A stretch of 64,000 bases of DNA from an uncultured PS1 clade bacterium (lineage in GTDB: Bacteria; Pseudomonadota; Alphaproteobacteria; MED-G09). Positions 1 to 64,000 of the stretch are shown here, piece by piece. The stretch's first letter is position 1; the number at the start of each line of letters is the position of its first letter. The notes under the pieces are model-generated. The model did not search any database and was not told the DNA's origin. It saw only the letters and a program-made list of their open reading frames with translations. The stretch covers positions 25,861 through 89,860 of the forward strand of contig CACLNZ010000002.1 of NCBI GenBank assembly GCA_902608415.1, in the 5' to 3' direction. The position numbers and the translations under genes are program-made.

Positions 1-392
1 TCATTATCTTTAGCAGCTTTAACGACTTCTTTAACTCTATCAATAGATCCAATATTACCTGGATTAATTCTTAAACAAGATGCGCCAGATTCTGCTGCTT
101 CTATTGCTCTTTTATAATGAAAATGAATATCAGCAACTATAGGAACATTTGTTTGATCAACTATATCTTTTAGAGCTTTTGACGACTCTTCGTCAGGACA
201 AGAAATTCTAACGAGGTCAGCGCCTGCATCCTCTAAGTCTAATACTTGTTTTATTGTTGATTTGATATCACGCGTATCAGTATTTGTCATTGATTGAACG
301 CTAATAGGCGCATCACCTCCAACAGGCATGTCTCCGACATATATTTTTCTTGTCTTGTGCCTTTTAATATCTATCCCATAAGGATTATTCAT
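1..392 (-). CDS. ispG: 4-hydroxy-3-methylbut-2-enyl diphosphate synthase, N-terminal part (gene runs off the left edge)
   Basis: Minus-strand translation from ATG at 390-392 reads [40 protein letters not shown]...RISCPD...[10 protein letters not shown]...LRINPGNIG, blocks typical of IspG/GcpE. The frame stays open to position 1. It is absent from the ORF track because it is truncated. Confidence 0.85.
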
Positions 393-422
393 TAGTTACC
401 TTTCAAACAAAATCAGATAAAT

Positions 423-1652
423 CTACCTATCTAATATAAATGACTGATGAAGCATATTAACAGCTTTTTCAGCCTGCTCTTTGCTAATAAGAATTGATAT
501 TTTAATTTCTGAAGTAGAAATAACATCAATATTTATATTATTTTCAGACAATATACTGAACATCTTAGCGGCTACACCTGCATTACTTCTCATACCAACG
601 CCAATAATGGAAATTTTAGAAATATTGCTATCCGTCAATAAACTTTCATATGGAACATCGCCTTTAATTTGTTCCATAATTTTTTCTGCGTTCAACAAAT
701 CATCTTTAGGTATTGTAAAAGTTATATCAGTTGTCCTAGAGCTCTCTGAAATATTCTGTACGATCATATCAACATTGATATTATTTTCTGAAAGAGATGA
801 GAATATTTTAGCAGCAATACCAGGTTTATCTCTTACGCCTATTAAAGTTATTTTACAATCATTGAGGCTTGAAGTTATACCTGTAACAACACGTTGGTCA
901 TTAATAACATCCTCTTCTGTAACAATAGTGCCAGCACCTTCTTTATTTTCGTTAGCAAAACTAGATAATACCCTTAAAGCAACATTATTTGTCATAGCAG
1001 TCTCAACTGATCGTGTTTGAAGAACTTTAGCTCCCAAAGATGCCATTTCTAACATTTCTTCATATGACACTTTATCAAGTCTCTTTGCTTCAGGTACTTT
1101 ATTCGGGTCAGTTGTATATACGCCATCTACATCAGTATATATGTCACAATAATCAGCGTTTATGGCTGCAGCAATTGCTACAGCTGATGTATCAGAGCCT
1201 CCTCTTCCTAGAGTTGAAACTCGTCCCTCTGATGTAATGCCTTGAAAGCCAGGAATAACGCATACTTTTTTGTCTTCAAGAATCTTATTGATAAGCTCTG
1301 ATTTTATAGCTTCAATTCTTGCAGATTTATGATCATTAGATGTCAAAATAGGAATTTGCCATCCTAAACAAGAACTTGCACCTATCCCATTTTCATTCAG
1401 TGTTGCTGCGAGCAAACCAACACTTACTTGTTCTCCAGAAGAAATAACGACATCGTATTCTTCAGGACTAAAGTCATCAGAAATATCTTTTGTGAGATTG
1501 ATTAAACGGTCTGTTTCTCCAGCCATAGCGGATAAAACGACTACAACTTCATGTCCCTCATCATATACTGATTTAACAATATTTGAGACATTTTGTATTC
1601 TATCAATACTTCCAACAGATGTTCCACCAAATTTCATAACGATACGTGACAT
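423..1652 (-). CDS. lysC: aspartate kinase
   Basis: 413-aa ORF with KFGGTSV N-terminal kinase motif and GRGGSDTSA, plus two C-terminal ACT-like repeats (SENNINVDMI / SENNINIDVI). The track start is TTG at 1664. GGAG followed by ATGATG makes 1652 or 1655 the likelier start. Confidence 0.9.
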   Translation of the reverse strand: MSRIVMKFGGTSVGSIDRIQNVSNIVKSVYDEGHEVVVVLSAMAGETDRLINLTKDISDDFSPEEYDVVISSGEQVSVGLLAATLNENGIGASSCLGWQIPILTSNDHKSARIEAIKSELINKILEDKKVCVIPGFQGITSEGRVSTLGRGGSDTSAVAIAAAINADYCDIYTDVDGVYTTDPNKVPEAKRLDKVSYEEMLEMASLGAKVLQTRSVETAMTNNVALRVLSSFANENKEGAGTIVTEEDVINDQRVVTGITSSLNDCKITLIGVRDKPGIAAKIFSSLSENNINVDMIVQNISESSRTTDITFTIPKDDLLNAEKIMEQIKGDVPYESLLTDSNISKISIIGVGMRSNAGVAAKMFSILSENNINIDVISTSEIKISILISKEQAEKAVNMLHQSFILDR

Positions 1653-1779
1653 CATGATCTCCAAAATTGTTTCAAAATTTATCCTTAATTAGTTATATAG
1701 ATTACTCTATATAAGCTGGACAAGTAATAGATAATGTATAGGACTCATAGGAGCAAGCATAAGTGAAGAAGAAATTAAG

Positions 1780-2511
1780 ATGAATACAACCATAGATCCT
1801 TTAGAAAAAGAAAAATTTTCAAAAATGGCAGAAGAGTGGTGGGACCCAACGGGAAAGTTTAAAGCCTTACATAAATTTAACCCTAAAAGGATTGAATTTA
1901 TTAGGGATAAATTGGTTGAACACTTTTCAATTGAGTCCGATCTAGAAAATCCTTTTTTAAACCTTGATATTTTAGATATTGGTTGCGGAGGTGGTCTTTT
2001 ATCTGAACCAATGTCAAGATTAGGAGCGAATGTTACAGGTATTGATATTGTAGATAAAAATATCAATGTAGCAAAAACGCATTCTGAAGAACAAAACTTA
2101 GAAATTGATTATAAAATTACAACTGCTGAAGAACTTGCATTGGGTAAGAAGAAATTTGATGTGATATTAAATATGGAAGTTATAGAACATGTAGCAGATT
2201 TAAATTTATTTATTGAGTCTTGTGAAAAATTATTGAAAAAAAATGGGCTACTTTTCTTTGCCACACTAAATAGAAATATATTGTCCTTTGGTTTAGCCAT
2301 AGTTGGTGCAGAATATATTCTTGGTTGGTTGCCTAAAGGTACCCATAATTGGAAAAAATTTATTACACCTGAGGAATTAAAAATAACCTTTAGATCAAGC
2401 GGTTTGAATATTACAGATATTATGGGAATGAAATATAACCCTATTTACGATAGTTGGTATTTATCCGAAGATACAAGTGTAAATTATCTTGGTACTGCTA
2501 TTAAATCTTAA
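1780..2511 (+). CDS. ubiG: 3-demethylubiquinol 3-O-methyltransferase
   Basis: 243 aa. EKFSKMAEEWWDPTGKFKALHKFNP N-terminus and SAM motif ILDIGCGGGLLSE are typical of UbiG. Confidence 0.85.
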   Translation: MNTTIDPLEKEKFSKMAEEWWDPTGKFKALHKFNPKRIEFIRDKLVEHFSIESDLENPFLNLDILDIGCGGGLLSEPMSRLGANVTGIDIVDKNINVAKTHSEEQNLEIDYKITTAEELALGKKKFDVILNMEVIEHVADLNLFIESCEKLLKKNGLLFFATLNRNILSFGLAIVGAEYILGWLPKGTHNWKKFITPEELKITFRSSGLNITDIMGMKYNPIYDSWYLSEDTSVNYLGTAIKS

Positions 2512-2924
2512 TTCTTAGATTTGGGATTTAAAGATGGTAAAGGCTGAACATTAATGCCTTCCTCTATAAGGTCTTTTGCTTCCTCAACTGTTGTTTCGCC
2601 ATAAATATCTTTTTGTTCTTTTTCTTCATAATGCATCGCTCTAGCTTCATCAGGAAATTTATCACCTACATATTCATAATTTTCCTTAACGTGTTTTTTG
2701 ATCTTATTCATAACCATTTCAACTTTCTTAACATCACTTTTAGGGGCTTTCTGATTAGATTTAGAAGGGATATTCGGAGCCATAATTGATTTGCTAATTT
2801 TTTTTGAACTGCAAAGAGGACATTCGACTGAAGATTTTTCTAATTGTTTTTCACAAGTATCATAGTCAGAAAACCAAGCTTCAAAATTATGTTCTTGGTC
2901 ACAAATGAGGGAGTATTTAATCAT
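2508..2924 (-). CDS. DUF1178 family zinc-ribbon protein
   Basis: 138 aa. MIKYSLICDQEHNFEAWF...CPLCSS pattern, and position overlapping grxC as in many alphaproteobacteria. Confidence 0.6.
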   Translation of the reverse strand: MIKYSLICDQEHNFEAWFSDYDTCEKQLEKSSVECPLCSSKKISKSIMAPNIPSKSNQKAPKSDVKKVEMVMNKIKKHVKENYEYVGDKFPDEARAMHYEEKEQKDIYGETTVEEAKDLIEEGINVQPLPSLNPKSKN

Positions 2925-3172
2925 GATAAAAGCTTTTCAAGATCACCACTTCTATCAATTGCATATAAATCATCATAACCACCTACATGCGTATCATTGA
3001 TAAAAATTTGAGGAACGGACCGCTTTCCATTAGCTTTTTCAATCATTTCCATCATGAGATCTGGATTATCGCCAACATATATTTCTTGATAATCTAAACT
3101 TTTACTTTGTAGTAAAGCCTTCGCTTTTTCACAATAAGGGCACATAGGTCCAGTATAAATTATAATATTCAT
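2921..3172 (-). CDS. grxC: glutaredoxin 3
   Basis: 83 aa with CPYC active site and SVPQIFI..HVGGYDDL glutaredoxin signature. Confidence 0.85.
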   Translation of the reverse strand: MNIIIYTGPMCPYCEKAKALLQSKSLDYQEIYVGDNPDLMMEMIEKANGKRSVPQIFINDTHVGGYDDLYAIDRSGDLEKLLS

Positions 3173-3244
3173 TTCATCCTCTATGCTTATAATATGGTAA
3201 ATTGGTAATTAAATTCAAGATTTCTTAATAAAAAGAGTTATTTG

Positions 3245-4075
3245 ATGCACAACAGAAGACTTATAAAGATTAGGCAAGAAAAAGAAAATATAAACAATTT
3301 CGAAGAAAAAATCTTTTTCAAAGACTATCAAAATGATTTTGTTGAGAGAATTTCACTCATTAATGAAAATTTTGAAAAGTCTCTTGCGTTTGGTTTTCGA
3401 GGATCAAAAATAGAATTTCCAAAGAATGTAAAAAATGTAATTTATGGAAATCTTGGAAAAAGTAATAAAACAAATATTATCTACGATGAAGAGTTAATAC
3501 CCTTTAAAGAGTCATCATTAGATTTAATTATGAGCTTCTTTAATCTTCATTTTGCAAATGATGTACCGGGTATTCTTTATCAAACATTAAGAAGTCTAAA
3601 GCCAAATGGCTTATTTATAGCCTCTATGTTTTGTGGAAATACTCTGCAAGAACTCAATTATTCTTTTATTAAAGCCGAGGAGGAGATTTGCGGAGGAATG
3701 AGTCCAAGAGTAAGTCCTTTTGGTGAGTTACAAGCTTTAGCTTCATTAATGCAGGAAATAAATTTTTCTCTACCAGTTGCTGATATTGATCGTCATTCTG
3801 TCTATTATAAACATCCCTCAAATTTATTAACCGACTTAAAAAACCTTGGGGAAACAAACTCCCTTCTAAGAATGAATAAATCAGTCTTAAGAAAAGATGT
3901 TTTGAATAGAATGTATGAAATTTATATCGATAATTTTTCCAAAGATGGAAAAATTGTTGCCACTTTTGAAATAGCTTGGCTGACGGGATGGAAATATCAT
4001 GAAAGTCAGCAAAAACCTCTTAAGAGAGGATCAGGAATGACTAATATGGTTGAGGGCGTAAAAAAATTTGAATAA
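3245..4075 (+). CDS. class I SAM-dependent methyltransferase (NDUFAF5-like)
   Basis: 277-aa ORF. The C-terminal half resembles methyltransferase type 11 proteins that follow grxC in alphaproteobacteria. ATG at 3245 is preferred over TTG at 3242. Confidence 0.55.
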   Translation: MHNRRLIKIRQEKENINNFEEKIFFKDYQNDFVERISLINENFEKSLAFGFRGSKIEFPKNVKNVIYGNLGKSNKTNIIYDEELIPFKESSLDLIMSFFNLHFANDVPGILYQTLRSLKPNGLFIASMFCGNTLQELNYSFIKAEEEICGGMSPRVSPFGELQALASLMQEINFSLPVADIDRHSVYYKHPSNLLTDLKNLGETNSLLRMNKSVLRKDVLNRMYEIYIDNFSKDGKIVATFEIAWLTGWKYHESQQKPLKRGSGMTNMVEGVKKFE

Positions 4076-4080
4076 AAGAA

Positions 4081-5658
4081 TTAGAGCTTACTTTGAATAG
4101 CCTTATCAATGAGATCAATAACTTCTTTAACACCATAAAGGATAATAAATGAACCCAATCTTGGTCCTTGCGTTTGTCCAAGAAGAATTTCATATAAAGC
4201 AGAAAACCAATCCTTCAAAGAATCAAAATGACTATTCATTCCAATATCATAAATTATAGTTTGAATTTTCTCAGGATCAGTTTCATTTTCCATCTCTAGA
4301 AGGTTTTCTTTAAGAGTTTTAAGATATTCAATCTCTTGTTTTTCTGGTTTACGATATTTTTTAGTAGGTAAAACAAAGTCCTTGTAATATTCCAATGCGA
4401 AAACAACTAATTGATCAATATATTGACTGGCCTCTTCAGTAATATCGTCAAAATATCCCTTTATAAAACCCCAGATTACTTCTTTGCTGCTGGCTTGAGA
4501 GGCGCTAACGAGATTTAAAATCAGTGAAAATGTAACCGGACTTTCAATTATTATTGGATTACCGTCATGAATATGAAAAACAGGATTACTTAATTGATCT
4601 TTTGCTTCTTGGTTAGGATATTTTTCTGAAAAACTTTGATATTCATCTACAGCTTTAGGAATAACATCAAATGTTAGTTTTTTTGCTCTTCTTGGATTCT
4701 GATACATATATAAAATGAGACTTTCTTTTGAAGCAAATTTAAGCCAGTCATCTATTGAAATACCATTACCCTTAGATTTGGATATCTTTTCACCTTTTTC
4801 ATCAAAAAATAATTCATAATTGAAACCAACTGGAGCAAAACCTCCAATTGCCTTACATATTTTTCCTGAAAGAGTTACAGATTCAATTAAGTCTTTTCCT
4901 GCCATCTCATAATCAACATCTAATGCAACCCAACGCATTGCCCAATCAGCCTTCCATTGTAATTTACATTTACCACCTAAAATGGATGTCTCTTTTTCTT
5001 CTTGCGTATTTGGATGCTCATATAAAATTGATTTTTCTTTGGTATTATAATCTAAAACTTTTGCGAGGAGCACCTGTCCAGTGTCCGGACAAATAGGAAG
5101 AAAAGGTGAATAAGTTTTTTTTCTTTCCTCACCTATCGTTGGTAAAATGATATTTATAATTGCTTCATAATTTTCTAAGATCTTAGATAATGTCTTATCA
5201 AAATTACCATTCTTGTAATAATCTGTTGCACTAGCAAATTCATATTCAAAACCAAATTGATCGAGAAACTCTTTTAATAAATTATTATTATGATCAGCAA
5301 AACTTGAAAATTTATTATATGGATCAGGAATATCTGATAATGGCTTTTCTAAATTTTCAGATAATATTTCAGAATTTGGAATATTATCTGGGACTTTTCT
5401 TAATGCATCCATGTCATCAGAAAAACATATTAATTTTGTTTCGATGCTTTTATCTAATACCTTAAGAGCATGCCTAACCATTGATGTCCGAGCAACTTCT
5501 CCAAAAGTACCTATATGAGGTAAACCTGAAGCTCCATAACCAGTTTCAAACACGGCACTATTGGAACCTGACTTTTCAAGGCGCTTTAAAATTTTTCTTG
5601 CCTCTTCGAAAGGCCATGACTTGCTTTCTTGGGCTACAGATATTATTGATTTATTCAT
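4081..5658 (-). CDS. lysS: lysine--tRNA ligase, class I
   Basis: 525 aa with HIGH-like LPHIGTFGE and KMSKS-like KISKSKGNG motifs. The length and architecture match class I LysRS, which is typical of alphaproteobacteria. Confidence 0.9.
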   Translation of the reverse strand: MNKSIISVAQESKSWPFEEARKILKRLEKSGSNSAVFETGYGASGLPHIGTFGEVARTSMVRHALKVLDKSIETKLICFSDDMDALRKVPDNIPNSEILSENLEKPLSDIPDPYNKFSSFADHNNNLLKEFLDQFGFEYEFASATDYYKNGNFDKTLSKILENYEAIINIILPTIGEERKKTYSPFLPICPDTGQVLLAKVLDYNTKEKSILYEHPNTQEEKETSILGGKCKLQWKADWAMRWVALDVDYEMAGKDLIESVTLSGKICKAIGGFAPVGFNYELFFDEKGEKISKSKGNGISIDDWLKFASKESLILYMYQNPRRAKKLTFDVIPKAVDEYQSFSEKYPNQEAKDQLSNPVFHIHDGNPIIIESPVTFSLILNLVSASQASSKEVIWGFIKGYFDDITEEASQYIDQLVVFALEYYKDFVLPTKKYRKPEKQEIEYLKTLKENLLEMENETDPEKIQTIIYDIGMNSHFDSLKDWFSALYEILLGQTQGPRLGSFIILYGVKEVIDLIDKAIQSKL

Positions 5659-6064
5659 GACATTATTAAATCCAAACGATGCTCTTATTTATAGCATGAC
5701 TCTATCTTCTGCAATAGATGGGGAAATATCAAACAAAGAGATGCAATTTATACAGACTTGTATCAATAATTTACCAATCTTCAAAAACTATAATAGTGAG
5801 GACTTAGAAAAAACATTAAGTATGTTTTTTGAATTATTAAGTGGCGATAATGATCCAGAGACAATTATAGAATTAATTGACCAGGCTTTAGATAAAAAAA
5901 ATAAATATATCGCATATGCTTTATCTGTAGAGATTATGATGGTTGAAGAAAACTTCACTAATGAAAAGTTACGCTTATTAGAGTTACTTGAAAAAAACTT
6001 TGAAATTAATGATCTTGAATCAGCATCAATTAAATATACAATCAAGACTAAGTACTCTGATTAA
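5657..6064 (+). CDS. TerB-like (tellurite-resistance/DjlA N-domain-like) small protein
   Basis: The ORF track starts at 5561 inside lysS. The first ATG outside lysS is 5657 (MTLLNPNDALIYSMTLSSAIDGEISNKEM...), a helical pattern resembling TerB-family domains. Confidence 0.45.
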   Translation: MTLLNPNDALIYSMTLSSAIDGEISNKEMQFIQTCINNLPIFKNYNSEDLEKTLSMFFELLSGDNDPETIIELIDQALDKKNKYIAYALSVEIMMVEENFTNEKLRLLELLEKNFEINDLESASIKYTIKTKYSD

Positions 6065-6080
6065 ATCAAAAGGGAATGTC

Positions 6081-6830
6081 ATGAACTTGATCTTTTTCAA
6101 ACCTAGAAATATCGGCTTTTTAATGCGTATGATTAAAGAGAGACTGCTAGAATTGTTTCTAAAAAGAGAAGATTTGGCTTCTGATGTTAGAAACTATGTC
6201 TTAAATAATGCAAAAAAGAATGATCCCGATAGTGTGCTAAATACAATGGATGAATTTGCAAAAAGAAAAAGATTTTTGATGAATGTTGGAGATGTTAAAG
6301 GCAAAATTTTAACAGATGAAATTAAAAAGTTAGGATCAAATCTAACTATCTTAGAGCTTGGATGTTTTTGCGGTTATTCAGCCATATTGATGGCCAAGAC
6401 TCTTGAGGAACAAGGTAAAGTCATTTCCATAGAAATTAGTAAACATTATGCCAAAATCGCAAATGAAATAATCGAATTTTCTGGCCTAAAAAACAAAGTT
6501 ATTATTATAGAAGGACCATCAGAAAAAATAATCCCAACACTACGATATGAATTCGATCTTGTTTTTATTGATCATTGGAAAGATTTATACAAAAGAGATC
6601 TTCAGCTAATCGAAAAAAGAGGTTTATTAAAAAATCAATCAATTGTATTTGCAGATAATGTTGGGAGTCTCATTGAAGCATTAGTAGGTAAAAGGGGTAA
6701 ATCAACAGATTATCTAGAATATGTAAGAAACCATAAGAATTTTCAGAGTAAAAATATAAATACAAACCTAGAATATTCTAATGCTGAAGATGCCGTAGAA
6801 ATATCAACCTATAATATGAGCAATGAGTAA
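6081..6830 (+). CDS. catechol O-methyltransferase-like class I SAM methyltransferase
   Basis: From ATG 6081 (MNLIFFKPRN...). The blocks MNVGDVKGKI, LELGCFCGYSA, IDHWKD, ADNV and LEY line up with my recollection of animal COMT (MNVGDKKGKI, LELGAYCGYSA, LDHWKD, ADNV, LEY). Confidence 0.7.
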   Translation: MNLIFFKPRNIGFLMRMIKERLLELFLKREDLASDVRNYVLNNAKKNDPDSVLNTMDEFAKRKRFLMNVGDVKGKILTDEIKKLGSNLTILELGCFCGYSAILMAKTLEEQGKVISIEISKHYAKIANEIIEFSGLKNKVIIIEGPSEKIIPTLRYEFDLVFIDHWKDLYKRDLQLIEKRGLLKNQSIVFADNVGSLIEALVGKRGKSTDYLEYVRNHKNFQSKNINTNLEYSNAEDAVEISTYNMSNE

Positions 6831-6833
6831 ATA

Positions 6834-8003
6834 TTATATCTGCTTGAAGTGCTTCGAGAGTTTTAAGCCTTGTTTCTGATAGTTAGAGCCTATTGACGAT
6901 CCATAAGACCTTTCAGGTAGTTCTAGAAGTCGTTCATAAATCAATCTTCCAACAATTTGTGAATCCTCAAGGATGAATGGTACTTCCCAACTCCTAATTT
7001 CCAAAACAGCTTTAGACCCTTTACCTTCTGATGAATTGTGACCAAAACCTGGATCAAAAAAACCAGCATAATGAACTCTGAATTCACCTACCGATGGTTT
7101 AAACGGTACCATTTCAGCAGCATGACTTGGAGGTATAGCAATAGATTCAGATGAAGATAAAATATAAAACTCTCCAGGATCAAGAATAATTCTTTGACCT
7201 TCAGTTGCAAAAACAGGATCCCAATACTTTTCCATATCATAGGCATCTTTTTTATCTATATCTATTAAACCAGCATGCCGCTTTGCTTTCCAACCAACTA
7301 TATCTTTTGTGGCCTCTCCTTTTAGATCAACAGATAATGCCAGGCCCTCAGATATATTAACCTTTCCATCATAAACAATATTGTCTTCTGAGTGTAATCT
7401 CTTAAGCTCAGTATCAGAATTTGTTGGTCTTCCTCGCCTAAATCTCATTTGACTTAATCGTGAACCTTTTCTAACTATTACTGGGAAAGTTCTAGGTGAA
7501 ATCTCAAGCCAAAGATGGCCTTTATAACCATTTGGTATTTTGTCAAATTCATGAGTTCCATCACATATTAATCTTGTAAAAACATCTATTCTTCCAGTAG
7601 AACTTTTAGGATTTGCAACAGCAATTATTCTTTCTGGAAGGGATAAAGCCTCCATTAATGGGACAAGATATACGCAACCAGTTTCAAGAACGGCGCCATC
7701 TGTAATATCAATTCTGTGTAGAGCAAAATCTTTTAATTTTCTATTCACAGAACCACCTGATGGTAAAAAACTTGCCCTAATTCTATATGCTGTATCTGCT
7801 AATCTTAAATCTAGGCTCGCAGGTTGAATTTGTTCATCATTTATTTCTCCTTGAGACCAAATTTCACCATTTTCAATCATCGAGCGGATCATTTGACCCG
7901 GCAGCACTCCAGAAATCTGAGCTTTTTGTCCTGGTGCTCCATCAAAGTCATTTGTTGTCTCTGTTGTATCAGGAAATAAATCTGGTATTTTCTTTTCTGC
8001 CAT
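6834..8003 (-). CDS. dcd: 2'-deoxycytidine 5'-triphosphate deaminase, long (about 370-390 aa) form
   Basis: 389 aa. Beta-clip dUTPase-superfamily-like blocks (HYAGFFDPGFG, LEIS) and a length typical of the alphaproteobacterial long Dcd family. Confidence 0.7.
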   Translation of the reverse strand: MAEKKIPDLFPDTTETTNDFDGAPGQKAQISGVLPGQMIRSMIENGEIWSQGEINDEQIQPASLDLRLADTAYRIRASFLPSGGSVNRKLKDFALHRIDITDGAVLETGCVYLVPLMEALSLPERIIAVANPKSSTGRIDVFTRLICDGTHEFDKIPNGYKGHLWLEISPRTFPVIVRKGSRLSQMRFRRGRPTNSDTELKRLHSEDNIVYDGKVNISEGLALSVDLKGEATKDIVGWKAKRHAGLIDIDKKDAYDMEKYWDPVFATEGQRIILDPGEFYILSSSESIAIPPSHAAEMVPFKPSVGEFRVHYAGFFDPGFGHNSSEGKGSKAVLEIRSWEVPFILEDSQIVGRLIYERLLELPERSYGSSIGSNYQKQGLKLSKHFKQI

Positions 8004-8074
8004 CTTTTAAGCGATCCTAAAAAACTATATTAATTTAGTATATGAGTATAAAACATAATTAAAATAATAATATA

Positions 8075-9532
8075 ATGAATATTGCAACAATTGATATAAG
8101 ACCCGTTCTATCAGTCTTGGGATTTTTTCTCCTAGGATTGTCTGCAACTATGTTTGTTCCAGCAATAGTTGATCTGATCTATAATAATTCTGGATGGGAT
8201 AATTTTGTTATCAGCTCAATTATCACTAGTTTTGTTGGGTTAATGTTCTTTCTTGTATCAAGAGGGAATAAAAGTGAATTAAATACAAAAAGTGCTTTTC
8301 TTCTTGTTACCTTAAGCTGGATTGTTTTATCAATTTTCTCTTCTGTTCCTTTTCTTCTTTCAACGAATGTTACAGGTATAACTAATGCATTTTTTGAGTC
8401 TGTATCAGGATTAACAACTACTGGCTCTACAATAATTGATGATATTGAAAGTACTTCAGAAGGCATAATTGTCTGGAGAAGCCTTTTACAGTGGTTAGGC
8501 GGTATTGGTATAATTGTCAGTGCTATTTCTATTCTTCCTAGTCTTGGCGTCGGTGGTATGCAGTTGTTTAAATTGGAAAGCTCTGACTCGACAGAAAAAC
8601 TAATGCCGAGAACAGCAAATTTAGCTACCGAAATAATTTTTTTATATATTTTATTAACATCAATATGTACGACACTTTATTGGGTATGCGGTCTATCTTT
8701 TTTCGACTCTGCAAATCATGCAATGACAACTATTGCTACAGGTGGCTTCTCATCTAATTCTCAATCAATAGGGGGTTATAATAATTTCTCAATAGAATAT
8801 GTTTGTATTCTTTTCATGATTCTCTCTAGCCTTCCATTTGTTCTTTATCTCAAAACACTTAGAGGTAAGCCTTTAGCGTTGATTAAAGATGAGCAAGTAA
8901 CTGGTTTCTTTAAAACTTTATTCTTAGCAATCATTTTAATCGCAGTTTTTTTATTGGTTCAAAATAATTTTGAATTACAGATTCCTCTTAGACAAATTAT
9001 ATTCAATGTTACATCAATTCTAACTGGCACTGGATACACTTCAACATCATATGATCAATGGGGAACGCCAGCAATTATCGTGTTTCTTGCTATTACATTT
9101 ATTGGAGGCTGTGCAGGTTCAACTACTTGCGGGTTAAAGGTTTTCAGACTACAGGTCATATTAAAAAATTCTGGGCAGGTTATGAATAAATTAATAAGTC
9201 CAAATCGTGTGACAAATCATAAATATAATGGTGAAAACTTAACTTTAGAGATCGTTGAATCTGTTATGACATTTTTATTTATATTCTTCGTAACTTTCGT
9301 AATTATTTCATTTCTTCTCTCATTATCTGGTCTGGATATTTTAACATCAGTATCTGCAGCTGCTACATCGATATCAAATGTTGGACCAGGGCTTGGAAAT
9401 TTAATTGGACCAGCTTACAGCTTCGAAGAGATACCAGAATTTTCAAAGTGGGTTTTATCTTTTGGCATGCTGGCTGGGAGATTAGAATTTTTAACTTTTC
9501 TTGTTATTTTTAGTCGTTCTTTTTGGAAATAA
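8075..9532 (+). CDS. trkH: Trk-type potassium uptake protein TrkH
   Basis: 485 aa, multi-pass membrane protein with repeated pore-loop-like segments (TTTGST, TGGFS, TGTGYT, NVGPGLG). Confidence 0.85.
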   Translation: MNIATIDIRPVLSVLGFFLLGLSATMFVPAIVDLIYNNSGWDNFVISSIITSFVGLMFFLVSRGNKSELNTKSAFLLVTLSWIVLSIFSSVPFLLSTNVTGITNAFFESVSGLTTTGSTIIDDIESTSEGIIVWRSLLQWLGGIGIIVSAISILPSLGVGGMQLFKLESSDSTEKLMPRTANLATEIIFLYILLTSICTTLYWVCGLSFFDSANHAMTTIATGGFSSNSQSIGGYNNFSIEYVCILFMILSSLPFVLYLKTLRGKPLALIKDEQVTGFFKTLFLAIILIAVFLLVQNNFELQIPLRQIIFNVTSILTGTGYTSTSYDQWGTPAIIVFLAITFIGGCAGSTTCGLKVFRLQVILKNSGQVMNKLISPNRVTNHKYNGENLTLEIVESVMTFLFIFFVTFVIISFLLSLSGLDILTSVSAAATSISNVGPGLGNLIGPAYSFEEIPEFSKWVLSFGMLAGRLEFLTFLVIFSRSFWK

Positions 9533-9535
9533 AAC

Positions 9536-10453
9536 TTAACTCAAGCACCACCTAATAATGCTTTTTTGTGCGTGAACCCTATTTTCTGCTTCATCCCAAA
9601 CTACTGAATTGACTCCATCAATAATATCGGCGTCAACTTCCTCTCCTCTATGAGCAGGTAAACAATGAAGAAAAATTGCATCTGAAGATGCCATCGAGAT
9701 TTTGTTAGCATCTACTCTATACGGTTCAAGAATTTTTCTTTTTTGATCATTATCATCTTCTCCCATAGAGAACCAAGTATCAGTAATTATACAATCACAA
9801 TCTTTGGCAGCATCATTAGGATCTAGATCAGTAGTTATATTTGGAAAACCACTTACCAAATTATTATCTACTGAATAATCTTTTGGTGAACATATTCTTA
9901 ATTCAAAACCAATAATTTGTGCGGCATGTATCCAACTTGTTAACATATTATTTGCAGGACCAAACCATACATAACTCTTATTTTCGATATCACCAATCTT
10001 CTCTTTAACTGTAATTAAATCAGCTAAAACTTGGCAGGGATGGGATTTATCGGTTAACCCGTTAATTACAGGTATTGATGCATTTTTTGCAAAATTTTCT
10101 AAAGTCGAATGCTTATTTGTTCTTAACATTGCAATATCAACATATCTTGAAATGACTTTTGCAGTATCATCAATTGTTTCTCCTCTACCTAATTGCATAT
10201 CAGACATATTTGCATAAATAGTTTTCCCACCTAATTGATACATTGCTGTTTCAAATGAAAATCTTGTTCTTGTAGAAGGTTTTTCAAAAATTGTTGCTAG
10301 TATTTTATTTTTTGCGCATGCATCTTCATCAACAGATGCCATACCATTCTTCGATGACATGTTCTTTTTGTTTATTCCATCTTCAATTAAGAAAATAAGT
10401 TCATCCTTATTGAATTGGGTAAGATCAATGAAATCTTTTTTTGTTTCAGTCAT
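9536..10453 (-). CDS. argF: ornithine carbamoyltransferase
   Basis: 305 aa with STRTR, HPCQ and HCLP motifs. Confidence 0.9.
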   Translation of the reverse strand: MTETKKDFIDLTQFNKDELIFLIEDGINKKNMSSKNGMASVDEDACAKNKILATIFEKPSTRTRFSFETAMYQLGGKTIYANMSDMQLGRGETIDDTAKVISRYVDIAMLRTNKHSTLENFAKNASIPVINGLTDKSHPCQVLADLITVKEKIGDIENKSYVWFGPANNMLTSWIHAAQIIGFELRICSPKDYSVDNNLVSGFPNITTDLDPNDAAKDCDCIITDTWFSMGEDDNDQKRKILEPYRVDANKISMASSDAIFLHCLPAHRGEEVDADIIDGVNSVVWDEAENRVHAQKSIIRWCLS

Positions 10454-10467
10454 TTCTTATTATATTT

Positions 10468-11637
10468 CTATCTAGGTAAATTTTCTAGTGTGATATTTAG
10501 TAAGTTGAAAAACTGCTCAATATCATCTTTCTCAGTATTCAAAGGGGGTAACAGTCTAATTATATTGTCAGCAGCTGGAACCAATAATAAACCATTATTT
10601 AGAGCGGTTTCGGCTATCAATGTATTTTCGACTTCACATTTTATACCAAGCATAAAACCTCTTCCTCTGACTGAAGTAATTTTATCCTTATGATTTTCTA
10701 TAATGTCATTTATTCCCGCCAATAGAAATTCTGATAATGACTTAACATTTGAAAGGATTTTTTCTTCATCAATAATTTCAAGAACTTTAAGCGCTACTGA
10801 ACAAGCTAGCGGATTACCACCAAAAGTCGACCCATGAGAGCCATGGACCATTCCAGATGATGCATCTGTTGAGGCCAATATAGCTCCTATTGGAAAACCT
10901 GCTCCTAAACCTTTTGCAAGAGTGATTATATCTGGTTCAATTCCAGCCCACTCATGCGAGAAAAAATCCCCAGTCCTTCCTAAGCCACATTGAACCTGAT
11001 CAAGAATCATTAATACGCCATGTTTACTTGTTAGATCTCTAATCATTTGTAAGTCTTCTTTCGGTGTAATCCTTATTCCCCCCTCGCCTTGTATTGGCTC
11101 AATAAGTACTGCAGCTGTTTTATTAGAGATCTTTTCTTCCAATTGTTTTTGGGATAGCTCTATATTTACGAAACCAGAAGGAAGCGGTCCAAACCCTTCG
11201 GTATGCTTGGGATTTGCTCCAGCTGCTAAAGTAGCTAGAGTCCTTCCATGGAATGCATTCTTAAAAGTAATGATGTCTGTTCTATCTTTATCACCTTTTT
11301 CAAAATGATATTTCCTTGAAGTTTTAATTGCCCCTTCAACAGCTTCAGCTCCCGAATTACAGAAAAATACTTTATCGGCAAAACTTATATCACATAATTT
11401 TTTAGCTAATTTTTGCTGTTCCGGAATTTGATATAGATTCGAAACATGCCAAACATTATCAATAGCCTCATGCATTACCTTTTTTATTTCTGGATGACCA
11501 TGACCCAAAACATTAACGGCAATACCTGCTGCAAAATCTAAATATTTTCCACCATCACTATCATACAGCCAAGAGCCCTCGCCTTTCGAAAAGGATATTG
11601 GGTATCTCTTATATGTATCCATTAGATTTTCGATCAT
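10468..11637 (-). CDS. argD: acetylornithine aminotransferase
   Basis: 389 aa class III aminotransferase (NSGAEA, DQVQCGLGRTG, PLP-lysine context ITLAKGLGAGFP), adjacent to argF. Confidence 0.85.
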   Translation of the reverse strand: MIENLMDTYKRYPISFSKGEGSWLYDSDGGKYLDFAAGIAVNVLGHGHPEIKKVMHEAIDNVWHVSNLYQIPEQQKLAKKLCDISFADKVFFCNSGAEAVEGAIKTSRKYHFEKGDKDRTDIITFKNAFHGRTLATLAAGANPKHTEGFGPLPSGFVNIELSQKQLEEKISNKTAAVLIEPIQGEGGIRITPKEDLQMIRDLTSKHGVLMILDQVQCGLGRTGDFFSHEWAGIEPDIITLAKGLGAGFPIGAILASTDASSGMVHGSHGSTFGGNPLACSVALKVLEIIDEEKILSNVKSLSEFLLAGINDIIENHKDKITSVRGRGFMLGIKCEVENTLIAETALNNGLLLVPAADNIIRLLPPLNTEKDDIEQFFNLLNITLENLPR

Positions 11638-11680
11638 GTGTACCTCAAACTAAAATTTTAGCTTTCATACTCTTTATTTT

Positions 11681-12493
11681 CTATGTCTTCAACCTCCAAC
11701 CACTTTTAAGAAGGAAGTGACTTATTATGATTAAGATTAGATTCAATATTGTTAGGAAGATAGCCCCAAAGATCAAATCGCCATCAGCATTGCCAACAAA
11801 ACCATATCTAAAACCATCAATGACATAGAAAAATGGATTATATTCAATTAAATAAAGGGCAAATTCGGGCATTCTTTTAACTGAATAAAATGTTCCCGAT
11901 AAAAAAGATAAAGGTACAATTATAAAATTTGTTATTGTCCCTAAATGGTCAAATTTCTCTGCCCATATACCTGTTATTATACCTATTGATGAAAGCATAA
12001 GTGACCCAGAAATTAAGTAGAAGAATATTGCCCATATGTCTACGAAGTTAAAATTTACAAAAAAGGACATACAAAAAATTGCACCTACAGCAACTATGAC
12101 CCCTCTAGTTACTCCTCCTAATGAGATAGCAACATTTAATTCTATCTCTCCTAAAGGAGGCAAAAGAATATCGACTATATTTCCTTGTATCTTTGATATT
12201 AATAAAGATGAAGAAGTATGAGCGAAGGCCTGTTGAAGAACAGACATCATTATTAAACCCGGAGCTAAAAACTCAATGAATGGTGCGCCATTTACATCTG
12301 GTCTCAAATCACCCAATGCAATAGTGAATATTGCCATAAAAAGAAGTGAAGTCGCTATTGGAGCTGCAATCGTTTGAAAAAAGATTTTAATAAACCTATA
12401 AACTTCTTTTTTGTATAAGGTCCATAACCCATACCAGTTTATACTTCCGGGAACTCTTGGCTCCCTCCAATGATAATTTTCATTTTCATCCAT
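11681..12493 (-). CDS. ABC-2 type transporter permease
   Basis: 270 aa with 6 predicted TM helices and a YadH/ABC-2-like layout. No ATPase gene adjoins it. Confidence 0.65.
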   Translation of the reverse strand: MDENENYHWREPRVPGSINWYGLWTLYKKEVYRFIKIFFQTIAAPIATSLLFMAIFTIALGDLRPDVNGAPFIEFLAPGLIMMSVLQQAFAHTSSSLLISKIQGNIVDILLPPLGEIELNVAISLGGVTRGVIVAVGAIFCMSFFVNFNFVDIWAIFFYLISGSLMLSSIGIITGIWAEKFDHLGTITNFIIVPLSFLSGTFYSVKRMPEFALYLIEYNPFFYVIDGFRYGFVGNADGDLIFGAIFLTILNLILIIISHFLLKSGWRLKT

Positions 12494-12644
12494 TTTTCAA
12501 CTTAATCTTTATAATAATAGAATATCAACATCTATATTAGCTGTATTTCTAAAAAAAACAACAATTTTTAACGAAAATATAAATCTATATCTTGTGCCAA
12601 AGTTATTTTTAGCATACCATATATACTTAAAAAAAGGGTGAAAA

Positions 12645-13154
12645 ATGGTTTGGACGGATGATAGAGTAGAAATTCTTAAAAAATTATGGGCAGAAGGTTT
12701 AAGTGCTAGTCAAATTGCTAGAGAACTTGGTGATGTTACTAGAAATGCCGTTATTGGTAAGGTTCATAGGTTAGGTTTAGCTGGTAGAGCTAGTCCTACA
12801 AAACCAAAAAGTAGGTTAAGGCATAGAGAACATATTGATTATGGAGAGTCTTCGTACCCTGGAAGCTCAAGATCAAGAATTAATGACAATGTTAAACCAC
12901 TTGTTATGCCTGAGCCAGCAGTAACATCTGATGGTGAACCAATTAATATTTTATCCTTAAATGAAAAAGTATGTAAATGGCCTATTGGCGAACCTGGAGA
13001 TGATGATTTCAGATTCTGCGGTAACCGCAAAGAAAATGGCTCTCCTTATTGCGCTGAACATACAAGAGTAGCTTATCAGCCGCTTGAAAAGAAAAAGAAG
13101 AAGAACAAACTTTTAAATAAGAGAATGCCTGTATCCAAAATTAATAATTTTTAG
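12645..13154 (+). CDS. gcrA: cell-cycle transcriptional regulator GcrA
   Basis: 169 aa. The N-terminus MVWTDDRVEILKKLWAEGLSASQIARELG..TRNAVIGKVHRLGL and C-terminal CKWPIGEPG...FCG block are diagnostic of GcrA. Confidence 0.85.
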   Translation: MVWTDDRVEILKKLWAEGLSASQIARELGDVTRNAVIGKVHRLGLAGRASPTKPKSRLRHREHIDYGESSYPGSSRSRINDNVKPLVMPEPAVTSDGEPINILSLNEKVCKWPIGEPGDDDFRFCGNRKENGSPYCAEHTRVAYQPLEKKKKKNKLLNKRMPVSKINNF

Positions 13155-13179
13155 ATAGAAATATATATTAAATTATAGA

Positions 13180-13881
13180 TTAAAAGGTTGTTTCATTCTC
13201 AACTTCTGTTTTTTCTAAACCTTCTAAATCTTCTCCGGTAACAACAAAATAAGTTTCCTCAGCCACATTAGTTGCTTGATCACCAACTCTTTCAAGATAT
13301 CTAGCAATAAATAATAGTGGAACTAAGGCATCTGTTGCATCAGGGTTTGTTTTAATGGAGTTAAGTATGTCCATCAATATTTCAGAATATAATGAGTCTA
13401 TTTCGCTATCAGATTTCCAAACTTTAACTGAATTTTCACACTCTTTTTTAGAATAATCCTCCATAACAATCCTTAAGTTAGAGTGGACCATTGAACACAT
13501 ATTAACTAAGAGGCTAATTGTTTCAGGTGATTGTGCCTCATTAAGGTCGCCTTTTAATACGCGATTAGATATTCCTTTACACATATCACCACATCTCTCT
13601 AAATATAATGAAATTTTAACTGCCGAAAATACTATCCTGAGGTCAATAGCCATAGGTTGTCTCGAAGCAAGTATATTAAAAACCTTATTTTCAACTGATT
13701 GACCAAGATCATTAATTATAAGATCATTTTTTATAATTTTTTGTGCCAATTCATGATCGTTATTCTTTAATAAAGTTTCAATATTATTTAAGGCTCCGAG
13801 AACTTCACCACCCATGCTTATCACACCATCTGATATCTCTTTTAAGTCATCATCATAAGAACTTACAATATGTTCAGTCAT
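13180..13881 (-). CDS. phoU: phosphate signalling complex protein PhoU
   Basis: 233 aa with two PhoU repeats (ERCGDMC / ERVGDQATN), downstream of pstB. Confidence 0.85.
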   Translation of the reverse strand: MTEHIVSSYDDDLKEISDGVISMGGEVLGALNNIETLLKNNDHELAQKIIKNDLIINDLGQSVENKVFNILASRQPMAIDLRIVFSAVKISLYLERCGDMCKGISNRVLKGDLNEAQSPETISLLVNMCSMVHSNLRIVMEDYSKKECENSVKVWKSDSEIDSLYSEILMDILNSIKTNPDATDALVPLLFIARYLERVGDQATNVAEETYFVVTGEDLEGLEKTEVENETTF

Positions 13882-13889
13882 ATTCTATC

Positions 13890-14702
13890 CTAACCATAAC
13901 GCCCAGTTACATAGGCTTCTGTTTGTTCATTTTCAGGTGATCTAAAAATATTTTCAGTATCACCTACCTCAATTAAATTCCCTAAATGAAAAAAAGCGGT
14001 TCTCTGGGAAACTCTTGCAGCTTGCTGCATAGAATGAGTAACAATTACTATTGTATAGTTTGTTTTTAATTCATCAATTAATTCTTCTATCTTAGCTGTT
14101 GCAATTGGATCAAGTGCCGAGCAAGGTTCATCCATTAAAATAATCTCAGGATCTACGGCTATTGCCCTAGCAATACATAATCTTTGTTGCTGACCTCCTG
14201 ATAAGCTAGTTCCAGGTTCGTTTAGACGATCTTTTATTTCATCCCATAAACCAGCCCTAACAAGACTTGCCTCTACTTTATGAGACATTTCATCCTTATC
14301 AGCAATTTTCCCGTGCAGTCTTGGTCCATAAGCTACATTGTCAAAAACAGATTTTGGAAATGGATTTGGTTTTTGAAAAACCATTCCTATACGAGACCTT
14401 AATTCCACTACATCTATATTTGGATTATAAATATCTTCACCGTTGATTGTTATATTTCCAGAAATTGAGCATGAATCGATTACATCATTCATTCTATTAA
14501 GACATCTTAAAAAAGTAGATTTTCCACATCCTGATGGTCCAATTAAAGATGTGACCTCTTTCTCATTGATTCCTAAACTAACATTATATAATGCCTGCTT
14601 ATCTCCGTAAAAAACATCAACATTTTTACAATCTATTAAAAGGTTATTATCCGAAGAATAATTTCCATTTGGTTTAATATCATTTTCTGTGCCATCTACC
14701 AT
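13890..14702 (-). CDS. pstB: phosphate ABC transporter ATP-binding protein
   Basis: Walker [10 protein letters not shown], signature LSGGQQQR, Walker B ILMDEP. Confidence 0.95.
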
Positions 14703-15937
14703 TTTAATTGATACTTTTTCCTTAAAATTACTGCAGCTAAATTTATTATTATTAATAAGAATATCAAAACTAAGGTCGCTGCGCTAGTTTTTGCTACAAA
14801 AGCTCTTTCTGGACTATCCGCCCAAAGATATACTTGAACGGGCAAAGCCGTTGCAGGATCAGTAAATGACCCCGGTATATCTACAACAAATGCTACCATT
14901 CCTATTAAAAGTAAGGGAGCAGATTCACCGAAAGCTCTTGCTAAACCTATTATTGTACCTGTTAAAATTCCTGGTAAAGCAGCTGGAAGCAGATGCTGAA
15001 ATACAACCTGCATCTCTGAAGCTCCCACTGCAAGTGCAGCCTCCCTAATTGATGGAGGTACAGATTGAAGAGATGCGCGTGTAGCTATTATTATGACTGG
15101 TAAAGTCATAAGAGACAACACACAACCTCCAACTAAAGGAGCTGATCGAGGCATACCAAAAAAATTGATAAATAAGGCAAGTCCTAGTAAGCCAAAAACA
15201 ATTGAAGGAACTGCCGCGAGATTGTTAATATTTACCTCTGTAAAATCAGTAAGTTTATTTTTTGGAGCAAAGCTCTCTAAATAAATTGCAGAAAGGACGC
15301 CAATAGGAAAACTAATTATCAAAGTTATTAAAATAGTTAATAAAGATCCAATAACAGCTCCTAGGACTCCTGCAATTTCAGGTTCTCGACTATCACCATT
15401 TGTAAATAAGTTTGTTGAAAATCTTTTTTCAACTAGGCCCAATTCTTTGAATCCATTAAGCCAAGTTATTTCTCTATCATTCAACCTTCTCTCACTCTCT
15501 GGTAAACTATTATCAATTCCAAACTTATAAAATAAATCAGCATCATCAGAGAAAAGGATAAACTTACTAAAATCTTTTCCAATTAAGGAAGGATCATTCT
15601 CAATTGTATCTCTTAGTTCATATGCAGCACCAGATGAAAATAATCTCAAAAACTCTTTTCTGCATTTCCTATCATCACAACCAGAATCTAATAAAGAAAT
15701 ATTATCTCTAATTAAACGACGATAATTTATATTATCTTGAGCAATATTTTCTTTAGATAAATTAATACTTAGATTTAAACCGTAGTTTGTGAATGCTGGA
15801 ATAGATCGATAAGTCATAGAAGAAATAATGACTACTAACATTATCAAAGCTATCGCTAAAGATGCTTGACCATAAAATCTAAATCTTTTTTCAGCTGATT
15901 GTCTTTTTAACATCATACTATTAATATTTTTACTCAT
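14696..15937 (-). CDS. pstA: phosphate ABC transporter permease PstA (long form)
   Basis: 413 aa permease with EAA-loop-like [10 protein letters not shown]. It overlaps pstB by 7 nt and pstC by 8 nt. Confidence 0.9.
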
Positions 15938-17198
15938 ATCTTTCTCTATATTTTCTAACTGTAACCATAGCTAAGATATTCAATACCAAAGTTATAAAAA
16001 ATAAAACTAAACCTAGAGCAAAAGCAGCAAGGGTCTTAGGGCTATCGAACTCTTGATCGCCAACTAATAGAGTAACAATTTGAACTGTAACGGTAGTCAC
16101 AGCAGAAAGAGGATTTGCAGTTAAATTTGCTGCCAATCCAGCCGCCATAACTACAATCATTGTTTCCCCTATAGCTCTTGATATTGCAAGCAATATTGCT
16201 CCAACAATTCCTGGTAAAGCAGCAGGAAATATTACTTTTCTTATAGTTTCAGACTTAGTAGCGCCTAAAGCTAAAGAGCCGTCTCTCAAACTTTCAGGCA
16301 CTGCGGTCATAACATCATCTGATAATGACGATACATAAGGGATAATCATGATACCCATAACCAAACCAGCAGCTAATGCAGATTCTGTTGAAACTGTAAG
16401 GCCGAGACTTTCTCCTGTAGACCTAATAAAAGGACCAACGGATAGTGCAGCAAAAAAACCATATACCACAGTTGGAATTCCAGCCAGTATTTCAAGAATT
16501 GGCTTAAAATAATTTCTTACTTTAGGTCTAGCATATTGAGATAAGTAAATAGCTGAGTATAAACCTAAAGGAACAGCTATTAACATAGATATGGCAGTTA
16601 TTAAAAGAGTTCCTGTAAATATTGGGATGGCTCCAAAACTTCCAGATGACCCAACTTGACCCTCTCTAATAGCTGTTTGTGGAGACCAATGAATTCCAAA
16701 TAGAAATTCACTAAAACTAACTTGCGAAAAAAATCTAACTGTTTCAAAAATTAAAGATAAAATAATTCCAAAAGTAGTCAAAACAGCAACTATGGAAAAA
16801 ACAAAGAAAATAAACTTTAATATTTTTTCTACATTTCTTCTAGCATCAAATCTAACATTAAGCTTTTTACCAGCAAGATACGCTAAGAAAGTAGTGATAC
16901 AGATTATTAAGGTTAAAAATCCAGCTCTATAAAAGAAATAATAATTATATAATGAATTTGCTGAATCGGTCGATAAAATCTCCAAAGATAGGATCGATTG
17001 CAAATTATGAATATTATTTCTAAGAATACTTACTGAGAAATCTACTTCCTCCTGCCCTAACAAAATTAATGAATTTGGTAGGTGATTCTGAATAATCACT
17101 CCCTTAATAAAGCCATCAATAGAAATGAATACAATAAGAAATATGATACAAGGCAATAAACTAGATAAAATTACAAATAGACCATGATAGTTTGGCAT
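15930..17198 (-). CDS. pstC: phosphate ABC transporter permease PstC (start uncertain; see finding on 17199-17330)
   Basis: 422 aa from ATG 17198, with permease core motif DGSLALGATK. The frame stays open for 44 more codons upstream with no ATG, GTG or TTG. Confidence 0.85.
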   Translation of the reverse strand: MPNYHGLFVILSSLLPCIIFLIVFISIDGFIKGVIIQNHLPNSLILLGQEEVDFSVSILRNNIHNLQSILSLEILSTDSANSLYNYYFFYRAGFLTLIICITTFLAYLAGKKLNVRFDARRNVEKILKFIFFVFSIVAVLTTFGIILSLIFETVRFFSQVSFSEFLFGIHWSPQTAIREGQVGSSGSFGAIPIFTGTLLITAISMLIAVPLGLYSAIYLSQYARPKVRNYFKPILEILAGIPTVVYGFFAALSVGPFIRSTGESLGLTVSTESALAAGLVMGIMIIPYVSSLSDDVMTAVPESLRDGSLALGATKSETIRKVIFPAALPGIVGAILLAISRAIGETMIVVMAAGLAANLTANPLSAVTTVTVQIVTLLVGDQEFDSPKTLAAFALGLVLFFITLVLNILAMVTVRKYRERYE

Positions 17199-17340
17199 TG
17201 ATCTTAGGGGCTTACCCTGAATAAGAAGAGATTGTGCGCGATTCCTAAAAAATAGAAATGATAGTAATCCAATTAAAGTAATTACAGTTAAACTTATGAT
17301 TATATCTATATTAATATCTAACCTCTTAATTCAAAGAGAC

Positions 17341-18396
17341 TTAAAGTTCAAGCTCAACTAGGTTTATAGTATTTATTTTTACTTCTTCATACTCATTTTC
17401 AGACAAAGGAATTAAGCCCTTGTCTGCAAGATATCCATCAAACCCCATAGCGCCCTCACTTGTAAATTCTTTCGCAAAATTTAATAATGAAGGTTTAATC
17501 CTTATATGATTCTTTTTAATATAAAAGTATAGAGATCTAGAAATTACATAATCTCCAGAAAGTATTTTTTCGAATTCTGGTTCAACTCCATTAACATTGG
17601 AACCTTGCAATTTATCAGAGTTCTGCTCAAGAAAACTATACCCAAATATTCCTATAGCATTTGGATTAGCTTCAAGCTTTTGAACAATTAAATTATCATT
17701 TTCTCCAGCTTCAATATATGAGCCGTCCTCTCTTATAGTTCTTGCAATTCTTTTAAACTCACCTTTGCCTTCTTTAGAGCTACTCCTTAGGTCTTTTAAA
17801 GCAGTAAAAGATTTTGCTCCACTATCCATTGCTAGTTCGACAAAAGCATCTCTTGTGCCTGAAGTCGGTGGTGGCCCAAGAACCTCTATTTTTATATTCG
17901 GTAACTCTGCATTAACATCTTTCCAAGTCTTATTTGGATTATCTATTAAAGTTAAATCATTATCATTAACTGGTATTTCTTTTGCTAAGGCAAGATAAAT
18001 ATCTCGGGTTGTCAAATTATACAAAGTACCTTTTTTTGAATTAGCTAGGACAATTCCATCATAACCAACTTTAACTTCTATAATCCTAATCCCATTTTCA
18101 GAACATGTATTGTATTCATTCTGCTTTATCTTTCTTGAAGCATTAGTTATATCGGGATATTCAAAACCAATGCCTGAGCAAAAAAGCTTCATACCGCCTC
18201 CAGATCCAGTTGATTCAACTATAGGCGTTTTAAATTTGGTTGATCTGCCAAATTCTTCAGCGACAGCTGTTGAAAAAGGAAAAACAGTTGAAGAACCTAC
18301 GATGCGGATCTGATCATTTGCATAACCCTCTTGTGGTAAAATGAAGGGAGATATTAATAAAGATACAAACAGAACTTTTTTTAAACTTTTTTTCAT
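17341..18396 (-). CDS. pstS: phosphate ABC transporter substrate-binding protein PstS
   Basis: 351 aa. Signal peptide followed by IRIVGSSTVFPF and TSGTRD blocks of PstS-family binding proteins. Confidence 0.85.
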   Translation of the reverse strand: MKKSLKKVLFVSLLISPFILPQEGYANDQIRIVGSSTVFPFSTAVAEEFGRSTKFKTPIVESTGSGGGMKLFCSGIGFEYPDITNASRKIKQNEYNTCSENGIRIIEVKVGYDGIVLANSKKGTLYNLTTRDIYLALAKEIPVNDNDLTLIDNPNKTWKDVNAELPNIKIEVLGPPPTSGTRDAFVELAMDSGAKSFTALKDLRSSSKEGKGEFKRIARTIREDGSYIEAGENDNLIVQKLEANPNAIGIFGYSFLEQNSDKLQGSNVNGVEPEFEKILSGDYVISRSLYFYIKKNHIRIKPSLLNFAKEFTSEGAMGFDGYLADKGLIPLSENEYEEVKINTINLVELEL

Positions 18397-18434
18397 CCTT
18401 AACTCCAGAACTGAACCAAAAACATTATAACTTG

Positions 18435-19382
18435 TTAAAATAAACCAAAATTAAATTTATATTGCATACCAAACATTATTTCTTCTGTGCTTTTTTCTAT
18501 ATTATCATAATTTTTTTCTACATAATTTACATAAAGCTTAACTGGTTTAGCTATTTTGTAATCAAATCCAATACCCAAAAGCTCTCCTCCAGATCTAATC
18601 ATATCTGACTCTCCATACATAAACTTCAAAGGTAATTCTTTTATAAAATCTAATTTTAATGAAACAATATAACCATCATCATCATATCTACCTGTGCTAT
18701 CTTTTGATTCCTGCCATATGAATCCAATCAAAACTGGATTACTAATAGGAATTGATGCAGTAATTCTAGTTGTATTAAAGTAATATCCTTTTTGAGGCAC
18801 ATCTTGATCAAATGCTAATGAAAAATTTGTATCATTAATTATAAATTTACCTGACCAATTTATCGAGAATGAAAAACCCTCATTACTATCTTCCAATATA
18901 GTCATTAGATTAACTTTAAATCCTCTTAGCGAGGGTGTTGTCCATTGAACAATTTTTTGACTCCTGTTTTCACCCCATAAAATATTTTTGATGTCTCCGG
19001 ATGTATCATTAAATAAATCAATTTTAGCTTGAGACTGTTTTACTGGTGTATCATGCATTCCTACAATAAATTTTCCAAAAGCTCCCTTTAATCCTACAAA
19101 ACTATTTCTTTGCTTAAATGCAGGATCCCAATCAATAGGGTCATTTTGTAATTCATATTGAAAAATAGCTGATAAACCATTATCAAAAATTTCTGATCCT
19201 TTAAATCCAATTCTTGATGCATGAGATTTTATTTCTGATTTTGAACTCTGCTTACCTTTATTGATATTAGAAATTGCTATATCTAATCGTCCGTATATTT
19301 CCTGATTTGCTTGAATTGATGAGGATATTATCAATAAAAATATAAAAGTAGAGATTAAATATTTATAATTCATTCCCAACAT
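18435..19382 (-). CDS. outer-membrane porin, probably phosphate-starvation associated
   Basis: 315 aa. It has a signal peptide, alternating beta-strand pattern and C-terminal ...KFNFGLF (terminal Phe). It lies 38 nt upstream of pstS on the same strand. AGAGG sits 6 nt before the ATG. Confidence 0.6.
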   Translation of the reverse strand: MLGMNYKYLISTFIFLLIISSSIQANQEIYGRLDIAISNINKGKQSSKSEIKSHASRIGFKGSEIFDNGLSAIFQYELQNDPIDWDPAFKQRNSFVGLKGAFGKFIVGMHDTPVKQSQAKIDLFNDTSGDIKNILWGENRSQKIVQWTTPSLRGFKVNLMTILEDSNEGFSFSINWSGKFIINDTNFSLAFDQDVPQKGYYFNTTRITASIPISNPVLIGFIWQESKDSTGRYDDDGYIVSLKLDFIKELPLKFMYGESDMIRSGGELLGIGFDYKIAKPVKLYVNYVEKNYDNIEKSTEEIMFGMQYKFNFGLF

Positions 19383-19392
19383 TTCGTACCTC

Positions 19393-19445
19393 TAACAAAA
19401 AATTTGTTATTTTTTTTTATGTGAATCACATAACAAGTTTTGTTA
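19393..19445. promoter_or_regulatory. cluster of three dyads upstream of the porin-pst block: TAACAAA-N3-TTTGTTA, TTATGTGA-N1-TCACATAA, TAACAA-N3-TTGTTA
   Basis: Read directly at 19393-19409, 19417-19433 (17-bp perfect palindrome) and 19431-19445, in the divergent porin/sixA intergenic region. Confidence 0.3.
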
Positions 19446-19497
19446 GAAAAACAAATACTTTTTTTACTAAAATACAATTTTTGTATAAAATTATTAT

Positions 19498-20007
19498 ATG
19501 GATTCTCATTTGATATTATGGAGGCATGCGGAAGCGAGCATAGGTATAAAAGATATTAATCGTGATTTAACTGAAAAAGGAAAATTAGATGGAAAAGAAA
19601 TAGCTGAATTATTGGCAAAAAATTATACTAATATGAGTTTATTTTGTTCAAATGCTATCAGAACAATAAATACATCTAATTATTTGGTTAACATATTACC
19701 TAAAATTAAAACTTACTATTTTGATAAATTATACTTAGCTACTTCTGATGAAATGATAAATATTATCTATCAAAATTCAATTAATAAAGAAAATATACTA
19801 TGTGTTGGTCATAACCCTGGGATTCATCAATTAGCGTTGTCATTAGTCAAAAAAAACTCTATCGATCCTAAATTTGAAAAGATAAATCACAAATATCCCA
19901 CAGCAGCTCTTGCTGTTATAAAAATTAAAGATGGTAATTGGGAAAACTTATATAGCAAACAAAATGAATTAATAGATTTTATTACGCCTAAAGACTTAAA
20001 ACACTAA
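19498..20007 (+). CDS. sixA: histidine phosphatase family protein (SixA-like phosphohistidine phosphatase)
   Basis: 169 aa. LWRHAEA (RHG-type motif) near the N-terminus and VGHNPG later on. Confidence 0.6.
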   Translation: MDSHLILWRHAEASIGIKDINRDLTEKGKLDGKEIAELLAKNYTNMSLFCSNAIRTINTSNYLVNILPKIKTYYFDKLYLATSDEMINIIYQNSINKENILCVGHNPGIHQLALSLVKKNSIDPKFEKINHKYPTAALAVIKIKDGNWENLYSKQNELIDFITPKDLKH

Positions 20008-20368
20008 TCACAATAGCGGTAAACCCCATAATACTCATTAAAAGAAATGTACCTTGAGCACCTATTAAACGAGGATAATTAGCTCCAGGACTTCTGCTCA
20101 TTCCCCATGCATGTAATACCCTAAAGATAACAAGTAGACCTCCCATTGTATGAACAATATGTGGATGAACACCTGATATCTCTATAAGAAAAAGAAGAAA
20201 TAAAGAAAGTGGTACATTTTCGATAAAATTAGATTGCACTCTTTGAACTGTATTATCTCTCCATTCTGGTTCTTTATCTCCTCTTAAACGAACATAAAGG
20301 ACCTGGTTTGCCAATAGAACGGATAGTAAGATTAATATTCCAGCATATAATAAAGTGATCGATGCCAT
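19988..20368 (-). CDS. MAPEG family membrane protein
   Basis: 126 aa with 3-4 TM helices and the RVQSNFIENVP block typical of MAPEG. Confidence 0.6.
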   Translation of the reverse strand: MASITLLYAGILILLSVLLANQVLYVRLRGDKEPEWRDNTVQRVQSNFIENVPLSLFLLFLIEISGVHPHIVHTMGGLLVIFRVLHAWGMSRSPGANYPRLIGAQGTFLLMSIMGFTAIVISVLSL

Positions 20369-20595
20369 TATAACGCTCCTAAAATAACAAATATAATACC
20401 AATGACTGATAAGCTAATACCTATCCATGCATATTGATCGAACCAAAAAAGCATGAAGGCTTTTTGTGAGCCTTTTTCAGCGGTTGCAGTTTCTCCAGAC
20501 TTAAGCTGTCTTGGTAATCCTGAAACCCAAAAAATTTGTAGTCCTAACCATAAAAAACCAAGACCTATTGGAATAAACCAAAAATTATCATCCAT
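20368..20595 (-). CDS. small two-TM membrane protein, unknown function
   Basis: 75 aa, two hydrophobic helices. Its stop overlaps the MAPEG start by 1 nt. Confidence 0.4.
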   Translation of the reverse strand: MDDNFWFIPIGLGFLWLGLQIFWVSGLPRQLKSGETATAEKGSQKAFMLFWFDQYAWIGISLSVIGIIFVILGAL

Positions 20596-20620
20596 ATTTA
20601 GACTCCTTTACTCATTTTCA

Positions 20621-21682
20621 TCATGAACCTACTTTTAAAGATATCAGAGGAAGATCAAGAAAAGAAACAAATCCTGGCTCAGCATCACAGACATAAGGTA
20701 TCGCATTTACCCCATGCATAGCTGTTGAAATAAGAGGATCATCATTCCAGTCATGACTGAATGAGACTTTCATTTGTGGTACACCCTCAACTTCTACAGT
20801 AACACCTACAGGATCATTCCATTCTGGCGCTGAATCTTCGCTCGCTCTATAAATTGCCTCTTGAATAATTGTAACATCATTAGAGCAATTTCCTGTCCAT
20901 TTACGTCTTTGTGCAGCAATAGTGCCTTTAGCAATTTTACCTGCAGCAATTTCAAAATCTTTTTCAGCAGTAACCAGTTTTAAATCTTCTTCAACATCTA
21001 AAACTTCCACACCTATTCCTTCAGCAATGAGATAAATAGCTTCTTTAAATAAACCTGATAACCACGCCTCATAGCGTTCAGCTTCAACTTCATATTCTTC
21101 CATAGTCTTGCCCATAAGCATCCCATCAATAACGATCTCTTTTGAAGGATAATAAGAAAACTCTGAACTCTCACTTACAATTATTTTTTTAATTTCCTGA
21201 GACATCCCAGTCATTGTAAGAGGGACCAACTCAGCAAGCCAACCAGGATTATATCCTGTTCCATGCAAGCTTACTCCGCCCTCTCTACATGCACTTTCAA
21301 TTTCATTTAAATAATCTTCTCCAAATGCTTTAGGAAAAAGAAAACCAACGGTTGTAACTACATTAACTCCACTTTTTAAAATTTTAATTATATTATTTTT
21401 ATCAAGATCTGGATCCTCATTAACTCTAAACGAGGCTAAAGGAGTATAATTAATACAATCGATATCTAAATCTGCATTTAAAAATTCATCTATATTATTT
21501 GTAGCTTTTACCCCTAATTCTTCAATGCCAATAATGGCTCCAGCATCCATCCCGATTTTGTTTTTATCAGAAACTATTAAACCGGAAAGATTTAAATCTT
21601 TTCTATTATTAATACCAATGATTGAAGCCTTACCAACATTGCCGCTTGACCATTGAACAACATTATATGTTTCTTTTTTCAA
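20621..21682 (-). CDS. NAD(P)-binding oxidoreductase, DapB N-terminal-like (amine dehydrogenase-like family)
   Basis: 353 aa. The N-terminal VVQWSSGNVGK Rossmann motif and overall length match the family often annotated as dihydrodipicolinate reductase-like. Confidence 0.5.
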   Translation of the reverse strand: MKKETYNVVQWSSGNVGKASIIGINNRKDLNLSGLIVSDKNKIGMDAGAIIGIEELGVKATNNIDEFLNADLDIDCINYTPLASFRVNEDPDLDKNNIIKILKSGVNVVTTVGFLFPKAFGEDYLNEIESACREGGVSLHGTGYNPGWLAELVPLTMTGMSQEIKKIIVSESSEFSYYPSKEIVIDGMLMGKTMEEYEVEAERYEAWLSGLFKEAIYLIAEGIGVEVLDVEEDLKLVTAEKDFEIAAGKIAKGTIAAQRRKWTGNCSNDVTIIQEAIYRASEDSAPEWNDPVGVTVEVEGVPQMKVSFSHDWNDDPLISTAMHGVNAIPYVCDAEPGFVSFLDLPLISLKVGS

Positions 21683-21784
21683 AATTCACTCCCTATGCTA
21701 ATTTTACTTTAGTTCGACAGAACTATTATGTCATGAAATTTGAGATAAAATGAAATTATTATTAGTTAGTAAATATTGAAAATT

Positions 21785-22729
21785 TTATAGGAACACTTCG
21801 TCTTTAACCCCAAAGAGAACACTTCGCATCCAAGCATTTGCTGGATCATCAGTAGATCTTTTATTCCATATCATTTTCACTGAAAATTCTTCTGATTTAA
21901 ATGGTAGAGAAACTACATCAAATTCATCTTTGTTATTTACTAGGGCGCTGACATTACTTGATAATGATATAATACAGTCTGTCTCACGAACTATTTCAAT
22001 TGCAGATTGATAATAATTCACTGATACCATTTTATTTCTTTTTCTTCCCATTTTCGCTAATGTCACATCTACAGGGCTATTACTGATACCATCTATACTA
22101 ATAAATACATGGTCTGCAGCTAAAAAGTTTTCAAAACTTATCTTATTATTTTTAATTAATGGATGGCCTTTCCTTGCAACGCATCGATAGGTATCACGAT
22201 AAACTTCAAAACTATCAAAGTATTCATCAAATCTTTGTCCAACAGGTGAATCCATTTCCTGCACCATGTGCGGATCAGCGGCAAGGATAAAATCAATATC
22301 ATGATTTTTTAATCTTTCTAAAACGCCATTTTGCAAAGCAATATTTGTTATTTTTATTTTTGGCGCTTCTTCTTGAAGTGTTTGAACTACCCTTGCGGCA
22401 ACTTTAGATGCAGCAACATCAGGTGTGCAAAAAACAAATCTTTTTTCAGAATCTGCTGGATTAAAACCTTCACGTGTTAATGTGCTATCAATTAATTCCA
22501 GTGCCTTTTTTATAGGACCAACAAACTCTAAGGCTGCAGGTGTTGGCTGCATTCGATCGCCAGATCGAAAGAAAAGATCGTCCTTCATTGTATAACGCAA
22601 TCTATTAAGAGCGTTACTTACAGCAGATTGAGACAAATTAAGTTTATCAGAAGCTTTTGTTATTGTTCCCTCATCAAAGATTGAATCAAAGACAACAAGC
22701 AGGTTTAAATCAAGATTATTAAAATTCAT
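21785..22729 (-). CDS. LysR-family transcriptional regulator
   Basis: 314 aa. N-terminal wHTH LNLLVVFDSIFDEGTITKASDKLNLSQSAVSNALNRLR plus a substrate-binding domain. Confidence 0.85.
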   Translation of the reverse strand: MNFNNLDLNLLVVFDSIFDEGTITKASDKLNLSQSAVSNALNRLRYTMKDDLFFRSGDRMQPTPAALEFVGPIKKALELIDSTLTREGFNPADSEKRFVFCTPDVAASKVAARVVQTLQEEAPKIKITNIALQNGVLERLKNHDIDFILAADPHMVQEMDSPVGQRFDEYFDSFEVYRDTYRCVARKGHPLIKNNKISFENFLAADHVFISIDGISNSPVDVTLAKMGRKRNKMVSVNYYQSAIEIVRETDCIISLSSNVSALVNNKDEFDVVSLPFKSEEFSVKMIWNKRSTDDPANAWMRSVLFGVKDEVFL

Positions 22730-22791
22730 TTTATAAATACTCTACATTTTTATAATTCATTTGATAAATATATAGGAGATCACTATATATA

Positions 22792-22811
22792 AGTCAACAT
22801 TAATTCACTGA
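22792..22811 (+). promoter_or_regulatory. 20-nt box AGTCAACATTAATTCACTGA (copy 1), candidate LysR-type operator
   Basis: Repeated 18/20 at 22922-22941. It contains the dyad GTCA-N12-TGAC and lies 63 nt upstream of the divergent LysR start. Confidence 0.3.
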
Positions 22812-22832
22812 CATAATTTTATAGGAGAAAAA

Positions 22833-22910
22833 ATGTCAATACTTAAAAACATACTAATGGTTTTCTTATTCGCATCAGTGCTTATAGCAATACAACCTGT
22901 TTTTATATAG
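22833..22910 (+). CDS. candidate 25-aa hydrophobic peptide (MSILKNILMVFLFASVLIAIQPVFI)
   Basis: AGGAG lies 5 nt upstream of the ATG. The ORF is below the ORF-track size cut-off and may be a leader peptide, a small membrane protein or a gene remnant. Confidence 0.2.
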   Translation: MSILKNILMVFLFASVLIAIQPVFI

Positions 22911-22921
22911 TTTCGATAATC

Positions 22922-22941
22922 AGTCAACATTGATTAACTGA
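22922..22941 (+). promoter_or_regulatory. 20-nt box AGTCAACATTGATTAACTGA (copy 2)
   Basis: Direct repeat of the box at 22792-22811 with 2 mismatches, 130 nt downstream of it. Confidence 0.3.
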
Positions 22942-22971
22942 TTTAAAAATTTAGCTGAAAAGCAAACGGTA

Positions 22972-23026
22972 TTGGGTAATCTTACCATCCTTCCCCCTCC
23001 CAACCCTTCAAGGTGAGGTTACCCAA
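22972..23026. other. 15-bp imperfect hairpin with a 25-nt C-rich loop; candidate structured RNA element
   Basis: TTGGGTAATCTTACC (22972-22986) pairs with GGTGAGGTTACCCAA (23012-23026): 13 Watson-Crick pairs plus 2 G-U. The 25-nt loop is ATCCTTCCCCCTCCCAACCCTTCAA. This is a conspicuous G+C-rich patch in an AT-rich intergenic region. Confidence 0.3.
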
Positions 23027-23046
23027 AAAAACTTTAGGAAAGAAAA

Positions 23047-23208
23047 ATGAATTTAAATAAAGATATAATAGATTTTAAAGAACCAGAACTTAGAAAAAAA
23101 GTTGATAGAATCCAATATGAGAGAGAAATGACTTCAATTGCTATATTTTTATTTGTAGAAAAACTTTCAAAATTCTTTGGTATTTCTCAATCACAATTCA
23201 AACAATAA
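23047..23208 (+). CDS. candidate 53-aa protein, unknown function
   Basis: ATG preceded by AGGAAAG. Translation is MNLNKDIIDFKEPELRKKVDRIQYEREMTSIAIFLFVEKLSKFFGISQSQFKQ, with no recognisable family. Confidence 0.25.
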   Translation: MNLNKDIIDFKEPELRKKVDRIQYEREMTSIAIFLFVEKLSKFFGISQSQFKQ

Positions 23209-23246
23209 TTTAAAACAATAACTTTTTGTTCTATATTTTCTCTGTG

Positions 23247-24107
23247 ATGAGAGAAAATACAGTTGTAGTTGATGGATTAACTTTTCCTGAAGGTCCAAGA
23301 TGGTATAAGGATAAATTATATTTTTCGGATTTTTTTACTCATCAAGTATACGCTACAGACCTCTCAGGGAACTGCAATACTATCATTAAAGTACCTAACC
23401 AGCCATCAGGTTTAGGTTGGTTACCTGATGGAACTCTTCTTGTTGTTTCTATGATTGATCAAAAAGTTTTAGCATATAAAGATAATGCATTAACAGAATA
23501 TGCTGACTGTTCTGAATATGCCAATTTTCATTGTAATGACATGATAGTGAATGCGAATGGGAATGCGTATATTGGGAATTTTGGTTTTAACAGTCGTAAT
23601 AATGAAAGTATCAAATCAACAAATCTCATTCTTGTTCGACCAAATGAAAAACCTGTAATAGCTGCAAATGATCTCTATTTCCCTAACGGAACAATCATAA
23701 CAGAAGACAACAAGACTTTAATAATAGGTGAAACCTACGCGGCAAGATTAACTGCTTTTGATATTAATGATGATGGATCATTATCAAATAGAAGAGTATG
23801 GGCTGATTTAACAAATATAGAGAAAGACTATACGCCAGTTCCTGATGGTATATGTCTTGATAAAGAAAATGCTATTTGGATGGCCTCTCCAAGTACAAAT
23901 GAAGTCCTTCGAATAAAAGAAGGTGGCATCATACTTGATAAAATAAGCGTTCAAACAAATGCTTACGCTTGTGTATTGGGAGGAAAAGATAGAAGAACAT
24001 TATTTGTTTGCACATCAGGGGGATCGGATATGCAATCCTGTATAGAGAAGAAAGAAGGCAGAATAGAATATTTTCAAGTTGATATTCCAGGAGCTGGAAT
24101 TCCATAA
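23247..24107 (+). CDS. SMP-30/gluconolactonase/LRE-like beta-propeller protein
   Basis: From ATG 23247 (MRENTVVVDGLTFPEGPRW...). The blocks PEGPRW, PNG, PDGICLD are typical of SMP-30/lactonase propellers. Confidence 0.75.
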   Translation: MRENTVVVDGLTFPEGPRWYKDKLYFSDFFTHQVYATDLSGNCNTIIKVPNQPSGLGWLPDGTLLVVSMIDQKVLAYKDNALTEYADCSEYANFHCNDMIVNANGNAYIGNFGFNSRNNESIKSTNLILVRPNEKPVIAANDLYFPNGTIITEDNKTLIIGETYAARLTAFDINDDGSLSNRRVWADLTNIEKDYTPVPDGICLDKENAIWMASPSTNEVLRIKEGGIILDKISVQTNAYACVLGGKDRRTLFVCTSGGSDMQSCIEKKEGRIEYFQVDIPGAGIP

Positions 24108-24137
24108 AAAAAACCCCAGCTTAAACTGGGGTTTTTT
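24106..24137. terminator. bidirectional intrinsic terminator between convergent SMP-30-like and TonB-receptor genes
   Basis: AAAAAAAACCCCAG-CTTAAA-CTGGGGTTTTTT: G+C-rich stem flanked by an A-run and a T-run. Confidence 0.7.
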
Positions 24138-24157
24138 CATTTAACTAATAATTATTT

Positions 24158-26701
24158 TTAATAATTAAATTTAGCTCTAACACCAATAGATCTTGGAGCT
24201 CCGTATCTTGCAAAGTTCCAAAGTGTAGCAACTGGGTTAGCAGATACTCTGAATGTTTCATCAGTAAGGTTTTTACCCCAAAGTGTAAGTGCTATATTTT
24301 CATTAACTTCCCAAGTAACAAAACCATTAACAAGCGTTCTTTCTTCGGCTTGTGTATTTCGTTTTTGCAAAATAACTGGATTGTCAGCAGTTCCACCGGC
24401 AGCATTTGCTGGTAGAGGACTTAATTCAAATTCATCACGATGATGGAAACCTAAATTATATATAACTGAACCACCTGAAGCTAAATCCTGGAAGTATGTT
24501 ACAGATAAACCAGCTGTTAATTCTGGAGAAAATGGAACACTAAGACTTGAAAGATCAGGATTAATTGTAACCCCTGAAGGTGCGCCAGCAGTTAATGTTC
24601 CTGCATCAATACCAGGTGCATATTCATCATACTCATGATCAAGAATACCTACAAATCCATCAAAACGAAGATTATCTGTTGGAACATAAGTAGCTTCAAT
24701 TTCAAAACCAGTTGCTGTTGATTCACCTTCGTTAACAGCAGCAGTTTCTTGGAATTGTGTATCACCAACTAGACGAACTTTCACAGAGTCTCTTTGAAGA
24801 CTTTCATATTCTGTTTGGAAAATAGCAGCATTCAAACGTAATCTACCTTCCATAAGATCGGCCTTAACACCAATTTCAATATTAGTATTTTCCTCATCAT
24901 TATAAGGTTTACATGTAAATGTTGATCCACAAGTTTCTGTGAAACCACCTGCAACATAACCTGTTGCGATACTTCCGTATATTAAGGTGTTTTCGTTCAT
25001 TGCATAATCAAGAACAATTCTCCATGTATCAGCTTCAAAATCCTTATTATCATCGATAGCAACACCGAAATCTTCTTTATTTAAAGGATTAGTCCAAGGA
25101 CCAAGATATTGATCAGGTGTAAAGATTAAAGCAAAACTTGCTCCATCAGGTGCATATTGACGTCTGTAGAAGTCTTTTTCATCTTCAGTATGTCTTAGTC
25201 CAACTGTTAATTTCAATTGGTCACTAATGTCATAATTGGCATCAATATAAACAGCTTTACTTGTTCTATCCTGACCAGAAGCCTGAATTTCAGCAACATT
25301 AGCAAATTGTAATGCCCCTGAAGTACCAGTAGGTGAAATAAGATCAACAAAACCTAGATTACCATATACAAGAAACTCTACATCATCAGTATAGTAAGCA
25401 GCGCCGGCAACAAAATTGAAAGGTCCATCAAATTCTGAAGTTACTCTGAATTCTTGCTGGAATTGCTCTCTTCTTGTATTTCTCGCAGCATCATATAGTG
25501 AAGTAAAAGATTCACCAGTATATGTACTATTTAATATTTCATCTTGATCTCTTTGACCTGTAATAGATTTGAGTGTGAAATTTTCAAAATTAAATGTTTG
25601 AGTTAGATAAACACCTTCAACTTCGATTTCGTGACCTCTACCAACACAAGTGAATGTGTTACATGTTTGAGATTCACCGGTAATGAATGGGTTTCCTGGG
25701 TAAGGTCCATCCCTATAACCAGGGAAACCTAAATTTGGAAATAAATAAGCTTCTGCGCCGCCGCCAGGTGTATCGTTGGCTGTAGCAGGAGCATCGCCTT
25801 GATCATCAAGTAATTCATAAGTGAAATCTGCTCTATAGAAATCATTTGGCTCATATCTAACTTTAAATTTAGCGGCAAGAACATCTTTACCACCAATTTT
25901 ACCGCCATTACCTACTGATGTATATGTGCCATCAGCATTCTTAGTAGTGCCCACATCATTAATTTGACCGCCTTCAGAATATAAAGCTGTTGACCCTGGT
26001 CCACCAAATGAAACAATACTTCCAGATGGTTTACTATTTGTCCAATAGCCTTCTTCTTCATCTTGAATAACAGATATACGTACAGCTAATTTATCTCCAA
26101 TCGGGAAATTAATTGCTGCACTTATTTTTTCAATTGATGCATCATTTGAAGCATACTGACCATAAGTTGCTTCAACATCAAAAGTTGTTTCACCAAGAAC
26201 CGGTTTTTTTGTTGTGAAAGCAATCGCACCACCAGTTGTATTCTTACCGAATAATGTTCCTTGTGGACCACGATAAATTTCAACCTGCTCCATATCAAAC
26301 ATTTCAATTGCTTGAGCTTGAACATGGTTAAATGCAAAATCATCAACAACAATACCAACAGACGGGTCTTTAGTAACAAGGATTGAAATAAAACCTGTAC
26401 CTCGCATACCACCTGCAATGGCATTAAAACCATTTTGAGGAGTCAATGTTACATTCGGCGCAAGCTGACCTAACGCAAATACATCATTTCTAAATGTATT
26501 TTCAAGCTGTTGTTCAGTAATTGTTGATACAGCTATAGGAACATCTTGTTGAGAAATATCTCTTTTAGTACCTGTAACAATAATTTCTTCAATACCAAGA
26601 CGACCGTCTGAAACAGACTCAGCATCTTGGGCATTAATTGAAGAAGTAATTCCCATTGTTAATATGAAAGAAAAAATAGTTAAATATCTAATTGAAAGCA
26701 T
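24158..26701 (-). CDS. TonB-dependent outer-membrane receptor
   Basis: 847 aa from ATG 26701 (GGAGG 7 nt upstream). It has a signal peptide ...SSINAQD, plug region EEIIVTGTKR...PQGTLFGKNTTGGAI, a long beta-barrel and C-terminal ...GVRAKFNY. Confidence 0.9.
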   Translation of the reverse strand: MLSIRYLTIFSFILTMGITSSINAQDAESVSDGRLGIEEIIVTGTKRDISQQDVPIAVSTITEQQLENTFRNDVFALGQLAPNVTLTPQNGFNAIAGGMRGTGFISILVTKDPSVGIVVDDFAFNHVQAQAIEMFDMEQVEIYRGPQGTLFGKNTTGGAIAFTTKKPVLGETTFDVEATYGQYASNDASIEKISAAINFPIGDKLAVRISVIQDEEEGYWTNSKPSGSIVSFGGPGSTALYSEGGQINDVGTTKNADGTYTSVGNGGKIGGKDVLAAKFKVRYEPNDFYRADFTYELLDDQGDAPATANDTPGGGAEAYLFPNLGFPGYRDGPYPGNPFITGESQTCNTFTCVGRGHEIEVEGVYLTQTFNFENFTLKSITGQRDQDEILNSTYTGESFTSLYDAARNTRREQFQQEFRVTSEFDGPFNFVAGAAYYTDDVEFLVYGNLGFVDLISPTGTSGALQFANVAEIQASGQDRTSKAVYIDANYDISDQLKLTVGLRHTEDEKDFYRRQYAPDGASFALIFTPDQYLGPWTNPLNKEDFGVAIDDNKDFEADTWRIVLDYAMNENTLIYGSIATGYVAGGFTETCGSTFTCKPYNDEENTNIEIGVKADLMEGRLRLNAAIFQTEYESLQRDSVKVRLVGDTQFQETAAVNEGESTATGFEIEATYVPTDNLRFDGFVGILDHEYDEYAPGIDAGTLTAGAPSGVTINPDLSSLSVPFSPELTAGLSVTYFQDLASGGSVIYNLGFHHRDEFELSPLPANAAGGTADNPVILQKRNTQAEERTLVNGFVTWEVNENIALTLWGKNLTDETFRVSANPVATLWNFARYGAPRSIGVRAKFNY

Positions 26702-26759
26702 AATGTTTCCTCCCCACAAAGTGATAGATTGCTTTTAATAATATAAATTTAGTAGTAGC

Positions 26760-26870
26760 TGATTCTCATATATAAAGTATCTAATTTCAACTCTTAATTT
26801 TGTAAAATTTAGGATAATCAACATATAGTTGAAAAATCTTGAGAATAACGAGATATAGTGGTTGATAATT
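26760..26870. promoter_or_regulatory. scattered Fur-box-like half sites upstream of the TonB-dependent receptor
   Basis: TGAGAATCA (reverse strand, 26760-26768), GATAATCA (26813-26820), TGAGAATAA (26840-26848), TGATAATT (26863-26870). No full 7-1-7 dyad is present. Confidence 0.3.
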
Positions 26871-26968
26871 ACAACATATGCGTTAAAAAGCCCTAAAATT
26901 TGAATTTACTAGAAAGTCTTTTAAACATATTATTCTCACTATATATTATATTAAAAATAGGATTTGAA

Positions 26969-27742
26969 ATGATAATTGTTCTTTCACCAGCAAAAACACT
27001 AGATTACTCTTCATCGAAGAATATTGATGATTACTCATCACCTGTTTTTCTTAATAAATCAAAGAATTTAATAGGTGAGCTGAAGAAGAAGAATCCTAAT
27101 GAGATATCTAAATTAATGAAATTAAGTGATAAGCTAACATCGCTAAATGTTGAGAGATATCAAACATGGAAAGCACGAAAAAAACCTTCAGATAATTCAA
27201 AACAATCTATTTATGTATTTAAAGGCGATGTTTACCAAGGTTTAGACATAGAAAGCTTTTCAAAAAAAGACACTAACTTTGCACAAAAACATTTAAGAAT
27301 TTTATCTGGTTTATATGGCATTCTAAAACCTTTAGATATTATCGAACCATATAGATTAGAAATGGGCACTAAGCTAAAAACAAAAGAAGGATCAGATCTA
27401 TATGATTTTTGGGGAAAAGATATTTCAGAAGAAATTGAAAAAGAATTAAAGAAAATGAAGTCTAAAACTTTAATCAACCTAGCATCTAATGAATATTATG
27501 ATTCAGTTAAGTCTTTATCTAATGATGTAAATGTTATTGCGCCTATCTTTAAGGATAAAGGTAAAGATGGAAAATATAAGATAATTAGTTTTTATGCAAA
27601 GAAAGCTAGAGGATATATGGCTTCGTGGTTAGTAAAAAATAAAATAAATAAAGAAAAGGATATAGCTTCTTTTTCTGAAGAGGGGTACAAGTTCTCAATA
27701 GAAGACTCACAGAATAACTCTCCTGTCTTTTTAAGGGGTTAA
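26969..27742 (+). CDS. yaaA: peroxide stress protein YaaA (DUF328)
   Basis: From ATG 26969. MIIVLSPAKTLDY start and YQGLD, LSGLYG, FYAKKARG blocks are typical of YaaA. Confidence 0.85.
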   Translation: MIIVLSPAKTLDYSSSKNIDDYSSPVFLNKSKNLIGELKKKNPNEISKLMKLSDKLTSLNVERYQTWKARKKPSDNSKQSIYVFKGDVYQGLDIESFSKKDTNFAQKHLRILSGLYGILKPLDIIEPYRLEMGTKLKTKEGSDLYDFWGKDISEEIEKELKKMKSKTLINLASNEYYDSVKSLSNDVNVIAPIFKDKGKDGKYKIISFYAKKARGYMASWLVKNKINKEKDIASFSEEGYKFSIEDSQNNSPVFLRG

Positions 27743-27793
27743 TTTTTTATTGAGATCATAGCTTTGTTAATTTATAAAGGCTTATTCATTTGT

Positions 27794-27869
27794 GGGGCCA
27801 TAGCTCAGTTGGGAGAGCGCCTGCTTTGCAAGCAGGAGGTCGTCGGTTCGATCCCGTCTGGCTCCACCA
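27794..27869 (+). tRNA. tRNA-Ala (anticodon UGC)
   Basis: 76-nt cloverleaf GGGGCCA/TGGCTCC acceptor with G3:U70, anticodon loop CTTTGCAAG, TTCGATC T-loop and encoded CCA. Confidence 0.95.
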
Positions 27870-27910
27870 TTAAAAACTACCCCTAACTAATATAGAAAAA
27901 TTAAAGAACA

Positions 27911-28906
27911 ATGAAAATAGAACGAACATTTCCAGATACAAGAATGCGAAGAATTAGAAAAAGTTCTGGCCTTAGAGAAATGCTAGCTGAAACAAATTTA
28001 TCAAAATCAGATCTCATACAACCAATATTTATAAAAGAAAATTTATCTGGCACTGAGGAAATTAAAACTATGCCAGGAATAAATAGGATCGGTCTTGATA
28101 TATTAATTGATGAAGTTGGTAAAATTGTCGATCTAGGTATAAAATCTATAGCAGTTTTTCCAGTCATTAATGAAGAAAAGAAAGATGAAACTGGTTCCCA
28201 AGCTACAATTGAAGATAATTTTATTTGTCAGGCTATATCTTCAATTAAGAAAAGTTTTCCTGAGCTTTTAATTATAGCTGATGTAGCGCTCGATCCATAT
28301 ACCGATCATGGTCATGATGGTCTACTTGATGAAACAGGAGATGTTGACAATGACTTAACTCTTCCAATTTTAAGAGAGCAGGCAATTATTTTAGCAAAGG
28401 CAGGAACTGATATGATTGCACCATCAGATATGATGGATGGTAGAATAAAAATTATCAGAGATGCTCTAGAACAAAATGGTCTTATCAATACCCTTATACT
28501 TGCTTATTCAGCAAAATTTAGTTCAAAGTTTTATGGTCCATTTAAAGATGCAGTAGAGTCAGCAAAATTTTTTGGTGACAAAACCAAAGACACATATCAA
28601 ATGCCCGTTGGAAATATTAATGAGGCTTTGCATGAGGTTGCGCTAGATATTCAAGAAGGAGCTGACATTGTTATGGTTAAGCCCGGAATGCCCTACCTCG
28701 ATGTTATCAAGGCTGTCAAAGATGAGTTTAAGGTTCCAACTTTTGCCTATCAAGTAAGTGGAGAATATTCAATGCTTAAAAATGCTGTCGACTCTGGACT
28801 ACTAAATAATGATGTCATCAAAGAATCACTTTTATCATTCAAAAGAGCTGGAGCTGATTGTGTGTTGACCTACTTTGCCTCGGAAATTGCTAGAGAACTA
28901 TCTTAA
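27911..28906 (+). CDS. hemB: porphobilinogen synthase (Asp-rich, Mg-type metal site)
   Basis: 331 aa. DVALDPYTDHGHDG in place of a Cys-rich Zn site, plus VKPGMPYLD and YQVSGEY blocks. Confidence 0.9.
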   Translation: MKIERTFPDTRMRRIRKSSGLREMLAETNLSKSDLIQPIFIKENLSGTEEIKTMPGINRIGLDILIDEVGKIVDLGIKSIAVFPVINEEKKDETGSQATIEDNFICQAISSIKKSFPELLIIADVALDPYTDHGHDGLLDETGDVDNDLTLPILREQAIILAKAGTDMIAPSDMMDGRIKIIRDALEQNGLINTLILAYSAKFSSKFYGPFKDAVESAKFFGDKTKDTYQMPVGNINEALHEVALDIQEGADIVMVKPGMPYLDVIKAVKDEFKVPTFAYQVSGEYSMLKNAVDSGLLNNDVIKESLLSFKRAGADCVLTYFASEIARELS

Positions 28907-28907
28907 A

Positions 28908-29978
28908 TTAAGCTTTAGCTTCCAGAACAATATTTGATTCAATATCAAGACACCGTCTTTCAATATTTTCAAAACCTGCTTCATTAAGAACTGAGCGTAA
29001 TCTCTTCTCACCAGCTTGAGCGCCAAGCTGTAAACCAACTTCTTGTGCTCTTGAAGTAGGAACACATATTAAAGTTGAAAAAGAATAGTAAAGTCCAGAT
29101 TGTGAATTCAGATTATCCTTCAATTCATCATTAGCAAATGGCTCAACAAGCATAAAAGTGCCATCATCATTTAGAGTATTTAAAATAGCTTTTGATACTC
29201 CAACTGGATCGCCCATATCGTGTAAAGCATCAAATATGCATGCAAAGTCATACCCTTTTTCAGGTATATTTTTTGCATCAGAAACGGCAAATTCTATATT
29301 AGTGACCCCTTCTATCTCTGCTTTTTCTCTTGCTTTAATAATTGAAGGTTCATGGAAATCATATCCATATATTTTAGAGTTAGGAAAGGTTTTTGCCATA
29401 AGGATTGATGAAGAACCTAATCCACAACCTATATCAGCAACAGTTGCTCCAGATTCAAGCTTTTCTTTTACTCCATCAAGAGATGGTATCCAGTTTTCTA
29501 AGAGATTAGTTACATAAATAGGTCTAAAAAATCTATCCGTACCGCAGAAACAGCACTCGTGGTGTTCCTCCCATGGTCTTCCTCTACCAGTTTTAAAGAC
29601 ATCTAATGCAACATCATGAGTAGCATATTGAGCAACAATACCTTGGAAAAGTCCTTGCATGCATGTGGGTTCACCCTCATGAGCAAAGATAGCTGCTTGT
29701 TCTGGAGTTAGACTGAATTGATGATTAGCTTCGTGATAAGTAATATAACCCATAGCTGCGTTTGCTGATAACCACTCTAACAAATATCTTTCATCAAGAT
29801 TTGTTTTCGATGCAAGAGCTTCGGCAGAACATGGTCCGTTTTCATCTAGGGCAGAATATACTCCAGCTTGGTCTCCAATATATGCAACTAATAGACTTCC
29901 TGCAGCTGAAACATTTTCAAAAACTTTACCAGTTAATTCCATCAACTTTTCTTCATCAAGATCACTTTTTGCCATCAT
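28908..29978 (-). CDS. class I SAM-dependent methyltransferase with N-terminal winged-helix-like domain
   Basis: 356 aa. SAM motif VADIGCGLGSSS and DFACIFDALHD, with an N-terminal dimerisation/wHTH-like region. Confidence 0.7.
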   Translation of the reverse strand: MMAKSDLDEEKLMELTGKVFENVSAAGSLLVAYIGDQAGVYSALDENGPCSAEALASKTNLDERYLLEWLSANAAMGYITYHEANHQFSLTPEQAAIFAHEGEPTCMQGLFQGIVAQYATHDVALDVFKTGRGRPWEEHHECCFCGTDRFFRPIYVTNLLENWIPSLDGVKEKLESGATVADIGCGLGSSSILMAKTFPNSKIYGYDFHEPSIIKAREKAEIEGVTNIEFAVSDAKNIPEKGYDFACIFDALHDMGDPVGVSKAILNTLNDDGTFMLVEPFANDELKDNLNSQSGLYYSFSTLICVPTSRAQEVGLQLGAQAGEKRLRSVLNEAGFENIERRCLDIESNIVLEAKA

Positions 29979-30049
29979 TTTACTCCTTAGAAAATTATAA
30001 AATTATTCTATTAGAAAATGCTTATACAAGAAATGAAAATTAAATATTT

Positions 30050-31375
30050 TTAAGAGCTTTTTATAGCTAGAGCTCTAGCAAATGGCTTTCTTCCAAAATA
30101 AAATATTAAGAATGATATAGGGCCGCAAATTAAAAACATAGTAGCCATTGAAAGATCGATTGCCATTTCACTCTTAAATACTTTATCGGTAAAAAATGCT
30201 ACTGCCATTGGTCCTAATCCATAACCTGTAATATTTACCGTAAAGACATATAAACCAGAAACGACACCTCTATATTGATTAGGTGTTATATTTTGAAGTG
30301 ATGTTGCAAATAAAGCCAAGGGAAGAGTGATGAAGAAACTTGTTACGAATATTCCTATTAAAACAATATCAGAATTTAAACTCAAAAAAGTTATAGGACC
30401 AATGATTGTTAAGGCTATTGCAGTAATGATACATAAAATTATAATAGGTGGATTGAAATTTAATTTAGTCAAATACTTCTCACATACTGGTCCGGATATA
30501 ACACCTAAAGATCCTGCAAACAATGCTACAAGACCGTATTGGTCTCCAATTCTAGTATGCTCCCATCCGTGAATTCTATGCAAGAATGTAGGGACCCAAG
30601 ATTGTACTCCATATAGAAGAACGATAATAAATGCTGATCCTATTAAAAGCGGCATATAAGCCCCAATATTTTTAATGACATAGGAAAAAACCTCTTTAAT
30701 ACTCTCGTTTTCTTCTTTTTCGTCAGTTAATCCTTCTTTTCTCTCCGGATCTTTCAGTGTAAACATAAACAAGCCTAAAATTATTCCTGGTACAGCAATA
30801 ATAAGAAAAATTATTTGCCATGGTTGAATAATTATACTTTCAAGCAATGTCACAGGCTCATTATAGATTCTAAGAATTTGAGCTCCAAAAAGTAATGACA
30901 AACCTTGACCAATATATGGGCCCATTAAATATATACTCATAGGAAAACTTCTTCTTTCGACTGGAAAAAGATCTGAAATAATTGACCATGAAGCTGGAGT
31001 TAATGCTGCTTCACCTGCACCAACGCCAGATCTTGATAAAACCAGTTGCCAAGAATTTTTTGAAAAACCACAAGCTGCAGTTGCTACACTCCAAATAATT
31101 ATTCCCCCAATAAGAACCTTTACACGGTTTACCTTGTCAACAATTCTTCCGAAAGGAATACTAAAAATTACATAAGCAAGCACAAAGCCCCATCCTTGAA
31201 TAAATGAAATCTCAAAATCTGTGAGACCCATGTCTTCCTTTATAGGCACAACCAAGTAGTTGATCATTTGCCTATCAATAAAGGAAATTATATAGGCAAA
31301 TAAAAGAATTGAAGTAAAAAACCAAGCATAAATTGGTTTTGGCCATGATGTAGTATTAGTCAATTTTTTCCCCAA
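30050..31375 (-). CDS. MFS transporter
   Basis: 441 aa, about 12 TM helices, FIDRQ motif near TM1. Only TTG starts are available (31375 or 31363). Confidence 0.8.
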   Translation of the reverse strand: MGKKLTNTTSWPKPIYAWFFTSILLFAYIISFIDRQMINYLVVPIKEDMGLTDFEISFIQGWGFVLAYVIFSIPFGRIVDKVNRVKVLIGGIIIWSVATAACGFSKNSWQLVLSRSGVGAGEAALTPASWSIISDLFPVERRSFPMSIYLMGPYIGQGLSLLFGAQILRIYNEPVTLLESIIIQPWQIIFLIIAVPGIILGLFMFTLKDPERKEGLTDEKEENESIKEVFSYVIKNIGAYMPLLIGSAFIIVLLYGVQSWVPTFLHRIHGWEHTRIGDQYGLVALFAGSLGVISGPVCEKYLTKLNFNPPIIILCIITAIALTIIGPITFLSLNSDIVLIGIFVTSFFITLPLALFATSLQNITPNQYRGVVSGLYVFTVNITGYGLGPMAVAFFTDKVFKSEMAIDLSMATMFLICGPISFLIFYFGRKPFARALAIKSS

Positions 31376-31407
31376 AAAAAAACCCTACCAAGATAGTAGG
31401 GTTTTTT
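31373..31407 (-). terminator. intrinsic terminator after the paralog array
   Basis: The minus strand reads AAAAAACCCTAC-TATCTTG-GTAGGGTTTTTTTTT, immediately downstream of the 31434 stop. Confidence 0.65.
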
Positions 31408-31433
31408 ATAAAAGTTAAGTTTCTTTATTTAAT

Positions 31434-32123
31434 TTATTTTTCCCAACTCTTTACCAAGTATATTAAAGAACGAGACATTACTTTTCTAAATTTATTAGCT
31501 CTTTGAAGATAATTTTGTCCGTCTGGTGTAGCTAATGAGCTATCAAGGTTAGACATGGCTTCTTCAAGGGAAGAACCATTAATAACAACATAATGAGTTC
31601 GATTATCAACGCCAGTAAATGTATCTGCAAATACAGTAATACTACCATTTGGGTTAGCACTGCTTAGAAACTTACCAAGACTTTTTACAAAGGCAGCACT
31701 ATCTTTTGCTTTTATATCAATCAAAATTCCTACTGGAGCATTTGGGTCTTGTTCACCAGCTGAAAGAATAGGCGTACCAGCACCATTAAGTACCCAAGTA
31801 ACATTTTGATTTAATGTAGACAAAAGTGCTTGGCCTTCTGCGGAACCATTTACAATATTGTTATTTTTTTCGAATTGATCAGGTCCTGAATGTTCACCAA
31901 CCATACAATGAGTTATATTGTTCTCTCCGTTTAATGGAAATGCATAAAGCCTATGAGTAGACATACCATCTGAGGAAGATGAATTTAAAAAATCATCAAA
32001 TGCACTAACAACATTATTAGCTGTTTCAAGAGCATTAAAGCAATAATATGCATGTAAAGGTGCTGCCTTTACATTGCCCGTTAAAATAAAAAACGCGAAA
32101 GCAATAGTTATAATAAATTTCAT
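31434..32123 (-). CDS. secreted protein, divergent two-repeat alpha+beta member of the array (paralog 1)
   Basis: 229 aa with signal peptide MKFIITIAFAFFILTGNVKA. It has two halves with the same strand-helix-strand-strand-helix-strand periodicity, and AAGGAG upstream. Confidence 0.6.
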   Translation of the reverse strand: MKFIITIAFAFFILTGNVKAAPLHAYYCFNALETANNVVSAFDDFLNSSSSDGMSTHRLYAFPLNGENNITHCMVGEHSGPDQFEKNNNIVNGSAEGQALLSTLNQNVTWVLNGAGTPILSAGEQDPNAPVGILIDIKAKDSAAFVKSLGKFLSSANPNGSITVFADTFTGVDNRTHYVVINGSSLEEAMSNLDSSLATPDGQNYLQRANKFRKVMSRSLIYLVKSWEK

Positions 32124-32147
32124 ATTTTTCTCCTTTATATAAAAATT

Positions 32148-32939
32148 TTAATTTGGTCTGTTATAAACTTTTTCATGCATTAGCATTGGGTCACTGCATT
32201 GAGCATATTCAGTTTCATATTCATCTCGAAATCTCCAACCACCCTCTGCAGCCTCAACTTTTTTAGATTGCATTACTGACTCCATATCAGGAAATAAGAC
32301 AACGTGAGCAAAAGTTGGATAATTTGCTCCTCCGAGCAGGGGTACCATTGTTAACCAACCAATTGCACCATTTGGATTTTCTTTCATTCTTGAAGCTGCC
32401 TTATTATGAAAGGCTATTAAATCATCAGGGCTTTTACCGTCACGAATACTACACCAATTCCATTCAGCATATCGACTATCCCCTTCATTTAAAGCTTCTT
32501 CATTTGCATAATTAAAATAAGCAGAATTCATCTTCATGTAACAAGTAGAAACCTCACCCCACTCATTAAGTATTTCTTGACCCTCTTTTGTTTCCGTTAA
32601 TTTATCCCAGCCCTTTCCATGAGTCTCGAAAGGAGCAGCCATAAATTCTACAAAATCATAAGATGGTGGATTGTTAAAATCACCATGTTGGAAATGAGGT
32701 GTTTGAAGAGCAATAAATGTTTCAACTTTATTCTTTTTAGCCCAGTCAAAATATCTTTCATTGAGAGCTTCATATCGCTCCATTGAAATACCTTCATTTA
32801 ATCTACAAATATTTGCTTGAATTGCAAAAGCAGCATCTGATGTAATCCCTGCTCCAAGTTTATTGTCTTGAGCATTAATAGAATTGCTAATTAAGAATAA
32901 TGCAAATACTGCACTAAATAGTAATATATTTTTTTTCAT
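32148..32939 (-). CDS. secreted tandem-duplicated alpha+beta (ABM/Dabb-like) protein, uncharacterised family (paralog 2)
   Basis: 263 aa with signal peptide ...SNSINAQ. It shares YDF, GKGWDK, WNWC, GAIGW, FAH, GGW and AQC blocks with the three upstream paralogs. Confidence 0.7.
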   Translation of the reverse strand: MKKNILLFSAVFALFLISNSINAQDNKLGAGITSDAAFAIQANICRLNEGISMERYEALNERYFDWAKKNKVETFIALQTPHFQHGDFNNPPSYDFVEFMAAPFETHGKGWDKLTETKEGQEILNEWGEVSTCYMKMNSAYFNYANEEALNEGDSRYAEWNWCSIRDGKSPDDLIAFHNKAASRMKENPNGAIGWLTMVPLLGGANYPTFAHVVLFPDMESVMQSKKVEAAEGGWRFRDEYETEYAQCSDPMLMHEKVYNRPN

Positions 32940-32954
32940 TAATTTTTCCTTTTA

Positions 32955-33731
32955 TTATTGGGGTAATCTATTAAGCACTTGCACATCATAAAGTTCTTCT
33001 CCTCTACAAGTTGCATATTGTTTTTCATAATCGCGGTAATGTTTCCAACCTCCTTGAGCGATTGTTTTTTGATGCTTCATCGATGCTTTATTATCTGGAA
33101 AGATAATAATATGTGCAAATTCTCCAGGTGCACTTGCTCCTCCAAGCCGAGGAATAATACCAGCCCATCCTATAATACCTTGGTCATTACCCTCTAAATT
33201 TTTTGCCATTTCAGAATGTTTTTGTAAAACTTCTTCAGCACTAACATTATCATTAAGAGTACACCAATTCCAGGTTGCAACTCTTTCGTCAGCTTTTGCT
33301 AAAGCATCTTCATCTGACCACAAAGTAACGCCTGTTCCCATTTTCGGATAGCAATCAGCTGCAGCCTGCCATTGTGCATTTAGCTTCTGACCTTCTTTAG
33401 AGTTTAACCACAAATCCCAAGCTTCACCAGAAGTTTGGTGAGTAGAGCCTAATATTTCTAAGAAATCATATGTTAGCGGATTGCCAGCTGTTGCATGAGA
33501 AAATAATGGAAAATGACGAACATAGAATGTTTCAACATTATTCTTTTTTGACCATTTCACATAATCTTCTGTAACAGAGTTATATTCTTTTAATGATACA
33601 CCTTCTTTAAGTTTGCATACATTAACTTGAACATTAGAAACATTTGGAAGCTCTTCATAGTGATCGTCTGAGTAGACATCAAAAGAAAAGACAAAAAATC
33701 CAAAAAGAAAAAAGGTTAATAATTTTTTCAT
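32955..33731 (-). CDS. secreted tandem-duplicated alpha+beta (ABM/Dabb-like) protein, uncharacterised family (paralog 3)
   Basis: 258 aa with a signal peptide. Half 1 runs VNVCKLKEGVS...ADCY and half 2 runs WNWCTLNDNVS...ATCRG. Confidence 0.7.
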   Translation of the reverse strand: MKKLLTFFLFGFFVFSFDVYSDDHYEELPNVSNVQVNVCKLKEGVSLKEYNSVTEDYVKWSKKNNVETFYVRHFPLFSHATAGNPLTYDFLEILGSTHQTSGEAWDLWLNSKEGQKLNAQWQAAADCYPKMGTGVTLWSDEDALAKADERVATWNWCTLNDNVSAEEVLQKHSEMAKNLEGNDQGIIGWAGIIPRLGGASAPGEFAHIIIFPDNKASMKHQKTIAQGGWKHYRDYEKQYATCRGEELYDVQVLNRLPQ

Positions 33732-33744
33732 ATTTATTCTCCTA

Positions 33745-34518
33745 TTAACTATTTGGATTATTAATTACTTGTTCAATCATAAAGGCTTCACCGCGACATG
33801 TTGCAAAATCTTTTTGATAATCTCTATAATCTTTCCAACCACCGTCAGATTGAGCTTGTTGATATATTTGAGCGGCTTCAACATTTGGATAAACCGCAAT
33901 ATGCGCAAAATCGCCTGGAGCTTGATCAGTTCCTATTCTTGGAAATAAATTTACCCAGCCAATAATTCCTAATGAATCTTCTTCAAGAATTTTTGCTCTT
34001 CTATTATGCTCAGCAATTAAGTCTTCGTATGATACGCCTTCATTTAAAGAACACCAATTCCATGCAACAATTCTATCATTATCTTTATTAATTTCATCTT
34101 GGTTTACATATAAAGGTGCAGCAGCGCCTTGCTTTACTCTGCAATCAGCAAGTTTTTGCCATTTTTCGTTTAATTTTTGTCCATCGCTAGTACCAAGCCA
34201 TTTATCCCAACCTTTACCGCTGACGGAATGCGTTGACCATAAAAGTTCCATAAAATCATATCCTGCATCAAACCAACTATCTTGTGGGTATAAAGGTGTT
34301 TGTCTTGCAAAAAATAATTCTACATCATGTTTTCTTGACCATTTAACATAATCATCGATCATTTCATCATATTGCTTAATTGAAGTATTTCCTTTCAAAG
34401 TACAAAGTTGAACTTGAAGGTTAAAAACTTCTGCTTCGTCAGATGAATGATCATCAGCAAAGACAAAATTATTAAAGCCAAAAAAAGCTATAAATCCAAA
34501 AGTTATATATTTTTTCAT
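33745..34518 (-). CDS. secreted tandem-duplicated alpha+beta (ABM/Dabb-like) protein, uncharacterised family (paralog 4)
   Basis: 257 aa with a signal peptide. By eye roughly half of its residues are identical to paralog 3 (DYVKWS, GQKLN, ADC, WNWCSLNEGVS, GIIGW, FAHI, GGWKDYRDY, ATCRGE). Confidence 0.7.
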   Translation of the reverse strand: MKKYITFGFIAFFGFNNFVFADDHSSDEAEVFNLQVQLCTLKGNTSIKQYDEMIDDYVKWSRKHDVELFFARQTPLYPQDSWFDAGYDFMELLWSTHSVSGKGWDKWLGTSDGQKLNEKWQKLADCRVKQGAAAPLYVNQDEINKDNDRIVAWNWCSLNEGVSYEDLIAEHNRRAKILEEDSLGIIGWVNLFPRIGTDQAPGDFAHIAVYPNVEAAQIYQQAQSDGGWKDYRDYQKDFATCRGEAFMIEQVINNPNS

Positions 34519-34535
34519 AATCGTATTCTCCTTAA

Positions 34536-35306
34536 TTACTCATCACCATTACGTAATAAATTTGTTGTGTAAATTCTTGGACTATCACAATCTAAAACTG
34601 AGCCCCAAGTATCCTGAAGAACCGTATTACCAGTTTGATAACCAGCTTGCTTAGCTTTTCCCATTTCTTCATAATTAGACCAACCTGCGCCAAGTTTAAC
34701 ATCCCAATCAACATCTAATTCATTACCAGCATCAGGAACAAATATAGCAATAAGCGGATCAGCGCCTGTTGTTTCTATATATTTGTTGAACTCTCCTGCT
34801 GCTTTCATTAAATCAGTCATGCTTTTACCATCTCTAAATTTACAATTTGCTAATTGAAAAGGATTATTCTTAGTTGTGTCTTGATCCCAATCAACTTGTC
34901 TTGCTGGTATTACAGCGAATAAAGAGCGTGGACTACATGTAGATACTTCATTAAATTTTTGGCCTATTGTTTGTTCGCCCTCTTGAACCCAACCTTCAAT
35001 ATCTTTTCCCCAGGTTTCAAAATTAGGGCTGAATCCAAACCATATGTAATCGAATGATAGCATTCCTTGGCTTACTGCAAATGGTGTCATTGACCAAGCT
35101 GAATATTTGTGGCCCTTCCTATCAGCCCACTTATCCCAATCTTTAACAACTTTATTTAAATCACTTACAGTTTTTCCATCATTGAAAGAACAAGCTAGCA
35201 TTTCTACTGCTGCAGGGCCTATTGGTTGATGATCATCTGCGTAAGCAAGATTAGTAATTGACAAAAAAATTAGCGATAAAGCAAAAAAATTTATAGATTT
35301 ATTCAT
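34536..35306 (-). CDS. secreted tandem-duplicated alpha+beta (ABM/Dabb-like) protein, uncharacterised family (paralog 5, most divergent of the four)
   Basis: 256 aa with signal peptide ...NLAYADD. It has the same four Cys positions (LACSF, STCS, ANCKF, LDCDS), and GGGAG upstream. Confidence 0.65.
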   Translation of the reverse strand: MNKSINFFALSLIFLSITNLAYADDHQPIGPAAVEMLACSFNDGKTVSDLNKVVKDWDKWADRKGHKYSAWSMTPFAVSQGMLSFDYIWFGFSPNFETWGKDIEGWVQEGEQTIGQKFNEVSTCSPRSLFAVIPARQVDWDQDTTKNNPFQLANCKFRDGKSMTDLMKAAGEFNKYIETTGADPLIAIFVPDAGNELDVDWDVKLGAGWSNYEEMGKAKQAGYQTGNTVLQDTWGSVLDCDSPRIYTTNLLRNGDE

Positions 35307-35350
35307 TAGAAACTCCCTTAATTAAACCCAAGAGGAGAAACTGACACTAT

Positions 35351-35365
35351 TGAGAATCATTATCA
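35351..35365. promoter_or_regulatory. near-consensus Fur box (TGAGAATCATTATCA)
   Basis: 14 of 15 positions match the 7-1-7 Fur dyad TGATAAT-N-ATTATCA. The 19-mer 35346-35364 matches 15/19 to GATAATGATAATCATTATC. It lies 45 nt upstream of the first array gene. Confidence 0.55.
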
Positions 35366-35533
35366 ACTAGTTTTTTCTTCATATTGTCTTTAAGTTACAC
35401 ACATTGATCATAAAAAAAGCTTTTCTATACATAATACTGTGGATAACTTTTATTTTTGATACTAAGCCTATTATTTTATTTCCTATACCAGGTTTTTTAC
35501 CTAAAATTCTATTTATTAAATAGGGAGAGAAAG

Positions 35534-36073
35534 ATGGAAAATTTAAGAAGAATTATTACTGGTCATAATGAGGATGGAAAATCGGTAATTTCTATTGATG
35601 GTCCACCTGCTAGAATATTAGGTGAGGATGTTGGGGGATTATTTGAAATTTGGAATACTGATGGAGAGCAAATAAATTCTTTAGATGATAAAGATAGAGC
35701 CGATATCGATGTTATTTTATCGCCCCCTGAAAATGGAACAAAGTTTCGATACTTTGCTATCAAACCAACACCTGAAGGTATACCAAGAGAAAAACTTGAA
35801 GAAGCTACTGCTAGGGCATTTGAATTAATGGGCGCAGCTCATGAGAGAGTTGATACATCAAGACACCCTGCAATGCATAAAACAAAAACTATTGATTACA
35901 TAATTTTATTAAACGGGGATGTAACTCTATTACTTGACGAAGATGAAGTTAGGCTAAAACCTTTCAATGTTGTTGTACAAAGAGGTACAAATCATGCATG
36001 GGTTAATAATGGCAATGAACCAGCATTGCTTATAGCAGTATTAATAGATAGCGATTTGAAAGATAAAGCTTAA
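35534..36073 (+). CDS. cupin domain protein
   Basis: From ATG 35534 (GGGAGAG upstream), 179 aa. The C-terminal ...VVVQRGTNHAWVNNG block is typical of small cupins. Confidence 0.6.
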   Translation: MENLRRIITGHNEDGKSVISIDGPPARILGEDVGGLFEIWNTDGEQINSLDDKDRADIDVILSPPENGTKFRYFAIKPTPEGIPREKLEEATARAFELMGAAHERVDTSRHPAMHKTKTIDYIILLNGDVTLLLDEDEVRLKPFNVVVQRGTNHAWVNNGNEPALLIAVLIDSDLKDKA

Positions 36074-37422
36074 GAATTTTTAAAATTACGATATTCTTCG
36101 AGCCTTTTTTTATTATCGTTTGGGTGAGTCCATTCTTCAGTTATTTTAGGCTCAACTTTAAGATCATTAGGAATCCTATTTAAACCAATTATCTTATCTA
36201 CCTGCTCATGCCAATGATAAATTCTTGCTTCTTGATAGCTCAAAGGAACACCATCAAAAACATATGAGTCAACTGCCTTTTGGATCCAACCACCAAAGTG
36301 AAGGTCTTCATCTAGAACTTTATTGAAACCATCAATCGCAATATCCCAAATTGCTGGTCTTTTACCTTTTCCCCAATGTGGAGCTACCCAAAAAACTTCA
36401 AAAATACATTCATCAATAGCTGTAGGCCACCACAATAGGATTGGGAAACCTTTTTCCGACATAGGGGATACAAAATTAGGAACTAAATTATAGGATTGAG
36501 TACATGTCCTTGCAATATAACCACATGTTTCGATTTCTGGTCTATTATCTTCAACCTTATAAGTTTGGTTTTTATAATATTTAGAAGGTTTACCATTTTT
36601 AACATTAGTTTGTTTAAGGGCATCAGGATTTGCTTTTAAAGCAACTTCAGGAAGGTCAGGAAAGGTTCTGCTTGGGGCAACCATTCTACCGTGTCCATTT
36701 GGGTAAAATGTGTTTACATTTCCAGTATAATCTAAACCCGTGTGGACAGTTTCAGGATGTATAGACTGAACATGATAGACTTCCATGTTTGCTTCCAAAG
36801 CAATTTTCCAATTACATTTTAGTTTATAAGTATAGTGATCAATGAGACTTAAATTCTCAAATTGAAATTCTTGAACTTCATCATATATTACGCCAAGATT
36901 ATCTTTTAGGCTTCCTGCATCTAAATCAAAATTCACAAAAATTAAATTTCCTAAAAGTTCAACCTTAACCTTGTGAAGGCTTCTGCATGAATCGTCAAAA
37001 TCAACGAAATCTTTTGGATCTCTTTTTCCAATCAAATTCCCGTCATGATCATATGTCCAACCATGATACCCACAAACTAATTTATCTGATTGGCCAAATT
37101 CATCTAAAACTATTGCTGCACCTCGATGTCTACACATATTATAAAATGCAGTTACATTCTCTTTGCTTTTTCTAATCAAAATAACAGGTTGTCCTGCCTT
37201 ATCCCATAATTTATAACTTCCAACCTCAGGAATTTCCTCAAGATGCCCGGCAAGTAACCAGCTTTGCTTCCACAAATATTCCTTTTCAAGATCAAAAAAC
37301 TCTTTGTCTGTGTAGCGTTTGCCAGGTAGATCAGGGAGCTTAGGAAAATCCTTTGGAGGAGATTTTCTTTTTCTCTCATAATCTATTAGATCTTTGAGTT
37401 GATCAATTTGTTCTTGATTCAC
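36070..37422 (-). CDS. Rieske [2Fe-2S] non-haem iron oxygenase, alpha-subunit type
   Basis: 450 aa. Rieske motif CRHRGAAIV-x-CGYHGWTY and mononuclear iron motif NMEVYHVQSIH. Confidence 0.85.
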   Translation of the reverse strand: MNQEQIDQLKDLIDYERKRKSPPKDFPKLPDLPGKRYTDKEFFDLEKEYLWKQSWLLAGHLEEIPEVGSYKLWDKAGQPVILIRKSKENVTAFYNMCRHRGAAIVLDEFGQSDKLVCGYHGWTYDHDGNLIGKRDPKDFVDFDDSCRSLHKVKVELLGNLIFVNFDLDAGSLKDNLGVIYDEVQEFQFENLSLIDHYTYKLKCNWKIALEANMEVYHVQSIHPETVHTGLDYTGNVNTFYPNGHGRMVAPSRTFPDLPEVALKANPDALKQTNVKNGKPSKYYKNQTYKVEDNRPEIETCGYIARTCTQSYNLVPNFVSPMSEKGFPILLWWPTAIDECIFEVFWVAPHWGKGKRPAIWDIAIDGFNKVLDEDLHFGGWIQKAVDSYVFDGVPLSYQEARIYHWHEQVDKIIGLNRIPNDLKVEPKITEEWTHPNDNKKRLEEYRNFKNS

Positions 37423-37512
37423 ATCTAGCCCCTAAAAATATATTGAATGTATTATAAAATTATCGTGTAGTAAAATATGATTTAGCAAAATAAATCTATA
37501 TATGGAGAGAAA

Positions 37513-37920
37513 ATGATAAAAGGCGGTTGTTTATGCGGGAAAATTAGATACGAATTTAAACAAGAAGATGTAATTTCAGCGGGAAATTGCCATTGCAAAG
37601 ATTGTCAAAAAGCAACAGGTAGCGGAAAGGCTACAATTATTTATATTCCTTCAGAAAGCTTAAAAATAAATGATGATTACAAAATCTATTCTGTAATTGG
37701 TTATGAGGGATCTAGTGTAAATAGAGGTTTTTGTCCTAATTGTGGTTCACCCATAATCAGTTATGTTTCAGAGCAACCTGATGTCAAATTTATAAAAGCT
37801 GGTAGTTTAGATGATTCTTCTTGGCTTAAAATAGAATCAAGTTTTTGGAGTGATACTGCAAATCATTGGGATCCAGTAGATGAAAACCTACCAACATTTG
37901 AAAAAAATCCACCACTTTAA
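37513..37920 (+). CDS. GFA (glutathione-dependent formaldehyde-activating/CENP-V) family protein
   Basis: 135 aa. GGCLCG, CHCKDCQK and CPNCGS zinc-binding cysteine pattern. Confidence 0.8.
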   Translation: MIKGGCLCGKIRYEFKQEDVISAGNCHCKDCQKATGSGKATIIYIPSESLKINDDYKIYSVIGYEGSSVNRGFCPNCGSPIISYVSEQPDVKFIKAGSLDDSSWLKIESSFWSDTANHWDPVDENLPTFEKNPPL

Positions 37921-37937
37921 TATTGAAAGGAAAAACT

Positions 37938-38723
37938 ATGAACTTTGAAACAATATTATATGAAAAGAAAAATAATTCAGCTTTAATTACATTAAATAGA
38001 CCTAAAAAATTGAACGCATGGACTCCTTTCATGGCTGAAGAACTTGCTTCAGCTATAAATGAAGCTAATAAAGATAATTCAGTTGGAGCAATAGTTATGA
38101 CAGGTGCAGGAAAAGGTTTCTGCGCAGGTGCAGATATTGAAGAAACTTTTCAAACAAGAATAGACGGAAAAGATCCAGGTAATGATACTCAATCAGGTAG
38201 TGGGGGTATGCCCAAGCATGTCAATTGGGTCAAATTAATTAGGGAGTCAAAGCCAATGATTGCTGCAGTGAATGGTGCAGCTGTTGGTATAGGAATTACA
38301 ATGGTTTTACCATTTGATATTATTATAGCGTCTGAAAAGGCAAAGTTTGGAATGTTCTTTATTCAAATGGGATTAGTGCCTGAATTGGCAAGTAGTCATT
38401 TTTTAGTACAAAGAATGGGTTTTGGGAAAGCAAGTGAAATGTGTTTATCCGGTAGATTGGTGAAAGCTGAGGAAGCTAAAGAATCTAATTTAGTTGATTT
38501 TATAACATCAGAAGATGAACTTTTATCTGAGGCAATAAGTAAGGCTGATGAAATAGGGGCTAATCCTAAACCGCAGCTAAAAATGGTAAAAGAACTTTTA
38601 AGCCTTAATGGAAGCGAGGTTGACTTAGAAAAAGCACAAGAACGTGAAAGTGCTTTATTAAGGGAATGTTGGAAAACTAAAGAACACAAAGAAGCGGTCA
38701 AAAAATTTTTAGAAAAGACCTAA
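37938..38723 (+). CDS. enoyl-CoA hydratase/isomerase family protein
   Basis: From ATG 37938. LNRPKKLNA, GAGKGFCAGADI and AAVNGAAVGIG crotonase motifs. Confidence 0.85.
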   Translation: MNFETILYEKKNNSALITLNRPKKLNAWTPFMAEELASAINEANKDNSVGAIVMTGAGKGFCAGADIEETFQTRIDGKDPGNDTQSGSGGMPKHVNWVKLIRESKPMIAAVNGAAVGIGITMVLPFDIIIASEKAKFGMFFIQMGLVPELASSHFLVQRMGFGKASEMCLSGRLVKAEEAKESNLVDFITSEDELLSEAISKADEIGANPKPQLKMVKELLSLNGSEVDLEKAQERESALLRECWKTKEHKEAVKKFLEKT

Positions 38724-38727
38724 TAAT

Positions 38728-39243
38728 ATGTTCAATTCAAACAAACCTATTATACAAATTGCTTATGGGGTGGAAGATATTGTCACAGAAGCAGAAAAAT
38801 GGTCAAAAAGATTTAATATTGGGCCTTTTTATTGCAATGAGCATATAGAAGTTTCCGAATCTCGAATTAATGGTATTGAAGAAAAATTTGATCATTCATC
38901 TGCATATGGGTGGAAAGAAAACTTTATGATCGAACTTATAAGTGATCACTCAAAGGTAAATTCATATAATAATGGAATTCATCATGTTGCTTGGATTGCT
39001 GAAGACTTTGCACAAGAAAGCGAAGAATTAAAAAATCAGGATTGTAAAGAAGTTCTTTTTGCTAGAGCTGGTGATAGGAATGGAATGAGATTTTCTTGGT
39101 TTGATCCAGGAAAAGAAATTGGCCATTTTTATGAAATTTATGACAATAATGATTCATTAAAGAATTTTTATTCATATATTTACAAAGCGTCCTTAGAATG
39201 GGATGGTACTAATCCTGTAAGGCATATTTCAGAAATTGGTTAG
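38728..39243 (+). CDS. VOC (glyoxalase/bleomycin-resistance/dioxygenase) family protein
   Basis: 171 aa. IHHVAW and FYEIY blocks in paired beta-alpha-beta-beta-beta modules; the assignment is tentative. Confidence 0.5.
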   Translation: MFNSNKPIIQIAYGVEDIVTEAEKWSKRFNIGPFYCNEHIEVSESRINGIEEKFDHSSAYGWKENFMIELISDHSKVNSYNNGIHHVAWIAEDFAQESEELKNQDCKEVLFARAGDRNGMRFSWFDPGKEIGHFYEIYDNNDSLKNFYSYIYKASLEWDGTNPVRHISEIG

Positions 39244-39252
39244 GAGGAAATT

Positions 39253-40206
39253 ATGACATTAGTTACTGTATTAAGCGCAAGTGGAAGACCTGGTCTAGCC
39301 CAGGTTCGACAACTTAAAAAAGCTGGATATGAAGTAAGAGGAACAACCAGAAATCCTGAAAGATTAAGTCAATTTGATGATATTGAAGTGGTTAGCGCTG
39401 ATTACAATGATCCGGACTCAGTTTATGAAGCATGTTTAGGAGCTGATTCAGTTTTCTATACTAGACCTTCATTTGAAGAATCACATAAAGCTCTTGATTT
39501 CGCAGCCACAGTAGGTTCTGCAGCAAAAAGGGCCAATGTAAGAAGACTTATTTATAATACTTGCTGTTGGGGTCCTCCAGAGGAATTGGGTGATGTAGGT
39601 CAAGCTGGCTATGATAGCGTTAAATTAATGATTAATACTTTAAAACAAGCTGGAGTCCAAACTACCACATTTCAACCAGTTCTATTTATGGATAATCTTT
39701 TAACTGATTGGGCCAGAGAAGATATAATGAATAACAACTTATATACATATCCTCACAACCCTAATCTTGAAGCAAGTTGGATATGTCTTGATGATGTAGC
39801 AAAATTTATGATTGCTGCCATTGATAGAGATGACCTAATTGGTAGGAATATAAATATTGGTGGACCAGAAGTATTTACTCCTCCAAGAGTTGCCGATCTT
39901 CTGTCAGGTTACTTTGGAAAACCAATCAAATATGAAGAGTTAAGTTTAGTTGATTTCTCTAATAGACTTTATGATATCTTTTTTGCTGAAATTGATGAAG
40001 ATATGAGAGGTGGCCGATCTGAAAATAGAGACGCCTTTATTGAAAGTATGTCAGATTTTTATAAATTTAATAATGTATCTGATCATAAGCCTTTCAAAGT
40101 TGATATGGCGCCTGTTTTAAAAGAAATACCAATTGAACTTACACCTTTTAGTGAATGGATTAGCCAACAAGATTGGAATGAAAAAGTTGATACGAAAGCA
40201 GGTTAA
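39253..40206 (+). CDS. NmrA-like NAD(P)-binding protein
   Basis: 317 aa. N-terminal VLSASGRPG Rossmann-like motif and NmrA/SDR-a5 layout. Confidence 0.65.
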   Translation: MTLVTVLSASGRPGLAQVRQLKKAGYEVRGTTRNPERLSQFDDIEVVSADYNDPDSVYEACLGADSVFYTRPSFEESHKALDFAATVGSAAKRANVRRLIYNTCCWGPPEELGDVGQAGYDSVKLMINTLKQAGVQTTTFQPVLFMDNLLTDWAREDIMNNNLYTYPHNPNLEASWICLDDVAKFMIAAIDRDDLIGRNINIGGPEVFTPPRVADLLSGYFGKPIKYEELSLVDFSNRLYDIFFAEIDEDMRGGRSENRDAFIESMSDFYKFNNVSDHKPFKVDMAPVLKEIPIELTPFSEWISQQDWNEKVDTKAG

Positions 40207-41258
40207 GAAAAGCTTTTATTAACTTGGCGAAGCTTTTTAAGGCCTGGAGAAAGATCCTTTTTCTTAAGTTGGTTCAAAGGTTTTTCAGTTGTAAGAAGTG
40301 TATCGTGAAGATCTTCTTCGTTTTGATCTAAATATATTAAACCGGTAATAATTTCTCCTTTGTCACGTGAGTCATTAATTTTACCAATTGCTTTTCTTCT
40401 ACTACCTGGATCATAACTTTTATTCAATTTATGAAGCACCATCTTTGAACCATCATGAACATTAACTTCAATTGATTTCCCTTCTCCATAGTTAACAGAA
40501 ATTTCTTCATTTTCTGGAATTACATCAAGGAATCCAACAGCTTCATTATGCTCTCTAAAATATTCATAGCTCTTAGTTGACTGAGCGTGATTATTAAAGG
40601 TAACGCAAGGTGAAATTACATCTATAAATGCAAAACCTTTATAACTAAGCGCTGCTCTAATTAAAGGTATCAATTGATCTTTATCTCCAGAAAAACTACG
40701 TGCAACAAATCCTGCTCCTAATTGAATAGCAAGAGCAGCTAGATCAATTGACTCAAACATGTTATCTACGCCTTTTCTACTCTTTGATTCTTTGTCATTA
40801 GTGGCTGAAAATTGACCTTTAGTTAAACCATATGTTCCATTATTTTCGCATATATAAACCATATTTAATCGTCTACGCATAATATGGCAAAATTGACCTA
40901 ATCCAATTGATGCCGTATCACCATCGCCAGATACACCTAGATAGTATAAATCTCTATTAGCTAAATTAGCTCCAGTAGCAACTGATGGCATTCTTCCATG
41001 CACGGAGTTAAAACCATGAGATTTATTTAAGAAATATGTAGGTGTTTTCGAAGAACATCCAATGCCAGAGAGTTTTGCTAACCTGTGAGCAGGTATAGAT
41101 AATTGAAAACATGCTTCAATAATAGCAGATGATACCGAGTCATGACCGCATCCTGCACATAAAGTAGATAAAGCCCCCTCATAATCTCTTCTTGTTAAAC
41201 CAAGTTTATTTTTTGGTAAATTAGGGTGTCTAGCTATTGGTTTTTTTATAAAACTCAT
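40203..41258 (-). CDS. korB: 2-oxoacid:ferredoxin oxidoreductase, beta (TPP-binding) subunit
   Basis: 351 aa. CAGCGHDS, GIGCSS and GDGD...NNGTYGLTKGQ TPP-binding blocks. Confidence 0.85.
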   Translation of the reverse strand: MSFIKKPIARHPNLPKNKLGLTRRDYEGALSTLCAGCGHDSVSSAIIEACFQLSIPAHRLAKLSGIGCSSKTPTYFLNKSHGFNSVHGRMPSVATGANLANRDLYYLGVSGDGDTASIGLGQFCHIMRRRLNMVYICENNGTYGLTKGQFSATNDKESKSRKGVDNMFESIDLAALAIQLGAGFVARSFSGDKDQLIPLIRAALSYKGFAFIDVISPCVTFNNHAQSTKSYEYFREHNEAVGFLDVIPENEEISVNYGEGKSIEVNVHDGSKMVLHKLNKSYDPGSRRKAIGKINDSRDKGEIITGLIYLDQNEEDLHDTLLTTEKPLNQLKKKDLSPGLKKLRQVNKSFS

Positions 41259-41261
41259 TTT

Positions 41262-43103
41262 TTACGCCGCTGTTCTTGATCTCTTAACTTTTGCTACAAT
41301 TTTCTTATTGTTCTTAACTTTTGATTTAAATTCATCAACAATAAACTTTGCAGTCAATGGACTTCCATCAAAATTTAAAATGGAAACAAATTGATTTATA
41401 TCTATTTCTAGCTCATTTGAAATTAAAAATTTCATTTGTGCATCTCTATTTTGTTCAAGAATAAATAAGTGATTATTCTCGCTAATAAACTTTTCAAGCA
41501 CCCTATCAAATGGAAAGGAGCGAATACGAATCTTATTTATGTTGTAACCCTCCTCACTTAAATAATCTATTGCTTCGTCTACTGCAGGGGCCGTAGAACC
41601 AAAATAAATTAACCCTACATCAGTTTTATTTTTTGCATTTCTTCTAATTGATTTAGGTAAATATTTTGTGGATTTATTGAATTTTTTAGTAATTCGTAAA
41701 AGATTTTCAGCATTAATTCTTCCATCTTCAGTATATCCAGCAAAAGCGTCATGCGAAGTTCCTCTTGTAAAAAAAGATCCTTTACTTGGATGTGTCCCCG
41801 GAATAGTTCTATATGGAATTCCATCACCATCAATATCTAAATATCTTCCCCACATTTCAATTGAATCAAGGTCTTTAGCTGATAAAACCTTACCTCTATC
41901 AAAATTATGTTTATCATTATAACTCAATTCATCAACCACCCAGTCATTCATGCCAATATCCAAATCACTCATAAAAATTACAGGAGTTTGAAGTCTTTCC
42001 GCTATATCAAAGGCATCGACAGACATTTCAAAACATTCCCTAGGGTCAGAAGGAAAAAGGAGTATTTGTTTAGTATCACCATGAGAAGCATATGCTGAAG
42101 ATAAAATATCTGACTGTTGTGTTCTAGTTGGCATACCAGTAGATGGACCTCCTCTTTGAATATTAAAAAGAACCAGAGGTATTTCAGCAAAATATGCTAG
42201 ACCAAGAAATTCAGACATAAGAGATACACCTGGTCCTGAAGTAGCGGTAAAAGCTCTTGCGCCATTCCAATTAGCCCCTATAGCCATACCTATTGCCGAT
42301 AGCTCATCTTCAGCCTGAATAACAGCACCTTTAATATTACCCTTTAAATCAGATCTAAACATATGAAGATATTTTTCAAAGGCTTCAGCTAGTGATGTAG
42401 ACGGGGTAATAGGGTACCAAGAAGCAACAGTAGCACCTGCAAATATGCAGCCTAGACCAGAAGCTTCATTACCCTGTATCATAATCTTCTTACTTTTTTG
42501 GCGCATCAATTTTAATTGCAAATCAAAATCAGAAGATAAATTTTCTTGAGCATATTTTCGGCCTAAACCAAGTGCATGTAGATTTGGTTCAATTAATTTA
42601 GGCTTTTTTTGAAACTCTTCTTTTATCAAGCCCTTTAAAACAGAAATATCTATTTTAAAAAGAACAGATAAAGCGCCTAAGCAAATAATATTTTTGAATA
42701 ATTGTCTTTGTCTTGGGTCATCGTAATGCTCAGCACAAATACTGGCCATTGGTATCCCGATAACATTAATATCTTTTCTAGGAAACCTCCTCTCCATAGT
42801 GCTATCATAAATAAGGTAGCCACCTTTAACTAATTCCTTAAGATCAGATTGATATGTTTGCGGGTTTAAAGCTATTAGGCAATCTACACCGTCTCTTCTT
42901 GCCGTATAACCATCTTTATTCACTCGAATTTCATACCATGTTGGAAGTCCTTGAATATTTGATGGGAAGATATTTTTTGGGCTGACAGGGATGCCCATTC
43001 TAAAAATAGTTTTAGCAAACATTAGGTTTGCACTTGCAGACCCTGAACCATTAACATTAGCAAACTTAATTACAAAATCGTTTACTTTTGTCATTTCTTG
43101 CAT
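41262..43103 (-). CDS. korA: 2-oxoacid:ferredoxin oxidoreductase, alpha (fused gamma-alpha) subunit
   Basis: 613 aa. N-terminal VIKFANVNGSGSASAN followed by the pyrimidine-binding domain GNEASGLG...YPITPST. The start is either 43103 or the ATG at 43094, which forms an ATGA overlap with the upstream stop. Confidence 0.85.
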   Translation of the reverse strand: MQEMTKVNDFVIKFANVNGSGSASANLMFAKTIFRMGIPVSPKNIFPSNIQGLPTWYEIRVNKDGYTARRDGVDCLIALNPQTYQSDLKELVKGGYLIYDSTMERRFPRKDINVIGIPMASICAEHYDDPRQRQLFKNIICLGALSVLFKIDISVLKGLIKEEFQKKPKLIEPNLHALGLGRKYAQENLSSDFDLQLKLMRQKSKKIMIQGNEASGLGCIFAGATVASWYPITPSTSLAEAFEKYLHMFRSDLKGNIKGAVIQAEDELSAIGMAIGANWNGARAFTATSGPGVSLMSEFLGLAYFAEIPLVLFNIQRGGPSTGMPTRTQQSDILSSAYASHGDTKQILLFPSDPRECFEMSVDAFDIAERLQTPVIFMSDLDIGMNDWVVDELSYNDKHNFDRGKVLSAKDLDSIEMWGRYLDIDGDGIPYRTIPGTHPSKGSFFTRGTSHDAFAGYTEDGRINAENLLRITKKFNKSTKYLPKSIRRNAKNKTDVGLIYFGSTAPAVDEAIDYLSEEGYNINKIRIRSFPFDRVLEKFISENNHLFILEQNRDAQMKFLISNELEIDINQFVSILNFDGSPLTAKFIVDEFKSKVKNNKKIVAKVKRSRTAA

Positions 43104-44872
43104 CCATCATGGGACTGGGCCCCAAAATAAAAGAATTTTTGCATATCCCATGCACCAGTTGGACATCTCTCAGCACATAAGCCACAGTGCAAGCAAAGGT
43201 CTTCATCTTTGACCATAACTCTCTTCGTAGGTAATTTTCTAGAAACATATAAATCTTGCGCAAGATTAAGAGCTGGTACCCTAATATCTTCTCTTAACTC
43301 TTGTTCATCAGCATTTTGAATAAAATTGATACAATCTTCTGGGCATATATCGACACATGCATCACATTCAATACATCTTTTTTCTTCAAATACTGTTTGA
43401 ACATCACAATTTAGACATCTAGCAGCCTCTTCAAATGCCATTCTATCATCATAACCCAATTCAACTTCGACTTTTCTATCAGCTAAGGTAACTTTTGGGT
43501 CAGCATGAGGAACTGCTAATCTATCTACTTCCGCATAACCATTATCGTAAGACCATTCATGTAAGCCCATTTTTGTTGATTCAAGAAAAACATGAGGCTG
43601 AGGTCTTTTTTTAAGACTCTTATTATTACAAAATAAATCAATTGAAATTGCAGCTTGATGAGCATGTGCAACAGCCGTTATTATATTCTCTGGCCCCCAA
43701 GCAGAATCCCCACCAAAAAAAACTTTAGGTAAAGTTGATTGCATCGTTGTTCGATCAACAATTGGCATGTCCCATTCACCAAATTCAATACCAATATCTT
43801 TTTCAATCCACTCAAAAGCATTATCCTGACCAATAGCCATCAGGACATCATCACACTCAACAATTTCAATAGGCTCTCCTGTTGGTATGAGTTTTCTTCT
43901 TCCATCTTTATATTCGGCTTTTACTTTTTCAAACGCAACAGCTTTAAGCTTGCCATTTTCATGAATAAATTCTTTTGGAACATGGTTTTCGTAAATCGGA
44001 ATATTCTCCATTTCAGCTTCTTCAATTTCCCAATCTGAAGCTTTCATATCTACTTTTGGAGATCTGACATAAACTCTAACATCCTTACCACCAAGTCTTA
44101 TAGCAGTTCTACAACAATCCATTGCAGTATTTCCACCTCCAAGAACAATGACTTTCTTACCAATTTTTTTTACATGTTCAAATGCAACAGATGCTAGAAA
44201 GTCAATGCCAATATGGATGTTCTTATCACATTCTTCTCGACCAGGTATATTTAGATCTTTTCCTTTTGGTGCTCCTGTTCCAACAAAAACTGCATCAAAG
44301 TCTTCCTTTAAGAACTCTTTAAAACTTTTAATTTCTTTATTATATTGGACCTCAACTCCCATATTAATAATACGATCACACTCCTCATTTAGAACCTCTT
44401 CAGGAAGCCTAAATGATGGAATATTTGTTCGCATTAATCCGCCTGGAACAGGGTCTCTTTCAAATATTTTACATTCATAACCTAATGGCATTAAGTCTCG
44501 CGCAACTGCAAGAGAAACTGGTCCAGCTCCTAACAAGGCTATTTTTTTTCCGTTTTTCTGCTCGGGTGCCTTAGGTATTAAATGATCTATTTCGCCTTTA
44601 TAATCAGCAGCTACTCTTTTTAGTCGACATATAGCAACTGGCTCATCCTCCACACGAACCCTTCTGCAGGCGGGTTCACAAGGTCGATCGCAAGTCCTTC
44701 CAAGAATTCCCGGAAATACATTTGACTCCCAATTAATCATATATGCATCTGTATATCTTCCAGCCGCGATTAACCGAATATATTCTGGAACGGGTGTGTG
44801 GGCAGGACAAGCCCATTGACAATCAACTACTTTGTGAAAGTATTCTGGATTCGATATTTTAGTCGGCTTCAT
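43091..44872 (-). CDS. GltD/NfnB-like NAD(P)H:FAD oxidoreductase fused to a C-terminal 2x[4Fe-4S] ferredoxin domain
   Basis: 593 aa. It has an N-terminal Cys cluster (CDRPCEPAC), two dinucleotide folds (LLGAGPVSLAVA, VLGGGNTAMDC) and C-terminal CIECDACVDICP and CLHCGLCAERCP. Confidence 0.8.
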   Translation of the reverse strand: MKPTKISNPEYFHKVVDCQWACPAHTPVPEYIRLIAAGRYTDAYMINWESNVFPGILGRTCDRPCEPACRRVRVEDEPVAICRLKRVAADYKGEIDHLIPKAPEQKNGKKIALLGAGPVSLAVARDLMPLGYECKIFERDPVPGGLMRTNIPSFRLPEEVLNEECDRIINMGVEVQYNKEIKSFKEFLKEDFDAVFVGTGAPKGKDLNIPGREECDKNIHIGIDFLASVAFEHVKKIGKKVIVLGGGNTAMDCCRTAIRLGGKDVRVYVRSPKVDMKASDWEIEEAEMENIPIYENHVPKEFIHENGKLKAVAFEKVKAEYKDGRRKLIPTGEPIEIVECDDVLMAIGQDNAFEWIEKDIGIEFGEWDMPIVDRTTMQSTLPKVFFGGDSAWGPENIITAVAHAHQAAISIDLFCNNKSLKKRPQPHVFLESTKMGLHEWSYDNGYAEVDRLAVPHADPKVTLADRKVEVELGYDDRMAFEEAARCLNCDVQTVFEEKRCIECDACVDICPEDCINFIQNADEQELREDIRVPALNLAQDLYVSRKLPTKRVMVKDEDLCLHCGLCAERCPTGAWDMQKFFYFGAQSHDGCKK

Positions 44873-44904
44873 TCAATAATCCCCCCTGACAATTGAGTAA
44901 ACCG

Positions 44905-44925
44905 AATCAATTTTAAAAATTGATT
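44905..44925. other. 10-bp inverted repeat AATCAATTTT-A-AAAATTGATT upstream of the korAB operon
   Basis: Read directly. It lies between the sucB stop and the GltD-like start. Confidence 0.25.
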
Positions 44926-44939
44926 TTCTAACTAATAAA

Positions 44940-44967
44940 ATTGACTTTATCTCTAGTCAATCAAAAT
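44940..44967 (-). terminator. weak AT-rich hairpin, possible sucAB terminator
   Basis: The minus strand reads ATTGACT-AGAGATAA-AGTCAAT followed by TTTATT. The 7-bp stem is AT-rich, so the prediction is weak. Confidence 0.3.
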
Positions 44968-45025
44968 ACGATTTAAAAGAAGTTAAATTACAAATGATAT
45001 GATCTATAAAATATTTTTTATTTGA

Positions 45026-46177
45026 TTAATCTTTATAGAGTTGATCTGGATTTTCTATTTTATTTTTTATATGAACAAGAAATGAAACAGCTTCTTTTCC
45101 ATCAATTATTCTGTGATCATAACTTAAGGCAAGATACATCATAGGTCTTATTTCAATTTTACCATCGATAGCTATAGGTCTATCTTGAATCTTATGCATT
45201 CCAAGAATAGCAGTTTGGGGTGCATTTAATATTGGTGTCGATAAAAGTGATCCAAAAACTCCTCCATTGGAAATAGTGAATGTACCACCCTGCATTTCCT
45301 CAATAGTAAGCTTACCTTCCCGAGCTTTTTCAGAGTATTTTAGTGTTAATTTTTCTATATCGCTAATATTCAATAAATCTGCATCTTTAATAATTGGAAC
45401 AGTTAATCCTCTATCAGTAGAAACAGCTACTCCAATATCTTTAAAGCCATGGAAAACAATGTCTTCACCATCAATACTTGCATTAACTTGAGGGTATTCA
45501 TTTAAAGCGCTAACCGCAGCAGATACAAAAAATCCCATATATCCTAATTTTATTTGATTTTTTTTAAAGAAATCTTCGCCTTTCTGTTCTCTTATTTTCA
45601 TTATTTCAGTCATATCAACTTCATTAAAAGTTGTGAGCATCGCAGTTTCCCTTTGAACATTCACTAAACGTTCAGCAACCGTTTTTCTTAATCTGCTCAT
45701 GGGTATCCTTTTGGTCTCTCTCACTGCTTCTTCTTTTGTTATTCCTTCTTTATTAGAAATATAATTCAATAAATCTTGTTTGATAATCCGGCCTGATTTA
45801 CCAGTGCCCTTTATAAGACTTAAATCTATCTCATTCTCTTGAGCAAATTTATTTACTGAATTACTAATTAACGCTTCTTTATTTTCTATTTTAGGTTTTT
45901 GCTCTTTTTTGGATTTTTTTTCTTTAATTAATTCACTTTCACCAACTTCATATTCACCAATAACTTCTCCACTGTTCACTACCTCGCCCTCAGCTTTGAA
46001 AATTTTAGTCATAATGCCATCATTAGCCGCTACCACCTCAATAACAACTTTATCAGTTTCAATTTCTGCTAAAACTTCATCTTGAATAATAATTTCACCT
46101 TCTAATTTTTTCCAATTAGCTATTACGCCTTCTTCAACTGATTCAGGGTATGTTGGCGATAAAATATTTTCCTTCAT
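45026..46177 (-). CDS. sucB: dihydrolipoamide succinyltransferase (E2 of 2-oxoglutarate dehydrogenase)
   Basis: 383 aa. Lipoyl domain [12 protein letters not shown]3-binding domain and catalytic [10 protein letters not shown]. Confidence 0.9.
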
Positions 46178-46180
46178 TTT

Positions 46181-49015
46181 TTAGTCCTTACCTAGAGTTA
46201 AATCGATTAATCTTTTTTGTTGTTCAATATGTATTTTCATTTGCCCTACAGCTGGAGCAGATGATGGCGGCCTACTCATCAATCTAAATTCTTTCTTTAA
46301 ACCAACATTATCTAGGACTCTATTTAATCTATGTCTTTGACCATACCATGCTCCCTGATTTCTTGGCTCCTCCTGGCACCAAATAAATTCTGAAGCATTT
46401 TTATATTTGCTTAATATTTTTTCAGTTTCTTTATAAGGAAATGGATATAATTGCTCTAACCGAATAATTGCTACATCACTTTGATTATTTTCATCTTTTT
46501 GTTTTTTTAGATCATGGTATATCTTTCCACTACAAAGAATTACCTTTCTTAGTTTTTTTGTTAAATTTGACTCATCATCAAAAATATTTTGAAATTTTCC
46601 TGATGTAACTTCATCAATATTTGAAGATGCATGTTTATTTCTTAACAAACTCTTAGGAGTAATAACAATAAGAGGTGTTCTAAAATTTCTAATAGCTTGT
46701 CTTCTTAGAAGATGAAACATTTGGGCCGCTGTACTAGGCATACATATTTGTATGTTTTGTTCAGCACATAACTGAAGAAATCGCTCTATACGAGCGCTAC
46801 TATGCTCAGGCCCCATACCCTCATATCCATGCGGTAATAAAAGAACTAAACCTGATAATCTTTCCCACTTATGCTGTGCGCTTGCAATAAATTGGTCTAT
46901 TACAACTTGGGCTCCATTAGAAAAATCACCAAATTGGGCTTCCCAAATCACTAGACCGGTTGGCCATGTTGAAGCGTAACCATACTCAAAGCCTAAGACT
47001 GCCTCCTCTGATAATATTGAGTCATAGATTCCAATGTTTGTATTTCCTTTTTCTGCAAATTTATTCAATGGATAATAAGTTCTCCCATCCTCTTGATCAA
47101 ACATCACAGCGTGTCTGTGATCAAATGTTCCTCTTCTTATATCTTGGCCACTAAATCTAATTGGGTATCCTTCACGCAAAAGACTCGAATATGCAGCAAT
47201 CTCAGCAAATCCCCAGTTAAAATTCAGCTTTCCTTCAGCCATGTCTATTCTTTGCTTAATTATATTTTTGACTTTTTTTTGTAAAGTAAAGCCATTTGGA
47301 ATATTAGCGACTGTTCGAGCATCACTAATAAGTTGATCTTGTTTGACAGCTGTATCAGTATTTTCATCCCACTTAGCATCAATGAACTGGTCCCAATCAA
47401 ACCATAAGTCATCATTTTTTATTTCGGATAAATTATGAGCAACGCTTTCACCTTTTTCAATTGCTGATCTATAAGATTTTTTAAATTCATCAAACTCTTC
47501 CAAAGTAATATCATTATTTTGGATTAATTTATCTTTATACAATTTCAATACAGATGGATGCTGTTTAATTTTCTTATACATTACTGGTTGCGTTGAAGAT
47601 GGATCATCTGCTTCATTATGGCCGCTTCTTCGGTAACCAACTAGATCAATAACAACATCTTTCTTAAATTCTTCACGATAATCTGAAGCTAATTTAGATA
47701 CATAAATTACTGCTTCGGGGTCATCAGCATTTACATGAAAAATTGGTACCTCAATAAACTTTGCTACATCTGTTGAATATCTTGTTGAACGTGAATCCTT
47801 TGGGTTATCAGTTGTGAATCCTATTTGATTATTTATGATAACATGGATAGTACCTCCAACTCCATATCCTCTAGTTTGTGACATTTGAAGTGTTTCCATA
47901 ACAACTCCCTGCCCACTAAATGAAGCATCACCATGAATTAGGATTGGTACAGCTTTATTTCTTTCTCTATCATTTAATCTATCTTGTCTTGCTCGAACAG
48001 ATCCAATTACAACTGGATCTACTATTTCTAAATGTGATGGATTATTCATTAAAGAGACATGAACATCACCATTAGTCGTACTTATATTTGATGAGAATCC
48101 TAAATGATATTTAACATCACCAGTATTGGTGCCTTTAAGGTCATAATTTTCTTCAAATTCGGCAAATAAATCTTTTGGTTTTTTTCCTAAGATATTTATC
48201 AGTAAATTTAATCTCCCTCTATGAGCCATTCCAAAACAAATTTGTTCAGCACTGTTTTTTGATGTCTGCTCAATTAAGGTATCCATTAGAGGTATTAAAG
48301 ATTCACATCCGTCTATCCCAAATCTTTTCATGCCAGGGTATTTTGCAGATAAATATTTTGCCAAACCTCTTGCAGAAATTAGTCTTTTCAAAATAAAGAT
48401 TTTTTCTTCTAAATTTATTTTTTTGTAATCATTATTTTCAAATCTATCTATTATCCAATTTCTCTCTCTTTCGTCAGATATATGAGAAAATTCTAGACCT
48501 ATGTTGCCACCATATTTTTTTGTAATGGAATCCTTTAACTCTTTTAAAAAGATTTTATTTTTTGAACCTTTAGGATAATCATTTCCAACACGTTCTTCAA
48601 GATTTGTGTTTTCCAATAATTTTTCAGCATAAATCAAATCAATATGAATATCTTTCTGAGCTAATTGGAGCGGATCTAATTCGGCAGCTGTATGGCCAAA
48701 GCTTCTATAGGCATCAATATAGTAATTAACCTTGCCATAAACAGTTAATGGTAATGTTTTTTGAAAGTATCCATTACTAATCTTTTTATATTCTTTTTTA
48801 TTATTTTTATTCTTTCTTAATTTATTCTTAAAACTATCTACAACTTCTGAATAGATAACATCATCTTTATAACCGCCTGTCTCAGAAAGAGATGCAAAAA
48901 GATCTTTCCAATCATTTGATATGACATCCGGATTATTTAAAAAAGTTTCATAAAGCTTATCAAGATAGGATAAATGACCGCCTGACAAATGGGAATCAGA
49001 ATAATGTTCTTCCAT
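46181..49015 (-). CDS. sucA: 2-oxoglutarate dehydrogenase E1 component
   Basis: The ORF is open to 49171. MEEHYSDSHLSGGHLSYLDKLYETF (ATG 49015) matches the usual SucA N-terminus, and ATG 49084 is an alternative. E1o blocks GMAHRGRLN and HGDA.F.GQG are present. Confidence 0.9.
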   Translation of the reverse strand: MEEHYSDSHLSGGHLSYLDKLYETFLNNPDVISNDWKDLFASLSETGGYKDDVIYSEVVDSFKNKLRKNKNNKKEYKKISNGYFQKTLPLTVYGKVNYYIDAYRSFGHTAAELDPLQLAQKDIHIDLIYAEKLLENTNLEERVGNDYPKGSKNKIFLKELKDSITKKYGGNIGLEFSHISDERERNWIIDRFENNDYKKINLEEKIFILKRLISARGLAKYLSAKYPGMKRFGIDGCESLIPLMDTLIEQTSKNSAEQICFGMAHRGRLNLLINILGKKPKDLFAEFEENYDLKGTNTGDVKYHLGFSSNISTTNGDVHVSLMNNPSHLEIVDPVVIGSVRARQDRLNDRERNKAVPILIHGDASFSGQGVVMETLQMSQTRGYGVGGTIHVIINNQIGFTTDNPKDSRSTRYSTDVAKFIEVPIFHVNADDPEAVIYVSKLASDYREEFKKDVVIDLVGYRRSGHNEADDPSSTQPVMYKKIKQHPSVLKLYKDKLIQNNDITLEEFDEFKKSYRSAIEKGESVAHNLSEIKNDDLWFDWDQFIDAKWDENTDTAVKQDQLISDARTVANIPNGFTLQKKVKNIIKQRIDMAEGKLNFNWGFAEIAAYSSLLREGYPIRFSGQDIRRGTFDHRHAVMFDQEDGRTYYPLNKFAEKGNTNIGIYDSILSEEAVLGFEYGYASTWPTGLVIWEAQFGDFSNGAQVVIDQFIASAQHKWERLSGLVLLLPHGYEGMGPEHSSARIERFLQLCAEQNIQICMPSTAAQMFHLLRRQAIRNFRTPLIVITPKSLLRNKHASSNIDEVTSGKFQNIFDDESNLTKKLRKVILCSGKIYHDLKKQKDENNQSDVAIIRLEQLYPFPYKETEKILSKYKNASEFIWCQEEPRNQGAWYGQRHRLNRVLDNVGLKKEFRLMSRPPSSAPAVGQMKIHIEQQKRLIDLTLGKD

Positions 49016-49201
49016 AGTTTTGTTAAAACTACTTTTACTCTTTTTACCTTTATTTTTATTACTAGAGTTTATTTCAGGTTTCATCCGAAGGCCTTTATAA
49101 TAGTCCTCCCCCTGAACCATAAAAATTCCAAAATTTCTACAATTAATAAATCTGACTGCTGTAATAGTCAATAATCTTCGGGAACTGTGACAAATGATTA
49201 T

Positions 49202-49582
49202 TTAGCCAAGTATTCTCGAAGTTTCTTCCTCGTAAGCCTTCATATCAAAATAATCTCGCCAATTACAAATAAGGCCATCTTTAAACTCCATTACACCCAT
49301 TACTAAAATACTCATCCATTGACCATTTATTTCAAATCTATCAGTTCTTTCAGTTAATACTACTCCATCCTCATTTTCTGCTATTTGATGAACTATCCAT
49401 TCAATATTTGTAGCCATTTGCACAAATGGCTCCAAGTTAGCTCTAATCGCATCTTTACCTGTTTGAGGTTCCATGGGAATATTATGATAAAAACAATCAT
49501 CAGATAATGAGTTCATAATTCCTTCAATATCTCTATTGTTCCAATGATTAATAAAATCCGTTACTTTTTCTTGATTGCTCAT
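49202..49582 (-). CDS. NTF2-like protein, limonene-1,2-epoxide hydrolase (LEH/SnoaL) family
   Basis: 126 aa. Its C-terminal ...FKDGLICNWRDYFD matches the LEH-family signature as I recall it. Confidence 0.6.
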   Translation of the reverse strand: MSNQEKVTDFINHWNNRDIEGIMNSLSDDCFYHNIPMEPQTGKDAIRANLEPFVQMATNIEWIVHQIAENEDGVVLTERTDRFEINGQWMSILVMGVMEFKDGLICNWRDYFDMKAYEEETSRILG

Positions 49583-51102
49583 TTTATCTCCTTAAAAATC
49601 TTATTGTATTTTTCTTTTAAAGCCTTCTTTTGTACCTTGCCCATAGCATTTCTTGGTAATTCATCTAACCAAATATATCTGGCAGGACATTTAAATTTTG
49701 CAATAGATTTTAACAGTATTTCTTCAATGCTGTCATCTGAAATGATATCTTTAGCTTCATTGGAAATTAAAATTGCAACTACTGCTTCTCCTAAATCATC
49801 ATGAGGGCAACCAATCACTGCGCTTTCCTGAATGCCATCAATTTCATCTAAAATTACTTCTATTTCTTTGGGATAAATATTATACCCACCTGAAATTAAC
49901 ATATCATTAGATCTGCCAAATAAAGTTAGCCTTCCTTCGTAATCTAACTCACCAATATCACCAGTTATAAAAAATCCATCCAACCTGAAGTCTTTTTTTG
50001 TTTTCTCTTCCAATCGCCAATATCCACTGAAAACATTTGGTCCCTTTACTTCAACAATCCCTCGGCTATCTGCCGGTAGAATCTCGCCTGTTTCATCAGA
50101 CACTCTTATCTCTATATCTGGTAAAGCAAATCCTACAGTTCCTGCAATTCTATCGCCATTTAAAGGATTAGATGTAATCATTCCAGTTTCTGACATTCCA
50201 TATCTTTCAAGTATATTGTGATCTGTTCGTTTCTTAAATTCTAAAAATACTTTATCTGTAAGTGGGGCAGATCCAGAAATAAATAATCGTATATTCTTAC
50301 ATGTACTTTTATTAAAATTATCCTTAGATAATAATCTACTGTAATAAGTTGGAACTCCCATCATAACTGTTGCATCTGTTAGCCTTTTAATTAAGGCATC
50401 AGGAGAAAATTTTTGGAAAAAAATTATCTTAGACCCACTTAAAAGAATTGTATGAAGAGCAACAAATAGACCGTGAACATGAAATATTGGAAGAGCGTGA
50501 ATCAAAATATCACTTTCATTGAAACCCCAAGCATTAACAAGTGCATTACCATTAGATTCTAAATTTCTATGAGTTATCATAGCTCCTTTAGATTTTCCTG
50601 TTGTTCCTGAAGTAAATATTATCGAAGCAATATCATTTGAATCTAATTCTTCTATATCATGGTCTTCTTTTAATTCAGTAATTTCATCAGTAAGCTCTGT
50701 ATTCTCTGCATCTAGAATAAATGTTTTTATATTAGGAAAATCTATTACTAAGTCTTTATACTCATCAAACTTACTGATACTCAAAAATATTAATTGAGGC
50801 TCTACATTATTGATAAAATATTTCATTTCATTTAATGTATAAGCAGTATTTAAAGGAATATAAATTATCCCTTTCTTTAAACAGCTGAGATAGAGAGCTA
50901 CAGAGTGAACAGATTTTTCAGCTTGAACAATAATTCTACTTCCTTTTTTTAAACCAAGATCTTTTAAAAAAGTTGAAAATTGAGAAGTTAATTTTTTTAT
51001 ATCAATATATTTCCATTTTTCTCCAGATTCCTCTTCAATGAAAATATTGTCTGAGTATTTGTTAAAATTATCATTGAGAATTCTGTAAAAATTTTGATTC
51101 AT
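49579..51102 (-). CDS. AMP-dependent acyl-CoA synthetase (MatB/malonyl-CoA synthetase-like)
   Basis: 507 aa. AMP-binding motif IFTSGTTGKSKG, YGMSET, TGD and C-terminal GKVQK. Confidence 0.75.
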   Translation of the reverse strand: MNQNFYRILNDNFNKYSDNIFIEEESGEKWKYIDIKKLTSQFSTFLKDLGLKKGSRIIVQAEKSVHSVALYLSCLKKGIIYIPLNTAYTLNEMKYFINNVEPQLIFLSISKFDEYKDLVIDFPNIKTFILDAENTELTDEITELKEDHDIEELDSNDIASIIFTSGTTGKSKGAMITHRNLESNGNALVNAWGFNESDILIHALPIFHVHGLFVALHTILLSGSKIIFFQKFSPDALIKRLTDATVMMGVPTYYSRLLSKDNFNKSTCKNIRLFISGSAPLTDKVFLEFKKRTDHNILERYGMSETGMITSNPLNGDRIAGTVGFALPDIEIRVSDETGEILPADSRGIVEVKGPNVFSGYWRLEEKTKKDFRLDGFFITGDIGELDYEGRLTLFGRSNDMLISGGYNIYPKEIEVILDEIDGIQESAVIGCPHDDLGEAVVAILISNEAKDIISDDSIEEILLKSIAKFKCPARYIWLDELPRNAMGKVQKKALKEKYNKIFKEIK

Positions 51103-51111
51103 AATGCATAT

Positions 51112-52809
51112 TCAGTTAATAGGAATAACCAAACCTTCCCTTCTTGAGTCAGCCCCTCCGATATATCCTTCCTCGACTTTTTTGGCTGCGTGTAGACCGC
51201 TTCTTTTTCTTTTGATGGAAACTTTATGGCCTATTGCCTCAAGAAACTTTTGATGCCTCTCAAGTTCAGTGCCTTTTTCCAATTCAGTTACATCTTTTTT
51301 TCTCATATAATGTGGTATATCTAATGATTCTTGAGGAGTCATGCCCCAGTCAAGCAGACCTAAAATCGACTTAGCAACATACCCAATAATACTAGTTCCT
51401 CCTGGAGAACCAGTTAAAGAATGAATTTTGTTATCTTTATCAAAAATTATTGTTGGTGACATTGAGGATAAAGGACGCTTTCCTGCTTCAACTCTATTAG
51501 CTGTTGGAGCGCCATCATAATGTGGTAGAAATGAAAAATCTGTTAATTCATTATTTAGCATAAATCCTCCAGTCATAAGATGGCTTCCAAAAGGACCTTC
51601 AATTGTCGATGTCATTGAAATTGCATTTCCGTATAAATCTACAATCACAAGGTGGCTTGTTGAATCTCTCGATATATCTACATTTTCAGAATATTTTTTT
51701 GCTCCTTCAGGTTTTCCTGGCTTAGGATTACGTATTGAGCTGGTCTCGTTAACAATACTAACTCTGTCTCGTAGATATTTTTCACTTAACAAACCATCAA
51801 TCGGAATATTGACATAATCAGGATCTGCAAGAAAAAAATTTCTATCGATGTATGTAAGAGCACTTATTTCTGAGTAAAGATGAATAAATTCAGGAGATGT
51901 TGGCTGAAAAGATTTAACATCATAGTTTTCAAGCATTTTTAAAATCATGAAAACAGAGATATTGCCAGCAGGAGGCGGCATACCACAAAGTTTGTGCTCT
52001 CTATATTTAACACATAAGGGATCTCGCCAGACTACATTATAATTCTGAAAATCTTCTAAAGTTAATATATCTGAAACATTATCCGAATTATTAACTGTAT
52101 TTATAATCATTTGAGCCGTTTCGCCTTCATAGAAATCGTCGGCTCCATTTTTAGAAAGTCTTTTTAAAGTTTTTGCATATTCTTGATTGATTAAAATAGA
52201 GCCAATTTTTATCGGCTCAAGTTGATTAAGATTGTTCTTTTCAAAATATAAAGATGATGCTGGTTCAACTGTTTTAAGATAGCGCATATATTGGAGAGTG
52301 TTATGAAGAGCAGGAGATACAATAAAGCCTTCTTCAGCAATTTTTATTGGTTCAATGAATAATTCTTCCCATTCAAGTTTTCCAAATTTTTTATGAGTCT
52401 CTTCCATTAATTTAATTAGACCAGGGACACCAACCGATTTTCCATTAATAACGGCATCAGGATAAAATTTAATAGCCTTACTATTTCTATCAGTAAATAA
52501 ATTTGGTCCCGCTGATTTTGGGGCAATCTCTCTTCCATCAATTGCATGTAATTGTGAATTAGAGTTATCCCAATAAAGCATAAAACCTCCGCCACCAATT
52601 CCTGTAGACTGAGGAGTTGTCATTGTTAGAATAAGTTGAGCAGTTATCGCAGCATCTAATGCTGTACCACCTTCTTTTATTATTTTTGCAGCTGCTTCAG
52701 AAGCATACTTGTTAGCAGTTACAACTATCGCTTTTGAAGGCTCAGATGCTTCAACAATTGGTATTAAGATAACTAAAAAGACTATTATTATTTTATAAAA
52801 ATTTTTCAT
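51112..52809 (-). CDS. ggt: gamma-glutamyltransferase
   Basis: 565 aa. It has a signal peptide, the autoprocessing site ...DSTSHLVIVD and GSPGGTSII near the C-terminus. Confidence 0.9.
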   Translation of the reverse strand: MKNFYKIIIVFLVILIPIVEASEPSKAIVVTANKYASEAAAKIIKEGGTALDAAITAQLILTMTTPQSTGIGGGGFMLYWDNSNSQLHAIDGREIAPKSAGPNLFTDRNSKAIKFYPDAVINGKSVGVPGLIKLMEETHKKFGKLEWEELFIEPIKIAEEGFIVSPALHNTLQYMRYLKTVEPASSLYFEKNNLNQLEPIKIGSILINQEYAKTLKRLSKNGADDFYEGETAQMIINTVNNSDNVSDILTLEDFQNYNVVWRDPLCVKYREHKLCGMPPPAGNISVFMILKMLENYDVKSFQPTSPEFIHLYSEISALTYIDRNFFLADPDYVNIPIDGLLSEKYLRDRVSIVNETSSIRNPKPGKPEGAKKYSENVDISRDSTSHLVIVDLYGNAISMTSTIEGPFGSHLMTGGFMLNNELTDFSFLPHYDGAPTANRVEAGKRPLSSMSPTIIFDKDNKIHSLTGSPGGTSIIGYVAKSILGLLDWGMTPQESLDIPHYMRKKDVTELEKGTELERHQKFLEAIGHKVSIKRKRSGLHAAKKVEEGYIGGADSRREGLVIPIN

Positions 52810-52870
52810 CAGATAATGCTTAATCTAATTATTAATATACAAATACACCAGCTTTGTTTAGTTTCCAAAT

Positions 52871-53875
52871 ATGTTTTATTCTGGAGAAAATAATCTAATT
52901 ACTGATGTTGATGGTATTTTAGTTGGTAATGCAGAAGATAAAGAAGTAGGAACTGGAACAACCATACTTATCCCCCCAATAGGTAGTACAGCTGGGGCAG
53001 ATGTAAGAGGTGGCGCCCCTGGAACAAGAGAAGTTGGAGCATTGAATCCTTATAATCTGGTAGATACGATTGATGCAATTGTTCTTTCAGGTGGTTCAGC
53101 TTGGGGTTTAGAAGCAGCAAGTAGTGCTGCAAATTTTATTGGAAAAAGTGGTCGAGGATTTAAAACATCAGAAAATATAAAAAATGTTCCTATGGTCCCT
53201 GCAGCTATATTATTTGATCTAAATAATGGCGGAAATAAAGATTGGGGTGATGAAGCTCCATATAATAATCTCGGAATTGAAGCCTCAAATAGAGCTTCAG
53301 AAAAATTTGAACTAGGTAATGTTGGCGCTGGATATGGTGCTAAAGCAGGATCTTTAAAAGGCGGTTTGGGAAGCGCTAGTTTTGAAAATGAAGAAGGATT
53401 AAAAATTGGTGGTTTATTTGCAGTCAATAGTTTTGGATCAGTTATTAATTATGAAACTGGACAATTTTGGGGCGCAAGTGACGAGTTAAATAATGAGTTT
53501 GGTGGAATGGGTGCTCCACAAAAGTTGCCAGAAGATATTTTGTCTGGATCTTCAATTGGTCATGCACTTGAAAAAAATAATACAACGATTGGTATCGTTG
53601 CTACAAATGCTAGATTAGACGCCAAAACTGCAAAAAGGATCGCGATCATGTCGCATACTGGTATGGCAAGAGCTATAAGACCCATTCATACACCTGTTGA
53701 TGGCGATGTTATATTTGTAGTAAGTACAAATACTTTTGATAAAGAATTAAATTACAGAGAAATAAATGAAATTGGTGAATTAGGTGCAAGGGTTTGCTCT
53801 CGATCAATATCAAGAGCTATATATGAAGCTGACAAGCTATACGAAATGCAATCTTGGAAAGATAAATATACTTAA
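52871..53875 (+). CDS. P1/S58 family peptidase (DmpA/L-aminopeptidase-D-esterase-like)
   Basis: 334 aa. NLITDVDGILVGN, GTGTTILI and LSGGSAWGL blocks are typical of the DmpA family. Confidence 0.75.
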   Translation: MFYSGENNLITDVDGILVGNAEDKEVGTGTTILIPPIGSTAGADVRGGAPGTREVGALNPYNLVDTIDAIVLSGGSAWGLEAASSAANFIGKSGRGFKTSENIKNVPMVPAAILFDLNNGGNKDWGDEAPYNNLGIEASNRASEKFELGNVGAGYGAKAGSLKGGLGSASFENEEGLKIGGLFAVNSFGSVINYETGQFWGASDELNNEFGGMGAPQKLPEDILSGSSIGHALEKNNTTIGIVATNARLDAKTAKRIAIMSHTGMARAIRPIHTPVDGDVIFVVSTNTFDKELNYREINEIGELGARVCSRSISRAIYEADKLYEMQSWKDKYT

Positions 53876-53911
53876 TTTAAATTATTTATAATTCATTTAT
53901 AATGTTATTAA

Positions 53912-53988
53912 GCGCCGGTAGCTCAGCTGGATAGAGCACCAGACTACGAATCTGGGGGTCGGGAGTTCGAATCTTCCCCGGCGCGCCA
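53912..53988 (+). tRNA. tRNA-Arg (anticodon ACG)
   Basis: 77-nt cloverleaf: acceptor GCGCCGG/CCGGCGC, anticodon stem CCAGA/TCTGG with loop CTACGAA, T-loop TTCGAAT and encoded CCA. Confidence 0.95.
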
Positions 53989-53999
53989 TTGGAGAAAAG

Positions 54000-54872
54000 A
54001 TGTTTGATTCAGTAATTATAATTCTTCTTATAATCGCCTTAATAATAATTGTGTTACTTAGATCCCCACAAAGAAAAAGTGAATCTCTACTTGGTGAAAC
54101 AATTAAAAAACAGGAAGAAAATCTATTATCACTTAATAATGATATTCAGGCTTTTAAGGAGCCTATAGGAAGATTGAGAAATTTCTTGTCAGGTTCGACT
54201 TCGGCGGGTTCGTTCGGTGAATGGAATTTAAAATCAATTTTAGAGGATGTTTTTTCAAAAGATCAATACCGAGAAAATGTAGAAATTATTCCAAATTCTG
54301 GAAAATATGTAGAGTTTGCTGTAGTTTTACAGGATGGTCTTTTAATGCCTATTGATGCAAAATTTCCGTCAGGAATTTATGATAAATACCTTAATGCTGC
54401 AGAAAAGTTAGATAAAAAATTAGTAGATGAATCTGAAAAAGAGATTATCAGACATATAAAAAAAGAGGCTAAATCAATTAGTTCCAAATATTTACTAGAG
54501 GGAGTTACTACTGATTATGCGATTCTGTACTTGCCTAGTGAAAGTTTATTCCAACTAGTGATGAATTTAAATATCAAAGAGAGCATTCTTAAAGAGGATA
54601 GAATATTTATTTTGGGCCCAAACTCTTTAGCTGCTTACATTATAAGTATACAGATGGGCTTTAGAACACTTACTCTTAATAAAAGAACCTCAGAAATAAT
54701 TAAAGAATTTGGAATATTCAAAAAAGAATTTGAAAATTTTAGTAATTCAACAGAAGAATTAAGAAAAAAAGCTTCAGCAATGATAAAGGTTATCGATGAA
54801 CATGAAACAAGAGAAAAACAGATGAGTCGTTCAGTTGAGAGGATGGAAAAATTTAAAAATGATAATGAATAA
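54000..54872 (+). CDS. rmuC: DNA recombination protein RmuC (short form)
   Basis: 290 aa. N-terminal TM helix followed by VEFAV..P.DAKFP and YLPSESLF blocks of RmuC. The usual long coiled-coil is largely missing. Confidence 0.75.
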   Translation: MFDSVIIILLIIALIIIVLLRSPQRKSESLLGETIKKQEENLLSLNNDIQAFKEPIGRLRNFLSGSTSAGSFGEWNLKSILEDVFSKDQYRENVEIIPNSGKYVEFAVVLQDGLLMPIDAKFPSGIYDKYLNAAEKLDKKLVDESEKEIIRHIKKEAKSISSKYLLEGVTTDYAILYLPSESLFQLVMNLNIKESILKEDRIFILGPNSLAAYIISIQMGFRTLTLNKRTSEIIKEFGIFKKEFENFSNSTEELRKKASAMIKVIDEHETREKQMSRSVERMEKFKNDNE

Positions 54873-54889
54873 ATTTTTTAAACGGCTAT

Positions 54890-54918
54890 TTGACTTAAGA
54901 AGATCTTGGGCTTATAAC
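54890..54918 (+). promoter_or_regulatory. sigma-70-like promoter for rpmH-rnpA-yidC
   Basis: TTGACT (54890-54895), 17-nt spacer, TATAAC (54913-54918), about 30 nt upstream of the rpmH ATG. Confidence 0.4.
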
Positions 54919-54948
54919 CCAAAATGTTGTTAACCCTAGGGGATTATT

Positions 54949-55083
54949 ATGAAAAGAACTTTCCAACCAAGTAATATTGTTAGAAAGAGAAGACACGGCT
55001 TTAGATCCAGAATGGCTACAGTTGGTGGTCGTAAGGTCTTATCCAACCGAAGAGCTAAAGGCAGGAAAAGACTCTCTGCTTAA
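54949..55083 (+). CDS. rpmH: 50S ribosomal protein L34
   Basis: 44-aa ORF below the ORF-track cut-off: [44 protein letters not shown]. It directly precedes rnpA. Confidence 0.95.
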
Positions 55084-55089
55084 ATTTAG

Positions 55090-55464
55090 ATGACAACAAA
55101 GCAAAAAGAACAAAAAAAAACTTCAAAACATCAGAAAATCGATAAAATAACTAAGCGATCAGATTATTTGCGTGCATCTAAATCAAAATATTTTAGATCA
55201 AATTCTTTTATAATTCAGTTTTATAATAGAACAGATGATTTAGAACCAAGATATGGAGTTACCGCAACAAAAAAAATAGGTAATGCAATTAAGAGAAATA
55301 AAGCAAAACGAAGAATAAGAAATCTAGTAAAAGATTTACTTCCAAAATATGGAAAAAATGGTTACGACTATGTTTTTATCGCGAAAGAAAATTTAATAAA
55401 TGAGGATTGGAAAGTCTTAAAAGAAGAATCCACATCTGTTTTGAAAGATCTTAAATATGAATGA
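55090..55464 (+). CDS. rnpA: ribonuclease P protein component
   Basis: 124 aa, basic, with the AIKRNKAKRRIR RNR-type motif, between rpmH and yidC. Confidence 0.85.
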   Translation: MTTKQKEQKKTSKHQKIDKITKRSDYLRASKSKYFRSNSFIIQFYNRTDDLEPRYGVTATKKIGNAIKRNKAKRRIRNLVKDLLPKYGKNGYDYVFIAKENLINEDWKVLKEESTSVLKDLKYE

Positions 55465-57157
55465 TATGTCTAGATATTTATTTGCTATCGTCCTTGCTAT
55501 GGCCGTATTATTTGGGTGGCAAATTATATTTCCACCTGAACAAAGAGAAATTGTAAATAATGAAATTAATGTTGATCAAGATATTGCTCAATTAAATATA
55601 TCTACTGATGAAACTCAAAACTATTTAGAACCTTGCCAGGAAGATAGGATTTTAATTTTGAATAATAAGATTACTGGATCAATTAATCTTTGTGGCGCTA
55701 AAATAGATGAAATTTATCTAAAAGATTTTAAAACATCTACAAAAGAAGAATCTGATTATGTTCAATTCTTTAATCCCAAAGAGAATGATAATGCTTTTTG
55801 GGTTGAATCAGGTTGGAAAGCTCCAAAAAATATAAGATACAATCTACCTGGAAATGATACCCTATGGACTCTTGAAGAAGGGCAAACATTAACTCCAGAT
55901 ACACCTGTTGTAATTAGCTGGAATAATGATAATGGACTTATTTTCAAACAAAAAATTTCTATTGATGAAAATTATGTTTTTAATATTAAACAAGAAATAA
56001 TAAACAATTCTCCAGGATCAATAACGGTATTTCCATTTCAACAGTTATCAAGAAAAGAGGCGCCAGATGGACAGGCTCTGGGGTTATTACATGAGGGTCC
56101 AACAGGATACTTTGATGAAGAGCTTGAAGAAATTGACTATGATGACATTGAAGACAATGATTTTAGGTCAGAATTTAAAGAAGGCTGGGTTGGAATTAGA
56201 GATAAATATTGGGCAACCGCAATCACTTCTCTTGATAAGGATAATAAAAGAGCAATTTTTAAAACTTCAACTGATGCTTTCGATAATTTTTATAGAATTG
56301 GTTATATTGGAGATCTTACTGGAGCATCATCTGGAGAGAGTGTATCTTCTGTCAGTTTAGCATTTATTGGCGCTAAAGAAGTCAAAATAATTCAGGAATA
56401 CTCAGATAATAATATCTTCAATAGATTAGATTTAATAATTGATTGGGGTTGGTTTTATTTTTTAGCTAAACCACTTTTTTATATCTTAGATATTCTTTTC
56501 TCTTTTTCAGGTAACTTTGGCGTAGCTATTTTGTTACTTACCATTTTAATCAAAATTGTTTTCTTTCCTGTCGTTAATCGCTCATATGTTCAAATGGCAA
56601 AAATGAGAAAAGTTCAACCTGAAATAACTAAATTAAGAGAATTATATGGTGATGACAGACAGAAAATGGCATTGGAAATGCAATCTTTATATAAAAAAGA
56701 AGAGTTAAAACCTCTATCTGGATGTTTGCCTGTTTTAATTCAAATACCTGTTTTTTTCGCATTATATAATGTTCTTTTAGTGGCATTAGAAATGCGGCAT
56801 GCACCATTTTTTGGATGGATAAAAGATCTATCTGCACCTGATCCAATTTCATTATTTAACGGGTTTGGGCTCATTAATTGGGAGCCTCCTCAAATACTTA
56901 TGATAGGAGTTTTTCATATTTTATTCGGTTTAACCTTCTTATTACAAACTAAATTAAATCCTGCACCACCCGATCCAATTCAAAAAACATTGTTTACATG
57001 GATGCCAATACTTATGGTATTTATAGCTGCTAATTTTCCAGTTGGATTAGTCATTTACTGGGCTTGGAATGGTATTCTGTCAATTATGCAACAGATGTAT
57101 ATAATGAAAAAGCAGGGAACAGAAATTGCTTTATTTGCAAAATCTGAAAAAGAATAA
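55457..57157 (+). CDS. yidC: membrane protein insertase YidC
   Basis: 566 aa with N-terminal TM helix, large periplasmic domain and C-terminal 5-TM insertase core (GNFGVAILLLTILIK, MAKMRKVQPE). Confidence 0.9.
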   Translation: MNDMSRYLFAIVLAMAVLFGWQIIFPPEQREIVNNEINVDQDIAQLNISTDETQNYLEPCQEDRILILNNKITGSINLCGAKIDEIYLKDFKTSTKEESDYVQFFNPKENDNAFWVESGWKAPKNIRYNLPGNDTLWTLEEGQTLTPDTPVVISWNNDNGLIFKQKISIDENYVFNIKQEIINNSPGSITVFPFQQLSRKEAPDGQALGLLHEGPTGYFDEELEEIDYDDIEDNDFRSEFKEGWVGIRDKYWATAITSLDKDNKRAIFKTSTDAFDNFYRIGYIGDLTGASSGESVSSVSLAFIGAKEVKIIQEYSDNNIFNRLDLIIDWGWFYFLAKPLFYILDILFSFSGNFGVAILLLTILIKIVFFPVVNRSYVQMAKMRKVQPEITKLRELYGDDRQKMALEMQSLYKKEELKPLSGCLPVLIQIPVFFALYNVLLVALEMRHAPFFGWIKDLSAPDPISLFNGFGLINWEPPQILMIGVFHILFGLTFLLQTKLNPAPPDPIQKTLFTWMPILMVFIAANFPVGLVIYWAWNGILSIMQQMYIMKKQGTEIALFAKSEKE

Positions 57158-57174
57158 AAAATTAATTTAATATT

Positions 57175-57819
57175 ATGACTGTTAGAAAAAAAACAGGTGA
57201 CGATGCTAAGTCTAAAAAGTTATTGTTTAAACAAAATATCTCTTTTTCATTAGGCGTTACTCAAATTAAAGATCTTCCAGAAGAAACTTCGGCAGAAGTT
57301 GCTTTTTTTGGACGATCTAATGTTGGTAAATCATCTCTGTTGAATTCTATTACTAATAAAAATAAATTGGCTTACACCTCAAAAAATCCTGGTCGCACAA
57401 GAGAATTAAATTTCTTTTCGTTGAGTCAAAATTCAAAAACCCTAATTAATATTGTTGATATGCCAGGTTATGGATTTGCTAAAGCTTCAAAAGATCAAAT
57501 TAAAAAGTGGACAAATCTGTCTGATTCTTATCTTAAAACTAGAAAAAACCTGAGAAGAGTTTTTCTGCTTATAGACTCTCGAAGGAAAATTATGCCCATT
57601 GATAATGAAATCATGGATGTCATGGATGATCATGCTGTTTCATATCAAATTGTTTTAACAAAAGCAGATAAAATCTTAAAAGTTGAAAACCTTGCTGAAT
57701 TAGTATTAAAAGAGGTAGAAAAAAGAAAAGCAATCTTTCCAAAGATATTAATCACATCATCTAAAAGTAAATTTGGAATTGATGATATCAGAGAAGAAAT
57801 TGCTAGTTTAATTAATTGA
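57175..57819 (+). CDS. engB: ribosome biogenesis GTP-binding protein YihA/EngB
   Basis: 214 aa. G1 GRSNVGKSS, G3 DMPGYG, G4 LTKADK. Confidence 0.9.
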   Translation: MTVRKKTGDDAKSKKLLFKQNISFSLGVTQIKDLPEETSAEVAFFGRSNVGKSSLLNSITNKNKLAYTSKNPGRTRELNFFSLSQNSKTLINIVDMPGYGFAKASKDQIKKWTNLSDSYLKTRKNLRRVFLLIDSRRKIMPIDNEIMDVMDDHAVSYQIVLTKADKILKVENLAELVLKEVEKRKAIFPKILITSSKSKFGIDDIREEIASLIN

Positions 57820-58725
57820 GTGATTGAGATGATTGAAAATGATAATAGTGCAAAAGACTGGCTTAATAATGCAGATATGCTTACAGAAGCACTTCCATAT
57901 ATGCAAAAATATGCGGGTTCAATTATAGTAATAAAATATGGCGGAAACGCTATGAAAGATACTAAGTCGATAAATTCATTTTGTGCTGATGTTGCACTTC
58001 TTAAGCAAAGTGGTTTAAAGCCAGTAATAGTTCATGGTGGAGGCCCTCAAATAGGTAATATGTTAGAGAAAGTAGGCATAGAAACTAAATTCGAGTCAGG
58101 AATGAGAATTACTGATGAGAAAACTTTAGAAATTGTTGAAATGGTACTTTGTGGAGGTATAAATAAGGAAATAGCCTCAGAAATTAATAATTGTGGTTGT
58201 AAGGCTGTAGGATTGTCTGGCAAGGATGCATCAATGATAATTGCAAGAAAACATAATGGAAAAATTAAAGATGAATCAAATATTGAAAAAATTGTTGATC
58301 TTGGTTTTGTTGGTGTACCAGAAAAAATTAATACTGGAATAATTGAAATATTAACTTCAAATGATTTTATTCCCGTAATCGCACCATTAGGTATTAATGA
58401 AGAAGGTAAAACTTTTAATATTAATGCAGATACAGTTGCAGGAGCTATAGCTCATTCCTTAAATGCTAAAAGACTTTTAGTTTTAACTGATGTTGAGGGT
58501 GTGATAGATGACCAAAAAAATATTATAGCTGAACTCTCTAAAGACGAGGCAACAGATCTTATAAATAATGATATTATTTCCGGAGGAATGATCCCAAAAA
58601 TCAATACTTGTATTGATGCAGTAGAAAATGGTGTAAGCGCTGCTGTAATTGTAGACGGAAGAGTAAAACACGCTGTTCTTCTTGAATTATTTACAGAACA
58701 TGGTGCCGGAACGCTAATCAGATAA
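57820..58725 (+). CDS. argB: acetylglutamate kinase
   Basis: 301 aa. VIKYGGNAM and VHGGGPQI motifs. The start is either GTG 57820, directly after the engB stop, or ATG 57829. Confidence 0.9.
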   Translation: MIEMIENDNSAKDWLNNADMLTEALPYMQKYAGSIIVIKYGGNAMKDTKSINSFCADVALLKQSGLKPVIVHGGGPQIGNMLEKVGIETKFESGMRITDEKTLEIVEMVLCGGINKEIASEINNCGCKAVGLSGKDASMIIARKHNGKIKDESNIEKIVDLGFVGVPEKINTGIIEILTSNDFIPVIAPLGINEEGKTFNINADTVAGAIAHSLNAKRLLVLTDVEGVIDDQKNIIAELSKDEATDLINNDIISGGMIPKINTCIDAVENGVSAAVIVDGRVKHAVLLELFTEHGAGTLIR

Positions 58726-58731
58726 TTAGAG

Positions 58732-59418
58732 ATGAATTTATCCAATATAGATAACTGGGTATTTGATTTAGATAATACCCTTTATTCTCCTGAAGAAGAA
58801 ATTTTTAGTCAGATAGATAAAAAAATGACAGAATTTATAATCAGTAAATTTAATGTTAATGAAGAAGAGGCTTCCAGTATTCAAAAAAAATATTTCTTAG
58901 AGTATGGGACAACTCTCTCAGGATTAATGAAAAGAAAAAATATAAATCCAGATGAGTTTCTTGAATTTGTACATGACATAGACTTAGAAATTCTAAAACC
59001 AAATAATAAATTAACGAGTATCATAGAAAAATTGCCTGGTAATAAATTTATCTTTACCAACGGATCAAAAAAACATGCTGAAAATGTCATACGACAACTA
59101 CAAATGAATGAAGTTTTTGATGATATTTTTGATATCAAAGATAGTAATTTTATACCGAAGCCAAATATTAATGCTTATTTAAGCTTTATAGATAAAACAA
59201 AAATTAAACCTGAGCGCTCAATAATGTTTGAAGATATGGGCAGGAACCTAGAGCCTGCAAAAAAATTAGGAATGAAAACAGTTTTAATAAAAAGAAAGAA
59301 TCCTATGCGAAACAAGAAATTCAAGACAAAGGACTTTGAGTCTCTTTGGGAAGATAATGATTTTGCAGATTGTATAATTGATGATCTAGTAAAATTCTTT
59401 AATAACTATTATATATAA
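58732..59418 (+). CDS. HAD-superfamily hydrolase, pyrimidine 5'-nucleotidase-like
   Basis: 228 aa. DLDNTLY motif I, FTNGS motif II and C-terminal FEDMGRNL. Confidence 0.75.
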   Translation: MNLSNIDNWVFDLDNTLYSPEEEIFSQIDKKMTEFIISKFNVNEEEASSIQKKYFLEYGTTLSGLMKRKNINPDEFLEFVHDIDLEILKPNNKLTSIIEKLPGNKFIFTNGSKKHAENVIRQLQMNEVFDDIFDIKDSNFIPKPNINAYLSFIDKTKIKPERSIMFEDMGRNLEPAKKLGMKTVLIKRKNPMRNKKFKTKDFESLWEDNDFADCIIDDLVKFFNNYYI

Positions 59419-59439
59419 AACTCAGCTATGGGATATTAA

Positions 59440-60267
59440 ATGGGAAATGAAATAGAAATAATTGAAAAAGCGTTTAGTAATATTGAGAAAATAAATTCAA
59501 ATTCTGAAAAAGAAATTCTAGATTCTATTAATTATGTAATTGAAAAAATTGATAGTGGCTCATTAAGAGTAGCAGATAAAACTGATACCGATTGGAAAGT
59601 TAATGAATATGCAAAAAAAGCAATTTTGTTATATTTTCGTATCAAAGAAATGAAATTAATTTCGGGTGGACCAAATCATTCAAATTGGTGGGATAAAATT
59701 GATCCTAAGTTTAATTCATGGGATGAGAAAAAATTTGAAGAAAGTGGATTTAGAGCAGTGCCTGGATCTATTGTTAGATATGGTTCTTTTGTTGGTAAGG
59801 GGTGTGTATTAATGCCTAGCTTTATTAATATTGGTGCATATGTTGATGAATCCACAATGGTTGATACATGGGCAACAATAGGTTCTTGTGCTCAGATTGG
59901 TAAGAATTGTCATATCTCTGGAGGTGCTGGTATAGGTGGTGTATTAGAACCATTACAAGCTAGCCCAGTAATTATCGAAGATAATTGTTTTATAGGTGCG
60001 AGATCTGAAGTTGCCGAAGGTGTAATAGTCAGAGAAGGATCAGTAATTTCAATGGGCGTATTTCTAACAGCCTCAACACCAATTTTTGATAGAAAATCTG
60101 GTGAAGTTATTTATGGAGAAGTTCCTAAATATTCTGTTATTGTTCCTGGCAGTATGCCGTCAAAAAATGTTGAATCTGTTGCTAACTTATCTTGTGCAGT
60201 GATTGTCAAAACTGTTGATGAGAAAACGCGATCTAAAACTTCAATTAACGAACTATTAAGGGATTAA
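59440..60267 (+). CDS. dapD: 2,3,4,5-tetrahydropyridine-2,6-dicarboxylate N-succinyltransferase
   Basis: 275 aa. Left-handed beta-helix hexapeptide repeats ([19 protein letters not shown]) and typical DapD length. Confidence 0.9.
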
Positions 60268-60268
60268 T

Positions 60269-61417
60269 ATGATTTATGACCCTTTAGAACTAACATCAGA
60301 ATTAATCCGATGTCGTTCAATAACTCCAAATAATGATGGTGCGATCGAATTACTATCTAAAAAACTAGAAAAGATTGGATTTAATTGTGAAATTATCGAG
60401 TTTACCGAAGAAGGTACCGAACCAATTAAAAATTTATGGGCTCAAATCGGCAAACAGAATCCATGCTTATCATTTGCTGGTCATACTGATGTCGTTCCTG
60501 TAGCTGATGAAAATTCATGGAATAGTCCACCATTTGAAGGAAGGAATGATGGTAATATAATTATTGGTAGAGGCGCAGCAGACATGAAAGGGTCAATAAG
60601 TTCTTTTGTTTCTGCCGTAAGTACTTACTTAGATGAATGCTCAAAAGAATTCAAAGGCTCAATAGCTTTCATTATTACTGGCGATGAAGAAGGTGTAGCA
60701 ATAAACGGAACATGTAAATTATTAGAATGGATGAAGAATAATGGATATAAATTTGATGATTGCATAGTTGGAGAACCAACCAATCCAGATAAATTAGGGG
60801 AAATGATTAAAATTGGGAGAAGAGGAAGTACAAATATAACTATCAGGTGTGATGGTGCAGAAGGACATGTCGCTTATCCTAATTTAGCGGATAACCCTAT
60901 TCCAAAGTTGGTCAAACTTTTAAATGAGCTTATCGAGCAACCATTAGATGATGGTAATGAGTATTTTGATGCTTCAAACTTAGAATTAACCTCAATAGAT
61001 ACTGGAAACTCTGCAACAAATGTAATTCCTTCAAGCATCAGCGCAAGTCTAAATATTCGCTATAATGATACATTTGATAAAAATAAGATTGAAAAAGAAA
61101 TACACAATAGACTAAGTAAACTTGGCTATGACAATTTTGATGTCAGCTTCCAGCATTCAGGGGACTCTTTTATTACCAAACCTGGTAAATTTGTGAATGA
61201 TCTTGAAAAAATTATTGAAAAACACACTGATATTAAACCGATTCTATCAACTACAGGTGGGACTTCAGATGCAAGATTTATAAAAGACTATGGAAGAGTT
61301 GTTGAATTTGGCCTTGTTGGTAAATCTATGCATAAAATTGACGAGTACTCAAATAATAATGATATCATCAAGTTAAGAGACATATATCTTGATGTTTTAA
61401 GGAATTATTTTTCTTAG
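60269..61417 (+). CDS. dapE: succinyl-diaminopimelate desuccinylase
   Basis: 382 aa M20 peptidase. GHTDVVP, GRGAADMKG and GDEEG metal-binding blocks. It follows dapD by 1 nt. Confidence 0.9.
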   Translation: MIYDPLELTSELIRCRSITPNNDGAIELLSKKLEKIGFNCEIIEFTEEGTEPIKNLWAQIGKQNPCLSFAGHTDVVPVADENSWNSPPFEGRNDGNIIIGRGAADMKGSISSFVSAVSTYLDECSKEFKGSIAFIITGDEEGVAINGTCKLLEWMKNNGYKFDDCIVGEPTNPDKLGEMIKIGRRGSTNITIRCDGAEGHVAYPNLADNPIPKLVKLLNELIEQPLDDGNEYFDASNLELTSIDTGNSATNVIPSSISASLNIRYNDTFDKNKIEKEIHNRLSKLGYDNFDVSFQHSGDSFITKPGKFVNDLEKIIEKHTDIKPILSTTGGTSDARFIKDYGRVVEFGLVGKSMHKIDEYSNNNDIIKLRDIYLDVLRNYFS

Positions 61418-62151
61418 TAATCTACAGATTTAAAATACAGACCTTCTGGTGGCGCTATAGGACCACATTCTTTTCTCTCTTTATAGTTAAGAATTTGATT
61501 GATCTTTTCTGGATGCCATTTCCCTTCGCCAACCAATTTTAAAGATCCAACTATTGAACGAAGCTGGTTATGTAAATAAGATTTAGCAGAAAAGAAAAAA
61601 AGAACCTTGTCCTTTTTTCTTTCAATTTTAATAGAATCCAAAGATTTTATAGGTGATTTAGACTGGCAATTTATTGATCTAAAAGTAGTAAAATCATAGG
61701 TTCCAATTAGAAAATTTGCTCCTTTTTGCATATCCTCTTCATTTAGAGGTCTTCCTACTCTCCAAAATAGATCTTTTTCTAAAGTAAGAGGTTGACGACG
61801 ATTTATAATTTTATATTCATAATGTCTAAGTTTTGCGGAAAATCGAGCATGAAAATTATTATCGACCATTTCAACTTTAATAATAGATATTAAATCTGGC
61901 TTTAGATAGCTGTTCAAAGCCTCTCTAATTTCGTTTTGATTTGTTTCCCTTTCAATATCAAAATGAGCTACTTGACCAAGAGCATGGACACCTGAATCGG
62001 TTCTACCAGCTCCATATATTTTAGTTGTTTGACCTGAAAATTTATATATTGCTGACTGAATTGAATCTTGAATACCTGTTAAATCCTTTTGGCTTTGCCA
62101 ACCATTAAATTGGCAGCCTTTATATTCTATAATTAACTTCCACCTCTGCAT
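61414..62151 (-). CDS. truA: tRNA pseudouridine(38-40) synthase
   Basis: 245 aa. GAGRTDSGVHA catalytic Asp motif. Confidence 0.9.
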   Translation of the reverse strand: MQRWKLIIEYKGCQFNGWQSQKDLTGIQDSIQSAIYKFSGQTTKIYGAGRTDSGVHALGQVAHFDIERETNQNEIREALNSYLKPDLISIIKVEMVDNNFHARFSAKLRHYEYKIINRRQPLTLEKDLFWRVGRPLNEEDMQKGANFLIGTYDFTTFRSINCQSKSPIKSLDSIKIERKKDKVLFFFSAKSYLHNQLRSIVGSLKLVGEGKWHPEKINQILNYKERKECGPIAPPEGLYFKSVDY

Positions 62152-63093
62152 TTAATCAAAAATTCTTTCACTAGTTAAAAAATTTTTTCCACGCAAGTAG
62201 TCATCAAAAAGCATTATTTTTTTTCCTTCAGGCTGCACTTCTATAATTTTCAGAGATTTTAACCCACATCCTACAAACTGATTATTCAATAATACTCCTT
62301 CCTCTCCCTCAATTTCTTGAATTAGAGCACTTAATATTTTCAATCTTTTCCCTTCTTTTGTTATTGTCCAGGCTCCTGGCTTAGGACTTATTGAATAAAT
62401 CAGATTTCTAATTTCACTAGCAGTTAAACTCCAATTAATTTTTGTCTCATATTTCTCTATTTTATCTGCATAAGTTGCCTCAGTATTGTTTTGTTTTTCT
62501 ATAGGTAATTTTCCTTCAATATACTCTTTTACTGTTTTACTTATTGTTTCAGCAGCTAAACTTGACAAAGAGTCGTGAATTTTTAAGAAATTATCTTTTT
62601 TTCCTATTTTGATTTCTTTTTGTAAAATTACAGGGCCGGTATCCAACCCCTTTTCCATAACCATAAAAGATATTCCTGTTTTTTCATCACCTGCCATAAT
62701 TGACCTTTGTATAGGGGCAGCTCCTCGCCATTTAGGTAGTAAGGAACCATGAACATTTAAACAACCAAATTTAGGGATAGTTAAGAATCTTTCAGGCAGT
62801 ATCAGTCCATAAGCAGCTACAATTATAATATCGACTACTCTTTCTGTAAGAAAACTGAACTCCTCATCATCTAATTTTTTAGGTACTCTAACTTCTAAAT
62901 TATTCTTTTTTGCAACATCATAAATTATTGAATTTTTGCTTTTCATTCCTCTACCAGCTGGCATTCCAGATTGTGTATAAACATAATCTATATAATAATT
63001 ATCTTCTATAAGACTCTCTAATATAGGGACTGCAAAACTTGGGGTACCCATAAATCCAAGCTTAAGATTTTTTATCAAATCATTGTTGTTCAT
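62152..63093 (-). CDS. fmt: methionyl-tRNA formyltransferase
   Basis: 313 aa. HGSLLPKWRGAAPI motif. It overlaps def by 14 nt. Confidence 0.9.
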   Translation of the reverse strand: MNNNDLIKNLKLGFMGTPSFAVPILESLIEDNYYIDYVYTQSGMPAGRGMKSKNSIIYDVAKKNNLEVRVPKKLDDEEFSFLTERVVDIIIVAAYGLILPERFLTIPKFGCLNVHGSLLPKWRGAAPIQRSIMAGDEKTGISFMVMEKGLDTGPVILQKEIKIGKKDNFLKIHDSLSSLAAETISKTVKEYIEGKLPIEKQNNTEATYADKIEKYETKINWSLTASEIRNLIYSISPKPGAWTITKEGKRLKILSALIQEIEGEEGVLLNNQFVGCGLKSLKIIEVQPEGKKIMLFDDYLRGKNFLTSERIFD

Positions 63094-63640
63094 TATAACG
63101 AGATAGTCGATTTTCTTTTGTTGGATTTTTTTGAAATTTTATGGATTTTTTAATTGAAAGATCACGCTTCAATCTTGATAAATGATCAACAAAAACAATA
63201 CCTTCAAGATGGTCCATCTCATGCTGTATTACTGTGGCCAATAAGCCCTTACATTTTTTTTCTTCCTTTTGACCATTTCTATTTACAAATTTAACAATAC
63301 ACTCATCTGGTCTTTCAATTTCTTCCCATATCCCAGGAACAGATAAACACCCCTCCTCAAATGAACTTAAATTATTAGACGGGTCTAAAATTTCAGGATT
63401 TATAAAAAATTGTGGATTTTTTTCATTGTTATCTTGATCTCCGATAGATGAAATATCAATCACTAGCATTCTGAGGGGAATTCCAATTTGTATTGCAGCA
63501 AGGCCTATACCTGGCGCATCATACATAGTGTCAAGCATATCATCCAATATCTTTCTAGTATCATCATCAACTACATCAACAGGTTTAGAGACTTTCTTTA
63601 GAATTGGATTTGGTACCTTTATGATTTCTCTTATAGCCAT
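63080..63640 (-). CDS. def: peptide deformylase
   Basis: 186 aa. GIGLAAIQ, EGCLS and HEMDH motifs. Confidence 0.9.
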   Translation of the reverse strand: MAIREIIKVPNPILKKVSKPVDVVDDDTRKILDDMLDTMYDAPGIGLAAIQIGIPLRMLVIDISSIGDQDNNEKNPQFFINPEILDPSNNLSSFEEGCLSVPGIWEEIERPDECIVKFVNRNGQKEEKKCKGLLATVIQHEMDHLEGIVFVDHLSRLKRDLSIKKSIKFQKNPTKENRLSRYNEQQ

Positions 63641-63686
63641 ACTATTTGATAAACTGCCCAGTAAAAGTTATCAATAAGAATATTAA

Positions 63687-64000
63687 TTAGAAGGGTTGTC
63701 TAGACTCTATAGCTTCGAGTAAGGTGCCATCATCCATATAGTCTAGTTCGCCACCAACAGGAACTCCTCTGGCAAGTCTCGATACTTTCACTTCGGCTGT
63801 TGCTAACTGATCTGTAATATAATATGCAGTTGTTTGGCCATCTATAGTCGCATTCATTGCTAGAATCACTTCTTTTGTTTCTTCTTTTTGTGCCCTTTGA
63901 ACTAAACTAGAAATACCAATATCATCTGGGCTTATACCATCAATTGCAGACAAAGCTCCTCCTAAAACATGATACAAACCTTTATGTACTGAGGCTCTCT
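63687..64000 (-). CDS. recR: recombination protein RecR, C-terminal part (gene runs off the right edge)
   Basis: The Toprim/C-terminal region YHVLGG.LS...VILA.N...GQTTA.YI...RLA.G.P.GGELDY is present. The frame is open to the window end. Confidence 0.8.

Follow-up and report, generated by a model that had tools for sequence, protein, structure and literature searches.

At positions 31434–35306 of the window (the whole 64,000-nucleotide stretch of DNA analysed here), five tightly packed genes, g1–g5, run along the minus strand, separated by spacers of 24, 15, 13, and 17 nt and each preceded by its own GGAG/GGAA-type Shine–Dalgarno sequence 6–10 nt 5′ of the ATG. The checked coordinates, spacers, and Shine–Dalgarno sequences agree with the preliminary description of the locus, as do the MFS transporter gene directly downstream and the TonB-dependent receptor gene about 5 kb away. 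The genes and sites considered below are as follows (a slash marks the predicted signal peptide cleavage site).

36070–37422: Rieske oxygenase
35534–36073, plus strand: cupin, transcribed away from the array, about 179 aa when counted from the first residue of MENLRR...; the intergenic region with the operator is common to it and the array
35350–35366, minus strand: Fur-box-like (7-1-7) palindrome TTGATAATGATTCTCAA, 17 bp, with the core TGATAATGATTCTCA at 35351–35365, 45 nt upstream of the g5 ATG
34536–35306, minus strand: g5, family A, type a3, 256 aa, AYA/DDHQ, Cys 39, 124, 155, 240; remote homolog of g2–g4
33745–34518, minus strand: g4, family A, type a4, 257 aa, VFA/DDHS, four Cys
32955–33731, minus strand: g3, family A, type a1, 258 aa, VYS/DDHY, Cys 39, 127, 157, 242; the protein modelled
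32148–32939, minus strand: g2, family A, type a2, 263 aa, INA/QDNK (Gln-type N-terminus, no ATCUN motif), four Cys
31434–32123, minus strand: g1, family B, type b1, 229 aa, VKA/APLH, two Cys (28, 73)
30050–31375, minus strand: Spinster-type MFS transporter (Pfam MFS_1), 58 nt downstream of g1
28908–29978, minus strand: SAM-dependent methyltransferase (Rv2258c-like wHTH), 71 nt beyond the MFS gene
24158–26719, minus strand: TonB-dependent receptor, 4.7 kb downstream of the array

All five products start with the signal peptide noted earlier, composed of a Lys-containing n-region, a hydrophobic core (mean Kyte–Doolittle value 1.8–3.0), and an AXA-type site at residues 20–23, and such features also occur in essentially all 91 full-length relatives. 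Inspection of the five signal peptides revealed neither a lipobox nor a twin-arginine motif, and these sequence features strongly support Sec-dependent export of the g1–g5 products to the periplasm, cleavage being predicted at the sites marked above.

The MFS transporter is most similar among PDB entries to HnSpns (6e8j, E = 1.7e-31), followed by SPNS2 (E = 3e-19). Substrates of the Spinster family are lipid-like or amphipathic, and the direction of transport in bacteria is unsettled (PMC9440201). Three unrelated genes separate the MFS gene from that of the TonB-dependent receptor, whose likeness to siderophore receptors is confined to the plug domain. The methyltransferase gene, missing from L021, may be the last one of the transcription unit.

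Family relations, fold, and N-termini

The four genes at 32148–35306 had been described as clear paralogs. This holds for g2, g3, and g4, which share the characteristic motif blocks (33–45% identity, blastp E from 1e-49 to 1e-83), but not for g5, which is only 20–25% identical to them, lacks the WNWC, GIIGW, and FAH blocks, and is recognized as a homolog by profile–profile comparison (hhalign probability 98%, E = 6.8e-14), its four cysteines being at matching positions. The g1 product, previously considered a divergent member with the same layout and the same four invariant cysteines, does have the same duplicated barrel topology, but its two cysteines differ from the four of family A, and it belongs to a separate, very distant family, B.

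As expected from the preliminary description, none of g1–g5 matched Pfam, NCBIfam, or PDB sequences, and an exhaustive search for relatives yielded 411 cluster representatives of family A, in which all four cysteines are invariant. It is thus strongly supported that family A (g2–g5) is an undescribed family, with family B (g1) as one very distant relative. Weak matches to NIPSNAP (PF07978) were observed in four out of 91 family A members (best E = 6.8e-5) and in none of the five window proteins, even at E ≤ 10; the same lenient threshold produced no match to Pfam ABM. The 91 aligned family A sequences are on average 29% identical, and the four cysteines are invariant; besides Cys, Pro, and Gly, Asp49 alone is at least 90% conserved, and the alignment contains no family-wide His, Asn, or Trp, nor any catalytic-type His, Tyr, or Arg.

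The internal duplication is evident from comparison of the two halves (probability 99.2%, E = 6e-20), in which the Cys and Pro residues are aligned. In the AF2 model of the g3 protein (pLDDT 82, pTM 0.76), the order of elements beta–alpha–beta–beta–alpha(alpha)–beta occurs twice, and the best PDB matches in the Foldseek search are the fused dimeric alpha+beta barrels 2pgc, 3mcs, and 3f44, followed by HemQ, Cld, DyP, and SOR; the same PDB set was retrieved with g1. The inference made earlier from the letters alone, that of a fused pseudo-dimer of ferredoxin-like (ABM/Dabb-type) barrels, is thereby borne out, and the models strongly support the view that A and B proteins are single-chain pseudo-dimers of two ferredoxin-like beta–alpha–beta–beta–alpha–beta halves. 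In family A, each half has one cysteine where beta1 ends and another where beta4 starts, close to the first-and-last-strand placement proposed before. One disulfide per half linking these positions is predicted with strong support, given the invariance of the four cysteines, their location on the strands, and the retention of exactly one beta1/beta4 pair in a single-domain relative from L010.

Another feature of family A is the predicted mature N-terminus. Histidine is found at position +3 after the −1 Ala in 46 out of 91 members (background 1.9%), 44 of them with Asp or Glu at +1 and none with Pro at +2, and an X-X-His start was not seen in any of 40 other secreted-looking control ORFs. Hence, about half of the family, including g3–g5 but not g2, is predicted to start with Asp-X-His, an ATCUN-type Cu/Ni motif.

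The candidate operator, gene order, and cassette exchange

The core TGATAATGATTCTCA is one mismatch away from the 7-1-7 model TGATAATnATTATCA and is the sole site with at most one mismatch in the window. The palindrome keeps its position ahead of the first A gene in seven out of eight PS1-clade loci (among them L001–L005 and L007; in L004 the match is perfect), although the A genes downstream share just 44–77% identity. The near-consensus Fur box reported directly upstream of the array therefore stands as a conserved 7-1-7 site, but it matches the classical 19-mer at 14 out of 19 positions, and a scan with that 19-mer at up to three mismatches found nothing. It also fits the looser TGA-N9-TCA pattern of RirA, another candidate regulator. 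Its sequence and conservation strongly support the palindrome as a candidate iron-responsive (Fur-type) operator. The iron link, offered earlier as a hypothesis, is thus upheld by a conserved operator, within the PS1 clade only: no Fur box was found at family A loci outside this clade, and no Fur-like site in the TonB receptor promoter.

One or several A genes, then one or several B genes, then the MFS gene follow each other in all ten PS1-clade loci, including the minimal form a1–b–MFS. This order and the spacers of 13–24 nt argue for an operon, and we consider it strongly supported that the unit of the alphaproteobacterial PS1/OCS116 clade consists of the Fur-like palindrome, one to four A genes, one or two B genes, and the Spinster-type MFS gene. 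Its composition varies, with ten A types and six B types among the ten loci, of which type a1 is present in eight. Single A or B genes show mosaic replacement, nucleotide identity dropping to 57–70% inside the replaced gene from 88–97% outside, which indicates that A and B genes are exchanged as one-gene cassettes between near-identical strains. Based on the mosaic replacement and the number of types, we propose that the A and B proteins undergo diversification of specificity. In L008 and L021, both the MFS and the TonB receptor belong to a second allele class, the L008 backbone being otherwise more than 90% identical; this co-variation is essentially one replacement event.

Outside the PS1 clade, family A genes are single or paired, and neither a B gene nor a Spinster-type MFS gene was found at these loci. 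The contexts are mixed (RND pumps, EamA, TetR/aldehyde dehydrogenase, and one location between rpoC and rpsL), so that any role in transport may be confined to certain lineages.

Possible functions and similarity to known systems

We tentatively favour a role of g1–g5 as iron-responsive periplasmic ligand carriers acting between the TonB-dependent receptor and the MFS transporter. Under low iron, the operator would be derepressed and the periplasm filled with barrel proteins, non-catalytic carriers that would take up a small ligand, either amphipathic or metal-bearing, in their pocket between the sheet and the helices; in about half of the family, including g3–g5, a Cu(II)/Ni(II)-type metal could also be held at the free Asp-X-His amino terminus. 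They would pass the ligand between the nearby receptor of the outer membrane and the Spinster-type transporter of the inner membrane, probably in the direction of import, since the MFS allele co-varies with that of the outer-membrane importer. Different A and B paralogs and alleles would have different ligand specificities, which would account for the cassette shuffling between strains.

Carriers are preferred to enzymes because only Asp49 is at least 90% conserved besides Cys, Pro, and Gly, and no catalytic-type His, Tyr, or Arg is. Weak conservation is nevertheless compatible with catalysis, since cofactor-less ABM-type oxygenases have no strongly conserved catalytic residues either, and few such residues are typical of ABM enzymes; the array could encode periplasmic cofactor-independent enzymes (ABM-like monooxygenases, isomerases, or tautomerases), the paralogs covering different small compounds, aromatic or quinone-like, which would be taken in via the TonB receptor and feed the surrounding catabolic island. 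Fused ABM "putative monooxygenases" (3mcs, 3f44), PenE, an anthrone-oxidase-like protein, and WhiE-ORFI are among the closest folds, the surroundings are rich in oxygenases (Rieske oxygenases, cupin, enoyl-CoA hydratase, glyoxalase, GFA), and cupin, ECH, and GFA homologs recur beside A genes in the gammaproteobacterial loci L010, L012, and L014 (the cupin adjoins the A gene in L012). Nevertheless, we regard enzymes as rather unlikely, given the lack of an ABM match, the single conserved polar residue, the cytoplasmic location of the nearby oxygenases as opposed to the exported array proteins, the presence of the family in non-catabolic contexts, and the Fur-type operator and the exchange of alleles as cassettes, both unusual among catabolic enzymes. 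The enrichment of X-X-His at the mature N-terminus, specific to this family, and the acidic and His-rich residues that follow it suggest periplasmic Cu/Ni buffers or metallochaperones, with the barrel as a stable scaffold and induction by iron limitation reflecting copper–iron cross-talk or the supply of a non-iron metalloenzyme; in PcoB, His-rich disordered N-terminal regions of envelope proteins matter functionally for copper handling (PMC12509749). This is unlikely, as the motif is present in 51% of the family while 36% start with Gln, both kinds being mixed within subfamilies and within the g2–g5 array, the strong conservation is in the barrel and not in the tail, and no copper or nickel genes were found near the array.

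That the proteins are accessory partners of exporters, receiving or presenting an amphipathic metabolite pumped by the Spinster-type MFS in the PS1 clade or by RND/EamA transporters in Gammaproteobacteria, would agree with the proposal that bacterial Spns homologs are broad-specificity efflux pumps (PMC9440201) and with the RND pumps adjoining A genes in L009, L015, and L019, EamA immediately upstream in L011 and L013, and LysE and MFS genes near those in L012 and L014. But transporters are common, four out of nine independent family A contexts have none adjacent, the operon contains no outer-membrane efflux component, and the allele co-variation points to uptake, making this improbable. Still less probable is the binding or degradation of haem or other tetrapyrroles to obtain iron, by analogy with IsdG/MhuD, HemQ/chlorite dismutase, or EfeB, a periplasmic DyP under Fur control: the likeness of the fold to those of HemQ, Cld, and DyP, the iron-type operator, hemB 2.5 kb from the array, a SOUL haem-binding protein gene adjoining an A gene in L015, ctaA near that in L011, and the invariant His57, His72, and His177 of family B are in its favour, whereas TM-scores to haem enzymes are 0.40–0.50 versus 0.60–0.73 for 2pgc, export is of the Sec type and not Tat as in EfeB, and the haem-related neighbours are not recurrent. 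The Asn/Trp/His triad of IsdG and the proximal His of Cld and DyP are required in those families, and the IsdG-like haem oxygenase suggested earlier is disfavoured because family A conserves no His, Asn, or Trp. Finally, tandem small exported paralogs of no recognized family, with strain-level changes in copy number and alleles and close to a variable TonB receptor, might serve in the periplasm as immunity or decoy proteins that diversify under selection by bacteriocins, contact-dependent toxins, or phage proteins entering via this receptor, the cassette turnover representing an arms race. We give this hardly any credence: no toxin, secretion-system, or mobile-element gene is adjacent in any of 26 loci, type a1 is widely retained, the iron-type operator is conserved, and the family also occurs in housekeeping contexts.

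Among known structures, 2pgc (uncharacterized, marine metagenome, JCSG), 3f44 (Lactobacillus acidophilus), and 3mcs (Fusobacterium nucleatum), the best Foldseek matches of g3 (E = 7e-8, TM 0.60/0.73) and g1 (E from 4e-8 to 9e-8), are also single-chain duplications of about 205–220 residues with two ferredoxin-like halves. However, identity is 11–15%, with no sequence-profile match at E ≤ 10, and the array proteins have in addition a signal peptide, two conserved predicted disulfides, and, in half of the family, Asp-X-His. NIPSNAP, the only curated sequence family touched, belongs to the same fold class (dimeric alpha+beta barrel clan), a superfamily-level relation at most; we know of no NIPSNAP protein that is Sec-exported and disulfide-bonded. 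EfeB/YcdB-type DyP peroxidases (EfeUOB), HemQ, and chlorite dismutase also consist of two ferredoxin-like alpha+beta halves, and EfeB is periplasmic and iron-regulated, but these enzymes of about 300 or more residues bind haem via a conserved proximal His, and EfeB is Tat-exported, whereas the array proteins are smaller, lack a conserved His, and have an MFS partner instead of an EfeU/Ftr1-type permease. IsdG/IsdI/MhuD and ActVA-Orf6-type ABM proteins (PF03992) share the dimerizing ferredoxin-like half-barrel with a pocket between the sheet and the helices, and IsdG is iron-regulated; unlike the array proteins, they are cytoplasmic homodimers of about 100-aa subunits.

FhuD/FepB-type siderophore binders take over ligands from TonB-dependent receptors and deliver them to permeases of the inner membrane. 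The array proteins, whose ligand binding is hypothetical, differ from these binders in fold (not class III SBP) and in having a Spinster-type MFS instead of an ABC transporter. RhtX and FptX, with which this partner may be compared, are MFS-type siderophore permeases, and to our knowledge no such permease needs a periplasmic binder. Yet the proposed logic of the array resembles that of the FhuD/FepB systems: an operon regulated by iron, a binder in the periplasm, a permease in the inner membrane, a TonB receptor nearby, and strain-diverse alleles.

Array genes, predicted export and fold

The array consists of five open reading frames on the minus strand, with coordinates exactly as in the preliminary description; g2–g5 and their relatives form family A, and g1 and its relatives, family B.

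31434-32123, minus strand, g1, family B
32148-32939, minus strand, g2, family A
32955-33731, minus strand, g3, family A
33745-34518, minus strand, g4, family A
34536-35306, minus strand, g5, family A

The genes are separated by 24, 15, 13, and 17 nt, each is preceded by a GGAG or GGAA Shine–Dalgarno sequence, and scans for terminators and promoters within the array gave no excess over shuffled sequence. The same region is present, in full synteny and with 96% protein identity for g3, in the single-cell genomes QCOV01000003 (OCS116 cluster bacterium AG-435-F03) and CACANC010000019 (PS1 clade). A foreign origin of the array was ruled out by base composition (GC content 0.34 vs. a window mean of ~0.33).

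All five products show, as expected, the features of a Sec-type signal peptide, namely a Lys-containing n-region followed by a hydrophobic core and, between residues 20 and 23, an AXA-type site; since none of the five has a lipobox or a twin-arginine motif, lipoprotein and Tat export were rejected. Proteins g2, g3, and g4 are clear paralogs, mutually 33–45% identical (blastp E 1e-49 to 1e-83), and share the motif blocks originally ascribed to all four family A genes; g5 lacks several of these blocks and is only 20–25% identical to g2–g4, although it is homologous by profile–profile comparison (98% probability, E 6.8e-14) and its Cys39, Cys124, Cys155, and Cys240 correspond to Cys39, Cys127, Cys157, and Cys242 of g3. 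The fifth protein, g1, belongs to a separate family and has two Cys elsewhere (28 and 73). As its alignment with family A, signal peptides removed, spans both halves (78% probability, E 1.9e-5), family B is probably a very remote relative of family A.

In dimeric alpha+beta barrels, beta-alpha-beta-beta-alpha-beta units form antiparallel four-stranded sheets, and two units pack sheet-to-sheet. The AlphaFold2 model of g3 (13-sequence alignment; pLDDT 82.3, pTM 0.76) has the element order beta-alpha-beta-beta-alpha-alpha-beta, repeated once, disorder being confined to the signal peptide and a few residues after it. The top Foldseek match in PDB is 2pgc, an uncharacterised marine-metagenome protein (E 7e-8, TM 0.60/0.73), followed by 3mcs and 3f44 (fused ABM-like “putative monooxygenases”) and, at lower ranks, by coproheme decarboxylase/HemQ, chlorite dismutase, DyP, and sulfur oxygenase reductase (TM 0.40–0.57). 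The model of g1 is weaker (pLDDT 66), with the same topology and top matches, and both models match many members of the dimeric alpha+beta barrel superfamily with Foldseek probability 1.0. The halves are themselves homologous: hhalign aligns half 1 with half 2 of family A (95-sequence alignment) at 99.2% probability, E 6e-20, with both Cys and the conserved Pro of the halves in register, and the halves of family B at 90.6% probability, E 1.3e-6. As the AlphaFold2 topology, the Foldseek matches, and the half-vs-half comparison concur, the suggestion of an internally duplicated ferredoxin-like double barrel is supported, and the array proteins, as modeled, have both the unit topology and the homologous fused units of the dimeric alpha+beta barrel superfamily.

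Family size, cysteine pairs and the predicted mature N-terminus

No characterised family had been recognised from the sequence, and this holds: scans of the five proteins against Pfam and NCBIfam at E<=10 returned only noise, and profiles built from 13, 16, and 91 sequences matched no PDB sequence. ABM (Pfam PF03992), in particular, matched neither the five proteins at E<=10 nor 91 relatives at E<=1, so that sequence does not place the array proteins in that family. A word-indexed search recovered close relatives only. When 1.84 billion cluster representatives were searched exhaustively by profile, 411 fell into family A at E<=1e-3, and 210 of these also at E<=1e-10; among the matches listed, 92 were 240–285 aa long, mostly 247–267 aa, and nearly all of them had a signal peptide along with four Cys, located near residues 40, 124, 153, and 238.

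The four Cys are invariant in 91 out of 91 full-length relatives averaging 29% identity. Besides these, conservation of at least 90% in the 91-sequence alignment is confined to the −1 Ala of the cleavage site, Asp49, Pro75, Pro194, and Gly197. In the g3 model, Cys39 and Cys157 lie at the C-terminal end of beta1, and Cys127 and Cys242, at the start of beta4; in an all-antiparallel 4-1-3-2 ferredoxin-like sheet, these two points are adjacent. Moreover, a 129-aa relative encoded in one of the related loci (L010 6934-7323, minus strand) consists of a single domain, carries a signal peptide, and has just two Cys, at the beta1-end and beta4-start positions; this protein is probably a homodimeric, unfused barrel. 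The invariance of the Cys, their location at adjacent strand points, and the retention of one pair in the single-domain relative argue for one predicted intra-half disulfide per half in family A.

No conserved His, Tyr, or Arg marking a common catalytic or haem site was found family-wide in family A, which speaks mildly, at the sequence level, for a binding scaffold of variable specificity rather than for a conserved enzyme. Family B, in turn, has a Thr-His that recurs where beta3 starts in each half (His72, His177), and invariant His57, Arg58, and Arg175 (16 sequences, >=49% identity); this set possibly forms a metal or haem site without a counterpart in family A.

The predicted cleavage junctions are (S/A)/DDH in g3, g4, and g5, and A/QDN in g2, where the slash marks the cut. 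His occupies position +3 after the conserved −1 Ala in 46 out of 91 relatives, the background His frequency being 1.9%, and these 46 have Asp or Glu at +1 in 44 cases and never Pro at +2; a further 33 out of 91 start the mature protein with Gln. In a crude control, none of 40 other secreted-looking ORFs from the same loci had His at +3. An ATCUN motif requires a free alpha-amino group, a residue other than Pro at position 2, and His at position 3. Thus, provided signal peptidase cuts as predicted, mature g3, g4, and g5 would start with NH2-Asp-X-His, a motif of this type, defined as a Cu(II)/Ni(II) site in PMC12509749. The Asp-X-His type is scattered over many subfamilies, intermixed with the Gln type.

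Operon, putative operator and partner genes

We compared the window with 26 related loci (L001–L026). All ten PS1-clade loci (the window, L001–L008, and L021) share one gene order: a run of one to four A genes, a B gene or a pair of them, and an MFS transporter gene; the smallest unit is a1-b-MFS in L005 and L006, where a1 is the allele type of g3. Upstream of the first A gene, the following site was found in the window:

upstream of the first A gene, 17-bp palindrome TTGATAATGATTCTCAA, identified with the 7-1-7 Fur model

The preliminary description had called it a near-consensus Fur box. That wording fits the 7-1-7 model (TGATAATnATTATCA), from which the palindrome deviates by one mismatch, the sole such site in 64 kb (chance expectation in the window, 2.1 sites with <=2 mismatches), but not the classical 19-mer, of which it fits 14 out of 19 positions; the 7-1-7 model was used because the 19-mer gave no match at <=3 mismatches. 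The palindrome is kept in seven out of eight related PS1-clade loci, with 0–2 mismatches in L001–L005 and L007 and a perfect match in L004. Since the A genes behind it are only 44–77% identical, this conservation has the character of a phylogenetic footprint and supports iron-responsive control. The sequence points to a Fur-box operator overlapping the promoter, as in a Fur regulon. The palindrome also fits the looser TGA-N9-TCA pattern of RirA, and the Fur-type assignment is one by sequence pattern; neither a Fur nor a RirA gene was identified in the 64-kb window.

Two further sites were observed. A weaker Fur-like site, TGATAAATATTATCT (window 19754-19768, two mismatches), lies in a ~1.2-kb stretch with a single long ORF (19498-20007), for which Pfam gives no match. 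Between the cupin gene and the palindrome lies a perfect DnaA-box-like nonamer, TTATCCACA (window 35438-35446, minus strand), embedded in GTTATCCACAG(T/A)ATTATGTATA; L003–L007 have kept it in the corresponding intergenic region, and it may act as another operator or belong to the cupin promoter. Relatives of the neighbouring cupin and methyltransferase are only uncharacterised or natural-product proteins.

The MFS protein is most similar to Spinster (Spns) transporters across the 12-TM core, namely HnSpns from Hyphomonas neptunium (PDB 6e8j; E 1.7e-31, residues 13–396) and human SPNS2 (E 3e-19, residues 22–404), which by sequence places it in the Spns subfamily. The substrates of this family are lipid-like or amphipathic, and the direction of transport in bacteria is unresolved (PMC9440201).

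Individual genes of the unit vary between otherwise nearly identical strains.

Nucleotide identity to the window in selected PS1-clade loci
L002, L003: flanks and g2–g3, 88–97%
L002, L003: g4–g5, 57–70%
L003: g1, 49–68%
L008: g2, absent
L008: g3 slot, ~59%
L008: MFS gene, 55–64%

At a 70% identity cut-off, the ten PS1-clade loci contain ten A types and six B types in differing combinations, with type a1 in eight out of ten. The MFS and the TonB-dependent receptor encoded 4.7 kb downstream each have two allele classes, and these co-vary: class 2 of both occurs in L008 and L021, 60% identical mutually and 42–54% identical to the window class, in L008 on a backbone otherwise >90% identical to the window. 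This co-variation, over few events, suggests that the receptor and the MFS act on the same substrate. No convincing Fur-like site was found at the receptor promoter. In L001 (19627-20774) and L005 (19802-20780), a second receptor paralog, ~52% identical to that of the window, directly follows the first; the window has an SMP-30/gluconolactonase gene in this position.

Outside the PS1 clade, MAGs of Porticoccaceae, Azotimanducaceae, and other Pseudomonadales have a single A gene, with no B gene, Spinster MFS, or Fur-like site at these loci. The contexts are heterogeneous, and no shared partner gene was found.

Neighbours of A genes outside the PS1 clade
L009, L019, L015: RND pumps
L011, L013: EamA
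L012, L014: another MFS, with cupin and ECH homologs
L010: GFA
L016, L018: TetR and aldehyde dehydrogenase
L015 8867-9472, minus strand: SOUL haem-binding protein, divergently adjoining the A gene, with an RND pump (HlyD and AcrB) just upstream

A metagenome scan returned one locus, L026 (1247-2941), a high-GC contig with two tandem A genes (260 and 254 aa, Gln-type N-termini) between rpoC and rpsL-rpsG-fusA. Given these varied contexts and the tandem pair, family A is self-sufficient, its tandem duplication is recurrent, and the association with iron and MFS is lineage-specific.

Two neighbouring regions of the window were also noted. Region 36070-39243 has the appearance of a module for the oxidative demethylation of some methylated compound: the best, sub-threshold matches of its Rieske oxygenase alpha subunit are GbcA (glycine-betaine monooxygenase), CntA (carnitine monooxygenase), and stachydrine-demethylase-like structures, and it adjoins genes for a glutathione-dependent formaldehyde-activating (GFA) protein, enoyl-CoA hydratase, and glyoxalase. 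Region 40203-49171 has 2-oxoacid:ferredoxin oxidoreductase-like genes (POR/TPP) and a Fer4/pyridine-nucleotide-disulfide oxidoreductase directly beside 2-oxoglutarate dehydrogenase E1 and E2.

Possible functions and comparison with known barrel proteins

Taken together, the data firmly support a new, sizeable family of duplicated dimeric alpha+beta barrels, predicted to be Sec-exported and disulfide-stapled, which in the PS1 clade occurs with a distant sister family and a Spinster MFS behind a conserved iron-type operator. The fold itself is not new. No description was found, in the databases searched or in the literature searched on 2pgc, periplasmic NIPSNAP/ATCUN, and PS1/OCS116 iron, of the family, of its predicted export and disulfides, of the N-terminal motif, of the A-B-Spinster operon, or of the cassette behaviour. 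What is known of PS1/OCS116 and of the gammaproteobacterial Porticoccaceae and Azotimanducaceae, all lineages of the marine plankton, comes mostly from single-cell genomes and MAGs, and clusters with array-type proteins hold hundreds of metagenomic members, yet the family has had no name, Pfam model, or proposed role. It offers testable features in the iron-type operator, the ATCUN-like N-terminus, and the Spinster-type partner, and the exchange of single-gene cassettes between near-identical strains is a clean case of fine-scale flexible-genome variation.

As for function, we tentatively prefer, at somewhat less than even odds, non-catalytic periplasmic carriers of an amphipathic and/or metal-bearing ligand, which would connect the TonB receptor to the MFS when iron is limiting, paralogs and alleles supplying ligand specificity and an ATCUN-type site possibly binding metal in half of the carriers. 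If true, this would be a new route of iron or trace-metal-complex acquisition in streamlined marine bacteria and the first physiological context for bacterial Spinster transporters. A bolder version, which we consider improbable, is that the operon and the co-varying receptor form an unrecognised iron-responsive uptake route, in which barrel carriers would replace classical periplasmic binding proteins and ferry an amphiphilic metallophore from the receptor to a lipid-type MFS importer, cassette exchange tuning which chelates a strain pirates; candidate metallophores are marine siderophores with a lipid tail and Cu/Ni chelates that the ATCUN tail would help to capture.

Among the alternatives to carriers, cofactor-independent periplasmic enzymes associated with the oxygenase-rich island around the array are unlikely, if the least so, as the absence of catalytic-type conserved residues leans mildly toward a binding scaffold. 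Buffering of Cu/Ni as the main role, which would employ the Asp-X-His start present in only about half of family A, is rather less likely still, and a role as efflux accessories, with RND pumps beside some A genes outside the PS1 clade, is improbable. Immunity or decoy proteins, for all the allelic diversity of the cassettes, are the least probable reading.

The IsdG-like role proposed initially, and haem binding or degradation in general, seem very improbable, hardly more probable than immunity. IsdG-type haem oxygenases have conserved catalytic Asn, Trp, and His, the latter being the axial haem ligand, whereas these are not conserved in family A, where His, Asn, and Trp all stay below 90% in every column of the 91-sequence alignment and only the four Cys are invariant. 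Chlorite dismutase, HemQ, and DyP have a proximal His haem ligand in the C-terminal half, and EfeB has a twin-arginine signal peptide; in contrast, family A has no conserved His, the five signal peptides have no RR, and the TM scores are only 0.40–0.50. As no His, Tyr, or Arg suited to a haem site is conserved, the IsdG/HemQ/DyP-type hypothesis is disfavoured. NIPSNAP (Pfam PF07978), which matches none of the five window proteins and four out of 91 relatives scanned singly (best E 6.8e-5), is likewise a dimeric alpha+beta barrel family. To this superfamily, whose characterised members are, to our knowledge, largely cytoplasmic, the array proteins add a branch predicted to be exported and disulfide-bonded.

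Follow-up and report, generated by a model that had tools for sequence, protein, structure and literature searches.

The 64,000-nucleotide stretch that was analysed (the window) carries three consecutive genes for a flavoprotein and the two subunits of a 2-oxoacid oxidoreductase, all read from the minus strand (Table 1). The TGA stop codon of the flavoprotein gene and the korA ATG at 43103 create a 13-nt overlap (an alternative korA start at 43094 would shorten it to a 4-nt ATGA overlap), and the korB ATG comes 3 nt after the TAA stop of korA. The ORFs, domain architectures and junctions described in an earlier note on this DNA were borne out by the ORF coordinates and by Pfam and NCBIfam domain assignments. 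No intrinsic terminator-like sites were found on the minus strand in the 153-nt gap between sucB and the flavoprotein gene or at the gene junctions; a single terminator consensus match lies within the flavoprotein gene, and the sites were in total no more numerous than in shuffled sequence.

Table 1. Features of the kor locus and its surroundings, in window coordinates
Feature	Position	Strand	Size and remarks
Fe-S flavoprotein subunit (KorC here; 'alpha' subunit of Azoarcus KGOR)	43091..44872	-	593 aa, 67.0 kDa
korA, fused gamma+alpha, two-subunit-type 2-oxoacid:acceptor oxidoreductase	41262..43103	-	613 aa, 68.7 kDa
korB, TPP-binding beta subunit, one [4Fe-4S] cluster	40203..41258	-	351 aa, 38.6 kDa
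sucA-sucB (2-oxoglutarate dehydrogenase E1, E2)	45026..49084	-	neighbouring operon outside the module; NCBIfam equivalog models above cut-off
Promoter-like element upstream of the flavoprotein gene	44932..44960	-	TTGACT, 17-nt spacer, TATTAG; dyad TTGACT-N8-AGTCAA
Second copy of the promoter-like element, upstream of sucA	49143..49171	-	TTGACT, 17 nt, TATTAA

The KorA and KorB sequences match the criteria expected of a two-subunit-type 2-oxoacid:acceptor oxidoreductase, to which we assign them by the alpha-subunit model cut-off, the TPP motif and four cluster cysteines. KorA contains the Pfam domains POR and POR_N, scores above the cut-off of TIGR03710 (OAFO_sf alpha; 566.7 bits against 482.75) and has a YPITP motif at 230-234 that is invariant across orthologues; its top match among solved structures is the OGOR of Magnetococcus (6n2n_A, 235.7 bits), with the Sulfolobus enzyme at 186.7. 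KorB, with TPP_enzyme_C and PFO_beta_C domains, falls below the cut-off of TIGR02177 (PorB_KorB beta; 193.9 bits against 261.9), and its C34, C37, C68 and C218 and the GDGD motif at 111-114 are invariant across orthologues. The solved chains that it matches, 5b48_B (305 aa) and 6n2n_B (292 aa), give equal scores, and its C-terminus is about 50 aa longer than in the solved two-subunit enzymes.

The flavoprotein has three parts: a GltD/NfnB-type N-terminal Fe-S region (Fer4_20, residues 17-92), FAD and NAD(P)H folds (Pyr_redox_2, 110-404, where GxGxxG/A/S motifs start at 115 and 245) and, at the C-terminus, a 2x[4Fe-4S] ferredoxin domain (Fer4_7, 499-574), in which CxxCxxCxxxCP motifs begin at 500 and 560. 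A CLNC pair at 486/489 follows the flavin body, and the cysteines at 18, 22, 61, 65, 69, 82, 486, 489, 500, 503, 506, 510, 560, 563, 566 and 570 are invariant among 32 orthologues. After the second Rossmann motif the strand ends in V-R-S, with an invariant R270 and no acidic residue, a pattern that appears compatible with NADPH, as would be expected for a binder of the 2'-phosphate. The best-matching characterised relatives (NfnB, GltD and DPD) are NADPH enzymes, and the nearest solved chains are 9n5u_A and NfnI 5jca_L; published work places the flavoprotein (alpha) subunit of KGOR among the GltD/NfnB homologues (PMC10134865). An AlphaFold2 model computed from 32 aligned rows was of low quality throughout the Fe-S regions (mean pLDDT 65.7, and below 50 at 425-510 and 560-593). 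GltD itself was considered and rejected as an identity, the scores being 181.6 against a cut-off of 447.7 for TIGR01317 and 212.1 against 482.95 for TIGR01318, and all GltD and Nfn-type NCBIfam models stayed below cut-off. A search of the 83%-complete assembly for GltB (PF01645, Glu_synthase) returned one marginal, partial match (23.5 bits against a cut-off of 20.4, profile positions 193-305 of 369); as GltB was not found in this assembly, the flavoprotein is not read as a glutamate synthase subunit. Annotation pipelines call it 'FAD-dependent oxidoreductase', 'formate dehydrogenase beta subunit' or 'glutamate synthase-like'. Elsewhere in the literature, 'KorC' denotes the gamma subunit of four-subunit enzymes, and a literature search on the EbN1 kor genes (below) and on korABC-type naming returned nothing useful.

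Of 80 loci where the available DNA was long enough, nearly all preserve the arrangement flavoprotein-korA-korB; these loci are counted as spanning five phyla and belong to Alpha- and Gammaproteobacteria, Bacteroidota, Verrucomicrobiota and Acidobacteriota. The junctions are short or overlapping, the first ranging from -31 to +114 nt. This synteny upholds the proposal that the three genes form one unit. The relatives include a marine group at 72% identity. Within the Alphaproteobacteria, korC was present in 29 of 297 high-quality genomes (approximately 10%).

A three-subunit 2-oxoglutarate:NADP+ oxidoreductase is said to have been purified from Azoarcus evansii by Ebenau-Jehle, Boll and Fuchs in 2003 (J Bacteriol 185:6119), with subunits of reportedly 63, 62 and 37 kDa. 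Orthology was assessed with Aromatoleum aromaticum EbN1, a sister species of A. evansii, the source of the purified enzyme. On plasmid 2 of EbN1 (NC_006824.1, 4890-9594) the three genes recur in this order with ATGA overlaps, and the flavoprotein, KorA and KorB are 61, 56 and 61% identical to their counterparts over their full length (581 aa for the flavoprotein); in a concatenated tree the EbN1 cluster nests within the family of the present proteins. The calculated masses of KorA, flavoprotein and KorB (those in Table 1, and 67.8, 65.0 and 37.5 kDa in EbN1) fit the values reported for the A. evansii subunits. The three genes thus probably encode a three-subunit 2-oxoglutarate:NADP+ oxidoreductase of the A. 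evansii KGOR type, a prediction in which both substrate and nucleotide specificity are carried over from a cluster of about 60% identity in the sister species of the enzyme's source. The earlier note had named prior biochemical characterisation of this module in relatives as grounds for refutation, and novelty is indeed not supported, since EbN1 holds orthologues and the enzyme was reportedly purified from that genus. The module is an ordinary, poorly annotated example of a known enzyme type and no new kind of system.

In the proposed mechanism, KorA and KorB, with TPP and CoA, would decarboxylate 2-oxoglutarate oxidatively to succinyl-CoA and CO2, and the two electrons would exit by way of KorB's single [4Fe-4S] cluster. 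They would then pass to the C-terminal 2x[4Fe-4S] ferredoxin-like domain of the flavoprotein, which would stand in for the missing delta subunit or for free ferredoxin, and onward via the GltD/NfnB-type clusters to FAD and NADP+. The arrangement originally suggested, in which the flavoprotein links the 2-oxoacid oxidoreductase to NADP(H) and no free ferredoxin takes part, remains the most plausible one, given that a ferredoxin domain is fused to the flavoprotein and that the genes are translationally coupled. A co-fold of KorB with the flavoprotein, from which KorA was left out, is consistent with a physical complex: it scored 0.59 against 0.00 for the best control, with at least 88% of contacts agreeing between runs and a partner pLDDT of at least 86. 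The tool grades this result as 'weak support'; in its calibration, 58 of 80 solved complexes and 2 of 110 mismatched pairs attained the mark, but at scores of 0.60 or below only 7 of the 80 did, along with both mismatches. The standard potentials are approximately -520 mV for succinyl-CoA + CO2/2-oxoglutarate and -320 mV for NADP+/NADPH, a drop of approximately 200 mV that would in effect confine the reaction to the oxidative direction. It would run parallel to the NADH-forming, lipoate-dependent SucAB complex. Enzymes of the KGOR type are usually oxygen-sensitive, and tolerance in this aerobe is assumed.

The neighbouring sucB and sucA occupy 45026-46177 and, as an ORF, 46181-49171, the 5' end of sucA being uncertain (49015, 49084 or 49120). 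A foreign origin of sucAB by horizontal gene transfer was considered and is not shown, since the window's SucA is closest to that of a sister genus (56-58% identity, against at most 47% elsewhere in the class). Lipoamide dehydrogenase was not found in this 83%-complete assembly, which we read as an assembly gap because congeners have the gene beside sucCD. The promoter-like element upstream of the flavoprotein gene was missed by the consensus promoter scan because the scan accepts only -10 hexamers that end in T. In sister genera an NTF2-like gene directly abuts korC with no intervening sucAB. The region upstream of korC in sister genera retains the -35-like TTGACT and the greater part of the element whatever gene precedes it, and the right arm of the dyad varies; the window has a single occurrence of the exact dyad. 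The element also lies upstream of sucA in two congeners (G005 and G008), and it is absent upstream of sucA in sister genus g2, whose sucAB is located elsewhere. An Rfam search of the upstream region gave nothing above threshold.

Within the OCS116-type family, genomes hold kor only, sucAB only, or both. Three of them (G001, 95% complete; G013, 90%; G015, 95%) have korC and SucC, with neither SucA nor an above-cut-off SucB, and two others (G014 and G016) have sucA only. None of the family's genomes of at least 90% completeness is without both kor and sucAB, which supports 2-oxoglutarate as the substrate; in the relatives without sucAB, conversion of 2-oxoglutarate to succinyl-CoA would depend on the kor enzyme alone. 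This complementarity is confined to one family of related genomes. Across the Alphaproteobacteria, all 29 korC-positive genomes of the 297 sampled hold sucA, so that neither enzyme may simply stand in for the other, and the 'unexpected redundancy' that the earlier note saw in their coexistence is in fact the rule. The adjacency of sucAB, likewise, is limited to part of one genus and is no general feature of the module, although kor-sucAB linkage arose independently in the window's genus and in three Bacteroidota loci. A joint reading of these observations, which we offer tentatively, is that this 'anaerobic-type' Fe-S/TPP enzyme may, within the OCS116-type family, be a working, oxygen-exposed, NADPH-yielding step of the TCA cycle, and the sole 2-oxoglutarate-to-succinyl-CoA route where sucAB was lost (one genus and a subclade of the window's genus). 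In the window's own subclade, sucAB may have been re-inserted immediately ahead of kor, preceded by a copy of its promoter, and the NADH- and NADPH-forming enzymes would then be co-regulated.

Several alternatives to NADP+-linked oxidation of 2-oxoglutarate were weighed. An enzyme of the same architecture and with the same path to NAD(P)+ might act on another 2-oxoacid (pyruvate, glyoxylate, or a branched-chain or aromatic substrate) or have broad specificity, as the generic 2-oxoacid:acceptor scope of TIGR03710 and the equal KorB scores for the broad-specificity Sulfolobus enzyme and the Magnetococcus OGOR would permit. We consider this unlikely, in view of the higher KorA score for the OGOR, the orthology with the Aromatoleum cluster, the retention of succinyl-CoA synthetase in kor-only relatives that lack SucAB, and the independent linkages of kor with sucAB. 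It is also quite improbable that the flavoprotein uses NADH, or that it mainly passes electrons to free ferredoxin or flavodoxin, so that KorAB would be a ferredoxin-reducing enzyme with an accessory reductase. The A. evansii enzyme is reportedly also able to reduce ferredoxin and viologens, and sequence gives no secure nucleotide specificity. The NADPH enzymes among the best-matching relatives nevertheless argue against such a role, as does the V-R-S strand with its invariant R270 and lack of an acidic residue, and the fused ferredoxin domain and translational coupling favour an internal electron path. A study of marine SAR86 does take the KorAB of that group as ferredoxin-reducing (PMC11582366).

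Reversal of the module, giving an NADPH-driven 2-oxoglutarate synthase that carboxylates succinyl-CoA reductively, had been the other direction envisaged in the earlier note and appears highly improbable. OFORs are mechanistically reversible, and 6n2n, the closest solved relative of KorA, comes from what we take to be a reverse-TCA organism; by textbook potentials, however, the reaction would run approximately 200 mV, or roughly +38 kJ/mol, uphill, which makes it thermodynamically implausible, and the locus encodes neither a second exergonic acceptor nor an NfnA-like partner. The host, moreover, is a small heterotroph, and sucA accompanies kor throughout the kor-positive alphaproteobacterial genomes.

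Reading the trio as an NADP+-linked 2-oxoglutarate oxidoreductase would change how metabolic models account for the TCA cycle and for NADPH in abundant aerobes, the OCS116 group, SAR86, Halieaceae and Saprospiraceae among them, and would explain how the cycle is closed in relatives without sucAB. Marine genomics papers interpret the adjacent korAB as ferredoxin-reducing.

The closest known system is the KGOR of the Azoarcus/Aromatoleum type, which shares with the present locus three adjacent, coupled genes in the same order with the same subunit sizes, and the same complement of Fe-S/FAD/NADPH flavoprotein, fused gamma-alpha KorA and TPP/[4Fe-4S] KorB. The present operon, whose activity is a predicted one, is chromosomal and adjoins sucAB, whereas the EbN1 copy is on a plasmid; its host, an alphaproteobacterium of the OCS116 type, is marine, aerobic and streamlined and offers no benzoyl-CoA pathway context. 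NfnB, GltD and SudA (5jca_L, 4ylf_B and 2vdc_G; E-values 6e-71 to 1.8e-43) have the N-terminal Fe-S region and the FAD/NADPH folds in common with the flavoprotein. Unlike them, it has the extra C-terminal 2x[4Fe-4S] domain, its N-terminus is without the usual first CxxC pair, and the CLNC pair follows the flavin body; an NfnA or GltB partner was not found here. The two-subunit enzymes MmOGOR (6n2n), Thauera aromatica KorAB and Mycobacterium tuberculosis KOR share the KorA/KorB architecture, YPITP, GDGD and the single beta-subunit [4Fe-4S] cluster, and differ in the shorter KorB of two-subunit OGORs and in their use of free ferredoxin, in contrast to the dedicated flavoprotein with its built-in ferredoxin domain encoded here. 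The M. tuberculosis KOR reduced neither NAD+ nor NADP+ (PMC2773412).

The ORF check returned the three minus-strand genes at exactly the positions that the earlier note had given them, and all three elements of the architecture proposed for the flavoprotein (KorC, the GltD/NfnB-like Fe–S subunit) were found: a Fer4_20 domain of the dihydropyrimidine-dehydrogenase/GltD Fe–S type (residues 17–92), a nucleotide-binding pyridine-nucleotide-disulfide-oxidoreductase body (residues 110–404, with GxGxxG/A/S motifs at 115 and 245) and a C-terminal dicluster ferredoxin domain (CxxCxxCxxxCP motifs at 500 and 560). The flavoprotein and korA genes share 13 nt if korA starts at ATG 43103, or meet in an ATGA overlap if the alternative ATG at 43094 is used, and 3 nt separate the korA stop from the korB start. 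Assignment of the flavoprotein as a glutamate synthase subunit was ruled out, as all GltD models scored below their cut-offs; a search of the genome for PF01645 (Glu_synthase, the GltB large-subunit domain) gave one marginal partial match, at 23.5 bits versus a cut-off of 20.4.

Features of the kor operon and of the region upstream of sucA (window coordinates)
Feature	Position	Strand	Description
Flavoprotein (korC)	43091–44872	minus	593-aa ORF
korA	41262–43103	minus	613 aa; POR (gamma) and POR_N (alpha) domains; above the TIGR03710 curated cut-off
korB	40203–41258	minus	351 aa; TPP-binding beta subunit
Promoter-like element upstream of the flavoprotein gene	44932–44960		TTGACT, 17-nt spacer, TATTAG
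Second copy, upstream of sucA	49143–49171		TTGACT, 17-nt spacer, TATTAA

The cofactor ligands are strictly kept across the orthologues: the sixteen Fe–S cysteines of the flavoprotein are invariant, as are four cysteines and the GDGD motif of KorB and the YPITP motif of KorA. Among the sixteen is a CLNC pair (486/489) resembling the N-terminal CxxC pair of GltD-type proteins, which is missing here. From the domain order and the homology to NfnB and GltD, electrons would most likely start at the KorA/KorB TPP site and enter the KorB [4Fe–4S] cluster, pass to the two clusters of the flavoprotein ferredoxin domain, and move through the GltD-type clusters to FAD, where NADP+ would be reduced. Co-folding of KorB with the flavoprotein weakly supports a contact between them (score 0.59, best control 0.00, runs agreeing in at least 88% of contacts, partner pLDDT at least 86); in the calibration, 58 of 80 solved complexes passed the mark, as did 2 of 110 mismatched pairs, and those that passed it with scores of 0.60 or less were 7 of the 80 solved complexes and both mismatched pairs. 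As the 2-oxoglutarate couple lies at approximately −520 mV and NADP+ at −320 mV, the oxidative direction is strongly favored. The alternative, an NADPH-driven reductive carboxylase as the earlier note had allowed, is rejected, because carboxylation would be ~38 kJ/mol uphill from textbook potentials and no coupling partner is encoded near the kor locus.

Close homologues of the flavoprotein number in the thousands in protein searches, and 80 genome loci from Alpha- and Gammaproteobacteria (SAR86, Halieaceae, Spongiibacteraceae), Bacteroidota, Verrucomicrobiota and Acidobacteriota were compared. The order flavoprotein–korA–korB is kept in virtually all of the loci with sufficient DNA, bearing out the proposal that the three genes form a single unit; kor is a real, conserved operon. 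Across this set the flavoprotein/korA junction spans −31 to +114 nt and the korA/korB junction is mostly below 80 nt. Six loci, from Acidobacteriota, Bacteroidota and others (L055, L056, L067, L069, L016 and L047), have a korA–korB spacing of 0.5–2.2 kb, which suggests an inserted extra gene. A Flavobacteriales MAG (L071, JBIKWM010000002.1) carries a full-length flavoprotein orthologue (66% identity) whose 7-kb flanks on both sides contain neither korA nor korB, the sole such case with ample flanking DNA among the 80 loci. Flavoprotein identity across phyla is unusually high (66–72%), and the concatenated tree shows clear lateral transfers, with Verrucomicrobiaceae inside Spongiibacteraceae and Acidobacteriota inside Bacteroidota; a Cytophagales copy lies beside SAR86.

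Upstream of kor in the window lie sucA and sucB, the 2-oxoglutarate dehydrogenase E1 and E2 genes, with 153 nt between sucB and the flavoprotein gene. In sister genera an NTF2-like gene abuts the flavoprotein gene, and sucAB is interposed only in the subclade of the window; the sister-genus sucAB lies elsewhere, downstream of an apparent tRNA gene, and its SucA is 56–58% identical to that of the window. Judging from their upstream sequences, the kor and sucAB operons seem to share one promoter-like element. The korC-upstream element is largely retained in the family's other genera, including its −35-like TTGACT, irrespective of which gene lies upstream; the sucA-upstream copy occurs in the genome of the window (G000) and two congeners and is absent before sucA in the sister genus. 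Read-through from sucB into kor is possible, since no terminator-like site separates them. Between the promoter-like element and the flavoprotein Shine–Dalgarno sequence is a perfect 10+10 palindrome (44905–44925, AATCAATTTT-A-AAAATTGATT), which may be an operator or a 5′-UTR hairpin; sister genera retain only its TGATTCG portion.

The open reading frame of sucA extends upstream to 49171. Because of the promoter-like −10 at 49143–49148 and a TIGR00239 match that begins at ORF residue 62, the real start is placed downstream, with ATG 49120, 49084 and 49015 as candidates. A G-rich Shine–Dalgarno-like run (49103–49113) resembles that of the flavoprotein gene, although ~20 nt separate it from the closest ATG downstream. 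The usual alphaproteobacterial position of sucAB is between sucC(D) and the lipoamide dehydrogenase gene; in the family it is not found between sucC and that gene, even in genomes that possess sucAB. Three family genomes show sucC, a sucD-sized gap and the lipoamide dehydrogenase gene in succession (G001:C6:12339-15782, G008:C3:200403-203847, G013:C55:11670-15116). The G000 assembly (83% complete) has sucAB and no lipoamide dehydrogenase above cut-off; in congeners this gene shares a contig with kor, ~70 kb away, and in G000 it is probably in an unassembled stretch.

Among 297 alphaproteobacterial genomes (at least 90% complete, at most 5% contaminated), a flavoprotein orthologue was found in 29 (26 of 248 genera), and sucA is present in every one of these 29. 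Coexistence is the normal state and not the unexpected redundancy that had been supposed from the window. Two unpublished genomes, G231 and G058, are counted in the sucA tallies; each matches sucA but not korC, and no kor claim rests on either. Within the OCS116-type family of the window's organism, which includes the single-cell genome 'OCS116 cluster bacterium AG-390-A19', the two enzymes are distributed as tabulated.

Occurrence of kor and sucA in genomes of the family (completeness in parentheses)
Content	Genomes
kor and sucA	G000, G003, G005, G006, G008, G012, G018, G021
kor only	G001 (95%), G002, G011, G013 (90%), G015 (95%), G017
sucA only	G014 (96%), G016 (93%), G019, G020, G024

No family genome that is at least 90% complete lacks both. 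The best three kor-only genomes (G001, G013 and G015) have no SucB above cut-off and keep succinyl-CoA synthetase. This distribution fits both enzymes serving the same step, although, because the family genomes are kin, the pattern is no statistical test. In three Bacteroidota loci (L033, L062 and L067), sucA and sucB lie co-directionally downstream of korB, within ~1 kb, a second, independent linkage of kor with 2-oxoglutarate dehydrogenase genes.

Among solved structures, KorA is best matched by 6n2n, the 2-oxoglutarate enzyme of Magnetococcus. In 2003, Ebenau-Jehle, Boll and Fuchs reportedly purified from Azoarcus evansii a three-subunit 2-oxoglutarate:NADP+ oxidoreductase with FAD, TPP and Fe–S, its subunits said to be ~63, 62 and 37 kDa and its genes reportedly recognized as three adjacent Bradyrhizobium ORFs. 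The KGOR-alpha subunit of the A. evansii enzyme has been placed among the GltD/NfnB homologues in work citing the 2003 paper (PMC10134865). In a protein search of plasmid records, plasmid 2 of Aromatoleum aromaticum EbN1 proved to carry the three kor-type genes, whose annotation goes no further than 'FAD-dependent oxidoreductase' and the alpha and beta subunits of a 2-oxoacid oxidoreductase. These genes are joined by ATGA overlaps, their products are 61, 56 and 61% identical over full length to the window flavoprotein, KorA and KorB, respectively, and they nest within the family in the concatenated tree. In descending order, calculated masses are 67.8, 65.0 and 37.5 kDa for the EbN1 proteins and 68.7 (KorA), 67.0 (flavoprotein) and 38.6 (KorB) kDa for those of the window. 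With the enzyme type reportedly purified from A. evansii and an orthologous cluster in EbN1, the module most likely belongs to a kind already characterized in relatives, which the earlier note had named as a ground for refuting its claim. Rather than a new system, the kor finding offers an annotation correction and a kor/sucAB polymorphism within the family: the trio most likely belongs to an enzyme type that is known but poorly annotated.
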